Below, piece after piece: positions 1 to 64,000 of a DNA stretch of 64,000 nt. A model generated the notes under the pieces. It was not told the DNA's origin, ran no database searches, and saw nothing but the letters and a program-made list of their open reading frames with translations. The position numbers were made by a program, and so were the translations under genes. The stretch comes from Thermomicrobiales bacterium. GTDB taxonomy: Bacteria > Chloroflexota > Chloroflexia > Thermomicrobiales > UBA6265. Position 1 is the stretch's first letter; every line of letters begins with the position of its first letter. The stretch lies in the NCBI GenBank assembly GCA_020853615.1, contig JADYYO010000342.1, positions 3,172 through 67,171 of the forward strand, read 5' to 3'.

Positions 1-67
1 GGGCCGGGTCCGTGGCCTGCGTGGTCAGCTCGACGATGTCGCTGCCGGCGCGCCGGGCGGTGCTCAT
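1..67 (-). CDS. hypothetical protein, 5' end only (runs off left edge)
   Basis: ATG (cat 65-67) 10 nt after stop of 78-1055 gene with GAGG upstream; N-term MSTARRAGSDIVELTTQATDP. Confidence 0.4.
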   Translation of the reverse strand, partial: MSTARRAGSDIVELTTQATDPA

Positions 68-77
68 GGGCTAGGCC

Positions 78-1055
78 TCACGGGAGCCAGTCCAGGCCCT
101 GGTAGAACCGGATGAAGTCGATGTCGAACATCGTCGCGCCACCCGCGCCGTTGTTGCACCGGGCCCAGATCGCGACCGCGTTGATGCCCGCGAGGCCCGC
201 GTTCGTGTAGGTGCCCATGTAGATCTTGCCGCCGTCGTCGATGACCCAGGCCGCGTAGTCGGTCGAGTTGAGCTTCTGGAGCGCCAGGTACCCCGAGTAG
301 AACGCATAGTCGCTCCGGTTCGTCGTCGTCGCGTTCTGCCGCGTGCCCTCGCTGTTGTTGACGATCGTCGCGCCGTTGCGCCCCCAGAACAAGGGCTTGA
401 TCACGTTCGCGACCGCGCCCTCCTGCGTGTTGTTGAGGTTGATCGTCGCGTGCTTCGCGAAGCTGAAACCCGCGCCCGTGTCCTCGAAGAACGAGAGCCC
501 GATGTCGCTGTCGGCGGCCGCGGGCGCGGTCGCATTCTTCCAGCTGAAGCGGAACCGGCACCACGCGAGCAGCGCCGCGGGCGTCGCGCCGCCGAACGCG
601 GCGCTGTCGATCCGCTGCCAGATCCCGCCGAGACCTGCGGCGGGCTGCATCCGGAGCCACGTGTTCTGCGTGAGCGCGGCCGCGCTCGAGTTGTCCGGGT
701 CGCGCAGGTTCTCCCACGACGCGCGGTTCGTGACGATCGGGTTGACGTAGGGCGCCGGCCGGGTCGTGAAGTCCAGCGCGGTGAAGCCGGTCTGGAGCCA
801 GCTCGCGCTCAGCGCGTTCGTGTTGAACTCGTCGTCCGCGGCGTGCGGCGTGATCCGGGGCGCCCAGAGCTCGTTGAGCGTCGGCACCGGCGTGAGCTGC
901 GAGACCGTGCCGCCGCCGCCCATCGCAAAGAGCTGCGCGGTGCCGTTGACGCTTTTCGCGTAGAGCTGCGCCTGGCCCGCGACGACGCCGGGGTCGGCGA
1001 CGCGCGCGATCAGCTTGCCCAGCTTCGAGCCGGCCCGACGCAGGATCGAGCTCAT
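78..1055 (-). CDS. virion fibre/receptor-binding-like beta-sandwich protein (lectin/ConA-like?)
   Basis: Real start MSSILRRAGSKLG at 1055 (ATGA overlap with upstream stop). The first 117 codons of the tracked ORF are Arg/Gly junk. Beta-rich N/T/G-rich sequence at the end of the late operon. Confidence 0.65.
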   Translation of the reverse strand: MSSILRRAGSKLGKLIARVADPGVVAGQAQLYAKSVNGTAQLFAMGGGGTVSQLTPVPTLNELWAPRITPHAADDEFNTNALSASWLQTGFTALDFTTRPAPYVNPIVTNRASWENLRDPDNSSAAALTQNTWLRMQPAAGLGGIWQRIDSAAFGGATPAALLAWCRFRFSWKNATAPAAADSDIGLSFFEDTGAGFSFAKHATINLNNTQEGAVANVIKPLFWGRNGATIVNNSEGTRQNATTTNRSDYAFYSGYLALQKLNSTDYAAWVIDDGGKIYMGTYTNAGLAGINAVAIWARCNNGAGGATMFDIDFIRFYQGLDWLP

Positions 1056-1627
1056 GCCTCGTCCTGCACTTGGAGGTACGCCTCGACGTCCGTCGTGATC
1101 GGCGCGAACGCGCCGGTCGTGGTGATCGCGATGTCGAGCAGGTCGCCGGCGGCGTAGGTGTCGATGCCCGGCGCCTGCGTCACCTGCGTACCGCTGCCCG
1201 CGACGCTGGTCGCCGCCAGCGTCCCGGGCGCGCCGTTGACCCGCACGGTCAACGTCACCGAGCCCGCTGTGATGGCCTCGGAGAACCGGCTCACCAGCCC
1301 GACGATCGACCCCGCGCGCACCGCGCGCCAGGTCGCGAACAACTGCGACACGTTGGTCTCGAGCTGCACGTCGCTCTGCGAGGCCGCGACGTCCTGCTGG
1401 GCCCACATCTCGTTGGGCGTGTACCGAGCGCCGCCCAGCGCCATCCAGTCAGTGTCGGCCGCGCCGAACTTGACGTAGACCACGCCGGCGACGTTGTCCA
1501 TCGCCAGCGAGCCCAGGTCGGCCGCGAGCCCGCCGCCGGTGTTCGGCGCGGTCGCGACGCGCCGGACGTCGGCGCCGTCGGTCTTGGACCCGACGCGCAG
1601 ATGCCCGCTCGAGGCGTAGGCGGTCAT
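1052..1627 (-). CDS. fibre-associated beta-rich virion protein
   Basis: Start MTAYASSGHLRVGSK (cat 1625-1627), ATGA overlaps at both ends; only the last 191 aa of tracked ORF 1052-2902 look genuine. Confidence 0.65.
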   Translation of the reverse strand: MTAYASSGHLRVGSKTDGADVRRVATAPNTGGGLAADLGSLAMDNVAGVVYVKFGAADTDWMALGGARYTPNEMWAQQDVAASQSDVQLETNVSQLFATWRAVRAGSIVGLVSRFSEAITAGSVTLTVRVNGAPGTLAATSVAGSGTQVTQAPGIDTYAAGDLLDIAITTTGAFAPITTDVEAYLQVQDEA

Positions 1628-2943
1628 CAGATCCCTCCCTGGTGGAACACGCGGACGAGCTGCTCGGTGTCGGTGATCGGCAGGACCGGCGAGAAGTCGG
1701 TCCACGCGAACGTCCCGGCGTTGCCCAGCGACACGTCGCCCGAGCCGCCGGTGACGTCGGTCGAGCTGTCGGTCGTGACCGAGGCGTTGCGGATGCACTC
1801 GAGGCCGTAGTCGTTGCCGGTGCCGACCACGGTCGTCATGACCACCTCGAAGGAGCCCAGCACGTAGACGCCCGAGCCGGCGTTGTTGGTGCAGCGGACG
1901 CCGGCGATCGACCACGTGCCGAACCGGCACTGGATCGCGGCGCCGGTGCCGTTGCGCACCTCGGCTTGCGTGATCTCGGCCGCGAACTGGGACGTGCCCG
2001 AGCCGCCGCCGAGCGGCGAGCATGTGTCGAGCACGACCTGGTCGACGACCGCCCGGCCGCGCGTGCTGACGATGTTGAGATCGCGCCCGGCGACCTTCTG
2101 CAAGGTCGGGAACGCGCCCTCGAAGATCAGCCCGCCGTCGCGGATGACCGAGCCGTAGACCAGCACCTGCGCGCTGCCGCCGGCGAGGTGGAGCCCGTCG
2201 AGCTGGCACATCGTGAAGTCGACCGGCTGGTGCGCCCAGACCGTGAACGCCGCCGACTTGCTGGCGGCGGTCGACGCGAACGCCAGGCCCCGGAACGACC
2301 AGTCCGCCAGCGCGGCCAGGTGGATCGCGCCGTCGAGCCCCTGGGCCGGGTCGCCGTAGGTGATCGTCGCGCCCGGCGCGTAGGCCGTCGTCGCTGCCGC
2401 GAACGTCGTCGCGCTCGCGACGTAGATCGTGTTCGGCCCGGCGCCCGAGGTGTACCCGTTCTTGACGATCGGGCCCACGCCGCCGTCGACGTCGACCAGG
2501 ATCAGGTCGTCCAGAGCGCCGGGGGTGATCGCCTCGGCGACGGTGATCGTCGTCAGGTTCGTCGCCGGATCGGCGACCTGCGACGTGACCGTGAAGGCCT
2601 GCACGGGGGTCAGGTCGGCGCGGATCTGGACCTGGCGCCGGTTCGGCAGATCGGGCACGACGGGCGCGTTGTAGGTGTTGATCGTGCCGCCAAGGTCGGT
2701 GCCGCCCAGCTGCAGCAGTTCGGCGGCCGCGATCGTCATGCCGGTGACGTCGATGATCGACGGGCGGTTGGTCGCGTAGAGCGGCACCTCGCGCAGCGCG
2801 CGCTCGAGCGTCGCGAACGCGTCGAGCGCGCTCGTGCCGCTGTTGTTGTTGTCGCCGCCCGGCCGCACGTACCACGTGAGCGCGGCCTCGCCCACGGGCC
2901 ACGTGAGCGTGATGAGGCGGTTCGTCGCGAAGTCGCCTTGCAT
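1627..2943 (-). CDS. right-handed beta-helix (pectate-lyase-like) tailspike/fibre protein
   Basis: 438 aa with periodic short G/N/T/V-rich strands (NIVSTRG, VVLDTCS, IQCRFGT, VRCTNNAGSGVYV, IRNASVTT) typical of parallel beta-helix depolymerase spikes. Confidence 0.7.
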   Translation of the reverse strand: MQGDFATNRLITLTWPVGEAALTWYVRPGGDNNNSGTSALDAFATLERALREVPLYATNRPSIIDVTGMTIAAAELLQLGGTDLGGTINTYNAPVVPDLPNRRQVQIRADLTPVQAFTVTSQVADPATNLTTITVAEAITPGALDDLILVDVDGGVGPIVKNGYTSGAGPNTIYVASATTFAAATTAYAPGATITYGDPAQGLDGAIHLAALADWSFRGLAFASTAASKSAAFTVWAHQPVDFTMCQLDGLHLAGGSAQVLVYGSVIRDGGLIFEGAFPTLQKVAGRDLNIVSTRGRAVVDQVVLDTCSPLGGGSGTSQFAAEITQAEVRNGTGAAIQCRFGTWSIAGVRCTNNAGSGVYVLGSFEVVMTTVVGTGNDYGLECIRNASVTTDSSTDVTGGSGDVSLGNAGTFAWTDFSPVLPITDTEQLVRVFHQGGI

Positions 2944-2952
2944 GGAGATCCC

Positions 2953-4839
2953 CTACGGGCCGTTGAAGACGTCGAAGGTGATCACGTCGCCCAGCATGGG
3001 CGCCGTCGTGGTCTCGACGTCGAACGAGGCCGCGATCTTGGACGCGACGGCGATGCCGAACTGCCGGACGACCACGCCCAGCATGGAGCGCACCTGGTAG
3101 GTCGCGTCCGGCTGCGCGACAGGCAGCGTGACGGTGAACGCCTGGCCCTCGACGCCGGTCGCGGTGTACGTGAACGACTGCCAGTTCGTCGGCCCGGCGC
3201 CGACCGTCGCGACGATCGTCCAGTCCGAAACGCCGTCACTGACCAGCAGGAGCGCGCCGTTGGCCGGCACCCGGACCGCGCCGGCGGCGCCGCCGATCGT
3301 GTCGGCGCCGTTCGGCGTCACCGTCGCGACGCCGCCGCCGTGCTCCGAGACCAGGACGAAGCAGCCCGGGCCCGACAGGCCCTGCGCGGCCGCGCCGATC
3401 GCCGGGAGCGGTTGCGCGATCGCGCCGCCGCTCGCGTCGAGCCGCATCCAGAGGTTGAACGTCGCCGAGACCGGCGCCACCGCCGGCGCCAGCAGGTACG
3501 GCGTCGGCACCAGCGACGGCGCGACGTCGAGCCGGGGCGCGTCGATCGTGCCCAGCCAGTTCGGGTAGACGGTGTTGACCGTCGCCAGCGAGCTCGACGC
3601 CCGCTGCAGCGTCGCGCCGACCGCGCCCACCACCGCGGCCGGCACGGCGATCGCGCTCGCGCCCTCGGTACCGATGAAGACGGTCGCGCCTGCCGGCGCG
3701 TCGATCACCGGCCCGGCGACGAGCGCGCTCGCGCCGATCTGCGACGTCTCGTAGAGCTCGAAGACGACCGTGTCGCCCGGGCCCAGCGCCGCCAGGCCGA
3801 AGAACGGCTGGCCGCCGGTGACCGTCTCGAGGACGGCCCCGTGGAGCGTCACGATGCCGCCGTTCAGCAGGTCGATCACCGCTGGCGCCGTCGTGTTGAG
3901 GTTGGTGACCTGCAGGTAGCCCTGGAAGCGGCGCAGCCCGGCGAACGACGAGCCCTCGGCCAGCTCGACGAACGCGCCGAACCCGTCGGCGCGGCCCTCC
4001 CACGTCACGCCGGTCATGTTGTACGCGCCGGCGGGCACCACCGCTGGCGAGACGAACTGGTCGTCGAACTGGATCGTGTAGCAGCCGCCGCCGCTGGCGT
4101 CGGCGCGCAAGAGGCCCAGCGCCGTGATCAGGTCCGCCCACGTGTCGAACGTGCCCGGCCCGGCGCTGCCGCCGCCCGGCTGGTAGATCAGGCAGTTCGA
4201 GATGCCGGGCGTGCCGCCGCCACCGCCGCCACCGCCGGCGTCGTTGACCGCGCCCACGGCCGCCGTCGCGGTGAACGGGATGACCGCCTTGCGGCCGCTC
4301 ACGCGGACCCGCATGAAGTTGGCCGTGACGACCGCGCTCTGCTGGCCGCCGTAGTTGGCGAACGCGACGACCGGCGCGTACGCCACGCCGTCCTCGGACG
4401 CCTCGATCGTCAGCGTCACGCCCAGGAACGAGCCTGCCGTGATGAACGTGCAGTAGGAGCCCAGCGCGCTGACGTCGACGGCCGCGCCGACGCCGTTGTT
4501 GGCCGGCATCGGCAGCGCCGCGAACTGCGCGCCGATGTCGCTAGCGCCGACGTCGGCGTTGGCGGTGAACGTGACCGCGCTCTTGCGGCCCTCGACGTTC
4601 ACGCGCATGTAGCGCGCCGCCACCTCGAGCAGCCGGCGCTGGTCGCCGTTCTGGAACGTCGTCACCGGCGCGAAGCCGGTCGCGCCGCCGGCGTCCTGCG
4701 AGATCTCGATCGTGATCGTCGCGCCGGGGAAGTCGCCGCGCACCACCACGGTCTTGTCGCGGCCCATGCCGCTCACGTCCACGGCGGCGCCCGGCCCGTT
4801 GGCGACGGGCATCGGCAGGTCGGCGAACAGGTTGGCCAT
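2953..4839 (-). CDS. large fibre/spike protein with duplicated N-terminal domain
   Basis: Start MANLFADLPMP (cat 4837-4839); two ~98-aa homologous repeats, G8 linker, ~420-aa beta-rich C-terminal domain. Confidence 0.75.
   Translation of the reverse strand: MANLFADLPMPVANGPGAAVDVSGMGRDKTVVVRGDFPGATITIEISQDAGGATGFAPVTTFQNGDQRRLLEVAARYMRVNVEGRKSAVTFTANADVGASDIGAQFAALPMPANNGVGAAVDVSALGSYCTFITAGSFLGVTLTIEASEDGVAYAPVVAFANYGGQQSAVVTANFMRVRVSGRKAVIPFTATAAVGAVNDAGGGGGGGGTPGISNCLIYQPGGGSAGPGTFDTWADLITALGLLRADASGGGCYTIQFDDQFVSPAVVPAGAYNMTGVTWEGRADGFGAFVELAEGSSFAGLRRFQGYLQVTNLNTTAPAVIDLLNGGIVTLHGAVLETVTGGQPFFGLAALGPGDTVVFELYETSQIGASALVAGPVIDAPAGATVFIGTEGASAIAVPAAVVGAVGATLQRASSSLATVNTVYPNWLGTIDAPRLDVAPSLVPTPYLLAPAVAPVSATFNLWMRLDASGGAIAQPLPAIGAAAQGLSGPGCFVLVSEHGGGVATVTPNGADTIGGAAGAVRVPANGALLLVSDGVSDWTIVATVGAGPTNWQSFTYTATGVEGQAFTVTLPVAQPDATYQVRSMLGVVVRQFGIAVASKIAASFDVETTTAPMLGDVITFDVFNGP
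4246..4836 (-). repeat. in-frame tandem duplication of a ~98-aa domain (aa 2-99 / 101-198)
   Basis: FADLPMPVANGPGAAVDVS...YMRVNVEGRKSAVTFTANADVGA versus FAALPMPANNGVGAAVDVS...FMRVRVSGRKAVIPFTATAAVGA. Confidence 0.85.
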
Positions 4840-4843
4840 CGGG

Positions 4844-5161
4844 CTATCGCTTCTTCCGGTTCCGGCGGAGGATCGCACCGCCGACGAGCAACGCGACGCC
4901 GCCGAGCACGTACGGCAGCGCCCCGCGGCAGCAGCCGCCGGCCTGCGCGGTCAGGATCGCGCGGTTCTGGATCAGGTCGCCGCGGAACTGCATCGCCATC
5001 ATCTTGGGCGTCGCGATGACGTTGCCGGACTTGTCGACCGCGCCCAGCGACGCGCACGGCCGCCCCTGGGCGCAGGGCGCGCAGCACGCGCCCAACGACT
5101 CCTCCATCTGGCCGCGGGGTCCGACGTAGAGCCGGGCGCCCGGCGCGAGCATGTACGGCAT
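4844..5161 (-). CDS. small Cys-rich tail-anchored membrane protein
   Basis: Start MPYMLAPGARLY (ATGA overlap at 5161); ends GGCCRGALPYVLGGVALLVGGAILRRNRKKR. Confidence 0.65.
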   Translation of the reverse strand: MPYMLAPGARLYVGPRGQMEESLGACCAPCAQGRPCASLGAVDKSGNVIATPKMMAMQFRGDLIQNRAILTAQAGGCCRGALPYVLGGVALLVGGAILRRNRKKR

Positions 5162-6258
5162 CAGCGTGCTCCCTTCCGGCCGCGGGGCCGCGGGTTCGAC
5201 GTCGCCGCCTCGGCGCTGACGCGCCGCAGGTCGCGCACCAGCCGGTTCAGCGTCTGCGCGGCCGCGTTGGTGATCACGCGGCGGCGGTTGAGCGACGCGA
5301 TCCGCTCCTGGATCTCGGCGAAGTCGTGCGCGCCCTTGATCGCCTCGAGCATGTGCTCGGTGAGGCCGTTGGCGAGGCCCCGCCGGTTCTGGGCGTGGAC
5401 CTCGTCCTGCATCGCCACCATCTGGGCGTTCGTGAAGCCCGCGGGGTTGGCCATCGACCGCGGCGACCAGTCGACGCGCCACGCGTCCCGATCGTCGTCG
5501 GGCGAGGCGTCCAGCCATGCCTGGAAATGGATCCGCTTGAGCGGGAACGGCTTGTGGTTGTCGGTCCACGCGACGCCGGTGCCGAGCGCCTGCATCGCGA
5601 GCGCGTGCCCGAACAGGTCCGCGAGCCGGCTGGACGGCTTGCGCCCGTCGGCCTGGGCGGCCGTGCGGAACAGATCGGCGATCGGCTTGTCGTTGGCCTG
5701 CTCGTAGAGCTCGATCAGCGCCTGGCCGGCCTCAAGCGCCGAGCGCGGCGTCTCGCCGGCGGCGTCGTTCCAGTCGCCGCCGCCCGGCGCCAGCTCGCGC
5801 TGCTGGGCCTTGGGGAGCCCCTCGACCCAGTCGGCGAACGACGTCACCCAGATCGCCCGGGCCATGCCGTCCTTGATGTCGTCGTCGAAGTCGTCGGGGT
5901 TGTGGCGGGTCATCGGCTTGTTGCCCTTCCGGCGGGGATTGTCCTCGAGACGATCGCGCTCCATCTGCGGGCGCCAGTGCTTGATGTAGGCCAGCGCCCG
6001 GTCGCCCCATCCGCGCTGGTAGGACGCCCATGCCTTGTCGGGATCAAGCCCCTCGAAGTCGCCTTGATCGGCGATCCACCGCGCCTTCGTCGCTGGCGCC
6101 TTGACGTCGTAGGTCTGATCGAGGATGTCGTCCAGGAGCTGCGCGTCGGTGTAGCCAGGATGCTCGCGGAGCGCCTCACGCACGTCGTCCATATCGAAGA
6201 CGTTTTCTGCGTCGCGGACGCCGTCCTGATAGAAATGGTGGAGCGTGAGGCGGGCCAT
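5161..6258 (-). CDS. hypothetical virion-module protein (365 aa)
   Basis: Full tracked ORF with normal composition (W/D/E/K-rich, helical); C-terminus ...ATSNPRPRGRKGAR. Confidence 0.75.
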   Translation of the reverse strand: MARLTLHHFYQDGVRDAENVFDMDDVREALREHPGYTDAQLLDDILDQTYDVKAPATKARWIADQGDFEGLDPDKAWASYQRGWGDRALAYIKHWRPQMERDRLEDNPRRKGNKPMTRHNPDDFDDDIKDGMARAIWVTSFADWVEGLPKAQQRELAPGGGDWNDAAGETPRSALEAGQALIELYEQANDKPIADLFRTAAQADGRKPSSRLADLFGHALAMQALGTGVAWTDNHKPFPLKRIHFQAWLDASPDDDRDAWRVDWSPRSMANPAGFTNAQMVAMQDEVHAQNRRGLANGLTEHMLEAIKGAHDFAEIQERIASLNRRRVITNAAAQTLNRLVRDLRRVSAEAATSNPRPRGRKGAR

Positions 6259-6262
6259 GCTG

Positions 6263-6901
6263 CTAGCGCGCGAAGACGAGCGCGCCCCCCTGCCCGACCG
6301 GGCGGATCACGTTGTTCTCGATCACCACGTGGAAGTCGCAGATGTTGCCGAGGCGCTCGCGGTAGCGCGGGTCGATCTCCCACGTGCAGCGGAACGGCGT
6401 CGACACCGACAGCCGACCGCCGACGCCGGCCGGGAAGGCCTGCGCCATCTGCGCGTGCGTCCAGCCCGGGAACGCGGGCACGAACGGGCCCGGCTCGTAC
6501 GCCATCTGCTTCTGATCGGCGGTGACCCGGAGCGCGTTGCGCTCCGCGAACTCGCGCGCGAGGCAGTGCGGGCACAGCAGGTGGAGGTACATCGGCTGAT
6601 CGGGGAGCTGGTAGACGTCGATCTCGACGATCATCTCCTGCCCGCCGATCGCGTACAGGCACTTCGGGTGCCCGGCCGCGCTCTGGTTGAGCCGGTAGCC
6701 CGGCGCGACGCCGCGCGCGCTGCCACCGGTGGGGTCGGCGGCGTCGCCGGCGACGTGGAACGTCTCCTTGTAGCTGTCGGAAGGCTGCATGCGATCGACG
6801 GTACACCCGCGGGCGGACGCACGCACGGCGACGGCCGCGAGGGCCCAGGCGCTTGCCAGGGCCAGCAGCACGATCGTCACGAGGTGCGGACGCGCGGGCA
6901 T
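6263..6901 (-). CDS. secreted protein with N-terminal signal peptide
   Basis: MPARPHLVTIVLLALASAWALAAVAVRASARGC...; CPHC motif; 4-nt gap to the upstream gene. Confidence 0.75.
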   Translation of the reverse strand: MPARPHLVTIVLLALASAWALAAVAVRASARGCTVDRMQPSDSYKETFHVAGDAADPTGGSARGVAPGYRLNQSAAGHPKCLYAIGGQEMIVEIDVYQLPDQPMYLHLLCPHCLAREFAERNALRVTADQKQMAYEPGPFVPAFPGWTHAQMAQAFPAGVGGRLSVSTPFRCTWEIDPRYRERLGNICDFHVVIENNVIRPVGQGGALVFAR

Positions 6902-6909
6902 GGACGAGC

Positions 6910-7245
6910 TCAGCGGCGGCGGCGAGCCGGGTTCTTGCGCTTGCGCAGGAGCAGCGCGCCGGCGACGACCGCGACGCCGCCGACCGCGACGGGGACCACC
7001 CAGCCCGGCATGCCGCCGCGCTGCTGCAGCGCCGCCTGCTGCTGCGCCGCGATCTGCTGGTAGGCCTGCGCCTGGCCGGCCGACTGCTGGCCGGACGAGT
7101 ACACCGAGACGGCCGCCTTCGCGCCCGACTTGATGAAATCGCCGATCTTGTCCAGCACGCCGTCCAGCCCGGTGGGCGTGGGGCCGCCGTAGCCGCGCCG
7201 GGCGATCAGCTCGGTGGGGCCGTTGGTGGGTTGGAAGTAGGACAT
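6910..7245 (-). CDS. tail-anchored membrane protein with NPARRRR terminus
   Basis: Start MSYFQPTNGP (cat 7243-7245); Gln-rich middle; ends VAVGGVAVVAGALLLRKRKNPARRRR. Confidence 0.7.
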   Translation of the reverse strand: MSYFQPTNGPTELIARRGYGGPTPTGLDGVLDKIGDFIKSGAKAAVSVYSSGQQSAGQAQAYQQIAAQQQAALQQRGGMPGWVVPVAVGGVAVVAGALLLRKRKNPARRRR

Positions 7246-7261
7246 GGCCGAGCTCCTTCGA

Positions 7262-7825
7262 TCAGCGCTTGCGCTTGGTGATGGTGCGGTACAGCACGAC
7301 GCCGCCGGCGGCGGCGCCCGCCCAGATCCACCACGGCAGCTTCTTCGGTGCCGGGGCGGCGGGTTCGGCGCTGGCCTTCGTCGGGATCTCGTCGATCTCG
7401 TCGTAGAACCCGCCGCCGCCACCGCCGCCACCGCCGCCCGAGGCGGGACGCCCGGGCTGGGGCGCGACCGTGCCCGGCGTGACGCTGGTCGACGTCGACA
7501 GCGCCGGGCGGCCGGGCTGCGCCTTGACCGGCGTCAGGGTCTGGAGCGGCGGGAGCGTCGTCAGCCGAGGCGGCTTGGGCGCCGGGAGCGCGGGCATCCC
7601 GCGCGGCCGGGGCACCGGGAACGCGACGGTCACGAGCGTCCGCGGCCCCGTGCCCGAGCCGCCGCTGGCGCCCGAGCCCGAGTCCTGGCCCGGTCCGCCC
7701 TGGTTGATCGCGCCGAGCGCGCGCCGGCCGCGCAGCATCGGCGCCGGCGCCGAACGCGGGGCGGGTGCGTGCGCGGCGATCGCGCCAGCGCCCTGGGTGC
7801 GATCGAGGAAGTAGTCCTGGCTCAT
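7262..7825 (-). CDS. Pro/Gly-rich tail-anchored membrane protein
   Basis: Start MSQDYFLDRTQ (cat 7823-7825, ATGA overlap); G10 tract; ends LPWWIWAGAAAGGVVLYRTITKRKR. Confidence 0.65.
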   Translation of the reverse strand: MSQDYFLDRTQGAGAIAAHAPAPRSAPAPMLRGRRALGAINQGGPGQDSGSGASGGSGTGPRTLVTVAFPVPRPRGMPALPAPKPPRLTTLPPLQTLTPVKAQPGRPALSTSTSVTPGTVAPQPGRPASGGGGGGGGGGFYDEIDEIPTKASAEPAAPAPKKLPWWIWAGAAAGGVVLYRTITKRKR

Positions 7826-8160
7826 GCGCTCCTCCGTCGACGGCCGCTGGCGTAGCCCAGGGCGAACAGGCCGACCACGACCGCGGCGGCGCCGACGGGC
7901 ACGACCCACGGCCGCTCCCGCACCCAGACGACGGCCTCGAGCGGCTTGACCGCCGAGCACAGCCCGATGCCCTTGGTGGGCGGCTTGGGCGGCGCCGGCG
8001 GCTGGCCCGGCCGGGCGGGCGCCTGCCCGCGCTGCTCCGCGGCGTGCAGGCGCAGCACGAGCGTCGCGACGCGATCGAGGCACGGATCGGTGACGATCGC
8101 GTTGGTCGCGCTCAGGACGTCGGCGATGCCGCTCATCGGCTGGTGGGTGACGTAGGGCAT
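7822..8160 (-). CDS. tail-anchored membrane protein
   Basis: Start MPYVTHQPMSG (cat 8158-8160); ends PWVVPVGAAAVVVGLFALGYASGRRRRSA. Confidence 0.65.
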   Translation of the reverse strand: MPYVTHQPMSGIADVLSATNAIVTDPCLDRVATLVLRLHAAEQRGQAPARPGQPPAPPKPPTKGIGLCSAVKPLEAVVWVRERPWVVPVGAAAVVVGLFALGYASGRRRRSA

Positions 8161-8288
8161 GGGCTGGTAGGCAGGGGCGCGGGCCGCTCGAGGCACCCGG
8201 CGACGATGAAGCGTTGGCAGCTCTCCCGTTCTGTTCAACGACCCGGCGTCGGCCGGTTGCCTCCAGGGGCCCCCGCGGGGGTCACGGT

Positions 8289-8978
8289 TCAGGGGAGGGC
8301 CTTCTTGGGCTTGAGCGCGCCGGTCAGGCGCTCGCGGGCGCCCAGCTTGTCCCAGACGAACCAGCCCACGGCGACGACGCCGCCGATCTTGAGCCAGAAC
8401 CCCGAGTCCGTACACTTGCCGCTCTTGATGCACTCGTAGTGCTCGCGCTCCTCGGCGGTCTGGGCGCGCGACCGGATCAGCGTCGTCAGCACGAGCGCGA
8501 TCGCGCCGACGACGATGACGGCCGGCCAGAGCCAGACGAAGCCGACGTCCTGGGGCTGCGTCGCCTCGCCGGGCAGGCGCCCGCTGATCGCGATCTGCGC
8601 CAGCTTGACCGCGGCCTCGGGATCCCGGCGGAGGTCCGGAGCCGGCAGTTGGCGGGCGTCGAAGACTTCGCCCAGGAGCTGGTAGAGGTGCTCGGCCAGC
8701 GGCTGCTCGTCGGCCATGCGCTCGCGCTGGAGCTTCGTGCGGAGCACCGGCGCCGGCGGCGCCACCGCGCCCGGCCGGCGCAGGAGCGCGTCGGGCACGG
8801 GCTGGCCGCTGGCGACGCGATCATTGATCCGCCGGTAGCGCAGCCACCGCTCGAGCCCGCGCCGCATCTGCTGGAGCTCGACGCGGGCGCGCTGCGCCTG
8901 CGCCGGCGTGACCGGGGTGGTCGCGTCGGCCGGGACGTCGAGTCCCATGGCGTAGGAGGGGGCCGCGTAGATCGACAT
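8289..8978 (-). CDS. two-TM membrane protein
   Basis: Start MSIYAAPSYAMG (cat 8976-8978); helices VGFVWLWPAVIVVGAIALVLTTLI and FWLKIGGVVAVGWFVW. Confidence 0.7.
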   Translation of the reverse strand: MSIYAAPSYAMGLDVPADATTPVTPAQAQRARVELQQMRRGLERWLRYRRINDRVASGQPVPDALLRRPGAVAPPAPVLRTKLQRERMADEQPLAEHLYQLLGEVFDARQLPAPDLRRDPEAAVKLAQIAISGRLPGEATQPQDVGFVWLWPAVIVVGAIALVLTTLIRSRAQTAEEREHYECIKSGKCTDSGFWLKIGGVVAVGWFVWDKLGARERLTGALKPKKALP

Positions 8979-9009
8979 GGCGAAGGCCTTGCTCGCGCGA
9001 ACGCGCGGG

Positions 9010-9648
9010 CTACAGGTTGACGATCTTGTAGCCGGGGAAGCCGACCCAGAGGACGCCGGCGGTGGTGGCCACCTCCTCGCCGCCGCCCGGGTTGAAGACG
9101 ATCCGCTCAAAGGTCGGCGTGAACCGCACGACCGAGTTGGGCGCGAACAGCGTCGGCACCGGCAGCGGAATCGCGTTGTCGGGCCGAGACAGGATCGGCG
9201 CGACCGGCGCGTTCTGGAACTCGCGCTGCGAGCCACCGTCGGTCACCTCGTAGCTGATGTCGATCAGGTCGGTGCCGAGCTCCTGGGTCGGCAGCGGCCA
9301 CGTCGAGACCGGCCGCCACGCGCCGAAGTTGGTCGCGTTCTCGGGCTCGGTCGGACGCCAGATCGCCATCGGGTAGTGCGTCGCGATGAACGGGCCGTCC
9401 TGCGAGATCTCGAAGCGCATCGCGGTGGCGCGCGTGCCGGCCACGTCATCGTTGAACGGGAGCACGGCGCAGAGCGTGTAGAAGATCCGCCGGCCCGGGA
9501 TCGAGTCGATCTGCTGCGTGATCGACTGGGGCTGGTTCTGCAGCGCGCTCACCAGCTCGTTGTAGCGAGCGGCGATCTGCGCCATCTGCTGCTGCTGCAC
9601 CTTCTGGCGCTGCAGCAACTGGCGGACGACAACTTCGACGTTGGCCAT
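9010..9648 (-). CDS. beta-rich virion protein, capsid candidate (N-terminal Gln-rich coiled coil)
   Basis: Start MANVEVVVRQLL (cat 9646-9648); strand-patterned sequence, no TM segment; adjacent to a second beta-rich protein. Confidence 0.75.
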   Translation of the reverse strand: MANVEVVVRQLLQRQKVQQQQMAQIAARYNELVSALQNQPQSITQQIDSIPGRRIFYTLCAVLPFNDDVAGTRATAMRFEISQDGPFIATHYPMAIWRPTEPENATNFGAWRPVSTWPLPTQELGTDLIDISYEVTDGGSQREFQNAPVAPILSRPDNAIPLPVPTLFAPNSVVRFTPTFERIVFNPGGGEEVATTAGVLWVGFPGYKIVNL

Positions 9649-9793
9649 CGGACACTCCCGGCAGGGGTTGGCAGGCGAACCTGCCCTCCGCACCGACACG
9701 GTGCGGGTGGGCGCCTGGACGCATCAGCGGCCGAGGCGCGGAAGATGGACGCCCGGGGCGTCGGCCAGATCGACCGACGCCCGGGCGGGTGCG

Positions 9794-10369
9794 CTACTGC
9801 GCGTCGCGGGTCTGCAGGCCGTCGATCAGGTACATGATGACCATCTGATCGTCGGTGGCCGCGCCGTTGATCAGGTCGAGCACGTTGGTCGTCCCGACCG
9901 CGAAGAACTCGGCGTTGACCGAGATGTTCTGGCGGACCGGGATGATGATCGGACGCGCCAGCTTGAGGATGGCGGTCTGGCTCGGGTCGCCGTTGTTGAG
10001 CACCGAGTCGGCGGCGTCGAAGCCCGCGATGCCACCGCCGGCCGGGAAGTACCAGCACGGCGCGACGAACTGCGGCTTGTCGCCGAGCGTCAGCGTGAAG
10101 TACAGCTGCGACACCGTCTGCAGGTACAGATCGCGGTGGTTGGTGCCGTCGAAGTACAGCCACGCGCGGAGCGCGAGGATGACGTAGGTCTGGTCGCTCG
10201 CGAGCTGACCGGGGACCTGGAGGTTGGTGCGGTCCAGCTGGCCGACGTTCGCGTTGCCGAACAGGCGGGTGCTGGGACCGACCGCGGGGGTGGGCGAGCC
10301 GGTGCTGCGGACCAGAGTGTCCCAGACGGGCTGGTGGCGGCGCTCGCGGACTCCGTGCAGGCGGGGCAT
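9794..10369 (-). CDS. beta-rich virion protein, capsid candidate
   Basis: Start MPRLHGVRERR (cat 10367-10369); alternating-hydrophobic strands (YVILALRAWLYFDG, LYFTLTLGDK, IIIPVRQNISVNAEFFAV). Confidence 0.75.
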   Translation of the reverse strand: MPRLHGVRERRHQPVWDTLVRSTGSPTPAVGPSTRLFGNANVGQLDRTNLQVPGQLASDQTYVILALRAWLYFDGTNHRDLYLQTVSQLYFTLTLGDKPQFVAPCWYFPAGGGIAGFDAADSVLNNGDPSQTAILKLARPIIIPVRQNISVNAEFFAVGTTNVLDLINGAATDDQMVIMYLIDGLQTRDAQ

Positions 10370-10527
10370 GACATTCTCCTCGTGACGAATCGGTGCCCGG
10401 GATGGGCGGGTGGCCCCGCACATGCGGGGCCGGTGGGCGAGGTGTCGACGAGGAGGAGCGAAGAAAGGCCGGGCGGAGCGTCACCGGCCGGCGCGCCCGG
10501 AGGCGCCGGCGGTCCGGGGGCGGCTGA

Positions 10528-11862
10528 TCAGCCGCCGAAGCCGCCGGCGAAGACGCCGCCGTACAGGTTGCGCGGGTTGTCGTAGGCGGCCGACGCGTTC
10601 GGGATCGCCTTGGTGAACGAGCGGGCCGGCACCGCCTCGAGCGCGGGCATCTGCTTGATCGGCGCGAGCAGGTTGCCCTGGCGCTGGCCGCCCAGGTACG
10701 CGTCGGCGCCCAGCTCCTCCTCGAGCCCCAGCTCCTCCTCGACCTGGCCCAGCTCCTCCTCGGCACCGACCTCGAGGTAGTCGCCCACCTCGACGTAGTC
10801 GCCCATCGTGATGTTGTCGTCGATCGGCGGCGCGCCGTTGACGCCGACGTAGTCGCCCAGGCCGTCCGCGTAGACGTCGCCCAGGCCGATCTTGGCCTTC
10901 ACCGAGGCCGGCGCGATCGCCGACAGCGCGTTGTCGAGCAGGTTGAGGCCGAGGCCGATCATCACCGAGGTGCGGTACTTGGCCAGCTTGGCCACCTTCT
11001 TGGTGGCGAAGTGACCGATCACGCCCAGGCCGATCGCCATCGCGGTGCCCTGCCACTGGCTCGGGAGCCGGTTGATGAGCGGCACGCGCGAGGCCAGCGT
11101 GTACGACGCCGCGCGGGCGCCGTACAGCGAGACCGCGATCGGCACCACCTGGGTCAGCGTGTCCATGAACACGCCGGCCGGGTTCGAGCGCATCCGGTAG
11201 CGCCGGATCGTCGCGCGGCCGAGCGCGGTCTTGTAGCGGTTGCGGATCGCCCGGCGGGCGCGGAGGATGCTCCGCTGCGTCGACGGCCGCGGGTTGCGGC
11301 GGTAGCGCCGGCGGCGGGCGTGGCTGCGCATCCGGCGCGCCGGGTTCCGCCGGCGGCGCCGGCGGGGCGCGTGGCTCGCGGCGGCGTTGTGGCGCCGGCG
11401 GCGGCGCCGGCGGGGCGCCGGGTTGGCGCGGCCCTCGGTCATCGCGACGGCGCGGCGGCGCCGGGCGCGGGTGCGGCGCGCGCGCCGGGCGTGCGGGCGG
11501 GTGCCGGGGCGGACGCGCCGGCGCGCCCGGGTGCGGGTCCGGCTGCGCCGGCGGCGCCGCTTCGGGGCGGACGTGCGGGCGGTCGCGCGCCGCTTGCGGC
11601 GGCGGCTGGTGGACGGGCGGCGCCGAGAGGCACCACGGCGCCGCTTCGTCTTGGCTCGCTTGCGGGCGTGCGCGAGAGCGGCAGCGCCATGGAGCTTCTT
11701 CCGGGCCATGTTCTTCTTCCTCCGAGGACGAGTGGGTGCGGCCGAGGTGGCCGCGCGCGACCGGCGGCCGTACCGGCCCCAGTCCTTGTGCGAGGTGGAC
11801 GCGCGCTTACCCCGTGCGTGCTTCCGGGGAGCCGGGGCGGGGTTCACGTAGGTGAGCGGCAT
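10528..11862 (-). CDS. protamine-like Arg-rich / membrane / acidic tripartite protein
   Basis: Full ORF. G/C third positions and AAG Lys codons persist through the Arg-rich half. Alternative start at 11709 (MARKKLHG, AGGAAG upstream). Confidence 0.75.
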   Translation of the reverse strand: MPLTYVNPAPAPRKHARGKRASTSHKDWGRYGRRSRAATSAAPTRPRRKKNMARKKLHGAAALAHARKRAKTKRRRGASRRRPSTSRRRKRRATARTSAPKRRRRRSRTRTRARRRVRPGTRPHARRARRTRARRRRAVAMTEGRANPAPRRRRRRRHNAAASHAPRRRRRRNPARRMRSHARRRRYRRNPRPSTQRSILRARRAIRNRYKTALGRATIRRYRMRSNPAGVFMDTLTQVVPIAVSLYGARAASYTLASRVPLINRLPSQWQGTAMAIGLGVIGHFATKKVAKLAKYRTSVMIGLGLNLLDNALSAIAPASVKAKIGLGDVYADGLGDYVGVNGAPPIDDNITMGDYVEVGDYLEVGAEEELGQVEEELGLEEELGADAYLGGQRQGNLLAPIKQMPALEAVPARSFTKAIPNASAAYDNPRNLYGGVFAGGFGG

Positions 11863-11921
11863 GGTTCTCTCTGGACCTCGAGACGCGGGTTGTCACCCGC
11901 ATCGACCGTGGGAGAGAACAC
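11863..11921 (-). promoter_or_regulatory. structured 5' leader (nested hairpins) abutting the start of the Arg-rich gene
   Basis: GTTCTCTC (11864-11871) pairs with GAGAGAAC (11912-11919); inner hairpin GCGGGT-TGTC-ACCCGC (11885-11900). Confidence 0.4.
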
Positions 11922-11981
11922 GGAGCGCGACGATGCACTGGGATGTTGATCTGATCTCCCCCAGCGTGTCAAGGCCCGCGC

Positions 11982-12215
11982 TCACGATGCGGCCAACTGC
12001 TGGATGCTGTCGCCCAGCGAGATGACCAGGCTGTCGCCGTCGTCGGCGACGTCGAGCACGATCCCGTCGTCGACGCTGTCGACCTCGGCGGCCAGCTCCT
12101 CGGCAGCCGCGCGCAGCTTGGCAGATTCGTCCATGCTCTGGCGACAGGCCTCGTCGTCGTCGTCGTAGACCGGCACGGCGGCCGGCGGTGGCGGCGGTGG
12201 CGGCAGCGGGATCAT
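11982..12215 (-). CDS. small highly acidic protein
   Basis: 77 aa with P7 then a D/E-rich sequence (VYDDDDEACRQSMDES...DVADDGDS); ATGA overlap with the upstream gene. Confidence 0.6.
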   Translation of the reverse strand: MIPLPPPPPPPAAVPVYDDDDEACRQSMDESAKLRAAAEELAAEVDSVDDGIVLDVADDGDSLVISLGDSIQQLAAS

Positions 12216-12616
12216 TCAGTGCCTCCTCGGATCTTGCGGACCAGCCCCTTGAAGGCCTCGAGCATCGCCTGCGACTGGCCCTGGAGCGCGTCGGCCTGCT
12301 GGCGCGACTGGGTGATGTGGCGCTCGAGCAGCTCCTGGTAGCGCTTGTCGTGCTTGTCCTGCTGATCGGCCAGGAGCTTGAGCGTCTCCTGGTGGCCGTC
12401 GCGAACCGCCTTGACCATCTGCGCGTGGAGATCGGCGATCTGGCGATCGTGCGCCTCTTGGCCCTTGGCCTGCGACGTCCGGTCCTCGCGCCGCTCGGCC
12501 AGGAACTGGCGCAGCCCGATGATGAGCGCCGCCAGCGCCAGCGCCGCGACGACGCCGATCGCGCCGTAGCGCTCCGCCCAGGACTCGGTCCCGGGCGGTG
12601 GAATCGTTGGGTTCAT
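12212..12616 (-). CDS. N-terminal TM + coiled-coil protein
   Basis: Start MNPTIPPPGTESW (cat 12614-12616); helix GAIGVVAALALAALIIGL followed by a Q/E/K-rich coiled coil. Confidence 0.7.
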   Translation of the reverse strand: MNPTIPPPGTESWAERYGAIGVVAALALAALIIGLRQFLAERREDRTSQAKGQEAHDRQIADLHAQMVKAVRDGHQETLKLLADQQDKHDKRYQELLERHITQSRQQADALQGQSQAMLEAFKGLVRKIRGGTE

Positions 12617-12669
12617 GGTGGCACGATCGCATGGCGTTAGGACGAGCGCGATGACCGTAGAAGGATGAG

Positions 12670-13158
12670 CTAGTGGACGATGCCGCGCCGCTCGACGCCG
12701 AGCCGGCCGCCCCAGATCAGCGCGAGCAGCCGGCGCTTGCTCTGGATGATCAGGAGCGCCTTGCCGGACGGCGTCGTGTAGAGCTCGGGCAGCGGCTCGG
12801 TGGCGCCGACCTTGCGAACGCGGCCGCCCTCGTCGCGGTACGCGAACCCCAGCGACTTGCCGAGCCACGTGAAGCTCTGCTGGCGCTGCAGCCAGCTCGG
12901 CACCGCCACCAGGTCGGCGTCGGCCGGCGGCCGCGCCTCGACGCGGTGGGCGATCACGCCGGCGCCGTGCTCGTGGATGTAGTCGATCCAGCCCTCGTCC
13001 TGGCCCGTCGTCGGGTTGAGCTTGTCCGAGCGGTAGAGCACGTGCTCGGCCGTGCCCAGCCGGATCACCTCCCGCGGGATCACCAGGTCGGCGTGGAAGT
13101 CCCCCTCGCCGCGCCAGTCGCGGGAGTGGAACGTCTTGAACATCCGGCGCGCGCTCAT
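12670..13158 (-). CDS. hypothetical protein (162 aa)
   Basis: Start MSARRMFKTFHSRDW (cat 13156-13158, ATGA overlap); only the tail of tracked 755-aa ORF 12670-14937 is genuine. Confidence 0.75.
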   Translation of the reverse strand: MSARRMFKTFHSRDWRGEGDFHADLVIPREVIRLGTAEHVLYRSDKLNPTTGQDEGWIDYIHEHGAGVIAHRVEARPPADADLVAVPSWLQRQQSFTWLGKSLGFAYRDEGGRVRKVGATEPLPELYTTPSGKALLIIQSKRRLLALIWGGRLGVERRGIVH

Positions 13159-13951
13159 CGGCGCCGCCGCCGGCGCCGGGCCGGGTTCGAGGTGGGCGCG
13201 GGCTTCTTGGGCTTCGCGAGGTAGTAGGCGGCGACGCCGAGCGCGCCCCACTTCGTCCACGTCCAGATCTTGCTGACCGTGTCGGGGATCGCGAGCACGG
13301 CCTCGCCGACCTCGACGACGACGCCGACGACCGTCCGCACGATCGCCGCGAGCTTCATGCACGCCGCCGACGCCGCCTGGAACATCGAGACGATGAACGG
13401 CTTGATGCACTCGAAGTACGCGACGGCCGTGTACCCGTTGCTGGTCGTCGTCATGCTCTCGAGCACCCACCGCCGCAGGCCGGGCGCCTCGATCACGCGG
13501 ATGTTCTTCGCCTGGGCTTCCTTGATCGCGCTCGTGTACTCGAGCGACGCGTTCATCTTCTTGTAGATCAGATCGAGGCGCCCGTAGAGGAACGTGCGCG
13601 CGTCGGCGGCGGCGCCCCGCTTGATCGACGCATCGATCGCGGCCGAGGCCCCCTTCAAGTAGGCGAACGTGGCGTCGCGCAGGCGGATCACCTCGTCGAC
13701 CGAGAACGTGTCGGGCGGGCGCCACGTCGCCGCGAGCCGGTTGGTCTCGCTGTCCAGGACGGCCGTGGCCGCCTTGGCCTTCGCCATGCACGCCTCGTCG
13801 GACGGCGCGCCGAACAGCGCGTTCGCCAGATCCTTCCACGGGTCGGTGATGAACGACAGCAACCCGTCGGTGGGCGTCGCGGTCACGAGCCCGGCGTGGG
13901 CCGGGGCCGTGTAGCGACCGCGGCTGATCGGCAACGTGCGGCGGTAGATCA
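13155..13951 (-). CDS. tail-anchored membrane protein with NPARRRRRRR terminus
   Basis: Start MIYRRTLPISRG (ATGA overlap at 13949-13951); C-terminal hydrophobic segments; ends WGALGVAAYYLAKPKKPAPTSNPARRRRRRR. Confidence 0.75.
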
Positions 13952-14275
13952 TCGCGACTTCCCTCCGAGGAGCACCTTGGCGCCGACGACGCCGGCGGCC
14001 ACCAGGAGCCCGATCTTGACCAGGCCCAGGCCGCCGCCGTCGTCGCTCGCGCCGAGCGCGCCCGCGCGATCGATCGCGACGCGCCCCTGGGCGTGAACAC
14101 CCGTGCCGACGAACCGCGCGCCGGCCGGCAGCGGCCACGCCGCCTGCTCGACGGTCGATCCGAGCGCCCGCGCGCGCAGGTGCGTCGGCTTCGGGGCGTG
14201 CGCGCCGACGTCGTCGCCGGCGGCGTCGTAGTAGTCGAACTGCCGCTGGCCGGGGTTCCAGACCGAGTAGCGCAT
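13949..14275 (-). CDS. tail-anchored membrane protein
   Basis: MRYSVWNPGQRQFDYYD...; ends GLGLVKIGLLVAAGVVGAKVLLGGKSR. Confidence 0.65.
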   Translation of the reverse strand: MRYSVWNPGQRQFDYYDAAGDDVGAHAPKPTHLRARALGSTVEQAAWPLPAGARFVGTGVHAQGRVAIDRAGALGASDDGGGLGLVKIGLLVAAGVVGAKVLLGGKSR

Positions 14276-14279
14276 CGGC

Positions 14280-14804
14280 TTAGAAGACCCAGTGGACGTG
14301 GTAGTTGACGCGATCGCGCCTGCCCCGGCCCTTGTTGCGGCGGCGCGCGAGCAGCACGAGCGCCGCCAGCCCGACCGCGCCCACGACCAGCGCCTTCTTC
14401 TCGCTGTCGCTCAGGTCGTCGACGAACCCGGCCGGGGCCTGGAAGTTGCGATCGCGGAGCGGCGGGTACGGGAGCTGGTAGGGCGAGAGCCCGCTCTCGT
14501 ACAGGTCGCCGCCCGAGAGCTCGCGCGTCTCGGCGGCCCGCTGGCCGCCGGGCACGCCGCCGGGCCAGCCGTGCCACTGGAACGGGTACGACCGCGCCTG
14601 CGCCGCGAAGCGGTAGTACGCGGTCGAGCCGGGCGGCTGACGCCGCCCGTTCGCGAGGTTGATCGCCGTGCGGATGATCGGGCCGGGTGCCGCGATGCTC
14701 CCCAGCGCAGGACGCCCTGGCGCGCAGCACGCCATCACGTGAACGACGTTGGGCGTGCGGTGGCACGCACACGGGCAGTTGTTGTAAGCAGGCGGCAACG
14801 GCAC
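14280..14804 (-). CDS. Cys-rich protein with C-proximal TM and basic tail
   Basis: GTG start at 14804 preceded by GAGGAG + 7 nt (VPLPPAYNNCPCACH...); ...ALVVGAVGLAALVLLARRRNKGRGRR... Confidence 0.6.
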   Translation of the reverse strand: MPLPPAYNNCPCACHRTPNVVHVMACCAPGRPALGSIAAPGPIIRTAINLANGRRQPPGSTAYYRFAAQARSYPFQWHGWPGGVPGGQRAAETRELSGGDLYESGLSPYQLPYPPLRDRNFQAPAGFVDDLSDSEKKALVVGAVGLAALVLLARRRNKGRGRRDRVNYHVHWVF

Positions 14805-14815
14805 GGGTGTTCTCC

Positions 14816-15523
14816 TCAGCGGCGACGGGTCCGGCGGACGCGGGTGCGGCGCGTCGGCGCGCGGCGACGCTTGCCCTTCGCCGGCGGGATCGCGAACTTG
14901 AACAGCGCGAGCCCGGCGACGCCGAGCGCGGCCGCACCCAGCGGCGACTGGAAGCCGCTTGGCAGGTACGTCAGCGCCGACACCGACGCGCTGCTCTGGA
15001 TCACCGACGGCGGCGGGTGGACGACGCCGCCCGAGCTCGAGGGCTGGGACGGCTGGCTGCTGCGCGGATCGGCGACCACCGGGTAGTTCATCTCGGCGGC
15101 GACCTGCTGGATCCGCGCGACGATCAGGTCCGCGGCCTGCGCGATCGTGTCGCACGGCTGGCCGCGGATGTTGGCCCACTGCAGGCCCATCGCCTGGGCC
15201 TCGGGCGTGATCGCCTTGCTGCCCAGCCACGCCATCGCGTCGGCGACGGCGTTCACCGTCGCGGGCCCGATCCGGCCGTCGACGGCGATCAGCTTCTTGC
15301 CGGCCTTGCTCAAGACACGGTTGGTCTGGCGCTGCAGCTCCTTGAACGTCGCGAGCGTCGCGGCGTTGGTCGGCAGGCAGATCCCCTTGAGCGGCGAGCA
15401 CGAGCCTTGCCGGTTCGCGGTGCTGCACCAGTTCGCGGCCGCGATCGACCCCAGCTCGGTGGGCGGCGCCAGCGGCGGCTCGAGGCTCACCATGTGATAG
15501 GCCATGCGGGGGACGTAGGGCAT
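14816..15523 (-). CDS. peptidoglycan-binding-domain protein, tail-anchored
   Basis: PG_binding_1-like LQRQTNRVLSKAGKKLIAVDGRIGPATVNAV; AGGAG RBS; ends GVAGLALFKFAIPPAKGKRRRAPTRRTRVRRTRRR. Confidence 0.8.
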   Translation of the reverse strand: MPYVPRMAYHMVSLEPPLAPPTELGSIAAANWCSTANRQGSCSPLKGICLPTNAATLATFKELQRQTNRVLSKAGKKLIAVDGRIGPATVNAVADAMAWLGSKAITPEAQAMGLQWANIRGQPCDTIAQAADLIVARIQQVAAEMNYPVVADPRSSQPSQPSSSGGVVHPPPSVIQSSASVSALTYLPSGFQSPLGAAALGVAGLALFKFAIPPAKGKRRRAPTRRTRVRRTRRR

Positions 15524-15535
15524 CTGGAGCTCCTG

Positions 15536-16009
15536 CTAGGACCGCTTGCGGCCCACGAAGTAGTAGAACGCGGCGCCACCCGCCAGCCACGCGAGCGGGT
15601 TGGACGCCAGGCTGATCACCGGATCGAGGACGTCGCCGGTGGCGGTGGCTCGGGCGGGCGGAAGCGTGGCCTGCGGCGCGCGCGCGACGACCTTGCCGGC
15701 CATCACGTCGCCGTAGATCTGCACCCAGGTCTTGTCCATCCACCGCGGCCCGGCGTAGACGCGCGTCGCGTCCATCGTGGCGCGGCCCATCCAGCCGTCG
15801 ACCGGCACGTGGTGGCCGCGCGCGGCGAGCATGTTCTGCAGCCCCTGGACGATCGCCTGCGTGGCCTGCGCGTACGGGTCGCAGGTCCGCGGCAGGAAGT
15901 ACATGTACGGGATCGCCATCTGGGCCAGGTACTGACCGATCCCGGCGTTGAGCACCATCTCGCGGACGTTCCACTGGTGCCCGCCGATCTGCTGGACGAG
16001 TTGGGCCAT
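15536..16009 (-). CDS. peptidoglycan-binding-like protein, tail-anchored
   Basis: Start MAQLVQQIGGH (cat 16007-16009); LQNMLAARGHHVPVDGWMGRATMDA; ends NPLAWLAGGAAFYYFVGRKRS. Confidence 0.7.
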   Translation of the reverse strand: MAQLVQQIGGHQWNVREMVLNAGIGQYLAQMAIPYMYFLPRTCDPYAQATQAIVQGLQNMLAARGHHVPVDGWMGRATMDATRVYAGPRWMDKTWVQIYGDVMAGKVVARAPQATLPPARATATGDVLDPVISLASNPLAWLAGGAAFYYFVGRKRS

Positions 16010-16013
16010 GGGA

Positions 16014-17051
16014 TCACCGCTTCTTCGTGGCGACGTAGAGGAGCCCCAGCCCGCCGACGACGGCCGCGCCGACCGCGACCGGCTTGACCCAGGTCGCGCG
16101 GGCCGGCGGCGGCGGCGGCGGCGGCATCGCGGGGAGCGCCGCCGCAGCGGCGCCACCGCCGCCACCGCGGTTGCAGACGCCCGAGGCGACGCTCGCGCCG
16201 GCGGCGCCGGCCGGGCCACCGGCGGCGGTCGCGGCCAGCTGGCCCGCGCCGGAGGTGACGACCGAGCAGGCCAGCCCGCCCAGCGCCGAGATGCCGCGGG
16301 TGACGAAGTTGCCGACCGACGAGGCCGCGCTCGAGGCCGCGCCGGCGACCGCGCCGGCCGCCGACTTGACGCCCGAGCCGATCGCCTGGCCGGCGCGCTT
16401 GACCGCCGAGACGGGGTTCAGATCGCTCAGACCGAAGCCCAGGCTCTCGAGCGCGTGGCTGGTCGCCCGGGGCACGGCGTCCGGGTAGACGCCGAGCGCG
16501 AGCTGGCCCTGCCGGCTCACCGGCTGGCGCTGGCCGCGCTGCGCGCGCCGCCCGGCCTCGACGATCTCGCGCAGCATGCCCTCGGACATGCTGGTGGCGA
16601 TCGCCTGCTGGAGCGCGTCGCGCGGGCTCGCGCCCTGGCTGCGGAGCTGCGTCGCGCGCGCCTCGACGGTCCGCCAGAGCGAGCGATCGATCGCGTCGAA
16701 CATCGCCCGGAGCGCCGCCGTCCGGTGCTCCGACGGCACGCTCCTGATCGAGTGCATGATCCACGACGCCGCCTTCTGGCCGTAGCCGGCGATCGCGTCG
16801 CCCTTGGCCGCACGCTGGGGCGCCTGCGCGCCCAGCGTGTCGTCGCCGAGCGAGCCCAGGCCCGCGTCCTTGCGGTCCAGGAGCGTCGTCCCGGCGCGCT
16901 GCGCCTGGAACTCCGGCACCAGCTCGCTGATCGTGCCGCGGGGCAGCCACGCGGTCGTGAACGTCCCCCGGCCCGGCGGCTCCGCCATGACGTAGGCCGG
17001 GATCGCGTAGCCGGGATCCCACGCGGACGGAAGGTTGTAGAAGTTCGACAT
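16014..17051 (-). CDS. Gly/Ala-rich tail-anchored virion-module protein
   Basis: Start MSNFYNLPSAWDPG (cat 17049-17051); P8 tract then VKPVAVGAAVVGGLGLLYVATKKR. Confidence 0.7.
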   Translation of the reverse strand: MSNFYNLPSAWDPGYAIPAYVMAEPPGRGTFTTAWLPRGTISELVPEFQAQRAGTTLLDRKDAGLGSLGDDTLGAQAPQRAAKGDAIAGYGQKAASWIMHSIRSVPSEHRTAALRAMFDAIDRSLWRTVEARATQLRSQGASPRDALQQAIATSMSEGMLREIVEAGRRAQRGQRQPVSRQGQLALGVYPDAVPRATSHALESLGFGLSDLNPVSAVKRAGQAIGSGVKSAAGAVAGAASSAASSVGNFVTRGISALGGLACSVVTSGAGQLAATAAGGPAGAAGASVASGVCNRGGGGGAAAAALPAMPPPPPPPARATWVKPVAVGAAVVGGLGLLYVATKKR

Positions 17052-17070
17052 GCAGGGGCTCCTTCGGGGG

Positions 17071-17673
17071 TCAGGCGATCGGCCAGATATGGGCGGCACG
17101 CACGCGGGCGAGCATCTTGGCCGCGCCCTCGGCGGCGACCGGGTCGAGCACGATCCACTGGCCGGTCAGCGGCTCGCGGACGCGCACGAAGACGTGGCTG
17201 TACTGGCGCTGGCCGCGCACGAACGCGTCCCGGAACGCGACCGTCATGATCTGGACCTCGCGGCCCAGGATCAGCAGCAGCGCCACCAGCAGCGCCGTCA
17301 TGTCGTCGCAGTCGAGCGACGGCCGCCACCGGGCGTCGCCCGCCTCGGCGACCTGGCCGGTGCGCGCGATCTCGAGCAGCTGGGCGGTGTGCCGCTCGAG
17401 CCGCGCCAGCACTTCCGCCGGCGACCGGACGAGCTCGACCGACCGCGGGTCGTTCGCGTAGCGGCAGTTCGCCAGCACCCAGTAGTGGACCGCGCCGATC
17501 TCGGACAGGTAGTCCTTCGACGGCAGCCGCCCGACGATCTCCTCCGCCAGCTCGCGGAGCGCGTAGTTCAGCTGGGCCTTGACGGCCAGCCGGCGGATGT
17601 TGTCGACGGTGTGCGGCGCGCCGCGAAAGCGCTCCGTCGTGACCCGTCGGCTTGCATCGAACTGACCGCGCAA
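17071..17673 (-). CDS. transglutaminase-like cysteine protease fold protein
   Basis: Cys-His-Asp core pattern: LDCDDMTALLVALLLILG ... YSHVFVRV ... WIVLDPV. Start is probably TTG at 17673 (uncertain). Confidence 0.7.
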   Translation of the reverse strand: MRGQFDASRRVTTERFRGAPHTVDNIRRLAVKAQLNYALRELAEEIVGRLPSKDYLSEIGAVHYWVLANCRYANDPRSVELVRSPAEVLARLERHTAQLLEIARTGQVAEAGDARWRPSLDCDDMTALLVALLLILGREVQIMTVAFRDAFVRGQRQYSHVFVRVREPLTGQWIVLDPVAAEGAAKMLARVRAAHIWPIA

Positions 17674-17712
17674 CGCATGTTCGCTTCCCGGGAGAGGGAG
17701 GCCTGTAGCGTA

Positions 17713-19629
17713 TCAGGTCTGGGCGCGAAACAGTAGCTGCGCGACCTGGCGGATCCACGTGCGGCCGTGCTGCGTCACCAGCGGGCTGGACGGCTTCTCG
17801 GCCGCGACCGCCTGCAGGAAGCGATCGATCCCCACCTCCTTGATCCACTGCACCGTCGCCGGCGGGATGAGCTTCGCCGCCGACGTCGCCACCTGCTCGG
17901 GCTTCACGCCGCGTCCGAGCGCGTTCTCGAGGTACGCGACCGCCATCGCCACCTCCTTGGACTCCGGCGGCGGCGTCGCAGGCGCGGGACCGCCCTGGGC
18001 GGCGGGCGCGGCCAGCGCGGGCGCCGGGGTGGGGGTTGGTGCGGGCGCGCCGGCGGGCGCCGCCGCACCAGCACCAGCGGCGGGCGCGCTCGGCAGATCG
18101 CGCCGGCGGCGCTGGGCCAGCTGGGGCGCGGGCGCGGCCGGAGGCGTGCCACCGGCGCCGGGCTGCGCGATCTGCTGGCGCGCCCGCTGCTTGGTCGCCG
18201 CCAGCATCTGGCGGACCTGCGCTTCCTCGTAGGGGCCCTCGAACAAGGCCTCGCCGCGGTGGATGTACCACTTGCCGTCATCGGGGTTCTTGAACGGGCG
18301 GCCGATGGGCGGCAGCATCCGCGGCTGCGGGTGCGGCGCGGGGGCCGCCGCCGGCGGCGCGTCGTCGCCGGCATCGGCATCGCCGACGTCGCCATCGCCG
18401 CCGCCGGTGAGCCGCTCGACGATCTTGATCCCCACCTCGCTGTTGCCGACCGCGTCCAGCACCTGCGCGTACCACGGCTTGTTCTCGTCGCCGCCCCCGC
18501 CGCCGCCGGTGAGCGCGTCCATCTGTTCCTTGATGGTCGCCATCTCCTTGAGCAGCTCGACCGGGGTCTTGTCCTTCTTGTCGCGCAGCGCGCCGATCTC
18601 GCCCTTGCTCTCGGCGATCTGCGCCTGGAGCCGGGCCACCTCGCCCTTGAGCGACGCGATCTGCGTCTCGTAGGCGATCTTCAGCGCGGCGCTCTCGCCG
18701 GACTGGCTGCGCTCGACGTGCTTGAGCTCGCGCTCGTGCGCCTTCGTCAGATCGGCGTTGGTCCGCTCCATCTGCTTCTGGAGATCGGCCAGCGCGCGAT
18801 CGTGGCGGTCCTCGAGCCGCTTGACGTCCTGCGCGTGCCCCTCGCGGAGCTGGCGCAGTTCGGAGGCGTGGTTGTCGCGCAGCTGATCGAGGCGCTTCTC
18901 GTAGCGATCAGCCTGGGCCTGGAGCTTGGCGTTCTCGTCGTCGACGGCCTTCGCGAGCAGCTTGTCGCGGAACTCGTCGCGCGGCGGCTGGCGCGTCGTC
19001 GCCGCCAGTAGATCCTGCTGGAGCCGCTCGTTGGTCGTGCGCATCGCGGCCAGCTCGTCGCGGAGCGGCCGCATCAGCAGATCGATCTGCGCCAGGTCGC
19101 CGAGGCCGCCCTGCTGGCGCCCCGCGGCGATCTCGCGCTCGAGCCGGTCGGCGCGCTCGCGCTCCTTGTCGGCGAACTTCGTCGCGACGCCGATCGCCGT
19201 GGCCGAGACGTTCTCGTTCTCGATCGGAATCGCCGCCGCCGGCGCCGCCTCCGTCAACGGCCGTCCGTGCATCTTCGGCTCGCCCGCGAGCCGCAACTGG
19301 CGCGCCTTGCCGTACCGCCACCCGCCCGTGTCCTTGGGGAGTTGCAGTTGGAGCTGGAACGTCCCGCCGCCCCACATGTCGCGGATGTACTCCTCGAGAT
19401 CATCGGGGACATCCTCGATCGTCTCGAGCACGCCGCCGCAGTTCTCGCCGTTGCGCCCGGTCCGGGGCGCCTTGCGATCGACGCGCACCTTGCAGGCCAG
19501 GCCGTTCGTGTTGGCGTTGAACCACTCGGCTGTCGACAGATCGTCTTCGTCGCGATCGCGGCGCAGCGCGGCCGACTCGCGGCCCTTGGTCGGGCGCTCG
19601 TCCATCGTCTCGGCGTCGGGCGTCGACAT
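17713..19629 (-). CDS. long coiled-coil protein (scaffold-like?)
   Basis: 638 aa with a ~250-aa heptad-like E/R/K/L/Q region, Pro/Ala linkers and a globular C-terminus; TAGATG junction with the upstream gene. Confidence 0.8.
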   Translation of the reverse strand: MSTPDAETMDERPTKGRESAALRRDRDEDDLSTAEWFNANTNGLACKVRVDRKAPRTGRNGENCGGVLETIEDVPDDLEEYIRDMWGGGTFQLQLQLPKDTGGWRYGKARQLRLAGEPKMHGRPLTEAAPAAAIPIENENVSATAIGVATKFADKERERADRLEREIAAGRQQGGLGDLAQIDLLMRPLRDELAAMRTTNERLQQDLLAATTRQPPRDEFRDKLLAKAVDDENAKLQAQADRYEKRLDQLRDNHASELRQLREGHAQDVKRLEDRHDRALADLQKQMERTNADLTKAHERELKHVERSQSGESAALKIAYETQIASLKGEVARLQAQIAESKGEIGALRDKKDKTPVELLKEMATIKEQMDALTGGGGGGDENKPWYAQVLDAVGNSEVGIKIVERLTGGGDGDVGDADAGDDAPPAAAPAPHPQPRMLPPIGRPFKNPDDGKWYIHRGEALFEGPYEEAQVRQMLAATKQRARQQIAQPGAGGTPPAAPAPQLAQRRRRDLPSAPAAGAGAAAPAGAPAPTPTPAPALAAPAAQGGPAPATPPPESKEVAMAVAYLENALGRGVKPEQVATSAAKLIPPATVQWIKEVGIDRFLQAVAAEKPSSPLVTQHGRTWIRQVAQLLFRAQT

Positions 19630-20196
19630 CTAGCCCTCCTGCCCGGGCGTCGCGCCGCCACCCTCGACCGGATCGACGACGGGCTCGCCCTCAGCCGGCT
19701 CGGGGCCGGCGTCGTCGTCGGGTGCCTCGGGATCACCCTCGCCGTCGAGCGTCGGGATCGCCATCACGACGTCGCGCACCGCGCTCTCGGTCGCGCGGTA
19801 GGTCCGGATCGCGTTCTGGGCGCGCTTCCGGGTGGTCTGGTCCGCCGTCTTCACGGCGGCCTCGAGCAGCTGGCAGATCACCTTGCCCTGCTCGAAGACG
19901 GCCATGATCTGGCCGATCGTCTCCTCGTGCAGAAACTCGCTGTCCTCGGCGAGCGCGTCCAGTTCCTGGGCCAGCTCGGACACCTCCTGGACGACGTCCT
20001 CCTGGACGGCTTCGGCCACGGCCTCGACGAGCGGGTAGGCGTTCATCGCCAGCTCGCGCTTGAGCCACTCGAAGACGCTCTGGACCGTCGGGACGGTCTC
20101 GCCCTCGGCGAGCGTCGCCTCGAGCGGCGTGGCGAGGATGCGCTCGCGCGCGAGCGCGGCGTCGGTCTTGGTCTGCTGCAAACGGGTGACGGTCAT
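19630..20196 (-). CDS. acidic helical protein
   Basis: 188 aa, GGAG RBS 7 nt upstream, E/D-rich, ends DPEAPDDDAGPEPAEGEP. Confidence 0.75.
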   Translation of the reverse strand: MTVTRLQQTKTDAALARERILATPLEATLAEGETVPTVQSVFEWLKRELAMNAYPLVEAVAEAVQEDVVQEVSELAQELDALAEDSEFLHEETIGQIMAVFEQGKVICQLLEAAVKTADQTTRKRAQNAIRTYRATESAVRDVVMAIPTLDGEGDPEAPDDDAGPEPAEGEPVVDPVEGGGATPGQEG

Positions 20197-20208
20197 CGGG
20201 AGAGGCTC

Positions 20209-20892
20209 CTACGGGTTGACGACGAGATCGGGGTTGTTCTCGAGGAAGGTCTCGCGGCGCTTCTGGAGCTGGCGCAGCTCCTTCGGATCGCCGGGATCCC
20301 ACTGGTTGCACTCGTAGACCAGGGTCTCGGTGAGATCGGTCTCGCAGCCGGGCTGGCGCATGCACGTGCGGACGATCTGGCGCGGCGCCTTGACGGGCTT
20401 GCCATCGGGCAGCGGGACGACCTGGTTGCCCTCGCAGACCATGCACGGCACCCATCGCGGCGCCGGCTCGTCGATGACGTGGTGGTGCGCGCCCGCGTGA
20501 TTCGCCACCAGCCGGCACGGGATCTCGCGGTGGATGCCCTGGCTCGGGCGGTAGCCGCACGCCGCGTCGTCCGACGGGGCAAGATCGGGCGTCGCCATGA
20601 CCTGGCCGCGCCCCGCGCAGTTCGGGCACGGCGCCATGTCGCGCAACCCGTGGACCGGGTCGAAGGTCTGCGCCGGGTTGCCGATGTCCAGGTGGACCTT
20701 GAGCTCGCCGTAGTAGCGACACGGGCCCCGCAGGCAGATGAACGTCTGCGGCGTCGCCTCGGGCAGCGGCGCCGGCGCGCCCACGGTCCCGGCCGCGATG
20801 CCGCCGTCGGGCGCGATCGGCGGGAGCGGGGCGCTGTCGATGTTGGCGTAGACGTCGATCGGGCTCTTGTGGCGCGGGGGGAGAGTCGGCAC
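20209..20892 (-). CDS. Cys-rich protein, first gene of late operon
   Basis: GTG at 20892 (VPTLPPRHKSPIDVY...). Several CxxC-type pairs (CPNCAGRG, CMVCEG). The upstream part of tracked ORF 20209-21231 is low-GC3 noncoding. Confidence 0.6.
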   Translation of the reverse strand: MPTLPPRHKSPIDVYANIDSAPLPPIAPDGGIAAGTVGAPAPLPEATPQTFICLRGPCRYYGELKVHLDIGNPAQTFDPVHGLRDMAPCPNCAGRGQVMATPDLAPSDDAACGYRPSQGIHREIPCRLVANHAGAHHHVIDEPAPRWVPCMVCEGNQVVPLPDGKPVKAPRQIVRTCMRQPGCETDLTETLVYECNQWDPGDPKELRQLQKRRETFLENNPDLVVNP

Positions 20893-21464
20893 GGGTGGTG
20901 ACACTACGCGATCCACCGGGCGGGTTCTAGCGCCGTTCGTGCGGCGTTTTCGCGAGCCCCGATCGCGCACGGGCGCAGCTTTCGATCGCCACCAGGCCGA
21001 GACCGTTGTGGCGTTTGGGTGCCGCTCGAGCGCGCGGGCAACGCCAAACCGCCGCGCAACTGCGCTCGGGGCCCGGTTTGGCGTTAGCGGATCCTGTTGC
21101 CAAAACGCGGATCGCGGTGCCGTTCCGGAGCGATCGATGGCGCGCAAGCGCGATCTGCGGCCTGGTACCGCGGTGGCCCCGGTCCCGCGCTGGACCGGGC
21201 GCCGGATGGCCCCGGTGCGATGCGATGCCACACCAGCCTACAGTGTAGGTGTTGCGGCCCGCAACATGGTTAAAATCCCCCGCCAACCTGTCAGGTTCCC
21301 GGACACTTTCCGGTGGATTTTCACCACGTGCCCGGTCAAGTACCCGGAAACACTGCGCCTAGAACCCGGCATGCCGGATGCTTTGACCGGGAATGCGGCC
21401 GGAATCCTCCGGCGCCCCCGGCTGGACAACCGGGGCCCGTCAACCCTCACCGACAGGATACCCG
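20893..21464. promoter_or_regulatory. 572-bp divergent control region between late (-) and early (+) operons
   Basis: Lowest-GC stretch. TTTGGCG/CGCCAAA inverted repeats (21010-21108). Palindromes CCTACAgTGTAGG (21237-21249) and GTTGCGgccCGCAAC (21251-21265). TAAAAT box at 21271-21276. CCGGA-N4/5-TCCGG palindromes at 21299-21313 and 21399-21412. Confidence 0.6.
20901..20906 (-). promoter_or_regulatory. -10-like TAGTGT, 8 nt upstream of GTG 20892 (leaderless late-operon promoter candidate)
   Basis: Minus strand reads gatcgcgTAGTGTcaccacccGTG. Confidence 0.35.
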
Positions 21465-22160
21465 ATGCTGGCGACCGAAAGCCGCGCCCATGGCGCGGTG
21501 GTACAGTGCCCGTCCTGCGCCTGGACGGGGCCGCGCACCGCGCGGGGCCCCATCCCAGCGCACAAGGTGATTCGGCTGGCGGGCCCGGGCGATCGACTCG
21601 CCTCCCGCCACCGCGGGGCCGCTCCCGTGGGACCCCGTCCCGCGTGCGCGGGCCCCATGTCCGACCGGCAGATCGCCCGGGCCATCGCCCGGACGTTCGC
21701 TGCGGTGCGCATGCCGGACCTTGCGCGACTCTCGACCACGCTTCCCCCCGATCTCTGGGCTACCAGCGCGCTGTACCGCGCGCTGGCCCCGATGCCGTGG
21801 GCCCGCTACGTGGTGCGCGTGCTGGCGCCGCTGGACCACGACGGTTCGCGCCGGACCGTGGTGCAAGCGTTCCACGTCCGGGCCCATGCGGAAGCGTGGG
21901 CCCACGCGTGCGCGCTGGCGCTGGGCCCCGCGGGGACCAGCGCGCGCACCGCGGGCTACGTGACCGTGGGTGCGCTGGACACCCGCCCCAAGCGGTGGGC
22001 CACCATGGCGAGCTACTACGGGCGGGATCTGGGGCTCGAGTCCCCGGTCACGTACACCGCGATCGATCCGGGTGGCGTGGTGTTCCGGTACACGGATCCC
22101 GCGCACTACCCCGGCCATGGCGACGCACCGTCGCGTGACGCGTGGGATCGGATCTGGTGA
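21465..22160 (+). CDS. hypothetical early protein
   Basis: ATG 21465 (MLATESRAHGAVVQCPSCAW); alternative start 21657 (MSDRQIARAIAR); the C-terminal 160 aa clearly look like protein. Confidence 0.55.
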   Translation: MLATESRAHGAVVQCPSCAWTGPRTARGPIPAHKVIRLAGPGDRLASRHRGAAPVGPRPACAGPMSDRQIARAIARTFAAVRMPDLARLSTTLPPDLWATSALYRALAPMPWARYVVRVLAPLDHDGSRRTVVQAFHVRAHAEAWAHACALALGPAGTSARTAGYVTVGALDTRPKRWATMASYYGRDLGLESPVTYTAIDPGGVVFRYTDPAHYPGHGDAPSRDAWDRIW

Positions 22161-22444
22161 TGCTGGCCCCGGCCGCATACACCGTCGCGTCCGACGCGTA
22201 CGCCCGGGGCCGCTCCGGGAAGTCTCGCGACCCGCTCCCGGGCGAACGTCCGGACGCCCCGCTCCCGGCCACGGATCCGTGGCTCGCGGGTCACTTGGAT
22301 CGGTGGCTGGAGCGTTGCGCGCCGCATGGCGCGGACGTCGCCGAGCTACGGGCCCGGATCCTCGGGTACTACGCGACCGATCCCGAGGATGCCCACCGGA
22401 GCGATTACCCGACGATCCTCCGCCGGACCGGGGGCGCGCGATGA
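22160..22444 (+). CDS. hypothetical small protein
   Basis: MLAPAAYTVASDAYARG...; TGATG junction with the upstream gene. Confidence 0.55.
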   Translation: MLAPAAYTVASDAYARGRSGKSRDPLPGERPDAPLPATDPWLAGHLDRWLERCAPHGADVAELRARILGYYATDPEDAHRSDYPTILRRTGGAR

Positions 22445-22677
22445 TGCCGTGCGCGGTCATGGTGCGCCTCCCGGGCGGCCGGCGCATCCTGGACAGCTAC
22501 CGGCCCGGACGTCCGTACTACCCCGGCCCGGGCGCCGCATGGCGCCGGGCGATCGTGATCGCGCGCGCCACGCGTGGCGTGGTGGTCACGGTCGAGACCT
22601 GCAATGGCGCGCGCCTCGCATCGATCACCCGCGCCACCGACGGCGCGATCACGATCGACACCCGGAGAACCCCATGA
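22441..22677 (+). CDS. hypothetical small protein
   Basis: ATGA overlap; MMPCAVMVRLPGGRRILDSYRPG... Confidence 0.55.
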   Translation: MMPCAVMVRLPGGRRILDSYRPGRPYYPGPGAAWRRAIVIARATRGVVVTVETCNGARLASITRATDGAITIDTRRTP

Positions 22678-23012
22678 AGATCCAAGCGTACACGAGCGGT
22701 GGCCGGTCGGAGATCGCCGCGGGCGGGTTTGATGGCCCGTGGCGGTTCGATCGGTACCACCCGGCGCCCCCGGCCGACGGGTGCCGGACGTGCGCGCGCA
22801 TCGCCCCGGCCCAGTGCAGCGACCACCGGCCCGTCATGGAGCGGTGCATGATCCTCGGGCCGGGCGATCTCAGTCTCCGGTGCGTCGGGTACAGCGGCAA
22901 CGGGCCGGCCCGGCCCGAGGATCCCGCGTGGCGCGCGTACGATCCGCGCTGCGGAAGCTGCTACCTCGGGACGCCACACACGATCGCGCGCCACGATCAC
23001 GAGACCGCGTGA
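22674..23012 (+). CDS. Cys-rich small protein
   Basis: ATGA overlap; MKIQAYTSGGRSEIAAGG...CRTCARIAP...CGSCYLG. Confidence 0.6.
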   Translation: MKIQAYTSGGRSEIAAGGFDGPWRFDRYHPAPPADGCRTCARIAPAQCSDHRPVMERCMILGPGDLSLRCVGYSGNGPARPEDPAWRAYDPRCGSCYLGTPHTIARHDHETA

Positions 23013-23091
23013 TCCGGTCGCGGGGTCCGGGCCATCGCCCGGGCCGCCTCCCGACGCTGCGAACCCTTCCCCTTCCCTCTGGAGCATCACC
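23013..23091 (+). repeat. intergenic repeat element copy A (hairpin + conserved 21-mer + SD)
   Basis: CCGGTCGCGGGG, hairpin CCGGGCcatcGCCCGG (23027-23042), core GCCTCCCGACGCTGCGAACCC (23046-23066), CT-rich tract, GGAG. Confidence 0.8.
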
Positions 23092-23460
23092 ATGATCACG
23101 TTCGATCTGTACTGGACCGAATCCGCGCGCGCCTGGCACGCGGTCATGCCCGGCGCGTGCGGAAGCGGCGCCACGCCGTGGGAAGCGCTGGCGGAAGCGT
23201 TGACCGTCTGGGATCGCCGCGGACGCCCGGAGGCCGATCCCGCGGACGTCCGGCGCGGCGGCGCGGACTGGGTGATCGATCACGTGGTCGACCGCGGCCC
23301 CGGTCACTTCTACCGCTACCACGTGCGCGGCGTGAACCTGAACCAGCGGCCCGGCGGGTACGCCCGGATCATCGACTGGGACGTTCCGAGCATCGCCGAC
23401 CCGCGTTACGAGATCCTCCCGGGCGCGTGGGGTTCCGCTTGCTGGAAGTGTGCCGCGTGA
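23092..23460 (+). CDS. hypothetical protein (122 aa)
   Basis: Full ORF MITFDLYWTESARAWHAV..., GGAG RBS. Confidence 0.7.
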   Translation: MITFDLYWTESARAWHAVMPGACGSGATPWEALAEALTVWDRRGRPEADPADVRRGGADWVIDHVVDRGPGHFYRYHVRGVNLNQRPGGYARIIDWDVPSIADPRYEILPGAWGSACWKCAA

Positions 23461-23669
23461 GCGATCCCGCGATCTACCTATCGACGTCGGATGGGCGCTG
23501 GCGCGTGATCCACCACGGCGCGCAACTGTGTGCTGATACCGATCTGGCCGGTGCGCGACGGGTCGCCGAAAAGTACCGTCTCGATCTCTCTGGAGTTCCC
23601 GTGTGGAATGGCGATCTCGGAATCTGGGAGGATCGGCCCGGCGCCCACCGTGGCGGGGGTGGGCGGTGA
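23457..23669 (+). CDS. hypothetical small protein
   Basis: GTGA overlap; VSDPAIYLSTSDGRWRVIHHGAQLCAD... Confidence 0.55.
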   Translation: MSDPAIYLSTSDGRWRVIHHGAQLCADTDLAGARRVAEKYRLDLSGVPVWNGDLGIWEDRPGAHRGGGGR

Positions 23670-24034
23670 GCATCGCGATCGGGATCCGCTGGCACGTCTA
23701 CCAGGTGCGAGACGGCGCGGCCGATAAGCACGTGGGGACCGTGGTGGCCATGGACGCGGACGGCGCGCGCCGCAAGGCGTTCCTGCGGTTCGGCTCGGGC
23801 CGTACTGCGCCGGTCGGCGACCGGCCCGGCCGCGGGTTCGCGATCGGGTTCACCCTGCGGTGCGAGCGCTGGTGCGAGGTGCGGCCCGGCGCCCACCGTA
23901 CCGCGGCGGAATGCGCGCCGACGCTGCTACCGGATCGCACGTGCGCCGTGTGCGGCGTCGCGCACGCGAACCCGTGCCCGACCTGCGGCGCCGGCGGGTT
24001 CCACGCCGACGGATGCCCGGAGATCGACGCGTAG
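23666..24034 (+). CDS. Cys-rich small protein
   Basis: GTGA overlap; VSIAIGIRWHVYQVRDG...CAVCGVAHANPCPTCGAGGFHADGC. Confidence 0.6.
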   Translation: MSIAIGIRWHVYQVRDGAADKHVGTVVAMDADGARRKAFLRFGSGRTAPVGDRPGRGFAIGFTLRCERWCEVRPGAHRTAAECAPTLLPDRTCAVCGVAHANPCPTCGAGGFHADGCPEIDA

Positions 24035-24127
24035 CCCGGTCGCGGGGCCGGTAGACGGTCCGGGGCCCAGTGCCCCGGCGCGCCTCCCGACGCTGCGAAC
24101 CCCTTCCCTTGCCCGAGGATCAGCACC
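24035..24127 (+). repeat. intergenic repeat element copy B
   Basis: CCGGTCGCGGGG, hairpin CCGGGGCccagtGCCCCGG (24060-24078), identical core GCCTCCCGACGCTGCGAACCC (24082-24102), GAGGA. Confidence 0.8.
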
Positions 24128-24799
24128 ATGCGCCAGCGCTACGCGATCACCTACGTCTCGGATCGGTCCGGGCTGCGAACCCTGCGGTTCGCGAACCAGG
24201 GCCACAACCACTATGACGATCCGAAGCATGCCGCGGCCTGGCTGCGGGCCGCGCTCAAAAACTCGCCGACCGGGCTCGGCTCGGATCGCGAAAAGATCTC
24301 GCTCGCGGTGTCCCCGGTCGAGTGTTACGACCACGGCGACGCCACGGGCGTCTACGTCGACGCCGTGCTGATGACCCTGCCGGATTGCCTCTGGCTGGAT
24401 CTGGCGTCGATCCCCGACAGCCTCGCCGGGCGCGGTTTCTGGGACGAGATCAAGCGGTACTGGCCGACGCCGACCCGGCCCCAGTTGGCCACCGCGCGCC
24501 GCGTGTGCGCGCAGCTGGCGGCGCTGGCCCGGCCGTACGCCATGATCCAAGTCGCGGAGTGCAACGGGATCCCCGAGGCGGCCCGGCCCGCCCTGGCCGA
24601 GAGCGCGCGCAAGATCGAGGATCAGGCGCGCGCGCTGATCGCGGAGCTCCCGCCGCTCACCAGCGGCAAGCGCGCGGGCGTCAAGTTCACCGGCGACCCG
24701 CGCGGGTTCACGCTGCGGGTGGTGATCCCCGACGCGCCCCACGACGGCAACACGTGGGGCCGCGATGGGGAGTTTGGGATCGATCCCGGCTACGTGTGA
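24128..24799 (+). CDS. hypothetical protein (223 aa)
   Basis: Full ORF MRQRYAITYVSDRSGLRTLRFANQGHNHYDDPKH...; normal composition. Confidence 0.75.
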   Translation: MRQRYAITYVSDRSGLRTLRFANQGHNHYDDPKHAAAWLRAALKNSPTGLGSDREKISLAVSPVECYDHGDATGVYVDAVLMTLPDCLWLDLASIPDSLAGRGFWDEIKRYWPTPTRPQLATARRVCAQLAALARPYAMIQVAECNGIPEAARPALAESARKIEDQARALIAELPPLTSGKRAGVKFTGDPRGFTLRVVIPDAPHDGNTWGRDGEFGIDPGYV

Positions 24800-24810
24800 C
24801 GGCGCCGACG

Positions 24811-24835
24811 GATGGCCCGGGATGGCCCGGGCCAT
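24811..24835 (+). repeat. 10-bp perfect tandem repeat GATGGCCCGG x2 overlapping 14-bp palindrome ATGGCCCGGGCCAT
   Basis: Read directly at 24811-24835 in the gap between the 24128-24799 and 24873-25040 genes. Confidence 0.8.
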
Positions 24836-24872
24836 GCTTCGGAATCGTTCACCTCACCTTGAAAGGATCACC

Positions 24873-25040
24873 ATGCGACTCCGCCAGTACGTTCGGGACA
24901 ACCGCGATCACCTGACCGCCTACGTGCGCCAGGCGCTCGGCCGGCCCACCGTCAAGCTCACCACGTCCGATCTGGAAGACTGGATCCGGAACGATGAATC
25001 CCTGTATCTGGCGGCAAAGCGGGCGGGGGCGAACCCGTGA
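24873..25040 (+). CDS. hypothetical small protein (55 aa)
   Basis: AAGGA RBS; MRLRQYVRDNRDHLTAYVRQALGRPTVKL... Confidence 0.55.
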   Translation: MRLRQYVRDNRDHLTAYVRQALGRPTVKLTTSDLEDWIRNDESLYLAAKRAGANP

Positions 25041-25834
25041 TGCCCCCTTCCGTGACCGACCTTCCGGCCCGGCTCGAGCCTGCGGTTCGCGCGGTGATCG
25101 CCGCGCGCGATGCCGGCGAGCCTGGGATCCTGATGATCCGGAGCCCCGGGCTCGGGGCGAGCATGCTCGCGAGCCGGATCCCGACCATGATCGATCTCAC
25201 CGAGCACCAGCGGCGCTGGATCGCCGTCGAGCATGACGCGTCGACGTGGACGTGGGAGAGCAAGAGCCCCGCGCCGACCGGCGCGCCGTTCCAGGCGCCG
25301 CACTACACGATCAGCGCGCCCGCCATGGCCGCGCGCCCGCACCGGGCGCACGACGTGCGGTGTCTGAACCCGACCACGCCGCGGTGTCTCTGCGGGCTCG
25401 CGTCCGATCGCAGCGCCGGCGGGCACGTCGTGACGAAAGCGAGCGTGTGCGAGTTGGCGCGGTTTGGCGTCCTCTTGCTGGACGAGATCGAGGAATTCCA
25501 GCGGTCGACTCTCGAGGCCGCGCGCGAGCGGCTCACCCGGATGGGGCCCACCGCGCCGTTCGTCGTCGCGGCGGCGCGGCCCTGCCCGTGCGGATACGGC
25601 GCGCCGGAACCCGCGGGCTCGGCGTACTGGCGCGATTGCCAGTGCAGCGCCGACGCGATCGCGCGCCACGTCGCGCGCGTCCAGCGGCACGCCGGCATCC
25701 TGCGGCTGGTCCGGTCCGTGGTCCTGCCGACCAACGGGATCGCCAGCCGGCCCACCGAACCGGCCGGCGGCGGGCCCCGGTGCCCCGACCTGGCGACGAT
25801 CCGCGCCGCGATGGCGGCGGAGCGCGCGGCGTGA
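25037..25834 (+). CDS. ComM/YifB (Mg-chelatase-type) AAA+ -like protein, degenerate Walker A
   Basis: IRSPGLGASMLASRIP (vs GPPGSGKTMLA), APHYTIS (PHHTxS), FGVLLLDEIEEFQRSTLEAARERL, AARPCPCGY (NPCPCGY). Confidence 0.7.
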   Translation: MMPPSVTDLPARLEPAVRAVIAARDAGEPGILMIRSPGLGASMLASRIPTMIDLTEHQRRWIAVEHDASTWTWESKSPAPTGAPFQAPHYTISAPAMAARPHRAHDVRCLNPTTPRCLCGLASDRSAGGHVVTKASVCELARFGVLLLDEIEEFQRSTLEAARERLTRMGPTAPFVVAAARPCPCGYGAPEPAGSAYWRDCQCSADAIARHVARVQRHAGILRLVRSVVLPTNGIASRPTEPAGGGPRCPDLATIRAAMAAERAA

Positions 25835-26061
25835 CCCGCCGGGACCACTGTCCGGACTGCGGCGCCGCATACGCGGCGCTCCGGGTCGGCCTGACGTTCG
25901 CGGACGTGCGCCGGGAACTTCGGGCCGAGCCGGAACGCCGACGCGTCACCCGCCACACCGTCCTGGGCCGGCTGCACGAGCACAAGATGAACCTCTGGCG
26001 CTACTGGCACGGGCCGGGGCGCTGCGTTGCCGACACCCACCACGCCCGCGAGGCCGCATGA
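25831..26061 (+). CDS. small zinc-ribbon-like protein
   Basis: GTGA overlap; VTRRDHCPDCGAAYAALRVG... Confidence 0.55.
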   Translation: MTRRDHCPDCGAAYAALRVGLTFADVRRELRAEPERRRVTRHTVLGRLHEHKMNLWRYWHGPGRCVADTHHAREAA

Positions 26062-26606
26062 CCACCGCGACCATGACCGAACCGATCACCCCCACCCTGC
26101 CGCTCCGGAAGCTCCGCGAGATCCTCGTGAGCCTCCCGGTCGATCAGCGCTGCGATCCGCTCTGCCCGGGCTGGATCGTGTCCGAGGGCAACGGCGGGTT
26201 GCGCGTCGAGCGCTGCGACGACTGCGACGGCGAGCGGCGCGCGCTGGGGATGCCCCAGATCTACGATGAGGACGTGCGCCGGTTGCCCGAGGCGCGCCGC
26301 GAGCGGCTCCGCGTCCTGGCCGGCAAGCCGCTCCGCGTCCTAGGCGTCACGTGCGCGGCGATGCACTGGACCGACGGCACCGCCAGCCAGTGGCGGGTCT
26401 ACCGGGTGCCCGTCCGCGGCTACCCGCGCCCGATCAAGGCGCTGGATCTCAACAAGGGCACCGTCATCGCCACGCCGACGATGCGCGGCGACTACACCGC
26501 CAACCAGCGCGGCCTCGCCGCGCAGTACGCCACCCAGGAATGGCCCGCGTTCGCGTGGCCGTCCGCCGACGACGAGATCGCCACCCTCGACAGGAGCAAC
26601 GCATGA
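26058..26606 (+). CDS. hypothetical protein (182 aa)
   Basis: ATGA overlap; MTTATMTEPITPTLPLRKLREILV...CDPLCPGW...CDDCDG. Confidence 0.65.
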   Translation: MTTATMTEPITPTLPLRKLREILVSLPVDQRCDPLCPGWIVSEGNGGLRVERCDDCDGERRALGMPQIYDEDVRRLPEARRERLRVLAGKPLRVLGVTCAAMHWTDGTASQWRVYRVPVRGYPRPIKALDLNKGTVIATPTMRGDYTANQRGLAAQYATQEWPAFAWPSADDEIATLDRSNA

Positions 26607-27133
26607 GCCACGCCAAGCCTTCCCGCCCCGCCCCGCCGTTCTCGGCCGCCGTCCTGGCCTCCGCCCGCGACTACGTGCCGGCGCTGATCGAGGCGTGCGG
26701 CAACCTCAACCCGATTGAGGTGCTGCTCGAGACCGCGCACTACCAGGCGGTTCTCGATCGCCTCGACATGGCCGAGTTCGTCGTGGGGTGGTTCCACGGC
26801 GTCGCCGAGGCGGCCGGCGGCGACAACGTCCGCGAGACCTATCTGCGGCTGCTCGAGGCCACGCGCCCGACCGCGCCCGCGAAGCGCACGGCGCCCGCGA
26901 AGCCCAAGGCCAAGGCCCCCGCGCCGGGGAAGCGCCAGCGCGTGGCCGTGGTGCCGCCGGCCGAGCTCGCGCCCCCCGCGGCGCCGCCCGCGCCCGCGCC
27001 CGCGCTGCCGCCGCCCCCGGCCAGCAAGCGCCAGGTGATGGCGGCGATCTACGAACCGCCGACCGTCACGCCGGCCGCCAGCCCCCGCGGCCGGCGCCAG
27101 CGGGGCACCAACCAGGCGAGCCTCGCGCTCTAG
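26603..27133 (+). CDS. hypothetical protein with Pro/Ala/Lys-rich C-terminus
   Basis: ATGA overlap; MSHAKPSRPAPPFSAAVLASARDYVPALIEACG... Confidence 0.6.
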   Translation: MSHAKPSRPAPPFSAAVLASARDYVPALIEACGNLNPIEVLLETAHYQAVLDRLDMAEFVVGWFHGVAEAAGGDNVRETYLRLLEATRPTAPAKRTAPAKPKAKAPAPGKRQRVAVVPPAELAPPAAPPAPAPALPPPPASKRQVMAAIYEPPTVTPAASPRGRRQRGTNQASLAL

Positions 27134-27142
27134 GGGGCCGCC

Positions 27143-27304
27143 ATGCTGATCTGTCCCCGCTGCAAGACGCCCGTGCGGGCCTGTCACCGCCGCGATCCCG
27201 GATGCACCCATTGCGATGGGTGCGGCTGGTGCGGCACCACCGCGAAGGAAGCGCCCATGCCGAACAAAGCGATCAAGGATGTCGCGCCCGGGGTCGCGCC
27301 GTGA
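27143..27304 (+). CDS. 53-aa zinc-ribbon protein (below ORF-track cutoff)
   Basis: MLICPRCKTPVRACHRRDPGCTHCDGCGWCG...; stop overlaps the next GTG (GTGA). Confidence 0.5.
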   Translation: MLICPRCKTPVRACHRRDPGCTHCDGCGWCGTTAKEAPMPNKAIKDVAPGVAP

Positions 27305-27696
27305 CCCGCGCGCTGGACGTGCTGCCGGAGGCGGCGCGCCGAGCGATGGCCTTGCGCGCGTCGATGGAGTTGCTCGGCGTCGATCTCGAGCGTGTGATCC
27401 TGGCGCTCTCGAGCAGCGAGACGCCCGACCACGCGCGGATCGTCGTCGCCTACTGCGCCACCGAGGGGGATCTCACGAGCGCGCGCTACGTCGCGGTCTG
27501 CGGGGACGTGCCGGTGACGTGGTCGATCGACGAGATCCCGCGCGCCTGGAACGCGCTCACCCAACCCCAGCGCGGGCTCGAGCGGCAACGGTGGGTGTCG
27601 CCCGACGCGCTGACGCTGCTCGTGCTCGATCTCCACCGCGCCGGCGTGCCGATGCCGCGGCTCCCGCCCGGGCTGACGCCCCCACCCCCGAACTAG
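27301..27696 (+). CDS. hypothetical protein (131 aa)
   Basis: VTRALDVLPEAARRAMALRASMELLGVDLERV...; followed by hairpin CCCGGCccggcGCCGGG (27705-27721). Confidence 0.6.
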   Translation: MTRALDVLPEAARRAMALRASMELLGVDLERVILALSSSETPDHARIVVAYCATEGDLTSARYVAVCGDVPVTWSIDEIPRAWNALTQPQRGLERQRWVSPDALTLLVLDLHRAGVPMPRLPPGLTPPPPN

Positions 27697-27777
27697 CGGC
27701 GAAACCCGGCCCGGCGCCGGGTCGCGCGGACCACGCCCCACCGCGCCTGATGAGCCAGGGCACCCCAGGAGACCACC

Positions 27778-28365
27778 ATGATCGTGATCCACCCCGACCA
27801 CAGCCTGACCGACCTGCAAGGCACGCTGCACCGCTGCGCCACCCGGCGCGTGGCCGAGCTCGCCGCCGCGACCAGCGCGCTCCGCGCGGCCGGCTGGACG
27901 GTGCGCGGCCCCGACACGCGCGCCGGCTGGCGCCGCCCGCTGCTGCTCGCGGGCGAGCGGTGCGGTGAGCCGCTGGACGGCGCGCGGAGCGACGAGCGCT
28001 GCCAGGGGCTGGTGATCTTCCGTGGCGGCGGCGTCGACGCGACGTCGCCCGACGCGCTCGTGATCGACGCCTGCGCGGGCCTGCCGCTCGCGGTGATCGA
28101 GGATCGTGGCGTCACGACGGCCGCCCGCGCGATCGTCGCGCTCTACCTCGGGCCGCTGCCCGGCGAGCCCATCCTGTACACCACGCACGGAGACGTTCGC
28201 GGCCCCTGTGGCCACGCTCACAAGTCGATCGAGGCCGCGGTGCGGTGCTTGCGCTCCGATCTGCGCACGAATTCGGACCGCAATGTAATGCGGCTGATCA
28301 ACGGGGGGCGTCAGCCGCTCACGCTCGACGAGGCTCGACTGGTGGATCACTTGGTGGAGGCGTAG
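27778..28365 (+). CDS. hypothetical protein (195 aa)
   Basis: AGGAGA RBS; MIVIHPDHSLTDLQGTLHRC... Confidence 0.75.
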   Translation: MIVIHPDHSLTDLQGTLHRCATRRVAELAAATSALRAAGWTVRGPDTRAGWRRPLLLAGERCGEPLDGARSDERCQGLVIFRGGGVDATSPDALVIDACAGLPLAVIEDRGVTTAARAIVALYLGPLPGEPILYTTHGDVRGPCGHAHKSIEAAVRCLRSDLRTNSDRNVMRLINGGRQPLTLDEARLVDHLVEA

Positions 28366-28368
28366 CCC

Positions 28369-29037
28369 GTGCCCAAGCCTATTCGCCCGCCGGTCTTTTC
28401 ACGCCGCTCGCCGCTCGCGCCCGGGCGCGTCCAGAACGCGGCGGCCCGCTGGTCCGACGCCATGCGCTACCCGCGCGAGCTCACCGACGACGCCGCGACC
28501 GGCGCCGCCGACGCGTACGCCGCCGAGCACGCCGCGCCCGTCATGCCGACGCGCGAGGCGTTCGTGGCGGCGGCCGGCCGCGCGCGCCTTGCGATCGCCG
28601 CGCTGGCGCTGGTGGCGGGCTGCGCTGGCCCCGCGCCCGAGCCCGGCCCGGACGGCGGCGCCGACGCCGGCGCCGACGCCGCGGACGGCGGCGCGTGCGC
28701 CGATCAGTGCCTGCCGCCCGACGCCGGCGACGCCGGCGCGGGCCTGCCGATCAACGCGGCGTGCGAGCCGACGCTCGACGAGTGCGCGCCCGGCCTGACG
28801 TGCCGGATCGCGTCCGCGCACGTCGGCACGTGCCGGCCGATCGGCACGCTCGCGGCCGGCGCGATCTGCACGGCGAGCGATCAGTGCGGCGCCGCCCAGG
28901 CGTGCCTGCCGGCGGAGGCACCCAACCGGCTGCGCTGCCAGGTCGTCTGCGCGATCGCGCGCCCGCTCGAGCGCTGCCAGGCCGGCGAGACCTGCGCCCC
29001 CCAGTGGGGTGCGGACACCGGCGTCTGCATCCCCTGA
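28369..29037 (+). CDS. Cys-rich lipoprotein
   Basis: Lipobox LALVAGC then a D/G/A linker and a 12-Cys domain (CADQC, CEPTLDEC, CTASDQC). Start is GTG 28369, or more likely ATG 28543. Confidence 0.7.
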   Translation: MPKPIRPPVFSRRSPLAPGRVQNAAARWSDAMRYPRELTDDAATGAADAYAAEHAAPVMPTREAFVAAAGRARLAIAALALVAGCAGPAPEPGPDGGADAGADAADGGACADQCLPPDAGDAGAGLPINAACEPTLDECAPGLTCRIASAHVGTCRPIGTLAAGAICTASDQCGAAQACLPAEAPNRLRCQVVCAIARPLERCQAGETCAPQWGADTGVCIP

Positions 29038-29052
29038 TTCCCCAGGAGTCCC

Positions 29053-29853
29053 ATGGAGATCCAACACTTCCCATACGCCCACCTGCGCGTCGCCGCGTGC
29101 AACCCGCGCGTCCAGATCGATCCCGCCGAGCTGCGCCAGCTGGCGCTGCACGTCGCGCGCGACGGCCTCTTGACGCCGCTCCGGGTGACGCCCGGCGGCG
29201 ACATCCTGGCCGGCCAGCGGCGCTGGCGCGCGATCGGGCTCGTGATCGCGTGGCGCGAGCATTTGGTCGACGGCGAGGATGGCGCGCAGCCCGACGAGCA
29301 TGCGCTGTTCGACATGCGGGCCCAAGCGCTGATCGGCGCGGTGCCGTGCGTCGTCGACGACGCCGGCGCCGCCCAGGCGCCGGTCCGCGCGCTCGCCGAG
29401 AACCTGCACCACGAGCCGATGAGCAGCTACGACACGGCCATGGCCTACGCCGCGCTGGCGGGCCCCGTCAACGAGCCGCGCCGGACGATGACCGAGCTTG
29501 CCCGCGAGACCGGGCGCAGCAAGAGCACCGTCTCGCGCATGCTGACCGCGTGGCGTCAGGCCGGCCCCGAGCTCCACGCCGCGTGGCAGGCGGGCCTGGC
29601 GTTCGAGCGCGTGCTCGCGCTGGCGGCGCTGCCGCTCGAGGCGCAGCGCGACGCGCTCGCTGGCGGTCACAAGAGTCACGGCCGGCCTGGGATCGAGGCC
29701 ACCAAGGCGGTGCTGCGCGAACTGCGCGAGACGCATGGCGACAGCCACCCGTACTCTGACGGCGCGATCGCCGCGCTGCGGTTCGTCGCCGGCGAGTTGC
29801 CGATGGACCAGTTCATCTCGACCATCAAGGCGGAAGTCGACGTCTCGCCATGA
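29053..29853 (+). CDS. ParB/Srx-fold N-terminal domain + HTH protein (ParB-like)
   Basis: LLTPLRVTPGGDILAGQRRWRA (GxRRxxA box), ENLHHEPMSSYDTA, HTH MTELARETGRSKSTVSRML; AGGAG RBS. Confidence 0.75.
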   Translation: MEIQHFPYAHLRVAACNPRVQIDPAELRQLALHVARDGLLTPLRVTPGGDILAGQRRWRAIGLVIAWREHLVDGEDGAQPDEHALFDMRAQALIGAVPCVVDDAGAAQAPVRALAENLHHEPMSSYDTAMAYAALAGPVNEPRRTMTELARETGRSKSTVSRMLTAWRQAGPELHAAWQAGLAFERVLALAALPLEAQRDALAGGHKSHGRPGIEATKAVLRELRETHGDSHPYSDGAIAALRFVAGELPMDQFISTIKAEVDVSP

Positions 29854-29892
29854 CGTCCGCGACCGCGATCACCCCCAGCACGGAGAATCCCT

Positions 29893-30105
29893 GTGACCAC
29901 TGAGAACCGCCCCGAGTGGAAACCCCACCGCGCAATCATCGCCGACCTGACGCCGAACCGCGCCACCGTCGTGCGCGTGCTGCCGCGCGGCGCGAAGGAC
30001 GCCGAGCACCGCCCTGACCAGCGGATGGTCGCCTCCGATGAGCCGATGTTCGTCGGTGATAGAGTGTGGATAACCGGACCCCAGGCCGTTGATATCGTGG
30101 GCTGA
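29893..30105 (+). CDS. hypothetical small protein
   Basis: GTG start with GGAGA RBS; TTENRPEWKPHRAIIADL... Confidence 0.55.
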   Translation: MTTENRPEWKPHRAIIADLTPNRATVVRVLPRGAKDAEHRPDQRMVASDEPMFVGDRVWITGPQAVDIVG

Positions 30106-30119
30106 ACAAGGAGATCGTC

Positions 30120-30590
30120 ATGGGTAATACCACCGCATTGATCTGTGGCCGCGGCACCGCACCGGCAGGCCTCCAAGCTGTCGTCGCGCAGGCAGACGCG
30201 CGCTGCGTCGTCATCGACCACCGCGATCCCGACGGGCAACGCAGCTGGTGGATCGATGGGCCGAATCGCGGTGAGCCGTTCGACGGCCAGTTGCAGCGCC
30301 GAATCTGCGCCGCCGCCAAGGCGCAGGGGATTGCCGGGTTCGTCGACGAGAGCGAGGCGACGGTGCCGGTCGCGCCCGCGCCGCGGCGGCGGGGCGGCGT
30401 CCACCGCCACCGCCCCAAGCACACCGACGAGCGCGTGTACATGGGCGAGCACCCCGCCGGCGCCGCCTACGCCAAGGTCCAGTCCGCCCAAGGTGGCGTC
30501 GCCATCCGCGACACGTGCAGCTGCGGCGCGACTCGCCTGACGCTCGCCAATGGCGCCCACGTCGCCCGCGGCAGTTGGACCTCGCCGTGA
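30120..30590 (+). CDS. hypothetical protein (156 aa)
   Basis: AAGGAG RBS; MGNTTALICGRGTAPAGLQAVV... Confidence 0.7.
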   Translation: MGNTTALICGRGTAPAGLQAVVAQADARCVVIDHRDPDGQRSWWIDGPNRGEPFDGQLQRRICAAAKAQGIAGFVDESEATVPVAPAPRRRGGVHRHRPKHTDERVYMGEHPAGAAYAKVQSAQGGVAIRDTCSCGATRLTLANGAHVARGSWTSP

Positions 30591-30799
30591 GATTCTACCG
30601 CGTTCACTTCAAGGCCTTCGACGTCGGATCGGCTGGCTTCGAGTTCTTCACCAATGAAGCCGCCGCCCGGAAGGCGCTGCGGCGCGACGCGCGGATGGAG
30701 CACGACCCGAGCTCGCTCGAGGTGATCGACGTCGAGCCTACCAAGGCGGGGATCTTGCGCGCCCTGCAACGCTACGCGAGCCACCCGGACAACGGGTAG
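30587..30799 (+). CDS. hypothetical small protein
   Basis: GTGA overlap; VRFYRVHFKAFDVGSAGFEFFTNEAAARKAL... Confidence 0.6.
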   Translation: MRFYRVHFKAFDVGSAGFEFFTNEAAARKALRRDARMEHDPSSLEVIDVEPTKAGILRALQRYASHPDNG

Positions 30800-30802
30800 A
30801 CT
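30797..30802 (+). promoter_or_regulatory. TAGACT box, 7 nt upstream of ATG 30810
   Basis: gGTAGACTGgcgcggATG; the TAG is also the stop of the upstream gene. Confidence 0.45.
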
Positions 30803-30809
30803 GGCGCGG

Positions 30810-30929
30810 ATGCTAACGGTCATGCGGGTTTGTTTCGGGATTGCCTTGTTGGCGTTCATCATCTACGCGACGCTGGCTGTGGTCGCAGGCGTCCGCCTGC
30901 TTTGGTGGCGCCTTCATCGCCGTCGGTAG
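30810..30929 (+). CDS. 39-aa single-TM protein (not in ORF track)
   Basis: MLTVMRVCFGIALLAFIIYATLAVVAGVRLLWWRLHRRR; sits just upstream of the lysis genes. Confidence 0.45.
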   Translation: MLTVMRVCFGIALLAFIIYATLAVVAGVRLLWWRLHRRR

Positions 30930-30945
30930 TGGTAGCGTCGCTGGC

Positions 30946-31191
30946 ATGGGATCGCTCTTGCGGCGCTGCGCGCCGTTCGTCGCCGTGCTGGCCTCGCTCC
31001 TGATCGCCTGCGCCACCCACGGCTGGACGCCGTGGTGCTGGGCCTGCGCGTGCGTCTGGACGGGCGACGCCCCGGCCACCCGGGCCAACGTCGACGGGGC
31101 GCTCTGCGCCTACCACGAGGCGCACGACGACGACGCGATCGTGCCGACGTGCCAGCGGTGCCTGATCGAGCGGGGGCTGGTCGCGATCTGA
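30946..31191 (+). CDS. small Cys-rich membrane/secreted protein
   Basis: MGSLLRRCAPFVAVLASLLIACATHGW...; the upstream part of tracked ORF 30841-31191 overlaps the 39-aa gene in another frame. Confidence 0.5.
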   Translation: MGSLLRRCAPFVAVLASLLIACATHGWTPWCWACACVWTGDAPATRANVDGALCAYHEAHDDDAIVPTCQRCLIERGLVAI

Positions 31192-31197
31192 TAGGAT
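31192..31197 (+). promoter_or_regulatory. TAGGAT box, 7 nt upstream of ATG 31205
   Basis: ctgaTAGGATggcggccATG. Confidence 0.4.
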
Positions 31198-31204
31198 GGC
31201 GGCC

Positions 31205-31771
31205 ATGCGTTTCTTCCGCCCGTCCCTGTTGTTCCTGACCCTCTGTTGCTTTGCGCTGCTCACGATGCTCTCGGTGCCGTGGGCGCTGGCCCAGGTCGCG
31301 CCCGCGACGCCGACCGCGTCCGACGGTGGGATGTTCTGGCAGGTCACCGACGGCGTGCTCAGGATCGTCGGGCCGGCGCTGGCGATCGTCCTGACCGCCC
31401 TGGCTGCGTTGCTGGTCCGGACGTTCCAGCAGAAGACGCACGCGACCGTCACCGATCGGCAGATGGCGATGATTGACACGTGGGTGGACGAGGCGGTGCG
31501 CTGGGTGGAGGAGCAGGTCCACAAGCGCGCCAAGGCCGGCGCCGGCAAGCCCGGCCCCGAGAGCAAGCTCGAGATGGGCGTGCGCTACGTGCTCGACCTG
31601 GTGGAAGCGGCTGGCATCCCCGGGTGGACCGCCCAGAAGGTCCAGCAGAAGATCGAGGCGGCGCTCCAGCACGAGCGGGTGGTGAACCGATCGCGCAGCT
31701 CGCTTGCGGAGGCGTTCGGCATGGGTCCGGACGCGATCAAGCCGCCGCCCAGCACCGGCGACGCGCCGTGA
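31205..31771 (+). CDS. holin, LL-H-like family
   Basis: N-terminal hydrophobic segments, then WVDEAVRWVEEQVHKRAKAGAGKPGPESKLEMGVRYVLDLVEAAGIP...KIEAAL, matching the LL-H holin pattern. Alternative ATG at 31196. Confidence 0.6.
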   Translation: MRFFRPSLLFLTLCCFALLTMLSVPWALAQVAPATPTASDGGMFWQVTDGVLRIVGPALAIVLTALAALLVRTFQQKTHATVTDRQMAMIDTWVDEAVRWVEEQVHKRAKAGAGKPGPESKLEMGVRYVLDLVEAAGIPGWTAQKVQQKIEAALQHERVVNRSRSSLAEAFGMGPDAIKPPPSTGDAP

Positions 31772-32280
31772 GCATCGCGATCGGCCTCGCCGCGCTGGCG
31801 GTGATCGGGAGCCTGGTGGCGCTCGCGTTCTACGCGCTGCGCCAGGCGTTCAAGCGCACCGACCAGGCGCTCGAGGGGTGGGTGTCGGCGCTCAAGCACG
31901 CCGACCGCGCGCTCGCGCTCCAGGACCGCGTTGACGTGCTGGGGCGGGAGGTGGAGAGTCGAGATCATGCCCTGGCCGACGTCAACCGCGAGATCACCCA
32001 GCACCGAAGCGCCCTCGAAGTCGTCCGCCGCCAGCGCGACGCCGCGCGCGACGGGCTCCAGGATATCCTCGCGCGCGTCACCGCCGGCGGCGATCTCGCC
32101 GGGCCGGCGGCTGCGCCTCGCGTGGCTCAGCTGGTGCGCGCTCAGCTTGACCGCCTGCAAGCTCTGGGGGGGCGGAGCGCCAGCGGCACGTTGCCCGGAG
32201 CCCCTGCCCCCGCTGCCGGCGCCGCCGCCGACGCTCCAGGTAGTGGAGCGGACGTGCGCGGGCCCGGACCTGCCGGCTGA
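31768..32280 (+). CDS. i-spanin-like protein (N-terminal TM + coiled coil)
   Basis: GTGA overlap; VSIAIGLAALAVIGSLVALAFYAL followed by a R/E/D/L-rich coiled coil. Confidence 0.6.
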   Translation: MSIAIGLAALAVIGSLVALAFYALRQAFKRTDQALEGWVSALKHADRALALQDRVDVLGREVESRDHALADVNREITQHRSALEVVRRQRDAARDGLQDILARVTAGGDLAGPAAAPRVAQLVRAQLDRLQALGGRSASGTLPGAPAPAAGAAADAPGSGADVRGPGPAG

Positions 32281-32461
32281 CGCGCTGGCCTTCCTGGCGC
32301 GCGACTGGCCCGAGCCCGATGCCCAGGGCGGCACCTATCTCTCCCCGCTCGCGACGATCAAGTTCGTGACCGCGCTGACCGCGCTGAACGACTACATCGA
32401 GGACGACCATGCCCAGTGCCACGCGCCGGCGCCCGCCCCAGCCGCAGCCCCAGACCCGTAG
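31967..32461 (+). CDS. o-spanin-like lipoprotein overlapping the i-spanin gene in another frame (start unresolved)
   Basis: RLRLAWLSWCALSLTAC (lipobox Cys codon 32156-32158) then Pro-rich CPEPLPPLPAPPP. No ATG/GTG lies close upstream (CTG at 32111; first ATG at 31967). Confidence 0.4.
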   Translation: MPWPTSTARSPSTEAPSKSSAASATPRATGSRISSRASPPAAISPGRRLRLAWLSWCALSLTACKLWGGGAPAARCPEPLPPLPAPPPTLQVVERTCAGPDLPADALAFLARDWPEPDAQGGTYLSPLATIKFVTALTALNDYIEDDHAQCHAPAPAPAAAPDP

Positions 32462-32999
32462 GTGCCGGTTCGAGGGCCGCCACGGCCGCTGCACCAGCAT
32501 CGCCACCAGCGACGGTTTTTGCGGTCGCCATCTCGAGGAGATCGCCGCCGACGTCGCGACGCCGACCCTGGGCGAGTCGATCCTGAACCTGTTTGCCGGC
32601 ACGCCGCGCCAGCAGCGCAAGGCCCAGGAGCACGTCGTGGCGGGGCTCGGCCAGTTCTTCCAGCAGACGATCGATCGGCGCTTCCCGCCGCCCGGCGCGC
32701 CGCCGGCTGGTGGCCAGGTCGGGCCCGGCCCGGCGGGGCCGGCGCGGCCACGCGTCTCGCCCGAGGCGATCGAGCGGCGCAAGCGGCAGATCGCGGCGCG
32801 CGCGACGATCGGGTTCGAGCCCGACGAGCCGCTGACCGTCGACGCGATCCGCAAGCGCCGCCATGAGCTCATGCGGGTCTGGCACACCGACAAGGCGGCC
32901 GGCGCGCCGGACCCGACGCGCGAGAAGATGGTCCGCCAGATCAACGCCGCCACCGAGTTCCTGCTGGCGCACGTCGCGCCCCCTCCGCCCCAACCGTAG
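32409..32999 (+). CDS. J-domain-like protein (HTD instead of HPD) with N-terminal Cys/His cluster
   Basis: LTVDAIRKRRHELMRVWHTDKAAG...REKMVRQINAATEFLL; N-terminal CRFEGRHGRCTSIATSDGFCGRH. Confidence 0.65.
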   Translation: MPSATRRRPPQPQPQTRRCRFEGRHGRCTSIATSDGFCGRHLEEIAADVATPTLGESILNLFAGTPRQQRKAQEHVVAGLGQFFQQTIDRRFPPPGAPPAGGQVGPGPAGPARPRVSPEAIERRKRQIAARATIGFEPDEPLTVDAIRKRRHELMRVWHTDKAAGAPDPTREKMVRQINAATEFLLAHVAPPPPQP

Positions 33000-33017
33000 C
33001 GGCGCCCCCCGGGGCGG

Positions 33018-33026
33018 TGGTAGCAT
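33018..33026 (+). promoter_or_regulatory. extended -10-like TGGTAGCAT upstream of the SLT gene
   Basis: Identical 9-mer to 40208-40216. Confidence 0.3.
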
Positions 33027-33058
33027 GACCCCCAGCTTTCCCAGGCTGGGGCCCCGCG

Positions 33059-33679
33059 TTGCTGCCCACGACCTACGATCCGCTGTTCCGCCGCTACGCG
33101 GGTTCGATCCCGGTCGCCTACCTGCGCGCGCTCACGCAGCGCGAGAGCGGCTTCAACCCCCGCGCCAACGCCGGCAAGGCGGCCGCGCAGGGCCTGCTGC
33201 AGATCACGACCGTGGCGCGCGACGCCTTCAACCGCGCCCAGGGCACGAGCTACACGCGGGACGACACGCTCGATCCCGAGGTGAACATCCGGATCGCGAC
33301 CAACCTGCTCCAGCGCATCATCGCCAGCTACCGCGCGCACCCGAGCGCCAACATGCGCGAGGACTGGAGCAACCCGGCGTTCGTCCAACTGCTGACCGCC
33401 GGCTGGAACGCCGGCTACTCCGAGGGCGGCGGCGTCGGCAAGGTCGCGCGCTACCTCGAGCAGCGCAACCTGCCGGTCACGCCCGCCACGGTCTACCAGC
33501 ACGCCGGCGCGGCCGGCGCGGTCGCGTTCTTGTCCGATCCGGCCCGGGCCCGCTGGCACCAGTCGGTGGCCGAGCTCTACCTGGCGCAGCCCGATCGCGC
33601 CTCCGCCGCCACGCCGGCGCTGGGCCTGCTGGCCATGGCGCTGCTCGCGTGGGGCGGCTACACCCTGCTGACGAGGTGA
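33059..33679 (+). CDS. lytic transglycosylase (SLT domain) with C-terminal TM anchor; endolysin candidate
   Basis: LTQRESGFNPRANAGKAAAQGLLQIT (catalytic-Glu motif ES-GLLQI); TTG start; ends LGLLAMALLAWGGYTLLTR. Confidence 0.75.
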   Translation: MLPTTYDPLFRRYAGSIPVAYLRALTQRESGFNPRANAGKAAAQGLLQITTVARDAFNRAQGTSYTRDDTLDPEVNIRIATNLLQRIIASYRAHPSANMREDWSNPAFVQLLTAGWNAGYSEGGGVGKVARYLEQRNLPVTPATVYQHAGAAGAVAFLSDPARARWHQSVAELYLAQPDRASAATPALGLLAMALLAWGGYTLLTR

Positions 33680-33683
33680 TCCG

Positions 33684-34310
33684 ATGGCCCCCAGCCTGCG
33701 CAACCTGACCCTGGGGCTGCCCCAGCAATTCGTGGAGACGGTCGCCGACCGGCTCCGCCAGACCGGCGGCCGGATGTCGCCCGAGGTGGCGCGCGCGCTG
33801 CCGAACGGGCCTGCCGGCGCCGACGCCAAGGATCTGCAGCGGTGGCGGACCGAGATGTCGGTCATCTTCACGACGCAGCTCGGCGTCTCGCAGCAGTTCT
33901 ACCAGGCCGAGCAGTGGCAGATCGTCCAGGTCATGCTCGAGACCGCGGGCCCGGTCGCGATCTCGACGCGGACCGACGTGCTGCCGGTGCTGTCGGGCAA
34001 GGGCCGGCTGCTCACGACGAACATCAACTACAAGTTCGTGCTGCCGCGGGGCGCGCGCCTCTACTACGCCGCCGAGTCGGTCAACCGGATCGCGTTCTCG
34101 GTGGAGCCGATCCCGTGGCTCGAGCAGCTCGCGATGGAGATCCGCCGCGTCAGCGCGGGCGGACTCGCGGGCGCGAAGGAGATCGTCAAGGCCGTCCTGC
34201 GCGGCCAGCCGGCGCGCGACGAGCTGCCCGCGATGCCCGAGCCGCCGCCGCCGGCGAGCGCGCCGCCGCCGCTCCGCCAGCTCAAGCGCCTCCCCAACTT
34301 CCGCGGATAG
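33684..34310 (+). CDS. hypothetical beta-rich protein (208 aa)
   Basis: Full ORF; WQIVQVMLETAGPVAISTRTDVLPVL...YKFVLPRGARLYYAAESVNRIAFSVEP. Confidence 0.7.
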   Translation: MAPSLRNLTLGLPQQFVETVADRLRQTGGRMSPEVARALPNGPAGADAKDLQRWRTEMSVIFTTQLGVSQQFYQAEQWQIVQVMLETAGPVAISTRTDVLPVLSGKGRLLTTNINYKFVLPRGARLYYAAESVNRIAFSVEPIPWLEQLAMEIRRVSAGGLAGAKEIVKAVLRGQPARDELPAMPEPPPPASAPPPLRQLKRLPNFRG

Positions 34311-34319
34311 CGAGCCCCC

Positions 34320-35237
34320 ATGACCCTGCCCAACCAGCCCAGCTCCGTCGACGCGGTCCTCGCCAACCAGGACTTCTTCCGGATCTTCCAGCCCGTCACG
34401 AGCCCCGGGGACATCTGGGAGATCGACAACGGCGCGCACGCGGTCTACATCGGCCCCAACAGCGATCTCGCGAAGGTCCGGCTGGCCTACTACCAGCGCG
34501 CGGCCGCGCTGAACCAGCAGGAGATCGCCGACGTCTCGGTCAACGGCCCGTTCGCGACGCGGATCGACGCGCTCAACGTCACGCCCTACCAGGGCCTGGG
34601 CGGCCAGAAGGGGCGGATCCTCGCCTACCCCGACGACATCGTGGATCTGGCCTACGAGCGCCCGACGTCGGCGCTCTCGGTGCCGCAGCGGCGCTACAAC
34701 GTCGTCCCGCGGATCGACCTGATCACCGCGCTCAAGCAGATCCCGGACATCCCGCAGGTCCGCGCCGATCGGACGCTCCGCTTCCCGCGGGTGCCGTTCC
34801 AGAACCTGGGCGAGACCGACACCAACGGCTCGACCGACATCGTGATTCCGATCTACGGCCGCCGCATGGTGACCGTCCAGATCGTCACGCCGGCGCTGGT
34901 CGCGCACGAGACCTCGTTCTTCCTGGCCGCGCTGCAGCCGGGCACGACGCAGCCGTTCGCCAAGTTCCTGGGCTCGGTGCTCAAGCCAGCGATCGCGGTC
35001 CAGGACACCGACTCCGTCGTCTACCGCGCCTCCGACCAGGTCAGCCAGATCACCGGCACTGGCACCACCGACGCGCCGTCGACGTTCGACTACACGCAGG
35101 AGTCGCAGCCGCTGCCGAGCGCCAAGGGCCAGGCCGACCTGCTGATCATCAACGTGCGCCCGGCGTACGGCGAGACCCCGCCGCCCGGCTACTCGATGAT
35201 CTCGCTGTTCATCCAGGTCTCCGACCGTGAGGCGTAG
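34320..35237 (+). CDS. hypothetical beta-rich virion-like protein (305 aa)
   Basis: Full ORF with normal composition, ends ADLLIINVRPAYGETPPPGYSMISLFIQVSDREA. Confidence 0.75.
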   Translation: MTLPNQPSSVDAVLANQDFFRIFQPVTSPGDIWEIDNGAHAVYIGPNSDLAKVRLAYYQRAAALNQQEIADVSVNGPFATRIDALNVTPYQGLGGQKGRILAYPDDIVDLAYERPTSALSVPQRRYNVVPRIDLITALKQIPDIPQVRADRTLRFPRVPFQNLGETDTNGSTDIVIPIYGRRMVTVQIVTPALVAHETSFFLAALQPGTTQPFAKFLGSVLKPAIAVQDTDSVVYRASDQVSQITGTGTTDAPSTFDYTQESQPLPSAKGQADLLIINVRPAYGETPPPGYSMISLFIQVSDREA

Positions 35238-35621
35238 ATGACGACCCCCGCGACCACCATCCAAGAGGCGATCGACCTGGCCGCCGACAACATCGCGGAG
35301 CTGTCCTACGACGGCGTCGTGTCGCTGGCCAGCCGGATGAACGACTGGGTCGACGGCATGTTCGTCGCCCCGGCCGGGATCTACATCGACGTCGACAGCA
35401 CGTCCCAGCGCCGGGTGCTGGACTGGTTCGGGCCGACGCGCCGGGCGCAGGCCGAGATCGAGGGCCCGAACCCCGGCGACAGCGGGCTGATCGGCACGTC
35501 GGCGGTGATCGACGCCGTCACGCGCGCGCTCTGCGCGGTGCGCGACTCGGCGCTGGCCGGCGCGATCACGGCGACGCAGGAGACCGACACGGTGACGCTG
35601 TTCAACACGGCGTGGACCTGA
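35238..35621 (+). CDS. hypothetical protein (127 aa)
   Basis: TAGATG junction; MTTPATTIQEAIDLAADNIAEL... Confidence 0.7.
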   Translation: MTTPATTIQEAIDLAADNIAELSYDGVVSLASRMNDWVDGMFVAPAGIYIDVDSTSQRRVLDWFGPTRRAQAEIEGPNPGDSGLIGTSAVIDAVTRALCAVRDSALAGAITATQETDTVTLFNTAWT

Positions 35622-35623
35622 CG

Positions 35624-35878
35624 ATGAAGATCGTCGACGCCCGCTCGGGCAAGGCCGTCCAGATCGGCCAGACGATCAAGTACCCGTGGACCCCGGAGTT
35701 CCAACCCCACGGGCCAGAGTGGATCAGGCTGGTCGACGTCCGTCCCGGCATCTGGAGCGCGAGCGCCATCATCCAGCGCGGCAACGGGGTGCGGTCCGAG
35801 ACCCTCGAGATCCCGCTGGTCGTGCGCTGGACGCACCCGAGCTACTTTCTGCAGCACGTCGCGTTTCTGCCGACGTAG
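35624..35878 (+). CDS. hypothetical small protein (84 aa)
   Basis: MKIVDARSGKAVQIGQTIKYPWTPEF... Confidence 0.65.
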   Translation: MKIVDARSGKAVQIGQTIKYPWTPEFQPHGPEWIRLVDVRPGIWSASAIIQRGNGVRSETLEIPLVVRWTHPSYFLQHVAFLPT

Positions 35879-35881
35879 ACT
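35876..35881 (+). promoter_or_regulatory. TAGACT box, 7 nt upstream of ATG 35889
   Basis: cGTAGACTGcggcgcATG; the TAG is the stop of the upstream gene. Confidence 0.45.
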
Positions 35882-35888
35882 GCGGCGC

Positions 35889-36452
35889 ATGCGCTCTCCC
35901 ACGAACCTCGAACGCCGCCCGATCAACCGCTGGGACTCCTTCGCCACCGACGAGTTTCGCCACCGCGCCTACCTGTTCGGGAGCGGGAACATCGGACGCA
36001 TGGACCACTGCAACATGGACGTGCCGGGCTCGCTGTCGCCGGACCTGACGACGGTGATCGAGCACGTCTACGCGCGGACCGAGGCGGCCCCGCGCGATCT
36101 GGTGGCGACCCTCGATCTCCATCGGTGGGCCAGCCACGCGGTCGTCCGCTTGCTCGTCGGCGACAAGCCGCGCCGCGTGTTCGCCCTGGCGGATCTGCTG
36201 CAGGAACGTCCGTGGGAGCCGGCGGCCATCGCGATCGCGCGCGAGATGGAGGCCGGCGAGCCCGCGGCGGCAGGAGTGGTCGCGGCCTACAAGGAGCGTC
36301 TCGGACAGCGGCGCGGCGACGGGCCGCCGGGGGTGGAGGTGCCGGTGCGCCAGTACGTCGCCGTCGACATCGATGCTCCGGACTGGCCGCCCGGGCCGCC
36401 GACCCGGATCTGGATCCATCTCGAGGGCTTCCAGGTCTGGCCGCAGTGCTGA
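35889..36452 (+). CDS. hypothetical protein (187 aa)
   Basis: Full ORF MRSPTNLERRPINRWDSFATDEFRHRAYLFG... Confidence 0.7.
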   Translation: MRSPTNLERRPINRWDSFATDEFRHRAYLFGSGNIGRMDHCNMDVPGSLSPDLTTVIEHVYARTEAAPRDLVATLDLHRWASHAVVRLLVGDKPRRVFALADLLQERPWEPAAIAIAREMEAGEPAAAGVVAAYKERLGQRRGDGPPGVEVPVRQYVAVDIDAPDWPPGPPTRIWIHLEGFQVWPQC

Positions 36453-36643
36453 TCGGCTTCGACCGCACGAGCGGCGAGATCCTGATCGACCGTCACGGTC
36501 GCCGCATCACCGATGTTGGTCTCGCGGCGTTGTGGTTGCGCTGGGACGCTGGCACGCCACCCGAGACGCGGGTTGCCGAGACGCTCGTGATCGACAACTA
36601 CACCCGGGGGCGCGACGACGGGATCCCGAGTGCCTTCGGGTAA
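36446..36643 (+). CDS. hypothetical small protein (65 aa)
   Basis: GTG overlapping the upstream stop (GTGCTGA); VLIGFDRTSGEILIDRHGRRITDVGLAALW... Confidence 0.5.
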   Translation: MLIGFDRTSGEILIDRHGRRITDVGLAALWLRWDAGTPPETRVAETLVIDNYTRGRDDGIPSAFG

Positions 36644-36653
36644 GGGCTACGTG

Positions 36654-36659
36654 TAGACT
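36654..36659 (+). promoter_or_regulatory. TAGACT box, 7 nt upstream of ATG 36667
   Basis: gtGTAGACTGcggcccATG. Confidence 0.45.
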
Positions 36660-36666
36660 GCGGCCC

Positions 36667-37687
36667 ATGAAGCTCTCCGTCATCACTCCGACCTGTCGCT
36701 CCAACCCGCGGTTCGCGGAGATGGCGGCGACGCTCCTGCAGTCGTTCATGCGCGCGCCGGCGACGACGCTGCTCGAGTGGCTCATCGTCGACGAGGTGCT
36801 CTGGCGCGATCCGCCCGAGGAGCGCCTGGCGCCGATCACCGAGGCGCTCGCGACACTGCCGCTCGAGGTGCGCCAGCGGATCCACGTCGATCACTTCGCG
36901 CCGCCGCCCGGCCAGCACCGCGGCCCCGACATCGCCGACCCGCTGCCCGCCCACAACACCGCGCGCAACGCCGGCCTGGCCGCGGTCGCGCCGGACAGCC
37001 GCTACGTCATCATCCTGTCGGACTGCTCGCTCGTCACGTCCGACTGGGTCACCGTCGCGTGCGAGCTGGCGCAGCAGCACGTGGGCTGGAAGTGCCGGCT
37101 GGCGCAGGTCCACGACATGGTCGTGCCCCACCACCAGCCGCTCCGCTACCAGGACGCGTGGGACACGTTCCACCCGGTCGCAGCGACGACGGTGGCCGGG
37201 CCGTGCTGGGGCGCGCCGCTCGACGCGTTCCTCGCGGTGGGCGGCTTCGACGCCGACTACGACGGCGAGGACGACTACTACGACCACGAGATCCTGCTGC
37301 GCCTCAGCCGCGTCGGGATCCAGTTCCACACCACCAAGCGCGCCGGCGTCGTCCGGCTCCGCCGCACCCTCGTCAAGCACGAGGTGACCAACCACCGCGA
37401 GGTGCTCCATGCGAAGCGCAACGTCGCCTTCTACCGCGCCCTGGCCGCCGACCGCGATCGTCTCCTGCCGGGTGGCAACGCCACCGGAGGTGCCCAGCTT
37501 GGCCGAGGCGCCCCCCACCAGCCGCCGCGTCCCGCTCCGGCTCCGGCTCCGGCTCGCGTGGCGCCGCCTGTGGCGGCCGGAACGCGTCGGGTTCCGGGCG
37601 CTGGCGTTCCGCCGGCGCGACCTGCACCGGCGCGTCCTGCGGCTGCACCTGCTGCAGACCACCGGCTCGCGGTGGGATCCGCCGTGA
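36667..37687 (+). CDS. family-2 (GT-A) glycosyltransferase; reading frame switches +1 near 37450-37500
   Basis: MKLSVITPTCRSNPRF..., GGFDADYDGEDDYYDHEILLRL. GC3 collapses in the starting frame after ~37455 while the +1 frame has high GC3 and stops at 37685-37687. Confidence 0.6.
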
Positions 37688-39309
37688 CGGCCGCGCCGCC
37701 GGTCGCGCGCAGGAACGATCCCCTGACGCCGGCGGCGCACGCGAGCGAGATCTGCGGCTACGTCCACGACGGCACCGCCTGCAAGCTGGTCACCGGCCAC
37801 GCCGGCGCGCACGTCTTCGGGACGCCCGAGTGGGTGTTCGGCGTCGACCCGGCGACGTACGTGCCGCGGTACCGGGAGCTCGAGGCCGCGATGGCCGAGC
37901 GCCGCCTCGCGATCGCCGATCCCCAGACGCCGGCCGAGCGGATCGAGCCGCTCAAGGCGGAGATCGCGGGGCTGGCCGACGAGCAGTCCGATCTCTGGTA
38001 TGCGCTCAGCCCGGCGCAGAAGGACGAGGTGGACCCCGAGGGCGCGCAGGCGCGCGCCTACGCCCGCGAGGCGGGCTCGATCCCGCAGGAGGCCCCGCTG
38101 TCGCTCCACGAGCGCGCCCAGCAGGCGAAGGCGGCCAAGGCGGCCCGGGTGGCGGCCGAGCAGGCCGGGACCGCGCCACCGCTGGCGGACGACGAGCGCT
38201 GCCCGTACACGCCCACCCAGGGGAGCTACGCCGGCATGCGTTGCCGCCACCGCGCGCGCCACGGCGGGCCGCACGCCTACATCGGCCAGACGCCGGCGGC
38301 GCCGGCGGCGCCCGCGGCCAAGAAGCCCGCGCCCACCGTGCCCCGCACGCCGCCGCAGCCCACCGCGGCGATCCAGCAGACGATGACCGCGCTGGCGGAC
38401 CACGGCCAGGTCGTGGTCGGCGAGCTCGCGCTCCTGCCCAAGAACCGCGCCCGGATCGCGGTGGCGATGGCGGTCGCGCTCCGCCAAGACGGGCTGCTCA
38501 CGCTCGAGGCCGACTACCGGCAGTTGCTGACCGAGATCGCCGCGGTCGAGTTCGGGCCGGCCGGCAACGCGCGGTCGGCTCTCGACGAGACGCCCGAGGG
38601 CTGGCTCGCCCAGCGGATGTCGACCTACGCCGGCGCCGAGCTCGACGCCGACCTGGCCGGCGTGGCCGAGATCTGCCAGATGCTCCCGGCGATCCCGGTC
38701 TCGCAGGTCGCGTTCCGCGCGCTCCACGACCACGCGCTGCAGGTCGACCGCTGGCGGGCCGCGAGCGGGCTGTCGCCCCGGGCCGAGATGAAGCTGATCG
38801 ATCGCGCCTACGCCTGCGCCGCCGACCACGGGATCGCGCTGACGCCGCCCGACGACTTTGGGGACTACGCGCTCGACGAGCTGGCCGAGCTCGAGCGCGC
38901 CAACGCCGAGGTGGGCCAGGACGAGATCGCGTCGGTCGAGCCGCTCTCGGCGGCGGCCGCCGCGTGGGAGGCGATGGGCCCGGTCCGGGCGATCGTCCAC
39001 ACCGACGCCTACCTGCAGGCGATCGCGCACGCCAACGGCATCACCGTCGACGAGGCGCAGCGCCGGCGGGACCAGCCGGTGACGCCCGCCGATCAGCCGC
39101 ACGACGACTACGCGACGATCGTGCGCTGGGTGGCGCCTGCCGACGTCACCGGGTTGCTGGCGAAGAACTGGGTGCTGGTCAACGAGGACGACCAGGATCA
39201 GCTCCGCACCTGCTGGCCGCTGCCGGAGCCCGAGTGGCCCGAGGAGCGCCAGCTGGCGTGGGTGCCCGACGCCGACGCGGTCGCGATGCTGACGCTCGAT
39301 CCGCTGTAG
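37684..39309 (+). CDS. hypothetical protein (541 aa) with two Cys/His motifs
   Basis: GTG 37684 in a GTGA overlap with the +1-frame stop; CGYVHDGTACKLVTGHAGAHVF and CPYTPTQGSYAGMRCRHRARHGGPHAY; GC3 high again from here. Confidence 0.6.
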   Translation: MTAAPPVARRNDPLTPAAHASEICGYVHDGTACKLVTGHAGAHVFGTPEWVFGVDPATYVPRYRELEAAMAERRLAIADPQTPAERIEPLKAEIAGLADEQSDLWYALSPAQKDEVDPEGAQARAYAREAGSIPQEAPLSLHERAQQAKAAKAARVAAEQAGTAPPLADDERCPYTPTQGSYAGMRCRHRARHGGPHAYIGQTPAAPAAPAAKKPAPTVPRTPPQPTAAIQQTMTALADHGQVVVGELALLPKNRARIAVAMAVALRQDGLLTLEADYRQLLTEIAAVEFGPAGNARSALDETPEGWLAQRMSTYAGAELDADLAGVAEICQMLPAIPVSQVAFRALHDHALQVDRWRAASGLSPRAEMKLIDRAYACAADHGIALTPPDDFGDYALDELAELERANAEVGQDEIASVEPLSAAAAAWEAMGPVRAIVHTDAYLQAIAHANGITVDEAQRRRDQPVTPADQPHDDYATIVRWVAPADVTGLLAKNWVLVNEDDQDQLRTCWPLPEPEWPEERQLAWVPDADAVAMLTLDPL

Positions 39310-39312
39310 ACT
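39307..39312 (+). promoter_or_regulatory. TAGACT box, 7 nt upstream of ATG 39320
   Basis: ctGTAGACTGgagcgcATG; the TAG is the stop of the upstream gene. Confidence 0.45.
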
Positions 39313-39319
39313 GGAGCGC

Positions 39320-39937
39320 ATGGCGCTCGACCTCGGCTTCCGGAAGCCCGTCCCCGACAACGTCTTTGCCGAGGTGATGAGCGGGTGGGGCCGGCCGCGC
39401 GCCGGCGGCAAGGAGCACTCGGGGCTCGACATCCTCCTGCCGATCGGCAAGCCGGTCGTGGCGATGGCGGACGGGCAGGTGATCCGCGTCCAGGCCACCG
39501 ACGACGGCGGCTCGGCCGGCATCTTCCTCGTGATCCGCCACCCGTCGGGGATCTCGAGCCGCTACATCCACCTGGGCCGGGCCGACGTGCGGCTCAACCA
39601 GCAGGTCGCCAAGGGCCAGGTGATCGGCGCGTCGGGCAACACCGCGATCAAGAACAGCCCGCCGCACATGCACGTCGACATCAAGGTGCCGGCGGCGCTC
39701 TTGCCGCAGATCGAGGCGGCCGCCGGCAAGCCGCCGGGCGGGTGGCACCCGCTGGTCAACCCCTGGGGCTACGGCGTGCCGGCCGAGCCGTGGATCCCGG
39801 TCGACCGCTACTCGGCCCGGACGCTCGAGGACGCGCAGCGCAACGGGATCCCGCTCTACCGGGGCGGGGCCGCGAAGGCGGTCGGGCTCGCCGCGCTGCT
39901 GCTCTTGGGCTGGGGGCTCTACCGCCTGACGCGCTAG
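39320..39937 (+). CDS. M23/LytM metallopeptidase with C-terminal TM anchor
   Basis: HSGLDILLPIGKPVVAMADGQV, RYIHLGRADVRLNQQVAKGQVIGASGNT, PPHMHVDI; ends AVGLAALLLLGWGLYRLTR. Confidence 0.8.
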   Translation: MALDLGFRKPVPDNVFAEVMSGWGRPRAGGKEHSGLDILLPIGKPVVAMADGQVIRVQATDDGGSAGIFLVIRHPSGISSRYIHLGRADVRLNQQVAKGQVIGASGNTAIKNSPPHMHVDIKVPAALLPQIEAAAGKPPGGWHPLVNPWGYGVPAEPWIPVDRYSARTLEDAQRNGIPLYRGGAAKAVGLAALLLLGWGLYRLTR

Positions 39938-40200
39938 ATGCGCTCGCGGATCTGCTGCGGCTGGGCCGGCCCGTCGATGCGGGGTTGCGCCGGGGCCAAC
40001 GGGAAGTCGCGCAGGGCCTCGGCGCGCGCCGCGTCGTTCATGCGGAGGAGCTCGTCGTTGTGCGCCTTGCACAACCGCGGCTCGAGGCCCTCGGCAAAGA
40101 CGCCCAGGGCGATGTCGTAGAGGACGGTGTACTCGGCCGGGCTCGCGCACCGGCAGCACGTGGCCGGCGCGGGTGGTTCGACAACGTCGGTGTTCGGCAT
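39934..40200 (-). CDS. hypothetical small protein (88 aa)
   Basis: Full ORF MPNTDVVEPPAPATCCRCASPAEYTVLYDIALGVF...; convergent overlap with the M23 gene stop. Confidence 0.65.
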   Translation of the reverse strand: MPNTDVVEPPAPATCCRCASPAEYTVLYDIALGVFAEGLEPRLCKAHNDELLRMNDAARAEALRDFPLAPAQPRIDGPAQPQQIRERI

Positions 40201-40206
40201 CCGACG

Positions 40207-40216
40207 ATGGTAGCAT
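40207..40216. promoter_or_regulatory. overlapping divergent -10 boxes in a 23-bp intergenic gap
   Basis: Plus strand TAGCAT (40211-40216) + 7 nt + ATG 40224. Minus strand TACCAT (40212-40207) + 6 nt + ATG 40200. Confidence 0.45.
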
Positions 40217-40223
40217 CGGCCCC

Positions 40224-40571
40224 ATGTACGCGTGGCCCGACGATGCCCCCCGGATCAGCCCCACCCCCGCGCTCGAGGCGCACTACCGCGCGGCGATCGC
40301 CGCGTCGGTCGCGTGGCTCGAGGCCAACGCCGCGCCGGCGCCGACGTGGAGCGGCGGCCACCACGCCAGCCCGGCGGATCCCGCCGCGCAGGCGCACCAC
40401 GCCGCGATCGTGGCGGCGATCGCGGCGCAGCCCGGGCCGACGCCGCAGGGCCTCGCGCTCCGGACGATCGTCACCGTCGCGGCGCGCTGCGCGTTCGTCG
40501 CGCGCGCCGGCGGCTTTGGCGAGGCGGGCTGGGCCAAGGTGCGGGCGACCTTCCAGAGCCCGCGGTCGTAG
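40224..40571 (+). CDS. hypothetical Ala-rich protein (115 aa)
   Basis: MYAWPDDAPRISPTPALEAHYRAAIAASVAWLEAN... Confidence 0.6.
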   Translation: MYAWPDDAPRISPTPALEAHYRAAIAASVAWLEANAAPAPTWSGGHHASPADPAAQAHHAAIVAAIAAQPGPTPQGLALRTIVTVAARCAFVARAGGFGEAGWAKVRATFQSPRS

Positions 40572-40573
40572 CC

Positions 40574-41188
40574 GTGCCGATCCGCGGCCAGCGCGTCGTG
40601 ATCGTCGGGGACAGCCTGTCGGCCGGGCCGCACACGCCCGGCCAGGTGCTGGCCGATCGGCTCGCCGCCGCCGGCGCCGACGTTCGCGTGAACGCGCGCG
40701 TCGGGCGCAGCGCCAACAACTTCTACGGCCGCGAGGACTGGCGGGGCCAGCTGCAGCAGATCGCGGCGACGCACCCCGACGTCGCGATCGTCGTGCTCGG
40801 CACCAACGACATCGGCCTGTCGATGACCGTCGACGCCCAGCGCATGACGCAGCTCCGCGACGCGCTCGCCGGCGCCGGCGCCGACGTCTACGCGTTCGGG
40901 CCGCCGACGTTCCCGCCCGGCACCCGGCTGGTCGCCGGCCAGCCCCAGGTCGTGCGGATGATGCGCGACGTGTTCGGCGGTGATCGCTTCATCGACCTGA
41001 CGCCGCTGACCGCCGACCTGGTGACGAGCCAGCACCGGACCGGAGACCAGGTTCACTTCACCGCCGCCGGCGGCGACGTCGCCGGGCAGCGCATGGCCGA
41101 CGCGTTCCTGCGGGCCTCGAGCGCGCCGGGCGGCGGCTGGCCGGTCGCGGTCGCGCTGCTCGTGGCCGGCTGGTTCCTGCTGCGGTAG
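40574..41188 (+). CDS. SGNH/GDSL hydrolase (esterase) with C-terminal TM anchor
   Basis: GTG start; VVIVGDSLSAG (block I), VLGTNDIG (block III), GDQVHFT (block V DxxH); ends GGWPVAVALLVAGWFLLR. Confidence 0.75.
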   Translation: MPIRGQRVVIVGDSLSAGPHTPGQVLADRLAAAGADVRVNARVGRSANNFYGREDWRGQLQQIAATHPDVAIVVLGTNDIGLSMTVDAQRMTQLRDALAGAGADVYAFGPPTFPPGTRLVAGQPQVVRMMRDVFGGDRFIDLTPLTADLVTSQHRTGDQVHFTAAGGDVAGQRMADAFLRASSAPGGGWPVAVALLVAGWFLLR

Positions 41189-42118
41189 CTACGGCTGGAG
41201 GCCGTAGGCGTAGTTCATCGGGATGCGCTGCTCGATCCCGTCGAACCAGACGTGGGCGCGGCCCGGGATCCGGACCTGCTTGCCCCAGCCCTTGGTGCCG
41301 GTGAAGACGTCGAAGTGCGCGCCGAAGATGCCGCCGCCGGTGTCGTTCACGGTCACCCAGCCGTCGTGGACGTCGCCGCCCGGCAGGCGGAGCCCGACGA
41401 GCTCGAGCACCCAGACCCGGGTGCCGGCCGGCACGACGCCGCCCAGGCTCGCGTAGCGATCGTCGTGCCGCGGCAGCCGGCCGTTGTCGGCGGCGACCGT
41501 GCGGAACGGCCGGCACTCGATCCCCTTGGCGCAGATCGGCCAGCCGCCGGGCCCGGGCCGCTTCACCGCGAACGTGCGGACCTGCGTCACCTGCTGGCCG
41601 CTGACCCGCAGCCCGGCGTACCCCGGCTTGTTGGGCAGCCAGCCGTTGCGCTGCGCCAGCGCCAGCACCGGCTTGTAGAGCGGGGCGTCGGCGCCGGCGT
41701 CGCGCCAGCCGCTCACGTTGATCAGCCGCCCGTCCGCGAGGATGCTCGAGCCCTCGAGCGAGGCCTCGACGAACGCGTGGGCGTTGACCGGCGCGAGCAC
41801 GTGCCCGTCGGCGCCGTAGAGCGGCACCTGGCCCGGGCCCCACGGCTGGACCATGCCCACGTGGTAGTAGGTCAACTGCCAGCGGCGCATCGACTGGATC
41901 TGCGCCGGCGCGCTGCGCTGCAGGGCCTGCGCGATCGGCGCGAGGACGTGGTCCGTCTTGGCGCCGAACCACCCGTCGGCCTCGCCGCACGCCGGGTAGT
42001 CGCGCTGGAAGCGCCGCAGGTCGTCGCGCCAGTTCTCGCCCTCGTAGTCGCCGTCCACCTCGCCGTCGTAGTAGCCCAGCTTCTGGAGTGCGGCCTGTGC
42101 CTCGGGGATGCTCAGCAT
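41189..42118 (-). CDS. peptidoglycan-binding domain + 3D (MltA/RlpA-like) domain muralytic protein
   Basis: LQKLGYYDGEVDGDYEGENWRDDLRRFQ...ADGWFGAKT; C-terminal VNDTGGGIFGAHFDVFTG. Confidence 0.75.
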   Translation of the reverse strand: MLSIPEAQAALQKLGYYDGEVDGDYEGENWRDDLRRFQRDYPACGEADGWFGAKTDHVLAPIAQALQRSAPAQIQSMRRWQLTYYHVGMVQPWGPGQVPLYGADGHVLAPVNAHAFVEASLEGSSILADGRLINVSGWRDAGADAPLYKPVLALAQRNGWLPNKPGYAGLRVSGQQVTQVRTFAVKRPGPGGWPICAKGIECRPFRTVAADNGRLPRHDDRYASLGGVVPAGTRVWVLELVGLRLPGGDVHDGWVTVNDTGGGIFGAHFDVFTGTKGWGKQVRIPGRAHVWFDGIEQRIPMNYAYGLQP

Positions 42119-42149
42119 GGCCGCGAGCGTACCCCGGGCCGGCCCGGCG

Positions 42150-42554
42150 TCACCAGTCGAACGGGAACGCGCCCTCGGCGTTGCCGTGGCGCTCGCGACC
42201 GCCGGCGGCGACGTAGCGCTCGACGTCGGCCGCCAGGTGCGCGGGCACGTCCGCCGGCGCGGCGCCTTGGCCGAGCTGGTAGGCCCAGACCCGCACCGCG
42301 CGCTCGTGCGCCGCGATCGCCGCCGGCGTCGGCGGGATCCACGGGATGCGCGACGCGGGCGCTGACGACCACCGCGGAAGCGCCAGTGGCACCGGCGGGG
42401 GAGGCTCGGGCCGGCGGGTCAGGGCGACGTACGCGGCGGCGCCGGCAAAGCCGCCCACGACCGCGGTGGCGATCGGGTGGCGGCGAAAGAAGCCGCCTAC
42501 GGCCCGGGCGACGTCGGGATCGTTCAAGAGCCCGAGCAACCCCGGCCCGCTCAT
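42150..42554 (-). CDS. membrane protein (134 aa)
   Basis: Start MSGPGLLGLLNDPDVARAV (ATGA overlap at 42551-42554); helix HPIATAVVGGFAGAAAYVAL. Confidence 0.6.
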   Translation of the reverse strand: MSGPGLLGLLNDPDVARAVGGFFRRHPIATAVVGGFAGAAAYVALTRRPEPPPPVPLALPRWSSAPASRIPWIPPTPAAIAAHERAVRVWAYQLGQGAAPADVPAHLAADVERYVAAGGRERHGNAEGAFPFDW

Positions 42555-42853
42555 CGCCGCTGGGCCGCCGCGGCCTGCGCGTTGGTGATGCGCGTGCTCC
42601 GCGCCTGCTGCTCGAGCGGCTCGATCCGGCGCGAGATCTCGGTCAGGAGCCGGATGTACGCGGGGATGTGCCCGACGTTCTTGTAGATCGAGCGCTCGGT
42701 CTTGCCGTTGCGGGTCCACTCGCGGAACACCGCGAACGAGTGCTTGCCGTCGACGGCGCGTTCGGTGATCACGCCCACCAGGCCATCGGGGTCGCGGATC
42801 TCGGCCACCACGATGAACGCGGGCGAGGGATCGTCGGGGAGAGCGTCGGGCAT
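42551..42853 (-). CDS. hypothetical protein (100 aa)
   Basis: Full ORF MPDALPDDPSPAFIVVAEIRDPDGLVGVITERAVDGKHSF... Confidence 0.7.
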   Translation of the reverse strand: MPDALPDDPSPAFIVVAEIRDPDGLVGVITERAVDGKHSFAVFREWTRNGKTERSIYKNVGHIPAYIRLLTEISRRIEPLEQQARSTRITNAQAAAAQRR

Positions 42854-42859
42854 GGTGGG

Positions 42860-43048
42860 CTACATCACCTTGTAGTGCGTCCAGTCGCCGTGGTTGCGCG
42901 GCTTGACCGAGAAGTTGTCGCCGCGCTTGAGCTTGCGCTTGCGCGGCATCTCCAGGTAGGCGCGCTTGGCGCCGTCCAGCGAGCGGGCGTTCACGGTGCT
43001 CATGCGGCCGTCGGGGCCGCGCACCAGGTACATCTCGACGGCCGACAT
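42860..43048 (-). CDS. small basic protein (62 aa)
   Basis: MSAVEMYLVRGPDGRMSTVNARSLDGAKRAYLEMPRKRKLKRGDNF...; first gene of a 3-gene minus-strand operon. Confidence 0.65.
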   Translation of the reverse strand: MSAVEMYLVRGPDGRMSTVNARSLDGAKRAYLEMPRKRKLKRGDNFSVKPRNHGDWTHYKVM

Positions 43049-43120
43049 CGGGCCATCATCCTACCACCACGTGGCGATTGCTGTCAGGTCGCACCTCGGG
43101 CCCGGGTACGATGCGCCCGC
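43049..43120. promoter_or_regulatory. 72-bp divergent promoter region (candidate genetic switch)
   Basis: Minus strand CTGACA-N18-TAGGAT (43063-43058) + 9 nt + ATG 43048. Plus strand TACGAT (43107-43112) + 8 nt + ATG 43121. Palindromes CCACGTGG (43067-43074) and CGGGCCCG. Confidence 0.45.
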
Positions 43121-43324
43121 ATGCTGTCTCCCTCCGCCAAGGCCTTCCGGCTCCAGCTCATCGCCGCCGCCCACTGCAAGGGCCTCGCGAGCGGCGTCCA
43201 CCTGTGGGTCGCCGACGACATCCCCGGCGGGGTGATCTGCGCCGGCTGCGTCGAGCGGCGCGCGCGGGCCGACGTGATCGCCAGCCCCAGCGACGACGAG
43301 CCGCTCGAGGCGACCGCGCCCTAG
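43121..43324 (+). CDS. small protein (67 aa) with CxxC
   Basis: MLSPSAKAFRLQLIAAAHCKGLASGVHLWVADDIPGGVICAGCVERR...; only the tail of tracked 690-aa ORF 41252-43324 is genuine. Confidence 0.6.
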   Translation: MLSPSAKAFRLQLIAAAHCKGLASGVHLWVADDIPGGVICAGCVERRARADVIASPSDDEPLEATAP

Positions 43325-43860
43325 CCCTCGTTCGCCGGCGCGGCCGCCGGCGGCGGCAGCTCCGGCGCCATCGACTCGCCGGTCAGCGCGACCGCGATGC
43401 AGTCGAGCCACGAGCCGTCGGTCAGCGCGCCGGCGGCGCGCGCCTCGGTCAGCCGGGTGTGCGCGAGCCGGTAGCCGCGGATCATCTTCTGATGATCGGC
43501 GACGATCGCCTCCTGCACGTAGCGGACGTCCTGCGAGGCCCCGCGGCCGGGGCGTTCGATCGTCAGCACCAGGTGGTTGGGCGCGCCGTCCGTCGATTCC
43601 GCGCCGCCGGCCATCGTCGAACACACGTACGAGGTGCCGTCGTCGAGCAGCATCGGGATCAGCGAGTTGCCGCGCAGCTCGCGCACCCGCTGCAGATCCT
43701 GCTGGTGCTTGGTGTGCTCGTCGGCCCGCGCCGCCTGCATCGCGTTCTTGAACCATGTCTCGAGCATCTCGGGGCCGAGGCCCCGGCGCAGGAACTCCTT
43801 GGCCCACGCGTGGTGGTCGGTGCAGTTGACGGTCCAGTCGGGAGTGGGAGAGGCAGTCAT
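43321..43860 (-). CDS. hypothetical protein (179 aa), last gene of integrase operon
   Basis: Full ORF MTASPTPDWTVNCTDHHAWAKEFLRRGLGPEMLETWFKN... Confidence 0.75.
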   Translation of the reverse strand: MTASPTPDWTVNCTDHHAWAKEFLRRGLGPEMLETWFKNAMQAARADEHTKHQQDLQRVRELRGNSLIPMLLDDGTSYVCSTMAGGAESTDGAPNHLVLTIERPGRGASQDVRYVQEAIVADHQKMIRGYRLAHTRLTEARAAGALTDGSWLDCIAVALTGESMAPELPPPAAAPANEG

Positions 43861-43979
43861 CGTGGCGTCCTTCGGTTGAGAGTCCAGTTTCGGTCACGCG
43901 GGCGTTCCTCGAGCTCGGCCAGCGCGACGGTTCCACAGGTCATCCACACCCTGTGGACAACCGCGATCATCACGTTCAT
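43857..43979 (-). CDS. 40-aa ORF coupled by ATGA overlaps on both sides (excisionase/RDF-sized)
   Basis: MNVMIAVVHRVWMTCGTVALAELEERPRDRNWTLNRRTPR; its ATG overlaps the int stop and its stop overlaps the next ATG. Confidence 0.4.
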   Translation of the reverse strand: MNVMIAVVHRVWMTCGTVALAELEERPRDRNWTLNRRTPR

Positions 43980-44833
43980 CGACGTTCCTCGACCGGCGGC
44001 TCGAACATGGATTCGGCGACCCGGTCGATCGCCTCGCCGCGGACGTGGTCGACGTACTGCATCGCCGTCGACAGGTTGGCCCACTGCATGTGCTCCATCA
44101 GCTTCGGGAGCGCCTCGGCGTCGCCGGCGTGGGCGCGCAGGAACGTCACCGCGTAGGTTCGACGCAGCCGGTGCGGGTGCAGCCCGTCGATCCCACACCG
44201 TCCTCCCAGCCGCTTGAGTTGGCGCTGGACCTTCCGGGCCGCGCTCTGCAGCCGCACCTCCTCGTCCTTGGACGTCGGAACGAGCAGGTGCGCGACGGTA
44301 TCCCAGCCGCGCTCGTGCGCGAGCAGCTCGAGCCACGGCTTGAACGTCTTGAGCACGGTGAACTCGAGGTAGCGCCGCCCCTTCGCAACGAACGAGAGCC
44401 GGCCCGTAACGAGCGCGCTGACGATCTGCGCGCGCTGCATCCTCAGCACGTCGGCGTCGCGGAACCCGCGGTATGCCATCAACCCGATCACCGCGCGCAT
44501 CGGCGGTGTAAGATCCTTCGCCGCCCGCACCTCGAGCATGAGCCGCTGCAGCGGCTGGGCGTCGACCGGCACTTTCTCTTTCGCGCGCCGGGGCGGCGGC
44601 AAGCGGAACTCGCCCAACGCCTCGCGCAGCGCAGGGTCCACGGCGTAGTCCGCCCAGCGGCGGGCGGCCGCCCGCACCAACCGGCGCGTCTTCGGCGCGC
44701 CCCGCTTGAGCCGCTCGATCCAGCCGCCGTCCTCGGTCGCGCGCTTCGCGTGGTGGACGTAGATCGCGACCGTGCCGGGCTGGAGCCCGAACCGCCCCAG
44801 GTAGGTGCGGAAGCCGTCGAGCGTGGTGGCCAT
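43976..44833 (-). CDS. int: tyrosine recombinase / phage integrase
   Basis: C-terminal catalytic motifs GLHPHRLRRTYAVTFL (HxLRHT-type) and LMEHMQWANLSTAMQYV (GH..x..T..Y); start MATTLDGFRTYL (a GTG at 44845 is also possible). Confidence 0.85.
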   Translation of the reverse strand: MATTLDGFRTYLGRFGLQPGTVAIYVHHAKRATEDGGWIERLKRGAPKTRRLVRAAARRWADYAVDPALREALGEFRLPPPRRAKEKVPVDAQPLQRLMLEVRAAKDLTPPMRAVIGLMAYRGFRDADVLRMQRAQIVSALVTGRLSFVAKGRRYLEFTVLKTFKPWLELLAHERGWDTVAHLLVPTSKDEEVRLQSAARKVQRQLKRLGGRCGIDGLHPHRLRRTYAVTFLRAHAGDAEALPKLMEHMQWANLSTAMQYVDHVRGEAIDRVAESMFEPPVEERR

Positions 44834-44845
44834 GTCCGAAAACAC

Positions 44846-45125
44846 CGTGCGCCGGTCTCCATGCGCTGGTCAAGGCGAGATCCCGGTCTTGACGCGGGGC
44901 GCGGACGTTGGCAGGATGACCGGGTAAGGACATCGGCTGGTCGCCATTGTCCCTGTCGCAACGCTGGCCCGGGATGTCCCCCCGGGCCAGCGCCCTTTTC
45001 GGGCCACCGTTGGCAGATCACTGAACACGCGCACCGTGCCGATCTCCCCGGGAGTGGCGACGGTTGCAGAGTTTCGGTCCGAAAAGGTTGCAACCCCGAC
45101 CCGGCTTCCGCAGGATGCGAGGCCG
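44846..45125. promoter_or_regulatory. int-adjacent noncoding region, attP/regulatory candidate
   Basis: IR GTCAAG-N13-CTTGAC (44869-44893). Direct repeats GTTGGCAG (44907, 45009) and GTTGCA (45063, 45087). Palindrome TTTCGGtCCGAAA (45072-45084). Confidence 0.45.
44964..45000 (+). terminator. 10-bp GC stem-loop followed by CGCCCTTTTC
   Basis: CTGGCCCGGG-atgtccc-CCCGGGCCAG then a T4 run. Its orientation does not match any upstream plus-strand gene, so the function is uncertain. Confidence 0.35.
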
Positions 45126-45353
45126 ATGACCGACTTCACGATCGAGACGTGGGTGGGCGGCCACCGTTGTCCGTGCGGCGGGACGGTGGAGATCGGCGTG
45201 CTCGCCGACGACACCCCGGTCCCGCCGGGCTGCCTACCGATCGTCGTTACCCACACTCTCCCGGCCTGCGACAAGTTCACGCAGCTCGAGGCGGCCGACT
45301 TCGTCTCGTACCTGGTGCGGCACCTGACCGCGCCAGCGCCGGTGCCGGCGTGA
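45126..45353 (+). CDS. small Cys-containing protein (75 aa)
   Basis: MTDFTIETWVGGHRCPCGGTVEIGVLADD... Confidence 0.6.
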   Translation: MTDFTIETWVGGHRCPCGGTVEIGVLADDTPVPPGCLPIVVTHTLPACDKFTQLEAADFVSYLVRHLTAPAPVPA

Positions 45354-45568
45354 GCGCGCCCCTGCGCGGCGTGCCGCTGCTCGTGTCGGTGGTGACGTCG
45401 ATGTTTGCGCCACCGCCGCTGCGCGAGGCATTGCTGCAGCGCTCGGCGTGCAAACGCCTGCAGGAGATGGCGGAGGGCAATCCTGCGCTCGTCACGCTCC
45501 TTGGCGGCGTGATCGCCGAGCATCTGGCCGCGCACCACCTCGACGAGATCGGACTGCCCCGATGGTGA
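45350..45568 (+). CDS. hypothetical small protein (72 aa)
   Basis: GTGA overlap; VSAPLRGVPLLVSVVTSMFAPPPLREALLQRS... Confidence 0.5.
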   Translation: MSAPLRGVPLLVSVVTSMFAPPPLREALLQRSACKRLQEMAEGNPALVTLLGGVIAEHLAAHHLDEIGLPRW

Positions 45569-45993
45569 ACATGAACGCGATGATGAGCGCGATGACGGTG
45601 CTTGGGATGGTTGACGGCCCCGAGTTGCTGGTGACGTACGACGGCCACCGCCCGCTCGCGGTGGTCGCGCCGCTTTGCCCGATCACGACCACGACCCGCG
45701 CGCTCTACGACCGCACGCTCTACGACCGCACGCTCGTGGTCGACGCGATCGCGCGCCCCCGGCCGCAGGTGCTGCCCACCGCCGTGCTGATGGCGGCCGC
45801 GTTGGCGTCGACGCCGACCGACATCCTGCCTCGGCGGCAGGGCGGGCTCGATCCGCACCTTGATCGCCGCCACGCGATCGAGGCGGCACGCAAGGCCGAG
45901 GCGCCGGCTCAGCCGAGCGCGCCTGGCGCCGGCGTGGGCGTCAGCGAGGCGCGCCGGCGGCGCCGGGCCGCGAAGCGCAAGAGGGGGTTCTAG
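45565..45993 (+). CDS. hypothetical protein (142 aa) with basic C-terminus
   Basis: GTGA overlap; VNMNAMMSAMTVLGMVDGPELLVTYDG...; ends EARRRRRAAKRKRGF. Confidence 0.55.
   Translation: MNMNAMMSAMTVLGMVDGPELLVTYDGHRPLAVVAPLCPITTTTRALYDRTLYDRTLVVDAIARPRPQVLPTAVLMAAALASTPTDILPRRQGGLDPHLDRRHAIEAARKAEAPAQPSAPGAGVGVSEARRRRRAAKRKRGF
45702..45735 (+). repeat. 15-bp tandem repeat GCTCTACGACCGCAC x2.3 (encodes LYDRT-LYDRT)
   Basis: Read directly at 45702-45735. Confidence 0.85.
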
Positions 45994-46301
45994 TGGAGTC
46001 GCTTGCCCAGCAGCTGCGGGACACCGTCCGCAAGGGCCTCCCCATCCACCAGCGGATCGAGCTCGAGCGCCACCTGGCCGGGCTGTCGGGCTCGCACTGC
46101 GCGCGCGCGATCGGCTGGTCGCACACGCTCTGGCAAGAGCTCGAGGCCGGCCAGCGGGAGCCCCGCCACGAGGAGCTGCCGCGGATCGCCAAGATCCTAG
46201 GGATCAGCGTCCGCCGGCTGACCGGCGGCCACGCCAAGAAGACGCCCGGCTGGAAGCCGATCGGCCGGCCCCGCACCCGCAAGGCGATCACCGCGGCATG
46301 A
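45993..46301 (+). CDS. XRE/Cro-CI-type helix-turn-helix regulator
   Basis: GTG overlapping the TAG stop; LSGSHCARAIGWSHTLWQELEAGQREPRHEELPRIAKILGISVRRL. Confidence 0.7.
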   Translation: MESLAQQLRDTVRKGLPIHQRIELERHLAGLSGSHCARAIGWSHTLWQELEAGQREPRHEELPRIAKILGISVRRLTGGHAKKTPGWKPIGRPRTRKAITAA

Positions 46302-47203
46302 GCGAAGGCAAGTACACCAAGGTGGGCACCGCGCTGTTCGCGTGGGAGCCCTACCTGGCCGTCCGGCGCGAGAGTTCGGATGCCGCGCACCTGTGGCTCG
46401 CGCTCTACGCGTCCGCGCCCGCGAAGCTGCTCATCCCCGGCCTCTGGATGGGCGGCGTGGGCACGATGGCCGACGCGAGCCGCCTGACGTTCCACGAGTG
46501 CGTCCACGCGCTCGACCTGCTGTGCGAGCGCGGTCTGGCCGAGTTCGACCCCAAGACCCAGTTGCTGCGCCTGACGGCCCTGCCCGACAAGAGCGAGGCC
46601 GCGCCCAACCAGGCCTGCCTGCTCGGCTGGTGGAGCCGCCGGCAGGGCCTGCCCGACTGCGGTGTCCGCGAACGCCACCTCGACCTGATGGCGTGGTTGA
46701 CCCTGCCGATCAAGCCCTCGAAGCGCTCCACCGGGCTCGAGATGCAGCGCGCCTGGGACAACACCTGGGGCGCGGCACTGCACGCTCGTGCAGGTCTTTC
46801 CTTCCCAGCTTCTCAGGTTCCGGTTCTGGGTGCCGCAAAACCAAACCAGCTCGACCTGTTGTCCAGCCCACCAAATCGAGACGGTGGGGGGGACCGTCAG
46901 GGGGACGGTCGGGGGGACCGTCCGGAAGAGGTAGAGGTATTGGTAGAGGAGAGAGGGAGAGGTGCAGGAGAGGGAGACCCGGACCACCGGCTCTGGGCGG
47001 CCGTCCTGGCGTCCGCCTCGGAGGGCATCACGGTCCAGAACTTCGACATGTGGCTGGCGCCGCTCCAGTGCCAGCGCGAGGACACCCAGCTCCGGGTGAT
47101 CGCCCCGTCCGAGTTCCACGCGCAGTGGGTGAAGAACAACTACCTGCGCCAGCTGCAAGCCGCCGTCGACCAGCAGGCCCCGGGCCTGCGCATCGCCATC
47201 TGA
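46298..47203 (+). CDS. replication initiator-like protein with DnaA-domain-I-like C-terminus
   Basis: ATGA overlap. C-terminus LWAAVLASASEGITVQNFDMWLAPLQCQREDTQLRVIAPSEFHAQWVKNNYLRQLQAAV matches the DnaA N-terminal domain pattern. Low-GC3 linker carries DNA repeats. Confidence 0.65.
   Translation: MSEGKYTKVGTALFAWEPYLAVRRESSDAAHLWLALYASAPAKLLIPGLWMGGVGTMADASRLTFHECVHALDLLCERGLAEFDPKTQLLRLTALPDKSEAAPNQACLLGWWSRRQGLPDCGVRERHLDLMAWLTLPIKPSKRSTGLEMQRAWDNTWGAALHARAGLSFPASQVPVLGAAKPNQLDLLSSPPNRDGGGDRQGDGRGDRPEEVEVLVEERGRGAGEGDPDHRLWAAVLASASEGITVQNFDMWLAPLQCQREDTQLRVIAPSEFHAQWVKNNYLRQLQAAVDQQAPGLRIAI
46885..46922 (+). repeat. three tandem ~12-bp iteron-like repeats GGGGG(G)ACSGTC, followed by purine-rich lower-GC tract to ~46975
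   Basis: GGGGGGGACCGTC A GGGGGACGGTC GGGGGGACCGTC, then GAAGAGGTAGAGGTATTGGTAGAGGAGAGAGGGAGAGG. Confidence 0.7.
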
Positions 47204-47225
47204 CCAGCCACGAAAGGGACATCCA

Positions 47226-48293
47226 ATGAACGAGACCGACCAGCGCCATCCCGTCAACAGCATCGTCGCGACCGACCACGAGATCCACATCCGCCTCGGC
47301 GGGCTGGCGGTGGCGATCCGCCTTGGCGCAGACGCCACCGACACCGCGGTGATCAACGAGGATCTGTACCTGCCGCTCTACAGCGTGGTTTCGCGCGAGA
47401 TCGCGAAGCGCATCAAGCTTGATGGCAAGTGGCCACAGCGCTTCCGTGAGTTCTTCGAGGCCGACCCCGAGTTCATCAGGAGCTTCGGCGGCGCCATCGA
47501 CGCCTCGATCGCCACCGCTGCCGCGAATGCGCCAGCGACCGACGATGAGCTTGCGGCGCTGTTGCGCGGCGAGAGCCTTCCGCGCGGACGGCGCGTGCTG
47601 GTGATGCAGGCGGCGCTGATCCGGCTCGAGTGGCGGCTCGGGGAGCAGTTGCCGCCGCAGATGCGCGAGATCGGGGCGCGCCTCGAGTCGCTGGAGCGCA
47701 ACATCCAGCAGCTCCGGTCGAACGTCGACGCCAACCTGACGACGCGGATCAGCAAGCTCGAGAGCGACATCACGGCGCTCAAGGTGCAGAAGGGCCACCA
47801 AGGCGACGTCAACGCCGAGCACAAAAAGGCCATCTCCGAGCTCTCGGTCGCGGTCGCCGGCCTCGATCGGGCGGCGCCGCCCGAGCTGGCGTCGCTCGTC
47901 GAGCTGGTGACCGGCCAGCAGGACCAGATCGACAAGCTGCAGGCGATGCTCGAGCCGCGCATCCCCGCCGGTGTGGTCGACGGGCGCCCGGTCGCCGGCC
48001 CGGAGATCGGGATCGCGCTCGACGGCGAGATCGCGCGGGCGATCGACCGCCAGGATCTCGCGACCCGCACGCACGTCGACGAGGCGGTCCGCAGGCTGGC
48101 CGCGACGATCCGCCAGTACGTCCGCGACCAGGTCCAGCAGGCGCTGCGCCGCCGGCCCTCGGCGCTCCGCCGCGTCTGGGACGCGCTCGCCGATCGCGGC
48201 GCGCCGTCCGCGCCCGCACCCGCGCAGGAGCCGGCGGCGGTTCCGCCGGCGATCGCCGAGCTGGCCGAGCAGGCGCTCCGGCGGGGGCGGTGA
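47226..48293 (+). CDS. coiled-coil protein (355 aa)
   Basis: Full ORF MNETDQRHPVNSIVATDHEIHIRLGG...; central heptad-like region (LESLERNIQQLRSNVDANLTTRISKLESDITALK). Confidence 0.75.
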   Translation: MNETDQRHPVNSIVATDHEIHIRLGGLAVAIRLGADATDTAVINEDLYLPLYSVVSREIAKRIKLDGKWPQRFREFFEADPEFIRSFGGAIDASIATAAANAPATDDELAALLRGESLPRGRRVLVMQAALIRLEWRLGEQLPPQMREIGARLESLERNIQQLRSNVDANLTTRISKLESDITALKVQKGHQGDVNAEHKKAISELSVAVAGLDRAAPPELASLVELVTGQQDQIDKLQAMLEPRIPAGVVDGRPVAGPEIGIALDGEIARAIDRQDLATRTHVDEAVRRLAATIRQYVRDQVQQALRRRPSALRRVWDALADRGAPSAPAPAQEPAAVPPAIAELAEQALRRGR

Positions 48294-48298
48294 CCCCG

Positions 48299-49888
48299 AT
48301 GGACGCGTTGCCCGACGGGCCGATCGACGTCGAGATCTTCTCGTGCGCCGGCGGCATGGCCGAGGGGTTCCGGCGCGCCGGGATCACGTTCCACATGGCC
48401 GTCGACATGGCCAAGGACCACTGCGACAGCTACGAGCGCAACCTCGGCCATCGGCCGGTGCAGATGGACGCCCGCGACCTGCTGCGGATGGCGCGCCTGG
48501 GCTGGCGCGTGCCCGTGCGGCTGCTCGTCGCCGATCCGCCCTGCACGCCGTGGTCGCGCGCCGGCAAGCGCCAGGGCGTCAGCGACGACCGCGACATGCT
48601 CCGGCAGACCGCCGAGATCATCGGGCTGCTCCGGCCCCGGGCCTACCTGATCGGCAACGTGCCGGGGCTCGAGGACGCCAACAACCTGGCGGTCGTGCAG
48701 GACGTGATCGGCGGGCTCGCGCGGTGGGGATACTGCGTCAGCGACTTCGCCGCGCTCGACGCGGCCGACTACGGCGTGCCCCAGCACCGCGTGCGGCCGT
48801 TCTGGTTCGGGCACCGCCACGGCCCGTGCCTGCGGTGGCCGTTGCCGACGCACGGCGACCCGTGCGACATCAAGGACACGCTGCCCGGCCTGCCGATGCC
48901 CGCGCCGTGGGTGACGTGCGGGCAGGCGCTCGGTCACCTGTCGCCGCGCGAGCTGGGGCGCATGGTCTGGCTGCGGAAGCGGCCGGCGGCGCCGGCGTCG
49001 GCGCTCCGCGCGAGCGTACCCGAGCGCCCGGCCCGGACCGTCTGCGCCTCGAGCTTGGGCGACGGGAACGTGATCAACTACAGCCGCAAGCACGCGCCGT
49101 CCGCCGGCAACCAGCCCGCCAAGACCGTGCGGACCGGCGGCCGAGGCGGCCACCAGGCCGTCGTCCTCGAGAACACCAACGACTCGGACCCGGGCCAGCC
49201 GGCCAAGACGATCGTCGCGGCCCGGCGAGGCACGCAGGCGATGACGCTGCACGACACGCCCAACCACCCGCCCGCGATGGCGTTTGGCGGCCGCGATGGC
49301 GGCGTCGACCGCACGCACCAGCAAAACAAGCCCGCGCGCGCGATCACGACGCAGACCGGCGACCATGGTGTGCTGGTGCTCGCGATCGAGGGCGCCCGGC
49401 GGCGGGTGCCGCAGTCGGAGCGCGTCGTCGCGACCGATGGCCCGGCGACGACGCTCCAGGCGCGGGAGGATCGGCAGGGCACCGGCATGGTGATGGAGTG
49501 GCCGTGGGCGCGGCCGTCGACGGCGATCATGGCCGATCCCCGGCTGGGCCAGCCGGGCCACAAGGACAAGGCCTGGAAGGGCAAGGGCGGCCAGCGCGCG
49601 CGCGCGAAGCAGCGCGGCGTGCTCTTAAGCGAGCGCGCCGGCGCGATCCTGCAGGGGTTCCCCGAGACCTGGGTGTTCTCGGGCGTCACGAAGAAGACGC
49701 GGTGGAGCCAGATCGGCCAAGCGATGCCGCCGCCCCTCGCGCACGCGGTCGCGCAGAGCATCGTCGCGCAGCTTGCCGCCACCGTCGACGACGGGCCGCC
49801 CGAGAACTACGTGGGCTGGGTGCCCCCGGTCGCGCGCACCGAGTCCGAGGCGCGCGAGCAGCTCGTGCTGGTCGGGGGATCGCCATGA
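48299..49888 (+). CDS. dcm: DNA (cytosine-5) methyltransferase-like, long repeat-containing target-recognition region
   Basis: Motif I IFSCAGGMAEGF, IV DPPCTPWSRAG, VI IGNVPGL (ENV Glu replaced by Gly), VIII QHRVRPFWFG, IX/X LQGFPETWVF...GQAMPPPLA. Confidence 0.8.
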   Translation: MDALPDGPIDVEIFSCAGGMAEGFRRAGITFHMAVDMAKDHCDSYERNLGHRPVQMDARDLLRMARLGWRVPVRLLVADPPCTPWSRAGKRQGVSDDRDMLRQTAEIIGLLRPRAYLIGNVPGLEDANNLAVVQDVIGGLARWGYCVSDFAALDAADYGVPQHRVRPFWFGHRHGPCLRWPLPTHGDPCDIKDTLPGLPMPAPWVTCGQALGHLSPRELGRMVWLRKRPAAPASALRASVPERPARTVCASSLGDGNVINYSRKHAPSAGNQPAKTVRTGGRGGHQAVVLENTNDSDPGQPAKTIVAARRGTQAMTLHDTPNHPPAMAFGGRDGGVDRTHQQNKPARAITTQTGDHGVLVLAIEGARRRVPQSERVVATDGPATTLQAREDRQGTGMVMEWPWARPSTAIMADPRLGQPGHKDKAWKGKGGQRARAKQRGVLLSERAGAILQGFPETWVFSGVTKKTRWSQIGQAMPPPLAHAVAQSIVAQLAATVDDGPPENYVGWVPPVARTESEAREQLVLVGGSP

Positions 49889-50790
49889 CCGACCTGCACA
49901 CGTGGGATCCGGCGAAGCTCGCGGCGGTGCCGCTGCTCAAGTGGGTCGGCGGCAAGAGCGCGCTCCTGCCCGAGCTCCGCAAGCGCCTCCCGACGCGGTT
50001 CGGGACGTACTACGAGCCGTTCGCCGGCGGCGCCGCCCTGTTCTTCGCGCTGGCGGCCGCGGTCGTGCGCCGGGATGCTTATCCGTGGAGCCACATCTCG
50101 GATCTGAACCCGCACCTGATCGGCGCGTACCGCCTCGTGCGCGACCATCCGTCGGAGGTGTTGGCCGCACTGGTCGACTACGAACGGCGCCACGCCACCG
50201 TGCGTCCATCGAAGCGATACCCGGCGCCCGCGCTCTACTACCAGGTCCGCGAGATCTGGAATGCCGGGGCGTTCACGACCGATCACCAGCACGCGGCCGC
50301 GTTCCTGTACCTCAACCGGACGTGCTTCAACGGCATCTGGCGGGTCAACAAGGAGGGCAAGTTCAACGTGCCGGCCGGGCGCTACAAGCGGCCGCGGATC
50401 GCGGACGAACGGCGGCTCCGGGTGTGCGCCGCCGCGCTTGCGGGCGCGCGCGTGGCGGTCGAGCGGTGGCAGGACGCGATCGAGGGCATCACCAAGAACG
50501 ATCTGGTCTACTTCGATCCGCCGTACGTGCCGCTGTCCGAGACCGCGAACTTCACGGCGTACACGCAGCAGGGCTTCGGGAAAGACGACCACGCGGAGCT
50601 GGCGGAGGCTGCGCACGCGCTCGTCCGCAAGGGCGTCCACGTGATCATCAGCAACAGCGACACGCCGGCGGTCCGCAAGCTCTACAAGGGCATGCGGATC
50701 AGCCGGGTGAAGATGGCGCGCTCGCTCTCGTGCAAGGGTGACCGGCGCCAGCCCGTGGGGGAGCTGCTGATCGTCGGAGGCCGACGGTGA
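49885..50790 (+). CDS. dam: Dam-family DNA N6-adenine methyltransferase
   Basis: ATGA overlap; LLKWVGGKSALLPEL, YYEPFAGGAALFF, CFNGIWRVN, VYFDPPYVPLS. Confidence 0.85.
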   Translation: MTDLHTWDPAKLAAVPLLKWVGGKSALLPELRKRLPTRFGTYYEPFAGGAALFFALAAAVVRRDAYPWSHISDLNPHLIGAYRLVRDHPSEVLAALVDYERRHATVRPSKRYPAPALYYQVREIWNAGAFTTDHQHAAAFLYLNRTCFNGIWRVNKEGKFNVPAGRYKRPRIADERRLRVCAAALAGARVAVERWQDAIEGITKNDLVYFDPPYVPLSETANFTAYTQQGFGKDDHAELAEAAHALVRKGVHVIISNSDTPAVRKLYKGMRISRVKMARSLSCKGDRRQPVGELLIVGGRR

Positions 50791-51419
50791 TCCTGCGAGC
50801 GGCCGCACGCGACGAGGTGCTCTCACTGTTCGAGCGGCACCATGCCTACGCGGGCATTTCACGCTCGACGACGTACCTGTTTGCTGTGGAGGAACCGTGC
50901 GGCATCGTCGCAGCGTTCGCGTGGCAGCCCCCCCCGCCCGGCGCCGCCAAGAGCGTCTGCGCCGAGGCACCTCATGGCGTGCTGGCCCTGTCCCGCATGG
51001 TCGCGGTGCCAAGGACGGATCGGGCGCTGCGGCACATCTCGAAGCCGCTTCGCCAGCAGATGCGCCGCATGATCGATCGGACGCGATGGCCTGTGCTCGT
51101 GACCTACTCCGACGAGGGACTGGGGCACACGGGCCACGTCTACAAGTGCTCTGGCTGGCAGCCGACGATCCGGAGCCAGCGACCGCAGTTCGTGGATGCT
51201 GATGGCGTTCGCCGGTCAGCTTACGCGAACGGCCGTAGCGGCCACGCTCATCTCCGGTCGATCGGCACGGCCACGATTCAGCGCTGGGAGCACTGGTCGT
51301 GCGAACGCGGTGACGCCGCCCGCTGGATGGAAGCGCATGGGTGGCAGCGCGTGGCCGTGCCCGGCAAGCAATGGCGCTCGGGCAGTCCCGCGTTCACGTG
51401 GGTGCGGAGCCTCGCATGA
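50787..51419 (+). CDS. Mom-like / GNAT-fold DNA-modification protein candidate
   Basis: GTGA overlap; ERHHAYAG, VLALSRMVAVP, VLVTYSDEGLGHTGHVYKCSGWQPT resembles the Mom-family YaD..GH.G.iY.a.gW core. Confidence 0.45.
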   Translation: MILRAAARDEVLSLFERHHAYAGISRSTTYLFAVEEPCGIVAAFAWQPPPPGAAKSVCAEAPHGVLALSRMVAVPRTDRALRHISKPLRQQMRRMIDRTRWPVLVTYSDEGLGHTGHVYKCSGWQPTIRSQRPQFVDADGVRRSAYANGRSGHAHLRSIGTATIQRWEHWSCERGDAARWMEAHGWQRVAVPGKQWRSGSPAFTWVRSLA

Positions 51420-52099
51420 GCGACGCGGTCGACGAACTGGCGATCGCGCGCAAGGCCCGGGCGGCTGCCGACGAGTTGGCGGACCTGCGCGCGCAGAACG
51501 CGCGGCTGGTCGAGCTGCTCGACGTGCTGCGGGCCCAGTCGGCCGGCATCGCCGAGACGCCGCGCCCCCACGCCGAGCAGAAGTGCTACCGCTGCGCCGC
51601 GGTCTACGTCGACAACAAGCGGCGCGTCGTCGAGTGCCAGCGGTGCGGCGCGGAGCTCGACCCGATCGAGGTGCTGCACGAGTTCGCGGTGCGCGAGCGG
51701 CGGTTCCTGGCCAGCAACGATCTGGCCAAGCGCGAGCTCGCCCGGCTGCACGCCGAGATCGAGGCGCTCAAGGGCGACCTGCAGACGGCCCGCCGGCCGC
51801 CCACGCGCGTCGAGTGCCCGCGGGGCTGCGGGAAGTTCGTCGCGGCCAGCGACGTCCACCCGCGGGGCGTGGCGCCGCACGCCTGCTACGCGGCCCGCGC
51901 CAAGCGCCACCTGGTGCCGCGCGTCATCCAGGAGCGCTGGCGCGTCGTCACCGACGCCGGCGGGGGACGGTGGACCGACATGGTGACCGCCACGCGCGCC
52001 GCCGCCGTCACCGCCGGCGCGCGCGTCGAAGAATACCTCGGCCCGATCGGCGACGCGGCCGAGCGCGCGACCGAGCGGCGCGCGCTCGAGCGGCGATGA
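51416..52099 (+). CDS. zinc-ribbon + coiled-coil protein (227 aa)
   Basis: ATGA overlap; MSDAVDELAIARKARAAADEL...CYRCAAVYVDNKRRVVECQRCGAEL. Confidence 0.7.
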   Translation: MSDAVDELAIARKARAAADELADLRAQNARLVELLDVLRAQSAGIAETPRPHAEQKCYRCAAVYVDNKRRVVECQRCGAELDPIEVLHEFAVRERRFLASNDLAKRELARLHAEIEALKGDLQTARRPPTRVECPRGCGKFVAASDVHPRGVAPHACYAARAKRHLVPRVIQERWRVVTDAGGGRWTDMVTATRAAAVTAGARVEEYLGPIGDAAERATERRALERR

Positions 52100-52621
52100 T
52101 CAGGCGGGGTCGGGGGCGTCGGGGCCGCCGACCGCGCCGGGGATGTCCTCGGCCAGCGCGACGTTCGGCTGCGGGTGGCGCGCGCAGAAGTGGTAGGTCT
52201 CGAAGGTCGGGGTCTCGGGCTCGTCGGTCTTCATCAGCAGCACCGAGACCGCGTCCATGACCGCGCCGTCCTCGACGTTGCCCTTCTTGAGCACGTCTCG
52301 GACCACCTGCAGGTCGGCGCGCAGCTTGTCGCACTCGTCATCGGCGTGGCCGATCTTGGTCATCAACTCGTCGACCAACGCGATCGCCCGCTGGCGCTCC
52401 TGCCCGTTGGCCTTGAGCATCTCGGACAGCGAGGCCCAGAGCGGCGCGATCGCCTTGCGGAGCCGGCCGCCGGCGGTGACGCCGTGGACCTCGGGCAGCT
52501 TTGCCGCCCACCACCCCTCCGGCAACTCGGCCCCGCAGAGGGCCGGCGCCTCGACCTGCTGATCGCAGGCCTGCTTGGTGGCGGGGTCGATGCCGTCGCA
52601 GAACAGGAAAGCCTTGTGCAT
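52100..52621 (-). CDS. hypothetical protein (173 aa)
   Basis: Full ORF MHKAFLFCDGIDPATKQACDQQVEAPALCG...; convergent with the upstream gene. Confidence 0.75.
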   Translation of the reverse strand: MHKAFLFCDGIDPATKQACDQQVEAPALCGAELPEGWWAAKLPEVHGVTAGGRLRKAIAPLWASLSEMLKANGQERQRAIALVDELMTKIGHADDECDKLRADLQVVRDVLKKGNVEDGAVMDAVSVLLMKTDEPETPTFETYHFCARHPQPNVALAEDIPGAVGGPDAPDPA

Positions 52622-52726
52622 GCGGGTACGATAAGCCCGCTCGGTTGACGGTCAATGGCGAGGCTGCATATACTTCCGAACACCTACGGGCGCGACCTCC
52701 CTCAGCGCACAAGTCGGAGCCCCAGC
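52622..52726. promoter_or_regulatory. back-to-back divergent promoters sharing a palindromic -35
   Basis: Plus strand TTGACG (52645-52650)-N18-TATACT (52669-52674), then GGAG + 7 nt + ATG 52727. Minus strand TTGACC-N16-TATCGT (52633-52628) + 6 nt + ATG 52621. Core TTGACgGTCAA. Confidence 0.6.
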
Positions 52727-53434
52727 ATGCCCAAGCCCGCCGCGTCGAAGTCGCCCGCCAAGCCCACCAAGACGCGCCCCGGCGCCGTGCGGCGCCGGCG
52801 GGCCCGCGCGACGGCCCGGGCGGTCATCCAGCGCAGCAACCCGGCCGGCGGCGGCTGGGGCGAGCTGGGCGCGATCGCCAAGCAGGTGGGCGCCGGCGCC
52901 GCCGGCTACGCGGGGACGCGGGTGGTCCAGCGGATCGCGTGGACGCTCACCCACAAGCGCCGGCCGACGTGGAGCAAGCACGTCCAGGCGCTGGCGGGCG
53001 TCGCGACGTTCGGCGCCGTGCTCTACGGGGCCTCCAAGATCCGGGCGCTCGACGGCTACCACGAGGCGGTCCTGGTCGGCTCGGGCGTCGCGGCGGCGCA
53101 GGGCGTCGTGCAGGCCTACGTGCCGAAGTACGCGTGGCTGCTCCAGGACCCGCGCGGCGACGCGGGGCGTGCGTTGCCGGCGGCGGCGCCCGAGGCGCCG
53201 GCCGCGCAGGGCGACGACGATCTCCTCGAGCAGCAGATCCAGCAGATGGAGCGGCTGCCGCAGCGGCCGCCGCAGCAGCGGCGCGCGCCGGTCGCGCAGG
53301 CGCTGCAGACGGCCGCCGCCGCAAGCGGCGACGGGATCGACCTCGACGAGAAGCTGCTCGAGGAGCTCGGCGACGAGGACGTCGACGACCTCTACGCCGG
53401 CACGTTCGAGAACCCCACCCTGTTCGCGAACTGA
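52727..53434 (+). CDS. paralog of the 10528-11862 protein (basic N-term / hydrophobic core / acidic C-term)
   Basis: MPKPAASKSPAKPTKTRPGAVRRRRARATARAVIQRSNPAGG...; WSKHVQALAGVATFGAVLYGASKIRALDGYHEAVLVGSGV aligns with QWQGTAMAIGLGVIGHFATKKVAKLAKYRTSVMIGLGL; ends LEELGDEDVDDLYAGTFENPTLFAN. Confidence 0.75.
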   Translation: MPKPAASKSPAKPTKTRPGAVRRRRARATARAVIQRSNPAGGGWGELGAIAKQVGAGAAGYAGTRVVQRIAWTLTHKRRPTWSKHVQALAGVATFGAVLYGASKIRALDGYHEAVLVGSGVAAAQGVVQAYVPKYAWLLQDPRGDAGRALPAAAPEAPAAQGDDDLLEQQIQQMERLPQRPPQQRRAPVAQALQTAAAASGDGIDLDEKLLEELGDEDVDDLYAGTFENPTLFAN

Positions 53435-53441
53435 GGCCCCG

Positions 53442-53735
53442 ATGCCCTACCTCGCCGCGAGCAGCCTGGGCGCCGACGAGACGACGGGATCGACCGTCGG
53501 GCTTGAGGTGCTCAACCGGGTCGACCTGCGCACCCAGCAGATCCTGGCCGGCCAGCGGCGCGCCGAGGCGCGCTGGAAGTGGCAGACGATCGCCGCGGTC
53601 GCCGGCGCCGTGTTCGCGGCGGTCCGCCTGGGCATCATCGCCGTGCCGCACGTGCGGGCGCGCCGCCAGCAGCGCCTGGGGCAGCTGGGCGAGGCCACGC
53701 CGAACCCGGCGCGCCGGCGCCGCCGGCGACGGTGA
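53442..53735 (+). CDS. small membrane protein with NPARRRRRRR terminus
   Basis: MPYLAASSLGADETTG...WQTIAAVAGAVFAAVRLGIIAV...GEATPNPARRRRRRR. Confidence 0.7.
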   Translation: MPYLAASSLGADETTGSTVGLEVLNRVDLRTQQILAGQRRAEARWKWQTIAAVAGAVFAAVRLGIIAVPHVRARRQQRLGQLGEATPNPARRRRRRR

Positions 53736-53935
53736 GCGCCACGCGGCCCCGGGCCGCCGTCGCCGCGCTCCTGGCGGTGGCCGGCCACCAGCCCAACCAC
53801 GGCTCCGTCCAGTGCGAGCGGTGCCGGCGGTGGACGCCGGCGCTCTCCGCCGAGGGGAGCTACCACTGCGCGTGCGGCGACGCCTGCTACGTCGAGCCCG
53901 CCCGCGCCGCCGATCAGTCGCGGAACTCGATGTAG
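53732..53935 (+). CDS. small zinc-ribbon-like protein (67 aa)
   Basis: GTGA overlap; ...VQCERCRRWTPALSAEGSYHCACGDAC. Confidence 0.5.
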   Translation: MSATRPRAAVAALLAVAGHQPNHGSVQCERCRRWTPALSAEGSYHCACGDACYVEPARAADQSRNSM

Positions 53936-54273
53936 AACTCGATCTCCGGGGTTGCGGCCGCGCCGTCTTCGTTGGTGACCTCGATCTGGAACGCGAGGCC
54001 GGTGCCGCTCTTGACGATGCGCAGCGGCACGGCGGTCGCCGGCGCGTCGCCGACGAAGTTCCATGTGACGCGGACCGACTCGGTCAGCGGGATCGTGTCG
54101 CCCTGGTAGGCGTACGGCTTGGGGTTGAACCCGTCGGGCAGCGCCTCGGCGCCGACGACGGTGGAGCCGAACAAACCGAACAGGCCGCTCGCAGCGGCGG
54201 CGAGCGAGAGGCCGGTGACGCGCACGCAGCGGTCGCTGATCTGGGTCTTGACGGCGGTTCCGGTGAAAGCCAT
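53914..54273 (-). CDS. small beta-sandwich-like protein (119 aa)
   Basis: GGAGA RBS + 7 nt; MAFTGTAVKTQISDRCVRVTGLSL...LAFQIEVTNEDGAAATPEIEFYIEFRD. Confidence 0.7.
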   Translation of the reverse strand: MAFTGTAVKTQISDRCVRVTGLSLAAAASGLFGLFGSTVVGAEALPDGFNPKPYAYQGDTIPLTESVRVTWNFVGDAPATAVPLRIVKSGTGLAFQIEVTNEDGAAATPEIEFYIEFRD

Positions 54274-54366
54274 GACGAAATCTCCTGCAGGGGCTGGCGG
54301 GGAGCTACCCGGCGAGGATAGGCGAAATCGGGATCGGCCGCCAGCGCGTGATACCGTGACCGGCGG

Positions 54367-55206
54367 ATGACCCTCATGATCCGCTACTTCTGCCTCGTGG
54401 CGCGAGGCGCCGCCGGCGACGCCGCCCACGCCTACCTGGTCGCCCTCGCGCAGACCGGCCGGCCGCTCCGGGCGCAGCCGATCGGCCTGGCCCAGTTCGA
54501 CTGCGAGCCCCGCTGGTGGCAGGTGACCCGGCTGTTCACGCGCCCGATGGGGACGCGCTTCGTCAACGTCGTCTGCGCCCGGCCCGGGCTGGCGCTGGGC
54601 GTGCGCCTGCCGGCGCGCGCGCTCCGCCCGCAGGGCGCGGACGACCCGCTGCGCGAGCTCGAGCGCGCGATCGGTCCGCTGCCCGACGCGCCCGACGACG
54701 TCTACCAGCCCGAGCTGGCGCTGGCCGGGCTCTACACCGTGGGCTGCCGGAACGTCGCGATCACGAGCGCGACGCCGCCGCCCAGCGACGTCGAGCTCGC
54801 CGCGCTCCACCGCTACGACCTGGTGATCGCCACCAGCCCGGACGACCGGGATCGGCTCCGGGATCTGCTGGGTCATCGTCACCCCCGCGTGGTACACGTG
54901 CCACCCGACGCCTCCCTCCTGGGCGCCTTCCTCGACGAACTATGCGGATCATCTACTTCGGCCACTACTCCGCCCTCACCGGCTACGGGCGCGCCTGCCG
55001 CGACTACTGCGCCGCCCTCCACCGCGCCGGCCACGATCTCCGGATCGTCGACTGGCAGTCGATCCCCGGCAACCAGGAGCGCGCCCTCAGCGCTCCGGAG
55101 CCGCGGTTCCGGGCGCTGGATGATCTCCTGGTGCCGTGGCCTCTGGCGCTGGGCGACGACGACGTGGCGATCGTTCACGGCACGCCGAAGCTCCTCGCGG
55201 CGGTGA
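54367..55206 (+). CDS. truncated paralog of the GT1 N-terminal half; ORF tail (after ~54945) is out-of-frame read-through of the GT1 gene
   Basis: MIRYFCLVARGAAGDAAHAYLVALAQTGRPLR parallels MRIIYFGHYSALTGYGRACRDYCAALHRAGHDLR; no stop codon until 55206. Confidence 0.5.
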   Translation: MTLMIRYFCLVARGAAGDAAHAYLVALAQTGRPLRAQPIGLAQFDCEPRWWQVTRLFTRPMGTRFVNVVCARPGLALGVRLPARALRPQGADDPLRELERAIGPLPDAPDDVYQPELALAGLYTVGCRNVAITSATPPPSDVELAALHRYDLVIATSPDDRDRLRDLLGHRHPRVVHVPPDASLLGAFLDELCGSSTSATTPPSPATGAPAATTAPPSTAPATISGSSTGSRSPATRSAPSALRSRGSGRWMISWCRGLWRWATTTWRSFTARRSSSRR

Positions 55207-56171
55207 TGGTGCAGGGCGCGCTGCCGCGCGGTGGCCGCCGCGTCGCGATGACGACGTGGGAGACCGACACGTTCCCCGGCGAGTTCATCGCTCCGCTCGG
55301 CTGCTACGACCGGATCCTCGTGCCGTCGGTGTTCTGCCGCAACGCGATCCTGGCCGCGCGTGATCGTCGCGAGGAGCCGTGGGTCGACGACGTCGTGGCG
55401 GTCGTGCCCCACACCTTCGATCCTGACTGGTGGACGCCGGCGCCGGTGTCGACGTTCCCGCCGGTCAACTTCTACAGCGTCGGCACGTGGAGCGAGCGCA
55501 AGAACCACGAGGCCGTGATCAAGGCGTACCTGCACGCGTTCACGCCTGACGATCCGGTCCACCTGACGATCATCAGCTCGGCGAGCGAGGGCCAGCGCGT
55601 CACGCACGCGTTCCAGTCGGTGCTGGGGCGCAGCGGCCTCGCGCCGGCTCAGATCCCGTCGATCGAGCTCGTCCACGCTCCGCTGGGTGACGCCGAGATG
55701 CGGGAGCTGCTGCAGCGCCAGCACGTCTACGTCAACGCCTCGCGTGGTGAGGGCTGGGGCCTGTCGGTGTTCGAGGCCGCGCTCCTGGGCCACGAGATCC
55801 TGACGCCTAACGAGGCGAGCGGCGAGGCGCAGTTCCTCGCGCGCTACGACAACCAGATGGAGATCGACAGCTGGATGACGCCGTGCTTCGCCGGCCCGGG
55901 CCTGCCGATCGTCCAGAACAACCAGGTCATGGGCGAGAAGACGCTGACCGTGCCCGGCATGAGCGCCCGCGGGATCTGGATCGACATCAACGTTCACGAT
56001 CTGGCCCACACGATGCGCGAGTCGCTCGTCTGTCGACTGTCGAAGTGCGGGCGCCACGCGAACACCCCGCGCGATGTCGCGCTTGCGGCCGAGACCCACG
56101 CGCGCCTGGTCGATCACTTCGGCTACGCGGCCGTGGCGGCGACGTTGACCGAGGCGCTGCAGCCGCTGTAG
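54942..56171 (+). CDS. family-1 (GT-B, GT4-like) glycosyltransferase
   Basis: MRIIYFGHYSALTGYG...; nucleotide-sugar half HVYVNASRGEGWGLSVFEAALLGHEILTP (E-x7-E region). Confidence 0.8.
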   Translation: MRIIYFGHYSALTGYGRACRDYCAALHRAGHDLRIVDWQSIPGNQERALSAPEPRFRALDDLLVPWPLALGDDDVAIVHGTPKLLAAVMVQGALPRGGRRVAMTTWETDTFPGEFIAPLGCYDRILVPSVFCRNAILAARDRREEPWVDDVVAVVPHTFDPDWWTPAPVSTFPPVNFYSVGTWSERKNHEAVIKAYLHAFTPDDPVHLTIISSASEGQRVTHAFQSVLGRSGLAPAQIPSIELVHAPLGDAEMRELLQRQHVYVNASRGEGWGLSVFEAALLGHEILTPNEASGEAQFLARYDNQMEIDSWMTPCFAGPGLPIVQNNQVMGEKTLTVPGMSARGIWIDINVHDLAHTMRESLVCRLSKCGRHANTPRDVALAAETHARLVDHFGYAAVAATLTEALQPL

Positions 56172-56211
56172 AAGCGGGACGTTCTCCACCCCAGCACGAG
56201 GTACATCGACC

Positions 56212-56544
56212 ATGTCCACGTTCACCGCCGCCGAATCGCTCGCCATGATGTTCCACCACGCCGTCAAGGCCGAGCCGACCCGGCCGCTCCAGATCTGCCT
56301 GCCCTACACGGGCCCCATCGGGCCCGGCATCGTCCGCGTCGCCGGCGAGGCGGTCGGCGCGGAGGGCATCTACACGATCGAGACCCAGGCCCAGATGGGC
56401 CAGGGGCCGAAGGCACGGATCCTCACGCTGCCGATCACCTTCGCCGCCGAGGATCTCGTCTGGTTCTCGACGGGCGCGGTCGAGCAGGAGCAGCCGCTGG
56501 TGGTGCCGCTCAACGGCGGCGGCCTGATCGTCCCCCGCAGCTAG
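56212..56544 (+). CDS. hypothetical protein (110 aa)
   Basis: Full ORF MSTFTAAESLAMMFHHAVKAEPTRPLQICLPYTGPIG... Confidence 0.7.
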   Translation: MSTFTAAESLAMMFHHAVKAEPTRPLQICLPYTGPIGPGIVRVAGEAVGAEGIYTIETQAQMGQGPKARILTLPITFAAEDLVWFSTGAVEQEQPLVVPLNGGGLIVPRS

Positions 56545-56576
56545 GACGCAGCCGGGGGGCGGGATCTGCCCGCGCG

Positions 56577-56623
56577 CGACAAACAGTTGACATGCGGCGG
56601 ACGTTTGTCGTAGAGGTGGGGGC
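56577..56623 (+). promoter_or_regulatory. sigma70-type promoter with flanking operator-like inverted repeat, leaderless GTG
   Basis: CGACAAAC (56577-56584) ag TTGACA (56587-56592) ... GTTTGTCG (56603-56610) TAGAGG (56611-56616) + 7 nt + GTG 56624; 18-nt spacer. Confidence 0.55.
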
Positions 56624-56815
56624 GTGCGTTGGGAACACATCGACGGCGTGGGCACGGTCTGCTTCCAGCCCGACGGATCGGTCTCGATCCTCGTGGCGGA
56701 CGGCGACGGGCTGCCCGAGACGGTCACGGACGCCATCGCGGCGACCGGGCTGTCCGCGGATGCGTTGATCCAGCGTATGCTGGATGCCGCCCATGCCCCC
56801 GACCCGCAGCGGACC
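56624..56815 (+). CDS. N-terminal segment of a split/frameshifted gene (continues in frame of 56784-57125?)
   Basis: VRWEHIDGVGTVCFQPDGSVSILVADGDGLPETVTDAIAATGLSADALIQRMLDAA is protein-like. Beyond ~56850 this frame loses GC3 and has no stop until 57241. Confidence 0.35.
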
Positions 56816-57125
56816 CCCCGTGCAACGCCCAGCGCAACGCCCGGCCACGCCGGGCCGCCCGACGCCCCGGACGGGGCCGCTGGGTGCGGTGCCGTGCCCG
56901 CACTGCGGCCACAAGCTGGACATGCGGCCGATGGCCGGCGTCGCGATGGGTGGGGTGGGGGAGGGGGACGTCGGGATCGAGGTGGGCGCGGTCTGGAGCT
57001 GCGACCACTGCCGGCAGAAGTTCAAGATCACGGCGCTGGACCGGATCGTCGTGGTGAAGGTCGCGCCGATGGCGCCGGCGGTTGCGGCGCCGCGACCGGG
57101 CGCGCCGCCGCCCCGGCGCCGCTAG
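56784..57125 (+). CDS. zinc-ribbon protein (113 aa)
   Basis: Pro-rich N-terminus then CPHCGHKL...CDHCRQKFKITALDRIVVVKV; high GC3. Confidence 0.6.
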   Translation: MPPMPPTRSGPPVQRPAQRPATPGRPTPRTGPLGAVPCPHCGHKLDMRPMAGVAMGGVGEGDVGIEVGAVWSCDHCRQKFKITALDRIVVVKVAPMAPAVAAPRPGAPPPRRR

Positions 57126-57251
57126 GTTCGCCCGCAGAGGGCTGTGACCGGGGCGGCGCCCCAACGCGACGGTGCTCGGCCGAGACGCGCCACAGGCGTG
57201 CGCGTCGTCCGTACGGCTCGGCCCCGATCGGGCGTGCATAGCGCAAGTCTC

Positions 57252-57273
57252 GGGGCCCGCTGCAGCGGGCCCC
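57252..57273 (+). terminator. 22-nt perfect GC palindrome (11-bp stem) followed by weak T tract
   Basis: GGGGCCCGCTG/CAGCGGGCCCC then ggggcggaTCTTTC; lies between two operons. Confidence 0.45.
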
Positions 57274-57311
57274 GGGGCGGATCTTTCACCACCAACCGAG
57301 GATGCTCTCCC

Positions 57312-57695
57312 ATGGGTTCTGAGTCGAAAGCCGAAGCCGCCGCCGCCCAAGCCACGCTGGCTCGCGACTTCGTGATGGCGCGCTGCGCGGCCGCTCGCGC
57401 GTCGCTGCAAGCCGCGCTCGAGTCGATCGACCAGGTGCTGCTCGCGTTCGTCGCACCCGACACCGACCCGAAGGGCAAGGATCGCACGCAGGCGCTCGAG
57501 GACGCCGACGCCGCGCTGGGCGACGCGGCCAGCTCGATCCACGCGGCGATGTCCGAGTTCGGCGAGATCGATCCCGCGGAGGGCGAGCCGGAGGCCGACG
57601 ACGACGACGACGACGACGACGAGGACGAGGACGAGGACGACGACGACGACGAGGACGACGAGGAGCAACCGCGCCGGCGCGGAGGCCGTCGGTGA
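57312..57695 (+). CDS. helical protein with extreme poly-Asp/Glu tail
   Basis: GAGGA RBS; MGSESKAEAAAAQATLARDFVMARC...EADDDDDDDDEDEDEDDDDDEDDEEQPRRRGGRR. Confidence 0.7.
   Translation: MGSESKAEAAAAQATLARDFVMARCAAARASLQAALESIDQVLLAFVAPDTDPKGKDRTQALEDADAALGDAASSIHAAMSEFGEIDPAEGEPEADDDDDDDDEDEDEDDDDDEDDEEQPRRRGGRR
57597..57665 (+). repeat. GAC/GAG trinucleotide repeat tract (23 acidic codons)
   Basis: gacgacgacgacgacgacgacgacgaggacgaggacgaggacgacgac... Confidence 0.85.
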
Positions 57696-57982
57696 GCGAA
57701 GGCCTCGTGCTCCGCGTGGAGCGCGTGGAGGCGCCGCCGATGCTCGGCGATCGGGTGATCTACACCCGCGCCCAGGGCGACGAGTACGCCGCGATCATCG
57801 TGAAGGTGGTCGTCTCCCGACCCGACGACAAGCGGGTCCAGCTCGCCGTCTTCATGCCGGGCGCGATCGCCACCGGATCGCCGGACGTGTTCGAGTCGAA
57901 GACGTGGTACTCGCGCTGGGTCGGCTTCGACGCTCACGGCGCGCAGAACACCTGGCGCTGGCGCCCGGACGGGTCGCGGTGA
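57692..57982 (+). CDS. hypothetical small protein (96 aa)
   Basis: GTGA overlap; SEGLVLRVERVEAPPMLGDRVIYTRAQGDEYAAIIVKVV... Confidence 0.65.
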   Translation: MSEGLVLRVERVEAPPMLGDRVIYTRAQGDEYAAIIVKVVVSRPDDKRVQLAVFMPGAIATGSPDVFESKTWYSRWVGFDAHGAQNTWRWRPDGSR

Positions 57983-58581
57983 GCTCCGCGCGCGTCGTCA
58001 CGCCGCCCGGCACGCGCACGTCGCGGGCCATGCCGGGGGCGTTGCCCGGGCCGCTCGTGACCGTCGAGCACGGCGAGCGCGTGGTCTGGGGCGACGACAA
58101 GGAGCTCGAGGCGGTGCTCGCGGACGCGCTGGCGTCGCGGCAGATGAGCTTCCACCCGACCGTTGGCGGCAAGCTGCTGGTGCGCGTCCAGGCCGCGACG
58201 ATCGTGCCGATGGTGCGCTGGGTGATCCAGTGGCGGACGCTGCCGCCCAGCCAGAACGAGATCATGCGGCGCTTCCGCACGCCGCAGGCGTACGACCGGC
58301 TGCTGGCCAGCTGGCGCCAGGTGTTCGGCGCGGCCGCCACCACCATTCCGAAGGCGACCGGCCGCCGGCGCCTCGAGATCACGCGGTTCGTCCGCGACAA
58401 GAACTACCGGCTGGATCGAGGGAACCTCGTCGGAGGGTGCAAGCCACTCCTCGACGCTGCGGTCCACGCCGGGTTGCTGATCGACGACAGGGAGGACCAC
58501 CTCGATGACCACTACGACCAACGGATCGACCCCGTCGAGCGGGTCCGGATCGCCATCTCCGACCTGCCCGCCAGCGGGTGA
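57979..58581 (+). CDS. rusA: RusA-like Holliday-junction resolvase
   Basis: GTGA overlap; ...PPSQNEIMRRFRTPQAY...RRRLEITRFVRDKNYRLDRGNLVGGCKPLLDAAVHAGLLIDDRE (D-x-x-N...K..lDal...g...DD pattern). Confidence 0.55.
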   Translation: MSSARVVTPPGTRTSRAMPGALPGPLVTVEHGERVVWGDDKELEAVLADALASRQMSFHPTVGGKLLVRVQAATIVPMVRWVIQWRTLPPSQNEIMRRFRTPQAYDRLLASWRQVFGAAATTIPKATGRRRLEITRFVRDKNYRLDRGNLVGGCKPLLDAAVHAGLLIDDREDHLDDHYDQRIDPVERVRIAISDLPASG

Positions 58582-58717
58582 CGCCGACCGCTGCGCCTGC
58601 GGCGCGGACGCGTGGGCGACGTCGGCGACGCTGATCGCCTGTCTCGCGTGCGGTCGGCTCTGGGGCCGCGTCAACGGCGCGTGGGTGCTCGACCCCGACA
58701 CGGTGCGTCGTGGCTGA
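58505..58717 (+). CDS. small Cys-rich protein (70 aa), 77-nt overlap with the rusA-like gene
   Basis: High GC3 downstream of 58581 (DADRCACGADAWATSATLIACLACGRLWG); the only in-frame start is ATG 58505. Confidence 0.45.
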   Translation: MTTTTNGSTPSSGSGSPSPTCPPAGDADRCACGADAWATSATLIACLACGRLWGRVNGAWVLDPDTVRRG

Positions 58718-59207
58718 TGATCTGGGCCAGGCCCGGCGCGAGAGCACGCTCACGCCCGAGCAACTGCTCGCGCAGGCGCTCAAGGACAAGGCGTTCCCGA
58801 CGCACCGCTTCCGGCTCGAGAGCCCGAAGGCGGGCGCGTCGCGGCTGCTGACGCAGAAGGCGGCCGCGCGCGCCCAGGCGCGCTACGGCGGCGACGTCGT
58901 GGAGCTCGTCACGATGAAGGACTGGCTGACCGCGACCGCGCAGTCCCTGCCGACGTGCGAGCGCGCGTCGTGCCAGGCGCCGGCGGGTCTCCCGTGCCGC
59001 GACGTTCACGGCATCCGCAAGCCGCACCCGAACCGGCTCGGCAAGCGCGAGTCGACGCGGATCGCGCTCGAGGAGTACCTGCGGTGCGAGACGTGCGGGG
59101 CGTGGCCCGGCAAGTCGTGCGTGACCGAGAGCGGCATGGTCCGGCGCGCGCACAAGGATCGGCCGATGCTGGCGCCGCCGGCGCCGGTCGCGGAGCCCGC
59201 GCCGTGA
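58710..59207 (+). CDS. hypothetical Cys-containing protein (165 aa)
   Basis: GTG start; ADDLGQARRESTLTPEQLLAQALKDKAFP...CERASCQAPAGLPCRD...CETCGAWPGKSC. Confidence 0.6.
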   Translation: MADDLGQARRESTLTPEQLLAQALKDKAFPTHRFRLESPKAGASRLLTQKAAARAQARYGGDVVELVTMKDWLTATAQSLPTCERASCQAPAGLPCRDVHGIRKPHPNRLGKRESTRIALEEYLRCETCGAWPGKSCVTESGMVRRAHKDRPMLAPPAPVAEPAP

Positions 59208-59485
59208 CCCGGACCCGCTACTTCACGCCAGCGGCGAAGGTCGCGCGGCCCGAGCACGTCCGCGAGGCGCGGCCCAGCACGATCCCGTGGTCGTCCAACC
59301 CCGCCGACTCGATCGCCGTCTTCCGCCCGGCGCGCTGCACGGTCGCGCGCTGCGCCGAGAAGCCGATGATCTGGCGGCGCTGCCGCCGCTGCCGCCAGCC
59401 GATCGCCCGCTGCTACCAGCACGAGGCGCCCGACCCGATCGCCACCGCCCACGCCACCCACGAGGCCGCATGTCCAGCACGATGA
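59204..59485 (+). CDS. small Cys-rich protein (93 aa)
   Basis: GTGA overlap; VTRTRYFTPAAKVARPEHV...CTVARCAEKPMIWRRCRRCRQPIARC. Confidence 0.5.
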   Translation: MTRTRYFTPAAKVARPEHVREARPSTIPWSSNPADSIAVFRPARCTVARCAEKPMIWRRCRRCRQPIARCYQHEAPDPIATAHATHEAACPAR

Positions 59486-60210
59486 GCACCGAGACGCGCG
59501 TCTACCTGCGCGAGCGCCGCCGCCAGCAGCGGATCGAGCGGTCGTCCGAGACCGCGGCGGCCACCGAGACCCAGATCGCCCGGCTGGCCGAGCCGGCGTT
59601 CAAGGATCACGTCTTGACCGCCGAGGGCCCGCACTGGCGGTGTGGGCGGCCGGACACCGGCGTCTACGGCTTCTGGCTCTACGCGCCGGCCGGCGCGATC
59701 ATGGTGTGGGGCGACATCGGTTCGTTCATGCTGCGCCACGGCTCCAAGGACAGCCTCGCCTGGCTAGCGGGCGCCGTCCGCAACGGCGACCCGGACTACC
59801 TGCTGGGCAAGCTCTGCGCGGCCGACGGGGCGATCAGCGAGTTCAAGCGCGGCGACGCGTTCCGGTACATCGACGAGATGGTCCGCGGGAGCGGCAACGC
59901 CGCGCGGTGGCGCGCGGTGCGCCAGCGCTTCCACGAGCGGCTGCCGCACACCTACGGCAACTCCGAGGAGGCGAACGCCTTTTACGCGGCCTGCCACGAG
60001 CATCGCGCCGATCCGTGCGGGGCGATGGGGTGGGCCAGCGGGCCGCTCTACCTCTGGCATGCGCTCCGCGTCTTCGCGCGCCTCCATCGCCGGGCGACGC
60101 ACTGCGGGGTCTGCGATCGGCAGACCACGAACCAGAACCACGCGCCGGTCGGCGCCGGGCTGCCGCCGGAGCCGACGTGCGATGCGTGCATCACCCCCAA
60201 CCAGGACTAG
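59470..60210 (+). CDS. hypothetical protein (246 aa)
   Basis: MSSTMSTETRVYLRERRRQQRIERS...GVYGFWLYAPAGAIMVWGDIGSFMLRHG... Confidence 0.7.
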   Translation: MSSTMSTETRVYLRERRRQQRIERSSETAAATETQIARLAEPAFKDHVLTAEGPHWRCGRPDTGVYGFWLYAPAGAIMVWGDIGSFMLRHGSKDSLAWLAGAVRNGDPDYLLGKLCAADGAISEFKRGDAFRYIDEMVRGSGNAARWRAVRQRFHERLPHTYGNSEEANAFYAACHEHRADPCGAMGWASGPLYLWHALRVFARLHRRATHCGVCDRQTTNQNHAPVGAGLPPEPTCDACITPNQD

Positions 60211-60214
60211 CGAC

Positions 60215-60763
60215 ATGACCAGCCGAGCCGAGTCCGATCGAGCCACGTCCGAGGGCGTGCCCCAACCGCTCCTCACCTCCCGCCCCGACGATCACACGCT
60301 CCGCGTGGGCGTCGTCGGCCAGATCGACGACGAGCCCACGTCGGACGGGATCTGCGACGACTCCTACGACGGGCCGACGACGTCCGCCAAGGCCAACCAG
60401 ACCGCGATGGTGCGGTTGCCCTCGGGGGCGACCGCGGTGGTCAAGGCCGGCCAGGTGCCGCCGGCCGGCGCGCGGACGATCACGCCCGCGCCGACGTCGC
60501 CGCGCGTGCGGCGCGACGGGCTGGGCCAGCCGATCGACCCGCGCCAGCACTACTTCATCCAGGACAGCCGGCAGTGCGTCGGCAACATGATGCTGTTCTG
60601 GGGGCCGGAGCGCAGCGGCTACCTGTGCTGCATCGACGACGCCGGGCGCTACCGCGGCGACGCCCTGCCCGGCAGTCGCGAGACCGACGTGGCGTGGCCC
60701 GTGGGCTACATCGAAGCCAAGGCGGCCCGCTACGTCGACGTCCAGCGCGTGGGGAAGCCGTGA
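60215..60763 (+). CDS. hypothetical protein (182 aa)
   Basis: MTSRAESDRATSEGVPQPLL...QHYFIQDSRQCVGNMMLFWGPERSGYLCCIDDAGRY. Confidence 0.65.
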   Translation: MTSRAESDRATSEGVPQPLLTSRPDDHTLRVGVVGQIDDEPTSDGICDDSYDGPTTSAKANQTAMVRLPSGATAVVKAGQVPPAGARTITPAPTSPRVRRDGLGQPIDPRQHYFIQDSRQCVGNMMLFWGPERSGYLCCIDDAGRYRGDALPGSRETDVAWPVGYIEAKAARYVDVQRVGKP

Positions 60764-61035
60764 CGCCCGCGCAGAAAACCATCATCGCCATCGCCGCCGG
60801 GGTGGCGTGCGGCGCGGCGTTCACGTTTGCCACCGGCTGCGAGGCTCCGCCTGAGCGCCGGGCGCGCCACCTGGTCGAGCAGGCCGGCGGCGGCCCGACG
60901 ACGTGCGTCACCGCCGACAGCGGCGAGAACGGCGACGACATCTCGTTCTGCACCAACGGCGTCACCCTGACGATCTGCGTCCAGGGTGGCGGCTGCATCA
61001 CCGTCGCCGCGCCGGCGGAAAGGCTCTCCCCATGA
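60760..61035 (+). CDS. small lipoprotein (91 aa)
   Basis: GTGA overlap; VTPAQKTIIAIAAGVACGAAFTFATGC (lipobox) then a Cys-containing domain. Confidence 0.6.
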   Translation: MTPAQKTIIAIAAGVACGAAFTFATGCEAPPERRARHLVEQAGGGPTTCVTADSGENGDDISFCTNGVTLTICVQGGGCITVAAPAERLSP

Positions 61036-62222
61036 CCTGGCACCACGACCACGATCACGCCACCGCGGCGACGACATCGCCCGCGCCCGCCGCCGGCGGC
61101 ACGCCCGGCAAGCGCACGCTCACGAGCCGCCTGCCGGCCCGCCGGGCGGCGCCGTCGCCGGCGGCAGACGACGCGAACGAGATCGAGATGACCGGCGTGC
61201 CGCTCATCGACGATGGCCTGTTCTGCGACGATCAGCCCTCGGGGACGCCGGGGTGCCCGCTCAACGGCACCGAGGCCGGCTACCTGCTGTTCGCGATCCA
61301 GACCCGCGCCCTCGAGTACGCCAGCGTCGTGATGACCCAGATCGGGCGCGTCCGGCTCGAGCTGGTGACGAAGCGGACGGCGCACTGGGACGCCTGGAGC
61401 GAGGCGATCTTCATGGCGATCACGACCGCGATGATCGGCCCGCTCGCCGGCGCGGTCGCGACGGCCGCCGCCCGGACGGCGGTGGCGGTGGCGGTCCGGG
61501 GCGCGACCAAGGCGGCGTGGACGCTGGCCTCGGTCGACCCGAAGCGGATCGCCGGCGCGCTGCAGATGGTCAGCAAGATGGTCCGCACCTCGCTGGCGCA
61601 CCGCAAGGACGCGCCGCCGACGACGCAGCAGGAGTTCCTCGACTACATGGAGACGCTGGCCGCGCCATCGGCCAGCGCGCTGCTCGACGGCATCGCCGAG
61701 CAGCAGCTCGACCAGCGCGAGATGCTCGAGTTGCTGGCCCGGCTCTCCGATCCGGCGCTGACCGGCCCGGCCGCCGTCCGCGATCGTCTGCGGACGCTGG
61801 TCGGGCAGTTCGAGCTCAACCGCGTCGGCCGGATCGGCGATCGGCGCGAGGGCATCGGCGACGAGGCGGAGCTGGCCGAGCCCGTCTGGGCGACGCTCCG
61901 CAAGCAGCGCTACCTCGTGCTCTGCGAGAGCTTCGGGGCGGCGCACCTGGGCGTCGAGCTCAACGGCGCGAACCTGCCCGATCGGACGCTGGGCGACGCC
62001 TTCACCGGCGCGCCGGCGCCGGCGCGCGAGCCGCTCGCGATGGCCAGCCGGACGTTCGTCCGGATCATCGAACCCGCGTTCCACGACCTGGTGCTGGCCG
62101 AGTACACCGCCAAGCGCAAGCGCGCGCCCGATCACGTCGACTTCAACGAGCCCGACCAGCGCCAGGCGCGTTGGTTCGCCGCCTTCTACGCCGCCACCAA
62201 GCAGCTCGCGCCCCAGGAGTAG
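61032..62222 (+). CDS. hypothetical protein (396 aa) with N-terminal PGKRTLT motif
   Basis: ATGA overlap; MTWHHDHDHATAATTSPAPAAGGTPGKRTLTSRLPARR...; internal hydrophobic segment IFMAITTAMIGPLAGAVATAAA. Confidence 0.7.
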   Translation: MTWHHDHDHATAATTSPAPAAGGTPGKRTLTSRLPARRAAPSPAADDANEIEMTGVPLIDDGLFCDDQPSGTPGCPLNGTEAGYLLFAIQTRALEYASVVMTQIGRVRLELVTKRTAHWDAWSEAIFMAITTAMIGPLAGAVATAAARTAVAVAVRGATKAAWTLASVDPKRIAGALQMVSKMVRTSLAHRKDAPPTTQQEFLDYMETLAAPSASALLDGIAEQQLDQREMLELLARLSDPALTGPAAVRDRLRTLVGQFELNRVGRIGDRREGIGDEAELAEPVWATLRKQRYLVLCESFGAAHLGVELNGANLPDRTLGDAFTGAPAPAREPLAMASRTFVRIIEPAFHDLVLAEYTAKRKRAPDHVDFNEPDQRQARWFAAFYAATKQLAPQE

Positions 62223-62226
62223 CCCG

Positions 62227-62679
62227 ATGCGCACCTCCCACCTCCGCCAGCGGATCGTCCCGCTCACCACCGGCGCCATCTTCGTCGCGGCGTTCGTGAT
62301 CGCCGTGGCGATCGCCGCCCGCGCGATCCGCGACAAGGACCGGCTCGCCCAGCGGGTCCAGGCGCTCGAGGCCTCGCGCGCCCAGGCCTGCCTGATGGTC
62401 GAAGCCCGGCTCGCGCTGGGCCGCTCGATCGCCGATCAGTGGCTGGCCGGCCGGGCACCGCACCTCGAGCCAGATCGCGTCCGGCTGCGCGAGGATCTCG
62501 TGCTGATCACCGTCCAGTCCGACCCGTGCCTCTACCCGCTCCCCGAGGCCACCACCCGGGCGCTCGACGCGATGTTCGCCGGCACGCTCGAGGACGAGGT
62601 GCTGGCCCAGGGCGTCCAGTCGCTCGACGACGCACTGATCCGGCAGGCCTACAAGGGCTGGCCGCTCCGCACCGACTGA
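62227..62679 (+). CDS. N-terminally anchored membrane protein (150 aa)
   Basis: MRTSHLRQRIVPLTTGAIFVAAFVIAVAIAARAI... Confidence 0.7.
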   Translation: MRTSHLRQRIVPLTTGAIFVAAFVIAVAIAARAIRDKDRLAQRVQALEASRAQACLMVEARLALGRSIADQWLAGRAPHLEPDRVRLREDLVLITVQSDPCLYPLPEATTRALDAMFAGTLEDEVLAQGVQSLDDALIRQAYKGWPLRTD

Positions 62680-62717
62680 CCCGAACCACCTCACCCCACT
62701 CCGAAGGACTCTCCCCG

Positions 62718-63272
62718 ATGAAGATCTACGCCGCCTCCTCGTGGCGCAACCCGTGGCAGCAGCCCGTGGTCGCGCACCTCCGCTCGCTCGGCCACGACGT
62801 CTACGACTTCCGCAACCCGCCCACCGGGAGCGGGTTTGGCTGGCGTGAGCTCGATCCGAACTGGCAGCGGTGGTCGCCCACCGAGTACCGCCAGAACCTC
62901 GAGAAGCCCCGGGCCCGCGAGGGGTTCGAGAGCGACTTCAAGGCGATGCGCGAGTGCGACGCCTGCGTGCTGATCCAGCCGTGCGGCACCAGCGCCCACC
63001 TCGAGCTGGGCTGGTGCGCCGGCGCCGGCCGCCACACCGCGGTCTACTTCCCGCTCGACACCCGGGCCGACCTGGCCAGCGTCGGGCACACGGGCTCGGC
63101 CACCGGCGGAACCACCGGGATCCCCTGCGGCGCCTGCGGCGACATGGAGGGGTGCCACCTGCCGGCCAAGCTCCACCGGATCGAGCCCGAGCTGATGGTC
63201 AAGCTGGCCGACGCGCTGCTCCTGGGCCGCGTCGAGCTCGAGGACTGGCTCAAGAAGGTCGACCGGCGGTGA
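62718..63272 (+). CDS. nucleoside 2-deoxyribosyltransferase-like (Rossmann-like) protein
   Basis: MKIYAASSWRNPWQQ..., MRECDACVLIQPCGTSAHLELGWCAGAGRHTAVYF (sD..v...p...s.G...ElG.a pattern) with a Cys-containing insertion. Confidence 0.5.
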   Translation: MKIYAASSWRNPWQQPVVAHLRSLGHDVYDFRNPPTGSGFGWRELDPNWQRWSPTEYRQNLEKPRAREGFESDFKAMRECDACVLIQPCGTSAHLELGWCAGAGRHTAVYFPLDTRADLASVGHTGSATGGTTGIPCGACGDMEGCHLPAKLHRIEPELMVKLADALLLGRVELEDWLKKVDRR

Positions 63273-63691
63273 ACTGCTGCGCGATCCACGGCGGCGACGC
63301 GGACCCGGCCACGCTGGCCCGGGTCGAGCACCCGCGTGCGGCGAAGCCGTACCGCTGTTGCGAGTGCGCCGCCGTGATCGATCGCGGCGAGCGCCACGAG
63401 CACTACACGCTGCTGTCGGAAGGCGGTTGGGACACGTACCGGACGTGCCTGTCGTGCGTCGAGATCCGGACGCACTTCGCCTGCGACGGATGGCTGTTCG
63501 GCGAGATCTGGAACGATCTGGCCGACGAGTTCCTCCCCAACCTGCGCGCCGGCGGCCCGTGTCTCGAGGGCCTGAGCCCCGCGGCCCGCGCCCGGCTGTT
63601 CGAGCTGCACCTCGCGCTCAAGGCCGAGGTGCCGCACTGGACGCGCGCCCACAAGCCCGATCCGGGCGACAAGCACTGGAGCCACCGATGA
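63269..63691 (+). CDS. Cys-rich protein (140 aa)
   Basis: GTGA overlap; VNCCAIHGGDADPATLARVEHPRAAKPYRCCECAAVIDRGERHEHY...CLSCVEIRTHFACDG. Confidence 0.6.
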   Translation: MNCCAIHGGDADPATLARVEHPRAAKPYRCCECAAVIDRGERHEHYTLLSEGGWDTYRTCLSCVEIRTHFACDGWLFGEIWNDLADEFLPNLRAGGPCLEGLSPAARARLFELHLALKAEVPHWTRAHKPDPGDKHWSHR

Positions 63692-64000
63692 CCACGCACA
63701 CGATCCCACCCCGCGATCCGCTCGCCGACGAGGCGACGATCGCCGCGCTCCGCGACCTGCACGCCGCCCTGGTCGGGCGGACCGCGCTCCTCGAGCGCAA
63801 GATCGCCGACGCCGACCAGCGGCACGTCGTCGAGCGCGCCAACGCCGAGCTCTGGGGCATCATGCGGGTGCTGCAGGCGGCCAACGCGCTGCGCACCTAC
63901 CCCGACCAGCCCGCGGGGGAGCCGCCCGGCTACAACATGGGCGTCGTCCAGTGGCAGCACCTCGCGCACGAGGGCTACGCGATGATGCGCGAGCTGCTCG
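63688..64000 (+). CDS. hypothetical protein, 5' part only (runs off right edge)
   Basis: ATGA overlap; MTTHTIPPRDPLADEATIAALRDLHAALVGRTALLERKIADADQRH...; no stop before the window end. Confidence 0.6.
   Translation, partial: MTTHTIPPRDPLADEATIAALRDLHAALVGRTALLERKIADADQRHVVERANAELWGIMRVLQAANALRTYPDQPAGEPPGYNMGVVQWQHLAHEGYAMMRELL

Follow-up and report, generated by a model that had tools for sequence, protein, structure and literature searches.

The locus lies within a 64,000-nt stretch of DNA, referred to below as the window, and consists of a long gene encoding a two-domain protein of 880 aa and, probably, a much smaller gene embedded in it on the same strand in the +1 frame. Frames are named relative to the long gene, f0 being the reading frame of ATG 36667. 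The features are as follows.

36667–39309, forward strand: main gene (f0), 880 aa, comprising a GT-A-like N-domain, a Pro/Ala linker and a mostly helical C-terminal region of unknown fold
36667–37476, forward strand: N-domain, predicted GT-A (GT2-like) fold (AF2 pLDDT 75, pTM 0.75)
36784–36795, 36961–36975, 37015–37026 and 37261–37275, forward strand: conserved N-domain motifs IVDE, ARNAG, LSDC and DGEDD, respectively
37399–37402, forward strand: Shine-Dalgarno-like GAGG, 6 nt upstream of ATG 37409
37409–37687, forward strand: putative embedded +1 gene, 92 aa, stop TGA 37685–37687 (MRSATSPSTAPWPPTAIVSCRVATPPEVPSLAEAPPTSRRVPLRLRLRLAWRRLWRPERVGFRALAFRRRDLHRRVLRLHLLQTTGSRWDPP), proposed from selection and conservation
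37409–37411, forward strand: proposed +1 start codon, formed by a rare f0 His codon, CAT, and the G of the next codon
37456–37683, forward strand: dual-coded stretch, the Pro/Ala-rich inter-domain linker in f0 and the conserved core in +1
37499–37501, forward strand: alternative +1 start TTG, first codon of the LAEAP block, with GGAGG (37486–37490) 8 nt upstream
37684–37686, forward strand: f0 GTG overlapping the +1 stop, unsupported as a gene start because the codon is not conserved
37747–37812, forward strand: first Cys/His motif of the C-terminal region, EICG-x7-C-x5-H-x3-H, kept in most homologues
38194–38274, forward strand: second Cys/His motif of the C-terminal region, ERC-x13-C-x5-H-x3-H, from the alignment of homologues

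The f0 ORF is open from position 36373, and ATG 36667 corresponds to the invariant first methionine of all aligned homologues. A protein database search showed these homologues to be continuous in 10/10 cases (608–880 aa, 42–99% identity), each retaining the order N-domain, Pro/Ala linker and C-domain; one of them, an 880-aa protein of 99% identity, has six member sequences. In loci that carry the +1 ORF (hereafter carriers), the openness of f0 is uninformative on fusion, because any gene here has an open +2 frame, and the fusion status of f0 therefore rests on homologues that lack the ORF. Two such non-carriers, L005 and L008, lack the +1 peptide and are nevertheless fused, their linkers having normal f0 GC3. 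The original prediction that the ORF is not one gene is thus contradicted by both groups of homologues.

Structural comparison of the N-domain model using Foldseek against the PDB returned K4CP (2z86), TarS (5tzi), SpsA (1qg8/1h7l) and GalNAc-transferases, with E-values from 3e-9 to 1e-6 and TM-scores of ~0.55; the top 50 PDB matches are all GT-A enzymes, one being the glycosyltransferase domain of LH3. Residues 1–270 resemble SpsA, TarS and K4CP in predicted fold and in carrying GT2-like motifs at the usual places, but they share only 12–16% identity with these enzymes and are fused to a region of 540 aa. In addition, a canonical DxD is absent at the expected place, where an invariant SDC stands instead. 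Specifically, LSDC contains the invariant D119, following a strand at residues 113–117, and DGEDD occupies residues 199–203. The N-domain gave no Pfam match at E ≤ 0.1 and no PHROG match, so that the earlier designation of the gene as GT2 holds as far as a predicted GT-A fold and is not extended by family profiles. The AF2 model of the C-terminal region is mostly helical (pTM 0.37) and matched no PDB fold at E < 0.1; in its second Cys/His motif, C512, C526, H532 and H536 are invariant in 11/11 sequences. A PDB sequence profile search with the full protein gave no match at E ≤ 1 beyond low-complexity ones. No Pfam or PHROG match was accepted for the N-domain, the +1 ORF or the C-region, a sub-threshold Cas5d match from these searches being taken as spurious.

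Along the gene, f0 GC3 is 0.97–1.00, and it falls to 0.50–0.70 (90-nt windows) between ~37450 and ~37690. Counted by codon, 47/76 f0 codons at 37456–37683 end in G or C, compared with 783/804 outside this interval of the gene (binomial P = 3e-26), and the +1 frame reaches 72/76 over the same interval. The +1 translation, ...RRVPLRLRLRLAWRRLWRPERVGFRALAFRRRDLHRRVLRLHLLQTTGSRWDPP, ends at TGA 37685–37687, overlapping the f0 GTG at 37684–37686, and its GC1/GC2/GC3 within the stretch (~0.79–0.85/0.62/0.95) resemble the 0.77/0.52/0.94 that is normal for the gene. An unsupervised phase scan of the whole window identified 37455–37689 as the sole phase switch within a spanning coding-strand ORF. Pro/Ala composition does not explain the dip, because a second Pro/Ala stretch of the same gene (~38290–38370) has an f0 GC3 of 1.00. 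The dip recurs in eight relatives (L001–L004, L006, L009, L010 and L015) and is therefore no peculiarity or error of this assembly. Its boundary coincides with the +1 stop in all eight clear carriers, f0 GC3 being 16–19/30 in the 30 codons before that stop and 25–30/30 just after it. The shift of the coding signal from f0 to +1 and the termination of the +1 reading at 37685–37687, both anticipated in the original prediction, are thus confirmed.

The same cannot be said of the new gene that had been placed at GTG 37684 with the GTGA overlap as a coupling signature. This f0 codon is GTG in three carriers, ATG in L003 and L015, CTG in L009, L006 and L010, and GTA in L004, whose +1 frame ends in TAG. 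Any +1 TGA necessarily gives an xTG codon in f0; the overlap is therefore a geometric by-product and carries no weight.

The +1 ORF at 37409–37687 lies wholly inside the intact f0 ORF and would encode a 92-aa, very basic protein rich in Arg, Leu and Trp (pI 12, 19 Arg), with the conserved pattern ..LAEAPP..RRVPL..LAWRR..RRRDLHRRxLRLHLLQTT... Gene callers predict this protein on short contigs (P0011, P0012), and a 99%-identical copy of the ORF was found on a separate short contig. The peptide is kept in L001–L004, L006, L009, L010 and L015, representing at least four independent lineages. At the proposed start, a +1 ATG or GTG stands at the same aligned codon in 9/9 loci having the +1 ORF: ATG in the window and in L001–L003, and GTG (f0 CGT followed by G) in L009, L004, L006, L010 and L007. 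The non-carriers L005 and L008 have CGC+C and CGC+T at this site and no start. A +1-frame ATG or GTG arises at 0.8% of f0 codons as background, and the f0 codons behind the conserved start are rare, CAT accounting for 3.7% of His and CGT for 3.6% of Arg codons; the probability that four independent lineages share the site by chance is ~1e-7, with 40 candidate positions allowed for.

Upstream of the +1 start, GAGG, GGAGG, AGGAG or AAGGAG occurs at a distance of 6–11 nt in all carriers, and the non-carrier L005 has AAAGAG where its sister L010 has AAGGAG. Such motifs hint weakly at a dedicated ribosome-binding site upstream of 37409, since they are partly forced by a conserved f0 Glu codon. The alternative start TTG 37499 is less supported: it is present only in the window and L001–L003, CTG standing there in L004 and L006 and TAG in L009, and it was down-ranked for its lack of conservation beyond close relatives and for the absence of its Shine-Dalgarno sequence in L002 and L003. 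In L009 (76% identical), the TAG arose from a synonymous f0 change, CTT to CTA, and cuts the ORF from the 37409-equivalent to 30 aa, while the +1 peptide downstream is intact; the gene may have been lost recently, the assembly may be wrong at this point, or translation may enter +1 downstream of the TAG codon. Between the start and LAEAP, the +1 pN/pS is ≥ 1 and f0 does show purifying selection; because purifying selection in +1 is absent there, the N-terminal 30 aa of the +1 protein are unsupported as functional. ORF length was rejected as evidence, because +1 stops are sparse in this gene, at about one per 78 codons.

Substitutions in the conserved core follow the +1 frame. Among five close sequences, variable sites at f0 positions 1/2/3 number 31/12/9 in the core, as against 57/34/110 in the N-domain and 162/145/273 in the C region (together 219/179/383; chi-square P = 1.7e-6), so that the changes move to the +1 wobble position. 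Nei–Gojobori pN/pS summed over 10 pairs is 0.26 in +1 and 2.38 in f0; over the six frames, +1 is lowest, the best antisense frame reaches 0.54 and all others are ≥ 1.6. Within the close clade, comprising the window, L001–L003, L009 and L015, f0 pN/pS of the dual-coded stretch is 1.5–3.0. The deep lineages L004, L006 and L010, with 45–50% full-length and 61–65% N-domain identity, gave pair values of 0.5–1.0 in +1 and 1.05–1.8 in f0, from alignments that were built on the +1 peptide and are thus slightly biased toward +1; the sequences compared throughout are few and related. A Ser codon of the conserved block is AGC in the window and TCC in L006. Two natural losses complement this pattern: L005, sister of the carrier L010, and L008, sister of the carrier L004, have neither start codon nor +1 peptide nor GC3 dip, and both keep the fused f0 protein. 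The Arg/Leu peptide of the original prediction is thereby supported as being under selection and as a probable real product.

Collectively, these observations make it probable that 36667–39309 is a single continuous fusion gene, and that a second gene, at 37409–37687, is embedded in its +1 frame, spanning the last part of the GT-A domain and all of the linker. By the same token, the overlap is likely to be something other than a frameshift, a pseudogene or an assembly error. Ribosomes would most likely begin the +1 gene independently at ATG 37409, with GAGG 6 nt upstream, and would translate it to TGA 37685, yielding the extremely basic 92-aa protein; we infer both internal initiation, rather than frameshifting, and accumulation of the product. 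The embedded gene would dominate selection in this stretch because the linker needs little specific sequence. Codon positions 1 and 2 of +1, which are f0 positions 2 and 3, would be held fixed, and the +1 wobble, which is f0 position 1, would drift to G/C under the GC pressure of the genome. This combination of +1 constraint and a free wobble at f0 position 1 would account for the collapse of f0 GC3, the +1 GC3 of ~95% and the Pro/Ala translation of f0, where shifting the reading of Arg (CGN) and Leu (CTN) codons back by one base would produce (G/C)CG and (G/C)CT and so give Pro and Ala. The openness of f0 would follow automatically: relative to a gene with GC3 ~95%, f0 is the '+2' frame, where stops need a wobble T. 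When the corresponding +2 frame is read along the whole gene, it stays open for 866 aa.

Two further readings are, taken jointly, rather unlikely. The first is a two-isoform GT-A enzyme made by a new kind of +1 frameshift without a recognisable slippery site, in which a ~339-aa enzyme with an Arg/Leu/Trp tail binding membranes or nucleic acids would stand beside the 880-aa fusion. The second is a linker born by a frame-hopping fusion: a GT gene would have lost its stop and been read out of frame through an older small basic gene into the next gene, the small gene being stop-free out of frame at GC3 ~95% and surviving inside its own shadow.

Programmed frameshifting more generally, +1 (or −2) at ~37474–37500, would likewise yield a ~339-aa glycosyltransferase with an Arg/Leu tail in addition to the 880-aa fusion, and it is an unlikely explanation. 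Two-isoform frameshifts are familiar from phages, for example in tail assembly chaperones, and prfB shifts to +1 at CUU UGA C with an upstream Shine-Dalgarno-like element. As in such systems, the signal here passes from f0 to +1 with no stop between, and in the window GGAGG (37486–37490) lies upstream; the +1 frame is under selection with a conserved stop, the most conserved nucleotide block, CAGCYTGGCSGAGGCGCC, falls exactly at the transition, and the L009 TAG would be harmless if ribosomes entered +1 downstream of it. Unlike prfB and the tail chaperones, the locus has no conserved shift site, no slow or stop codon and no conserved spacing, and a conserved +1 start is present. No shift-prone site is conserved between LPG (37465–37473), the final motif kept in f0, and LAEAP (from 37499), the earliest one kept in +1: the junction f0 codon is CTT, CTA or CCT, followed by the common GGC, f0 has no stop or hungry codon there, and the LPG–LAEAP spacer differs in length and sequence. 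The upstream GGAGG is found only in the window and L001, and an Rfam scan of 36000–40000 (E ≤ 1) gave no match. Frameshifting also leaves unexplained why rare T-ending f0 codons give a +1 ATG or GTG at one aligned site in carriers only. The original prediction that the GT2 gene needs a +1 shift to reach its stop therefore finds no support, as the +1 ORF has its own conserved start at 37409.

It is very unlikely that the +1 frame is an untranslated relic, the tail of an old GT gene left behind when a frameshift mutation fused it to the next gene. The genome-typical codon usage of +1, often taken as the mark of an older frame, would suit this account, as would an f0 openness expected from composition alone. 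Over the observed divergence (N-domains 57–65% identical), a relic would be expected to decay. Instead the peptide has been kept (pN/pS 0.26 in close and 0.5–1.0 in deep pairs), the start codon is maintained via rare codons, and in lineages that lost the start the linker is fully ameliorated. Among the 5.8e9 and 1.84e9 proteins searched, no GT carries an in-frame tail, the only apparent case, P0013, being the indel-bearing L010 contig.

Constraint from an antisense gene sharing the wobble phase, or from a DNA or RNA element that includes the GCTCCG repeat, is highly improbable. The antisense frame with the same third position does have the second-lowest pN/pS, but this value is twice that of +1, and the frame is open from 36598 to 39522 without any stop or start close to where the signal begins and ends. 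It would have GC1 of 0.62 and GC2 of ~0.8, an inversion of the usual order. A (GCTCCG)x3 tandem repeat at 37534–37551 supplies several GCT codons, and one nucleotide block is very conserved; the repeat covers only 18/228 nt, Rfam gave no match, and in eight clear carriers the signal ends exactly at the forward +1 stop. An assembly or sequencing indel, or a recent pseudogene in this genome, both raised in the original prediction, has a negligible probability: a single indel near 37456 would give the pattern in one genome, and L010 does have an (unrelated) N-domain indel, but the same architecture is found in eight other assemblies from different samples and projects, f0 is never interrupted in the compared loci, the 99%-identical 880-aa protein with six members and the 99%-identical +1 ORF on its own contig repeat it, and the stretch is under purifying selection.

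Small genes within larger ones are known from phages: lambda Rz1 occupies the +1 frame of Rz, and gene E of phiX174 is nested in gene D. Reviews cover such embedded same-strand overlaps in phages (PMC8227390, PMC7017920). Like these two pairs, the embedded gene proposed here is a small same-strand ORF nested completely within a larger gene and read in +1, with its own start codon and a sequence resembling a ribosome-binding site; its product would be a compositionally odd orphan, dispensable in some relatives and encoded in a virus-like element next to genes that degrade the cell envelope. Unlike Rz1, the +1 protein has no lipobox or signal peptide and the segment before IVSC is not hydrophobic; unlike gene E, it has no transmembrane segment. 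The overlap also departs from both pairs in its host frame, which encodes a disordered inter-domain linker, and in that codon usage is dominated by the embedded gene and not by the host gene. An o-spanin or lipoprotein was considered and rejected, IVSC occurring only in the close clade, L004, L006 and L010 having no Cys at that position, and a hydrophobic h-region being absent. Overprinted Arg-rich proteins from alternative frames have been recognised by composition and selection tests (PMC6195259, PMC4316641, PMC6188560, PMC8850804). The +1 protein shares with them a basic, low-complexity orphan character and detection by frame-specific selection, with pN/pS low in one frame and > 1 in the other, but differs in the genome-typical codon usage of the embedded frame, which by the usual rule would be called the older one. 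In our reading, this usage reflects weak constraint on the linker and not age.

The neighbouring genes encode holin, SLT, M23, GDSL and 3D-domain proteins. A putative cationic, amphipathic accessory protein active on the envelope is our leading, though tentative, guess for the function of the +1 product, and a role in binding nucleic acids has about the same probability. Disruptin, gp28 of phage phiKT, is a small cationic lysis protein resembling antimicrobial peptides (bioRxiv 10.1101/515445). Like disruptin, the +1 protein is small, strongly cationic and amphipathic, and its gene has lysis-type neighbours in an element whose host possesses an outer membrane; unlike disruptin, it is encoded inside another gene, and the two have no sequence similarity, so that the analogy is functional only.

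The overlap is unusually clean for one on the same strand in a very GC-rich genome, because a GC3 of ~97% makes the signals (frame-specific composition, rare alternative-frame starts and substitution phase) almost binary, and the sister lineages without the embedded gene provide natural controls. It suggests that a second gene can reside in a disordered Pro/Ala linker and can dictate the linker sequence. Two cues are misleading in such genomes: the continuity of a long ORF does not count against overlapping or split genes, nor does a GTGA overlap count in favour of a gene boundary.

In full-length records of the family, gene finders annotate the 880-aa ORF alone, and the predicted 92-aa protein therefore stays invisible in every one of them. 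To judge from a word-indexed profile search of 5.8e9 proteins and a full phmmer search of 1.84e9 representatives, neither of which brought up a homologue elsewhere, the +1 protein appears to be an orphan. Three matches were real, two being the same embedded ORF on short contigs and the third P0013; a match to P0014 was a repeat artefact. With the +1 protein, a PDB sequence profile search gave low-complexity matches only. A distant-mode DNA search of a phage collection with 36300–39400 gave no match, and two viral-contig scans found no relatives. A genome-contig scan recovered one truncated fragment in a Planctomycetota MAG, ending short of the linker, and a metagenome scan yielded five loci, two of them (L009 and L010) informative on the overlap.

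The long gene at 36667–39309, which encodes 880 aa, appears from sequence to harbour an embedded same-strand overlapping gene, an arrangement of an already known kind for which the comparative signals here are unusually clean. The window is 72.5% G+C. In it, the reading frame of ATG 36667 (f0) has been open since 36373, stops at 39307–39309 and keeps a GC3 of 0.97–1.00 nearly throughout. Between 37456 and 37683, 47 of 76 f0 codons end in G or C, compared with 783 of 804 in the remaining gene (binomial P = 3e-26), and 72 of 76 do so in the +1 frame. The latter is open from 37388, includes ATG 37409, reads ...SLAEAPPTSRRVPLRLRLRLAWRRLWRPERVGFRALAFRRRDLHRRVLRLHLLQTTGSRWDPP and ends at TGA 37685–37687, which overlaps an f0 GTG at 37684. 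A blind phase scan of the entire window recovered 37455–37689, the sole phase switch within a coding-strand ORF spanning it, and the frame switch described in the original prediction was reproduced in every detail. Amino-acid composition is not the cause of the dip, since another Pro/Ala stretch of the same gene (~38290–38370) has a GC3 of 1.00. A hexanucleotide tandem repeat, (GCTCCG)x3 at 37534–37551, reads PAPAPA in f0 and LRLRLR in +1 and supplies some of the T-ending f0 codons.

DNA was compared for eight of ten homologues (all but P0001 and P0005), five metagenome loci and one short contig. The +1 peptide is kept in a close clade (the window, L001–L003, L009 and L015) and in three deep lineages (L004, L006 and L010), with the blocks LAEAP, R.VP, L.LA.R and R.L.R..L.L invariant; L007, in which the +1 ORF is basic but shorter and divergent, is ambiguous. 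Counted by f0 codon position (1/2/3) across the five closely related sequences, variable sites number 31/12/9 in the dual-coded core (37456–37683), whereas the N-domain has 57/34/110 and the C region 162/145/273 (chi-square P = 1.7e-6); in the core, the wobble position is now that of the +1 frame. Nei–Gojobori pN/pS, summed over ten close pairs, is 0.26 for +1 and 2.38 for f0; the antisense frame in the same wobble phase scores 0.54, and none of the other three frames falls below 1.6. Deep pairs give 0.5–1.0 for +1 versus 1.05–1.8 for f0. In all eight clear carriers, 16–19 of the 30 f0 codons preceding the +1 stop end in G or C, compared with 25–30 of the 30 directly after it. Peptide conservation, substitution phase, pN/pS and this GC3 boundary bear out the proposal of real +1 coding ending at 37687, and indicate that translation of the frame probably continues, or ended only very recently, in all four lineages. 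An antisense gene was also considered and rejected: the antisense frame is open over 36598–39522, with no start or stop near the signal edges, and the GC1/GC2 profile would be inverted.

A search of 5.8e9 proteins returned ten relatives of the f0 protein (99, 77, 76, 71, 48, 49, 42, 61, 57 and 47% identity), all of them continuous proteins of 608–880 aa with an N-domain, a Pro/Ala-rich linker and a C-terminal region in that order. This contradicts the claim that the long ORF is not one gene, with the caveat that, where GC3 approaches 97%, stops are hardly ever met in the frame lying one base upstream of a genuine gene (the +2 frame of the f0 gene is open for 866 codons, 36777–39377); f0 stands in just this position to the +1 ORF, so an open f0 across the linker is no evidence in itself. 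The decisive relatives for single-gene status are L005 (P0007) and L008 (P0010), loci without the +1 peptide and without the GC3 dip that keep the N–linker–C fusion. The more distant N-domains of L011–L013 (30–41% identity) likewise continue in frame into C-terminal extensions of other kinds. For f0 ribosomes there is no stop between 36667 and 39307, and the predicted default product is the 880-aa fusion, whose linker includes GGNATGGAQLGRGAPHQPPRPAPAPAPAR. The real +1 coding of the original prediction stands, but the f0 frame is one gene and not two, a frameshift is unnecessary, and the locus is neither a pseudogene nor an assembly error.

The distant copies of the GT-A-like domain (L011:3001–4251, L012:962–2164 and L013:380–1330) carry quite different C-terminal extensions, one copy combining a (PEPK)n linker with a Lys/Ser-rich tail, and the domain apparently acts as a module that has been fused repeatedly via low-complexity linkers. 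The 866-codon +2 ORF (plus strand) and a 974-codon antisense ORF (36598–39522, minus strand) are shadows of the real gene that arise because GC3 is near 97%, and ORF length is worthless as evidence in this genome.

Entry into the +1 frame would most plausibly occur by internal initiation at 37409, as its start codon is conserved and a shift site is not. All loci that have a +1 ORF carry, as f0 codon 248, a codon that ends in T and precedes a G (CAT in the window and L001–L003; CGT in L009, L004, L006, L010 and L007), yielding a +1 ATG or GTG; in both non-carriers the codon is CGC, with C or T after it. In these genes CAT represents 3.7% of His codons and CGT 3.6% of Arg codons, a +1 ATG/GTG arises at just 0.8% of f0 codons, and the chance of the same aligned start in four independent lineages is ~1e-7, with 40 candidate positions allowed for. 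Located 6–11 nt upstream is GAGG, GGAGG, AGGAG or AAGGAG, an SD-like motif partly dictated by a conserved f0 Glu; L005 has AAAGAG versus AAGGAG in its carrier sister L010.

The main difficulty for initiation at 37409 is L009, in which the codon corresponding to TTG 37499 is TAG, ahead of an intact +1 peptide. Owing to this codon, frameshifting, which had been thought necessary for the glycosyltransferase gene to reach its stop, retains a small probability; against it, no conserved shift-prone site lies between LPG (37465–37473, the last invariant f0 motif) and LAEAP, the junction contains no frame-0 stop or rare codon, and GGAGG 37486–37490 is confined to two sequences. With its own conserved start at codon 248, the +1 frame does not need a shift. 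The TAG could be a recent loss, conceivable because L005 and L008 indicate that the gene is dispensable, an error in an old assembly, or a sign of +1 entry farther downstream. In this relative at 76% identity (L009:2566–2844, Ga0079224_100027453, equivalent to 37409–37687), the TAG reflects a silent f0 change from CTT to CTA and cuts the +1 ORF to 30 aa; at LAW, GTG replaces GCG, a possible restart codon.

The linker sequence itself is probably dictated by the embedded gene. Arg (CGN) and Leu (CTN) dominate the +1 protein and, with G/C at the wobble position, are read in f0 as (G/C)CG and (G/C)CT, that is, Pro and Ala, which a disordered linker tolerates. Within this stretch f0 pN/pS exceeds 1, and the linker of L005, where the embedded gene is lost, is still Pro/Ala-rich with normal GC3. 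Any +1 TGA forces an f0 xTG codon, so the GTGA "coupling signature" is geometric; the f0 codon at the +1 stop varies among relatives (GTG, ATG or CTG, and GTA in L004, whose +1 stop is TAG), and the proposed gene start at 37684 is not upheld. In L015, a 917-nt contig with the N-domain cut off, the gene caller at source reported the 92-aa +1 ORF (57–335) and a separate C-region gene (335–916) from an overlapping TGATG; these calls match the two-gene picture, and annotation of the locus depends on contig extent.

The N-domain (residues 1–270; model pLDDT 75) matches the GT-A glycosyltransferases K4CP, TarS, SpsA and GalNAc-transferases (E down to 3e-9, TM about 0.55), has SDC where the canonical DxD is expected and has no match in Pfam, PHROG or PDB sequences; the "GT2" assignment is supported at the level of the fold, not of family membership. 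The C-terminal region is predicted to be mostly helical, matched no known fold and contains two conserved Cys/His motifs, possibly zinc-binding knuckles, in a region of low AF2 confidence.

Cys/His motifs of the C-terminal region
37747–37812, motif 1, C-x7-C-x5-H-x3-H, conserved
38194–38274, motif 2, C-x13-C-x5-H-x3-H, invariant in 11/11 sequences

The +1 protein (92 aa, pI 12, 19 Arg, 0 Lys, 12 Leu, 4 Trp) contains MRSATSPSTAPWPPTAIVSCRVATPPEVPSLAE and has HLLQTTGSRWDPP as its C-terminal part, with an LRLRLRL alternation and amphipathic stretches; it lacks both a transmembrane segment and a conserved lipobox. Our leading, tentative guess, drawn by analogy with disruptin (bioRxiv 10.1101/515445), is an envelope-active cationic peptide; nucleic-acid binding is about equally likely.

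The fusion gene sits in a phage-like element bearing an integrase, among a holin, SLT, M23 peptidase, GDSL esterase and 3D/PG-binding protein, and its single genome match is a fragment in a Planctomycetota MAG (L014). Gene order is conserved between ~21600–44900 of the window and loci L001–L008.

Conserved gene order
ParB-like protein, first in the order
31196–31771, holin
33059–33679, SLT
Unknown proteins of 208, 305 and 127 aa, between SLT and the fusion gene
39320–39937, M23 peptidase, after the fusion gene
40313–41188, GDSL esterase
41189–42118, minus strand, 3D/PG-binding protein
43976–44845, minus strand, tyrosine integrase

Pfam and PHROGs recognised no capsid, portal or terminase among the scanned proteins, and the element is either a phage or another integrative element. 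A 196-aa protein (32409–32999) has a weak, sub-threshold DUF5763 match at residues 27–44 (E = 4e-5; 23.4 bits vs a cutoff of 26.3).

The N-domain tree places the carriers in four or five lineages and each of the two non-carriers as sister to a carrier; the common ancestor of the fusion family probably already had the embedded gene, with at least two later losses. Two large protein searches found no free-standing or tail-fused version of the +1 protein, which fits an origin by overprinting in place. Less probably, the linker arose by reading through a pre-existing small gene out of frame. The codon-usage rule would point to +1 as the older frame; we attribute its genome-typical codon usage to weak linker constraint, not age. 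In L010 (3001–4035), an indel just past the AGPCW motif of the N-domain leads the N-terminal ORF into the +1 peptide out of frame, and the chimera, stored in databases as the 344-aa protein P0013, has the look of a glycosyltransferase carrying an Arg/Leu tail, though it is either an artefact or a damaged copy.

Follow-up and report, generated by a model that had tools for sequence, protein, structure and literature searches.

The stretch of DNA analysed here (the window, 64 kb) belongs to a temperate phage or phage-like element that is novel and very rich in G+C, and for which the label of the MAG bin gives Thermomicrobiales as the host. No nucleotide similarity to known phages was found, and a search for prophage relatives in genomes, made in order to find the host, returned none. 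Within the window, an M23 peptidase gene, a gene for a 115-aa protein and a GDSL/SGNH lipase-esterase gene follow one another on the plus strand, and a gene for an 88-aa protein is placed in the opposite orientation between the first two (Table 1). The two small genes diverge. The ATG of the minus gene is read as CAT at 40198-40200, with its A at 40200, and that of the plus gene lies at 40224-40226, leaving a gap of just 23 bp (40201-40223, ccgacgatggtagcatcggcccc).

Table 1. Features of the divergent locus and related elements in the 64-kb window
Feature	Position	Strand	Remarks
Second TGGTAGCAT copy, intergenic, upstream of SLT-domain gene (33059-33679)	33018..33026	+	Conserved in L005 at 51-59
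M23 peptidase gene	39320..39937	+	Pfam Peptidase_M23, 6.8e-22
88-aa accessory gene, CCxC...CxxH pattern	39934..40200	-	GC1/2/3 0.72/0.49/0.94; independent gene calls agree
Divergent intergenic gap with proposed shared promoter core	40201..40223	.	Identical in L001-L004
Extended -10-like element TGCTACCAT, hexamer TACCAT 40212-07	40207..40215	-	Predicted start 40200, the A of the ATG
Extended -10 element TGGTAGCAT, hexamer TAGCAT 40211-16	40208..40216	+	Predicted start 40223/40224, leaderless mRNA
115-aa gene, four-helix protein	40224..40571	+	GC1/2/3 0.73/0.66/0.97
GDSL/SGNH lipase-esterase gene	40574..41188	+	Pfam Lipase_GDSL_2, 6e-16; synteny in all relatives

Both open reading frames flanking the gap look like real genes, and the 23-bp gap and the two genes were reproduced by an independent gene caller on public contigs. 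The minus-strand ATG is regarded as the real start because third-position changes begin just inside the reading frame. A plus-strand open reading frame at 39938-40120, proposed instead of the minus gene, was ruled out by its GC1/GC2 pattern, and an in-frame GTG at 40173 is an unlikely start for the plus gene, as GC3 drops in the extension and the ATG is conserved in all relatives. The 88-aa gene overlaps the M23 gene at the two stop codons (CTAG, 39934-37), and no terminator-like site was found for it. Its homologues, which share 75% identity in L002 and 60% in L010, keep the N-terminus and the Cys/His residues, and its dN/dS is 0.66-0.78, compared with 0.06-0.32 for its neighbours. The protein, with its CCxC...CxxH pattern, may be a small zinc-binding protein. 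It has no matches in Pfam, PHROG, PADLOC or NCBIfam; its AF2 model is of low confidence (pLDDT 66) and the Foldseek matches to zinc modules are non-significant. The 115-aa protein also lacks a family match in these four collections. It has homologues of 75-96% identity in close relatives and 33-45% in distant ones, and its AF2 model (pLDDT 86) gave no PDB fold match. The 115-aa gene lies 2 nt upstream of the lipase gene, with which it probably forms one transcription unit.

The hexamers described in the initial annotation lie where it had placed them. TAGCAT occupies 40211-40216 on the plus strand, 7 nt from the plus ATG, while TACCAT on the minus strand (ATGGTA at 40207-40212 as read on the plus strand) is separated from the minus ATG by 6 nt, and the two overlap by the TA at 40211-40212. 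What had been missed is that both strands also read an extended -10 element (TGnTAnnnT), TGGTAGCAT on the plus strand and TGCTACCAT on the minus strand, so that the two 9-mers overlap by 8 bp within a near-palindrome. Between 39600 and 40830 these two hexamers are the only occurrences of TANNNT on either strand, TACCAT being the sole minus-strand one within about 600 bp. A single instance of the full pattern CAT-N6-ANNNTANNNT-N7-ATG is present where 0.00 would be expected, and the arrangement of hexamers and start codons exceeds chance. The candidate -10 elements thus overlap on opposite strands, as in bidirectional promoters by the definition of Warman and Grainger.

GGAG, GAGG and AGGA are absent from the gap in either direction; AGGAG is present at many other genes. 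A scan of 38800-42300 for E. coli-type consensus -35/-10 pairs found no promoter, and thus none of the canonical sigma-70 kind with a TTGACA-like element 16-18 bp upstream. TCGACA at 40178-83 was ruled out as a -35 element, as it lies 27 nt from the hexamer. Any upstream element would, as had been pointed out, fall inside the coding sequence of the neighbouring gene.

Relatives of the locus, referred to here by L numbers, were found through a protein database and comprise five close and three distant lineages. The 88-aa gene is present in the window, in L002-4 and in L010, and is absent from L005/6 and L007-9, which are otherwise syntenic; the same slot holds different genes in L012 and L014. 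Where a relative has no minus gene, the M23 gene is followed directly by the 115-aa gene on the same strand. The split between the window, L002 and L010 on one side and L005 and L007 on the other fits a single event, which in a comparison without an outgroup may be a gain or a loss. Judged from these alignments, the 88-aa gene is an accessory gene that evolves fast and occupies a variable slot, and it arrived or disappeared as a single compact unit directly next to the apparently older promoter of the plus gene. IMG/VR, JGI metagenome contigs and GTDB genomes were searched for close or distant relatives of either small protein and yielded only one locus, which was already known. L016, a 129-kb IMG/VR contig, encodes an M23 homologue of 49% identity, downstream of which it is too divergent for comparison.

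The plus-side box is the best conserved part of the gap. Five related phage lineages, two of them without the minus gene, share the 12-mer TGGTAGCATCGG without change, and the 7-nt spacing to the ATG is likewise constant, while the 4 nt preceding the plus ATG vary among the five. In L010, which has a gap of equal length, three substitutions are found, none inside either hexamer. The sequence upstream of the box is swapped between lineages, being the 3' end of the M23 gene in some and the 5' end of the minus gene in others. As entirely different DNA precedes the same TGGTAGCAT, a promoter at this position would have to be -35-independent. Distant homologues of the 115-aa gene (33-45% identity) still carry TGGTAGAAT (L014) or TATGAT (L015) upstream. 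The plus gene therefore has the attributes of a leaderless gene, namely a TANNNT at 5-8 nt, no Shine-Dalgarno (SD) sequence, and a box and spacing that are conserved against variable flanks, and there is a high probability that its box is the genuine -10 element of a leaderless mRNA. On the evidence of the relatives without the minus gene, the box appears to be older than the divergent pair.

The same signal recurs throughout the phage family. TANNNT is depleted 2.5-fold in the 64-kb window (61 occurrences against 155.5 +/- 12 in dinucleotide-preserving shuffles), yet TANNNT-N7-ATG is found at 9 sites against 1.6 expected, a number that none of 100 shuffles reached. At objectively called starts there are 7 matches against 0.17 expected (P about 7e-10), with a peak at spacing 7, and in independent gene calls on related contigs TANNNT lies 5-8 nt before 24 of the 66 starts. 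In the site logo, constraint is seen only at T1, A2 and T6, at a preceding G, and at the C(-1) preceding A(+1); the three central bases are free (TAGACT, TAAGCT, TAGCAT, TACGCT, TATCGT), and C(-1)A(+1) is invariant at the spacing-7 sites. These constrained positions read as the signature of a -10 element together with a transcription start site. Genes with the signal mostly lack an SD sequence, while many others have AGGAG, and TANNNT-N7-ATG is a family-wide signal. The M23 gene has its own copy, TAGACT-N7-ATG (39307-39322), which is conserved in relatives. Sites of the pattern include those at 30946, 35889, 36667, 39320, 40224 and 42118. The motif also precedes each of four successive genes of one strand, with 10-nt gaps; at 35876 and 39307 the gene before it terminates on the motif's TAG, which is not the case at 36654.

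Taken together, the reading that we favour, with a probability of roughly 0.6, is that a single, nearly symmetrical promoter core serves the two oppositely oriented genes, with each message beginning at its start codon. Promoters used by the host polymerase would consist of a -10 element only (TANNNT, in many cases preceded by G or TG), at a distance that puts the transcription start on or beside the start codon, so that the mRNAs are leaderless. One such promoter, the ancient TGGTAGCAT-N7-ATG, would lie just downstream of the M23 gene and head the unit formed by the 115-aa and lipase genes. In one clade, the 88-aa accessory gene, whether inserted there or lost elsewhere, would adjoin this promoter in the opposite orientation. 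TGGTAGCAT is nearly its own reverse complement, and one added base (A40207) would complete TGCTACCAT at 6 nt from the new ATG; thus, the 23-bp gap is proposed to be a minimal bidirectional promoter. With -10 hexamers that share a TA step, the canonical starts would fall at 40200 and 40223/40224, and RNA polymerase would bind in either orientation, though not in both at once. Of this scheme, the sequences establish the geometry, the conservation, the enrichment and the presence/absence pattern; that transcripts begin at these positions, that both are leaderless and that binding is exclusive is inferred.

Support for this scheme differs between the two sides. The initial annotation had taken both hexamers to be -10 boxes at leaderless distances, and comparative and statistical evidence bears this out, with strong backing for the plus gene and moderate backing for the minus gene. 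An unlikely alternative to a shared core is that only the plus-side box is a promoter, and that TACCAT arises incidentally, the resident -10 element being nearly symmetrical. The 88-aa gene would then be expressed very poorly, or by read-through, for instance from the minus-strand operon at 43048-41189, antisense over the lipase and 115-aa genes; as no terminator was detected from 42118 to 40200, read-through is possible. Five of the six bases of the minus hexamer are fixed as the complement of the conserved plus element, and its TG is likewise dictated. Only A40207 and the 6-nt spacing are independent of that element, so the minus box is weak evidence when taken alone. ATGGTA also occurs in L005 without a minus gene, because the TGA stop there supplies the A. 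In addition, the minus site departs from the family consensus in its spacing of 6, in the C before the hexamer and in the G at -1, and the spacing-6 class as a whole is not enriched (2 sites against 1.5 expected).

Against this, the start codon lies exactly 6 nt from the box in all three gene-bearing lineages, in which the box itself is also conserved, although, since these lineages share ancestry, their agreement weighs less than three independent cases would. Base 40207 is G in L007, where the minus gene is missing. The minus gene has no SD sequence in the gap, so that an mRNA with a long leader would be poorly translated. The other spacing-6 match in the window also sits at a real gene start, at 52621, and the slot is filled in L014 by an unrelated reverse gene that carries a TACGAT-7-ATG of its own. 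Finally, near-symmetrical -10 elements usually fire in both directions (bioRxiv 10.1101/2020.01.31.928960). The minus gene thus resembles a leaderless gene in having a TANNNT 6 nt away and no SD sequence, with conservation that comes from three related lineages only, and its box is plausible as a -10 element, with a weaker case than the plus-side box.

A more elaborate proposal joins capture of the promoter by a reversed accessory gene to truly anticorrelated expression of the two genes and to an 88-aa protein that biases the orientation of transcription; this combination is rather improbable. Under it, the accessory gene may have come to lie in reverse against an ancient leaderless extended -10 promoter, in which one base completed a mirror-image -10 element. 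Anticorrelation may then arise from leaderless mRNAs and mutually exclusive open complexes, the prophage perhaps expressing the accessory gene, and the unit of 115-aa and lipase genes perhaps being expressed late. The zinc-finger-like 88-aa protein might bind the near-palindrome.

The initial annotation had gone further and described the overlap as a built-in, mutually exclusive switch. Its premise holds, in that two polymerases are not expected at both sites at once, given the geometry and what is known of published bidirectional promoters (PMC12825309); with known polymerase footprints the sites overlap, and simultaneous binding is probably excluded. The switch itself, in which anticorrelated expression of the 88-aa gene and of the 115-aa/lipase unit would serve regulation, finds no support and is very unlikely. 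Starts 23-24 bp apart would place the footprint of each polymerase over the other promoter, the overlapping PCR and PM promoters of EcoRV behave in this manner (PMC5333194), and the 14-bp near-palindrome CGATGGTAGCATCG could serve as an operator. However, the plus box occurs at the same spacing in relatives without the minus gene (L005/6, L007-9), which means that the arrangement did not originate as a unit; the box predates the pair, which arose or vanished through gain or loss of one gene. No regulator gene or conserved operator was found, and neither small protein matches a DNA-binding family. Only in lineages with the minus gene is the near-palindrome intact; L007 does not have its left arm. 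In L014 the equivalent promoters lie apart across a 69-bp gap, so that overlap is not a conserved requirement. Moreover, steric competition at bidirectional promoters of E. coli is minor at basal activity, and appears only when one direction is strongly activated (PMC12825309).

It is equally improbable that the motif acts at the level of RNA or protein binding, as a non-SD translation signal, a processing site, a hairpin or an operator, with longer RNAs as the only transcripts. A promoter before each of four consecutive same-strand genes would be unusual, which leaves room for such a role; the TAG that twice forms the upstream stop could point to coupling or re-initiation, and the position of the 115-aa gene directly behind the M23 gene in relatives without the minus gene would allow the same. 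This is countered by the constrained positions, which are exactly T1, A2 and T6 of a -10 element plus C(-1)/A(+1), by the genome-wide depletion of TANNNT, as expected if the bare hexamer fires transcription, by the TAG at 36654, which is no stop codon of the upstream gene, and by the minus gene, which cannot belong to a plus-strand polycistron. The gap folds no better than shuffles (z -0.6 to +0.8), its hairpin is not conserved, and an Rfam search of it gave no relevant match.

Morons are accessory genes inserted between conserved genes of phages, and classic ones bring their own promoter and terminator. The 88-aa gene is moron-like in being small, fast-evolving, present or absent among close relatives, located in a variable slot and opposed to the surrounding operon. 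Unlike classic morons, it comes with essentially no non-coding DNA (7 nt) and no terminator. Instead, it appears to use the promoter core of its neighbour in reverse.

A shared core of this kind has well-described counterparts. In bidirectional promoters, both strands are read from a single short and nearly symmetrical -10 region, with starts 7-25 bp apart; divergent gene pairs and horizontally acquired DNA are enriched in such promoters, and polymerase binds in one orientation to the exclusion of the other (bioRxiv 10.1101/2020.01.31.928960, PMC10268837, PMC12825309). Separations of 18, 10 and 23 bp between the starts have been described (PMC12825309; bioRxiv 10.1101/2020.01.31.928960), 23 bp being listed as a common class (PMC12825309). 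The hexamers here imply predicted starts at 40200 and 40223, corresponding to the published 23-bp class. In the commonest class, of 18 bp, A-11 and T-7 pair reciprocally, whereas by geometric inference T-12 and A-11 (the TA step) would be shared here. As both products at this locus are predicted to be leaderless, the whole intergenic region would consist of promoter core only, unlike in the promoters of Warman and Grainger.

Leaderless genes are marked by TANNNT about 12 bp upstream of their starts (PMC3160421). Those of Actinobacteria and Deinococcus-Thermus resemble the genes described here in having TANNNT about 12-13 bp before the start, no SD sequence and a weak or absent -35 element, alongside SD-led genes in the same genome; 'closely juxtaposed divergent promoters' have been reported there (PMC3160421, PMC3898074, PMC12340547), and in M. 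tuberculosis the mRNAs of the divergent pair prpD/Rv1129c are both leaderless (PMC3898074). The present case differs in that it concerns a phage-like element with the host label Thermomicrobiales (Chloroflexota), with a modal spacing of 7 nt and an invariant C(-1). The 2011 analysis of Chloroflexi judged leaderless genes to be rare, its estimate being only about 5% in 4 of 12 genomes (PMC3160421). The promoters PL1/PR2 and PL2 of Cluster O mycobacteriophages include divergent ones, both predicted to give leaderless mRNAs, and in these phages a gene that faces backwards within the structural operon has a SigA-type leaderless promoter to itself; in contrast to the locus described here, their promoters have a recognizable -35 element and longer AT-rich intergenic regions, and a shared -10 element has not been reported (PMC4351075). 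In the EcoRV restriction-modification system, divergent core promoters overlap such that polymerase cannot bind both, as is proposed here, but there a dedicated C-protein regulator and mapped operators make the overlap a timing device (PMC5333194).

The locus is thus a compact example of a known promoter type and introduces no new principle. If confirmed, it would be a very compact natural bidirectional promoter, with 23 bp, no -35 element and no leaders. Were the proposed scheme true, the symmetry of the -10 element would let a newly arrived gene borrow the promoter of its neighbour in reverse and be expressed at once, which, if confirmed, would illustrate the idea that bidirectionality aids the expression of horizontally acquired genes. 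The broader pattern may outweigh the pair itself: in an uncultured, very G+C-rich phage family, about a third of the genes have -10-only signals of the leaderless type, while TANNNT has been purged elsewhere, and this bears on gene calling, promoter prediction and host inference for such phages.

The 23-bp gap between the divergent 88-aa and 115-aa genes appears to act as a bidirectional leaderless promoter, a reading to which we assign a probability of roughly 0.6. On re-reading the window, the sequence and coordinates of the pair proved to be exactly as in the initial annotation. The start codons are separated by ccgacgATGGTAGCATcggcccc, in which 7 nt lie between the plus box, TAGCAT (40211-40216), and the plus ATG, and 6 nt between the minus box, TACCAT (the reverse complement of ATGGTA, 40207-40212), and its own ATG; the TA at 40211-40212 is common to both hexamers. 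Absent from that annotation was the extended -10 form (TGnTAnnnT) found on either strand, TGGTAGCAT on the plus and TGCTACCAT on the minus, the two 9-mers overlapping by 8 bp within the near-palindrome CGATGsTAsCATCG. There is no further TANNNT hexamer on either strand in the ~600 bp around the pair, and the whole window holds 61, whereas shuffles that preserve dinucleotides give 155 +/- 12. With both sides included, the full pattern is found once, for an expectation of 0.00, and the two-box arrangement is beyond a chance match. Both flanking ORFs have the codon-position G+C of real genes (see the table) in a sequence of 72.5% G+C overall, and an independent gene caller, applied to public contigs, also gives the two genes and the 23-bp gap. 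No known RNA family was found in the gap, and no canonical -35/-10 promoter or terminator in the region. A candidate RNA hairpin in the gap was rejected, as it folds no better than shuffles and is not conserved.

Coordinates of the divergent pair, its neighbours and start-associated G-TANNNT-N7-ATG sites in the window
Feature	Position	Strand	Remarks
Start codon of 88-aa gene (CAT)	40198-40200	-	from sequence
Start codon of 115-aa gene (ATG)	40224-40226	+	from sequence
88-aa gene	39934-40200	-	GC1/2/3 = 0.72/0.49/0.94
115-aa gene	40224-40571	+	GC1/2/3 = 0.73/0.66/0.97
M23 peptidase	39320-39937		
GDSL lipase	40574-41188		
PG-binding/3D-domain protein	41189-42118	-	
Integrase	43976-44845		
TANNNT-N7-ATG sites	30933-30948, 35876-35891, 36654-36669, 39307-39322, 40211-40226		
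TANNNT-N7-ATG site	42116-42131	-	

AGGAG Shine-Dalgarno (SD) sites are ordinary at many window genes, and a separate, SD-less subset has TANNNT 6-8 nt, mostly 7, before the ATG. TANNNT-N7-ATG occurs nine times against 1.6 expected, a count reached by 0 of 100 shuffles; at objectively called starts there are seven matches against 0.17 expected (P about 7e-10), with a spacing peak at 7. On the related contigs, which hold only 10-17 TANNNT hexamers each, independently made gene calls place the hexamer at 5-8 nt for 24 of 66 starts. A sequence logo built from the spacing-7 sites shows constraint only at the G before the hexamer, at its T, A and final T, and at position -1, which is always C and adjoins the A of the ATG; the middle three hexamer bases are free to vary. 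Judged from sequence, this pattern is that of a sigma-70-family -10 element with a pyrimidine/purine start site and is unlike a translation signal. That TANNNT is otherwise depleted 2.5-fold in the window would fit a host where transcription can start from a -10 hexamer alone, and published work on high-G+C bacteria treats SD-less starts with a nearby TANNNT as the hallmark of leaderless genes (PMC3160421, PMC3898074, PMC12340547). The signal is family-wide, being present at about a third of genes in the window, L002, L005, L007 and L010 (close lineages) and L012, L014 and L015 (distant relatives). It might alternatively act on RNA, in translation or processing, since it heads four consecutive same-strand genes, and two of its hexamers (at 35876 and 39307) provide with their TAG the stop codon of the preceding gene, so that the two genes lie 10 nt apart. 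We give this less weight, however, as three features speak for a DNA-level -10 element: the constraint on T-A-N-N-N-T, the C(-1)A(+1) pair and the depletion of TANNNT genome-wide.

Alignment of five related lineages at the plus ATG shows TGGTAGCATCGG unchanged in every one, always at the same 7-nt distance from the start codon, while the four nucleotides preceding the ATG differ (cccc, ggcc, cggc, cgac). Three lineages (window/L001, L002-4 and L010) carry the reverse gene, of 88-91 aa, always with a 23-bp gap; in L005/6 and L007-9 it is missing and the 115-aa gene comes directly after the M23 gene in the same orientation, at distances of 16 and 27 bp. As box and spacing are invariant with and without the reverse gene, the plus box predates the gene pair, and since the DNA upstream of it is unrelated between carriers and non-carriers, it is independent of any particular -35 sequence. 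The M23-GDSL-3D synteny is kept in distant relatives, found via the M23 gene, and the slot after M23 is variable. In L014, a 115-aa homologue (45% identical) has TGGTAGAAT 26 nt upstream and is preceded, across a 69-bp gap, by a different, unrelated reverse gene (98 aa) with its own TACGAT-7-ATG; the L015 homologue is preceded by TATGAT-8-ATG, and the L012 unit is headed by a phosphatase-like gene with TAGGAT-6-GTG. The slot is an accessory-gene hotspot in these relatives (L012 5600-6606, where its gene is dual-specificity-phosphatase-like; L014 5618-6690, with an extra 103-aa gene; L015 5076-5528, with the homologue extended to 150 aa). A second TGGTAGCAT copy (33018-33026), kept in L005, lies upstream of the SLT gene, with a stem-loop between them (CCCCAGC-N8-GCTGGGG in the window, whole region 33018-33058; GGCCCC...GGGGCC in L005, whole region 51-92), and may therefore represent the same promoter in a leadered form, the 5' leader being structured.

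The minus box is less well evidenced from these comparisons than the plus box. Its TACCA and TG are the complement of the conserved plus element, which leaves A40207 and the 6-nt spacing as its only independent features. L005, which has no minus gene, also has A at this position, supplied there by a TGA stop. The site departs from the family consensus in the C before the hexamer, the G at -1 and the spacing of 6, a class that is not enriched in the window (2 against 1.5 expected). On the other hand, box and spacing are preserved in all three carriers, L007, which lacks the gene, has G in place of A40207, both spacing-6 matches in the window lie at real gene starts, and no SD or alternative -10 was found near the minus start. 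The leaderless-type box of the L014 reverse gene offers an analogy, and near-symmetrical -10 elements are mostly active in both directions (bioRxiv 10.1101/2020.01.31.928960).

On the bidirectional reading, an old, -35-independent extended -10 promoter would yield a leaderless mRNA of the 115-aa gene, probably including the GDSL lipase gene 2 nt downstream. The reverse accessory gene would use the same promoter core in the opposite orientation, T-12/A-11 of one hexamer pairing with T-12/A-11 of the other. Canonical spacing predicts starts at 40200 and 40223 (or 40224, the A of the ATG), 23-24 bp apart; common separations at bidirectional promoters are 18, 10 and 23 bp (PMC12825309). Two polymerases would indeed be expected to exclude each other sterically, as first proposed, but competition is negligible at basal activity, mattering only when one direction is strongly activated (PMC12825309), and because nothing at the locus indicates a regulator or operator either, a built-in mutually exclusive switch is unsupported and improbable.

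The 88-aa protein, a hypothetical protein in NCBI (Thermomicrobiales MAG, 80-kb contig), has no family match in Pfam, PHROG, PADLOC or NCBIfam. Its N-terminus and a CCxC...CxxH pattern are kept in three lineages, which suggests zinc binding; the matches of its low-confidence structure model, all non-significant, are small zinc modules. In a comparison of the window with L002, identity is 96-99% for the flanking genes (dS 0.05-0.10, dN/dS 0.06-0.30) and the 23-bp gap does not differ, whereas the 88-aa gene reaches 75% (dS 0.24, dN/dS 0.78); across comparisons its dN/dS is 0.66-0.78, with dS also raised. This hotspot is confined to the gene, with sharp boundaries at its edges, and suggests diversifying selection or cassette exchange. 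The gene overlaps the M23 stop (CTAG), and the present/absent unit is approximately the ORF plus 7 nt, between that stop and TGGTAGCAT. The split {window, L002, L010} versus {L005, L007} is compatible with one gain or loss, in either direction.

With its small, tightly packed genes in long same-strand blocks, the window resembles a temperate phage or phage-like element. Besides the tabulated proteins it encodes a holin-family protein, an SLT transglycosylase, a ParB-like protein and two DNA methyltransferases (C5 and N6, side by side at 48290-50790). Most window proteins have no Pfam or PHROG match, including almost all the larger ones, such as the 880-aa protein at 36667-39309 and the entire left block (78-20970). 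Known phages gave no nucleotide match; an M23 homologue, 49% identical, lies on a 129-kb IMG/VR viral contig. NCBI labels the sequence Thermomicrobiales, but no prophage relatives were found in GTDB genomes and the window showed no recognisable terminase, portal or capsid protein, so that we infer both viral nature and host.

Other divergent regions occur in the window. The pair at 52621 (-)/52655 (+) (gap 33 bp; region 52619-52674) has TACGAT (52627-52632, +) and TATCGT (52633-52628, -) with 5 bp in common, as in the classic bidirectional arrangement of the 18-bp class; in the plus direction, TTGACG-18 nt-TATACT (52645-52674) comes close to consensus and would put the real start of the plus gene downstream of 52655. 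Near the integrase, in the pair at 43048 (-)/43121 (+) (gap 72 bp), the minus ATG is preceded at 9 nt by TGGTAGGAT and the plus ATG at 8 nt by TACGAT; as the two genes encode short products of 62 and 67 aa that lack a family match, this region (43046-43123) could be regulatory. The main divergent intergenic region, a 656-bp gap (20971-21626) where the left gene block (minus) meets the right one (plus), contains a 13-bp palindrome, CCTACAGTGTAGG (21237-21249), with three overlapping TANNNT hexamers, a candidate operator or bidirectional promoter of the element's main control region.

The arrangement fits categories already known, namely bidirectional promoters that arise from -10 symmetry and leaderless genes with ORF-adjacent -10 boxes. 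Divergent leaderless pairs are found in M. tuberculosis (PMC3898074) and in Cluster O mycobacteriophages, where a reverse gene with a leaderless promoter lies within the structural operon (PMC4351075), and the divergent promoters of EcoRV likewise overlap (PMC5333194). What is particular here is the extreme compactness, the evidence for an accessory gene sharing a promoter core that was there before it, and the occurrence in a novel phage family.
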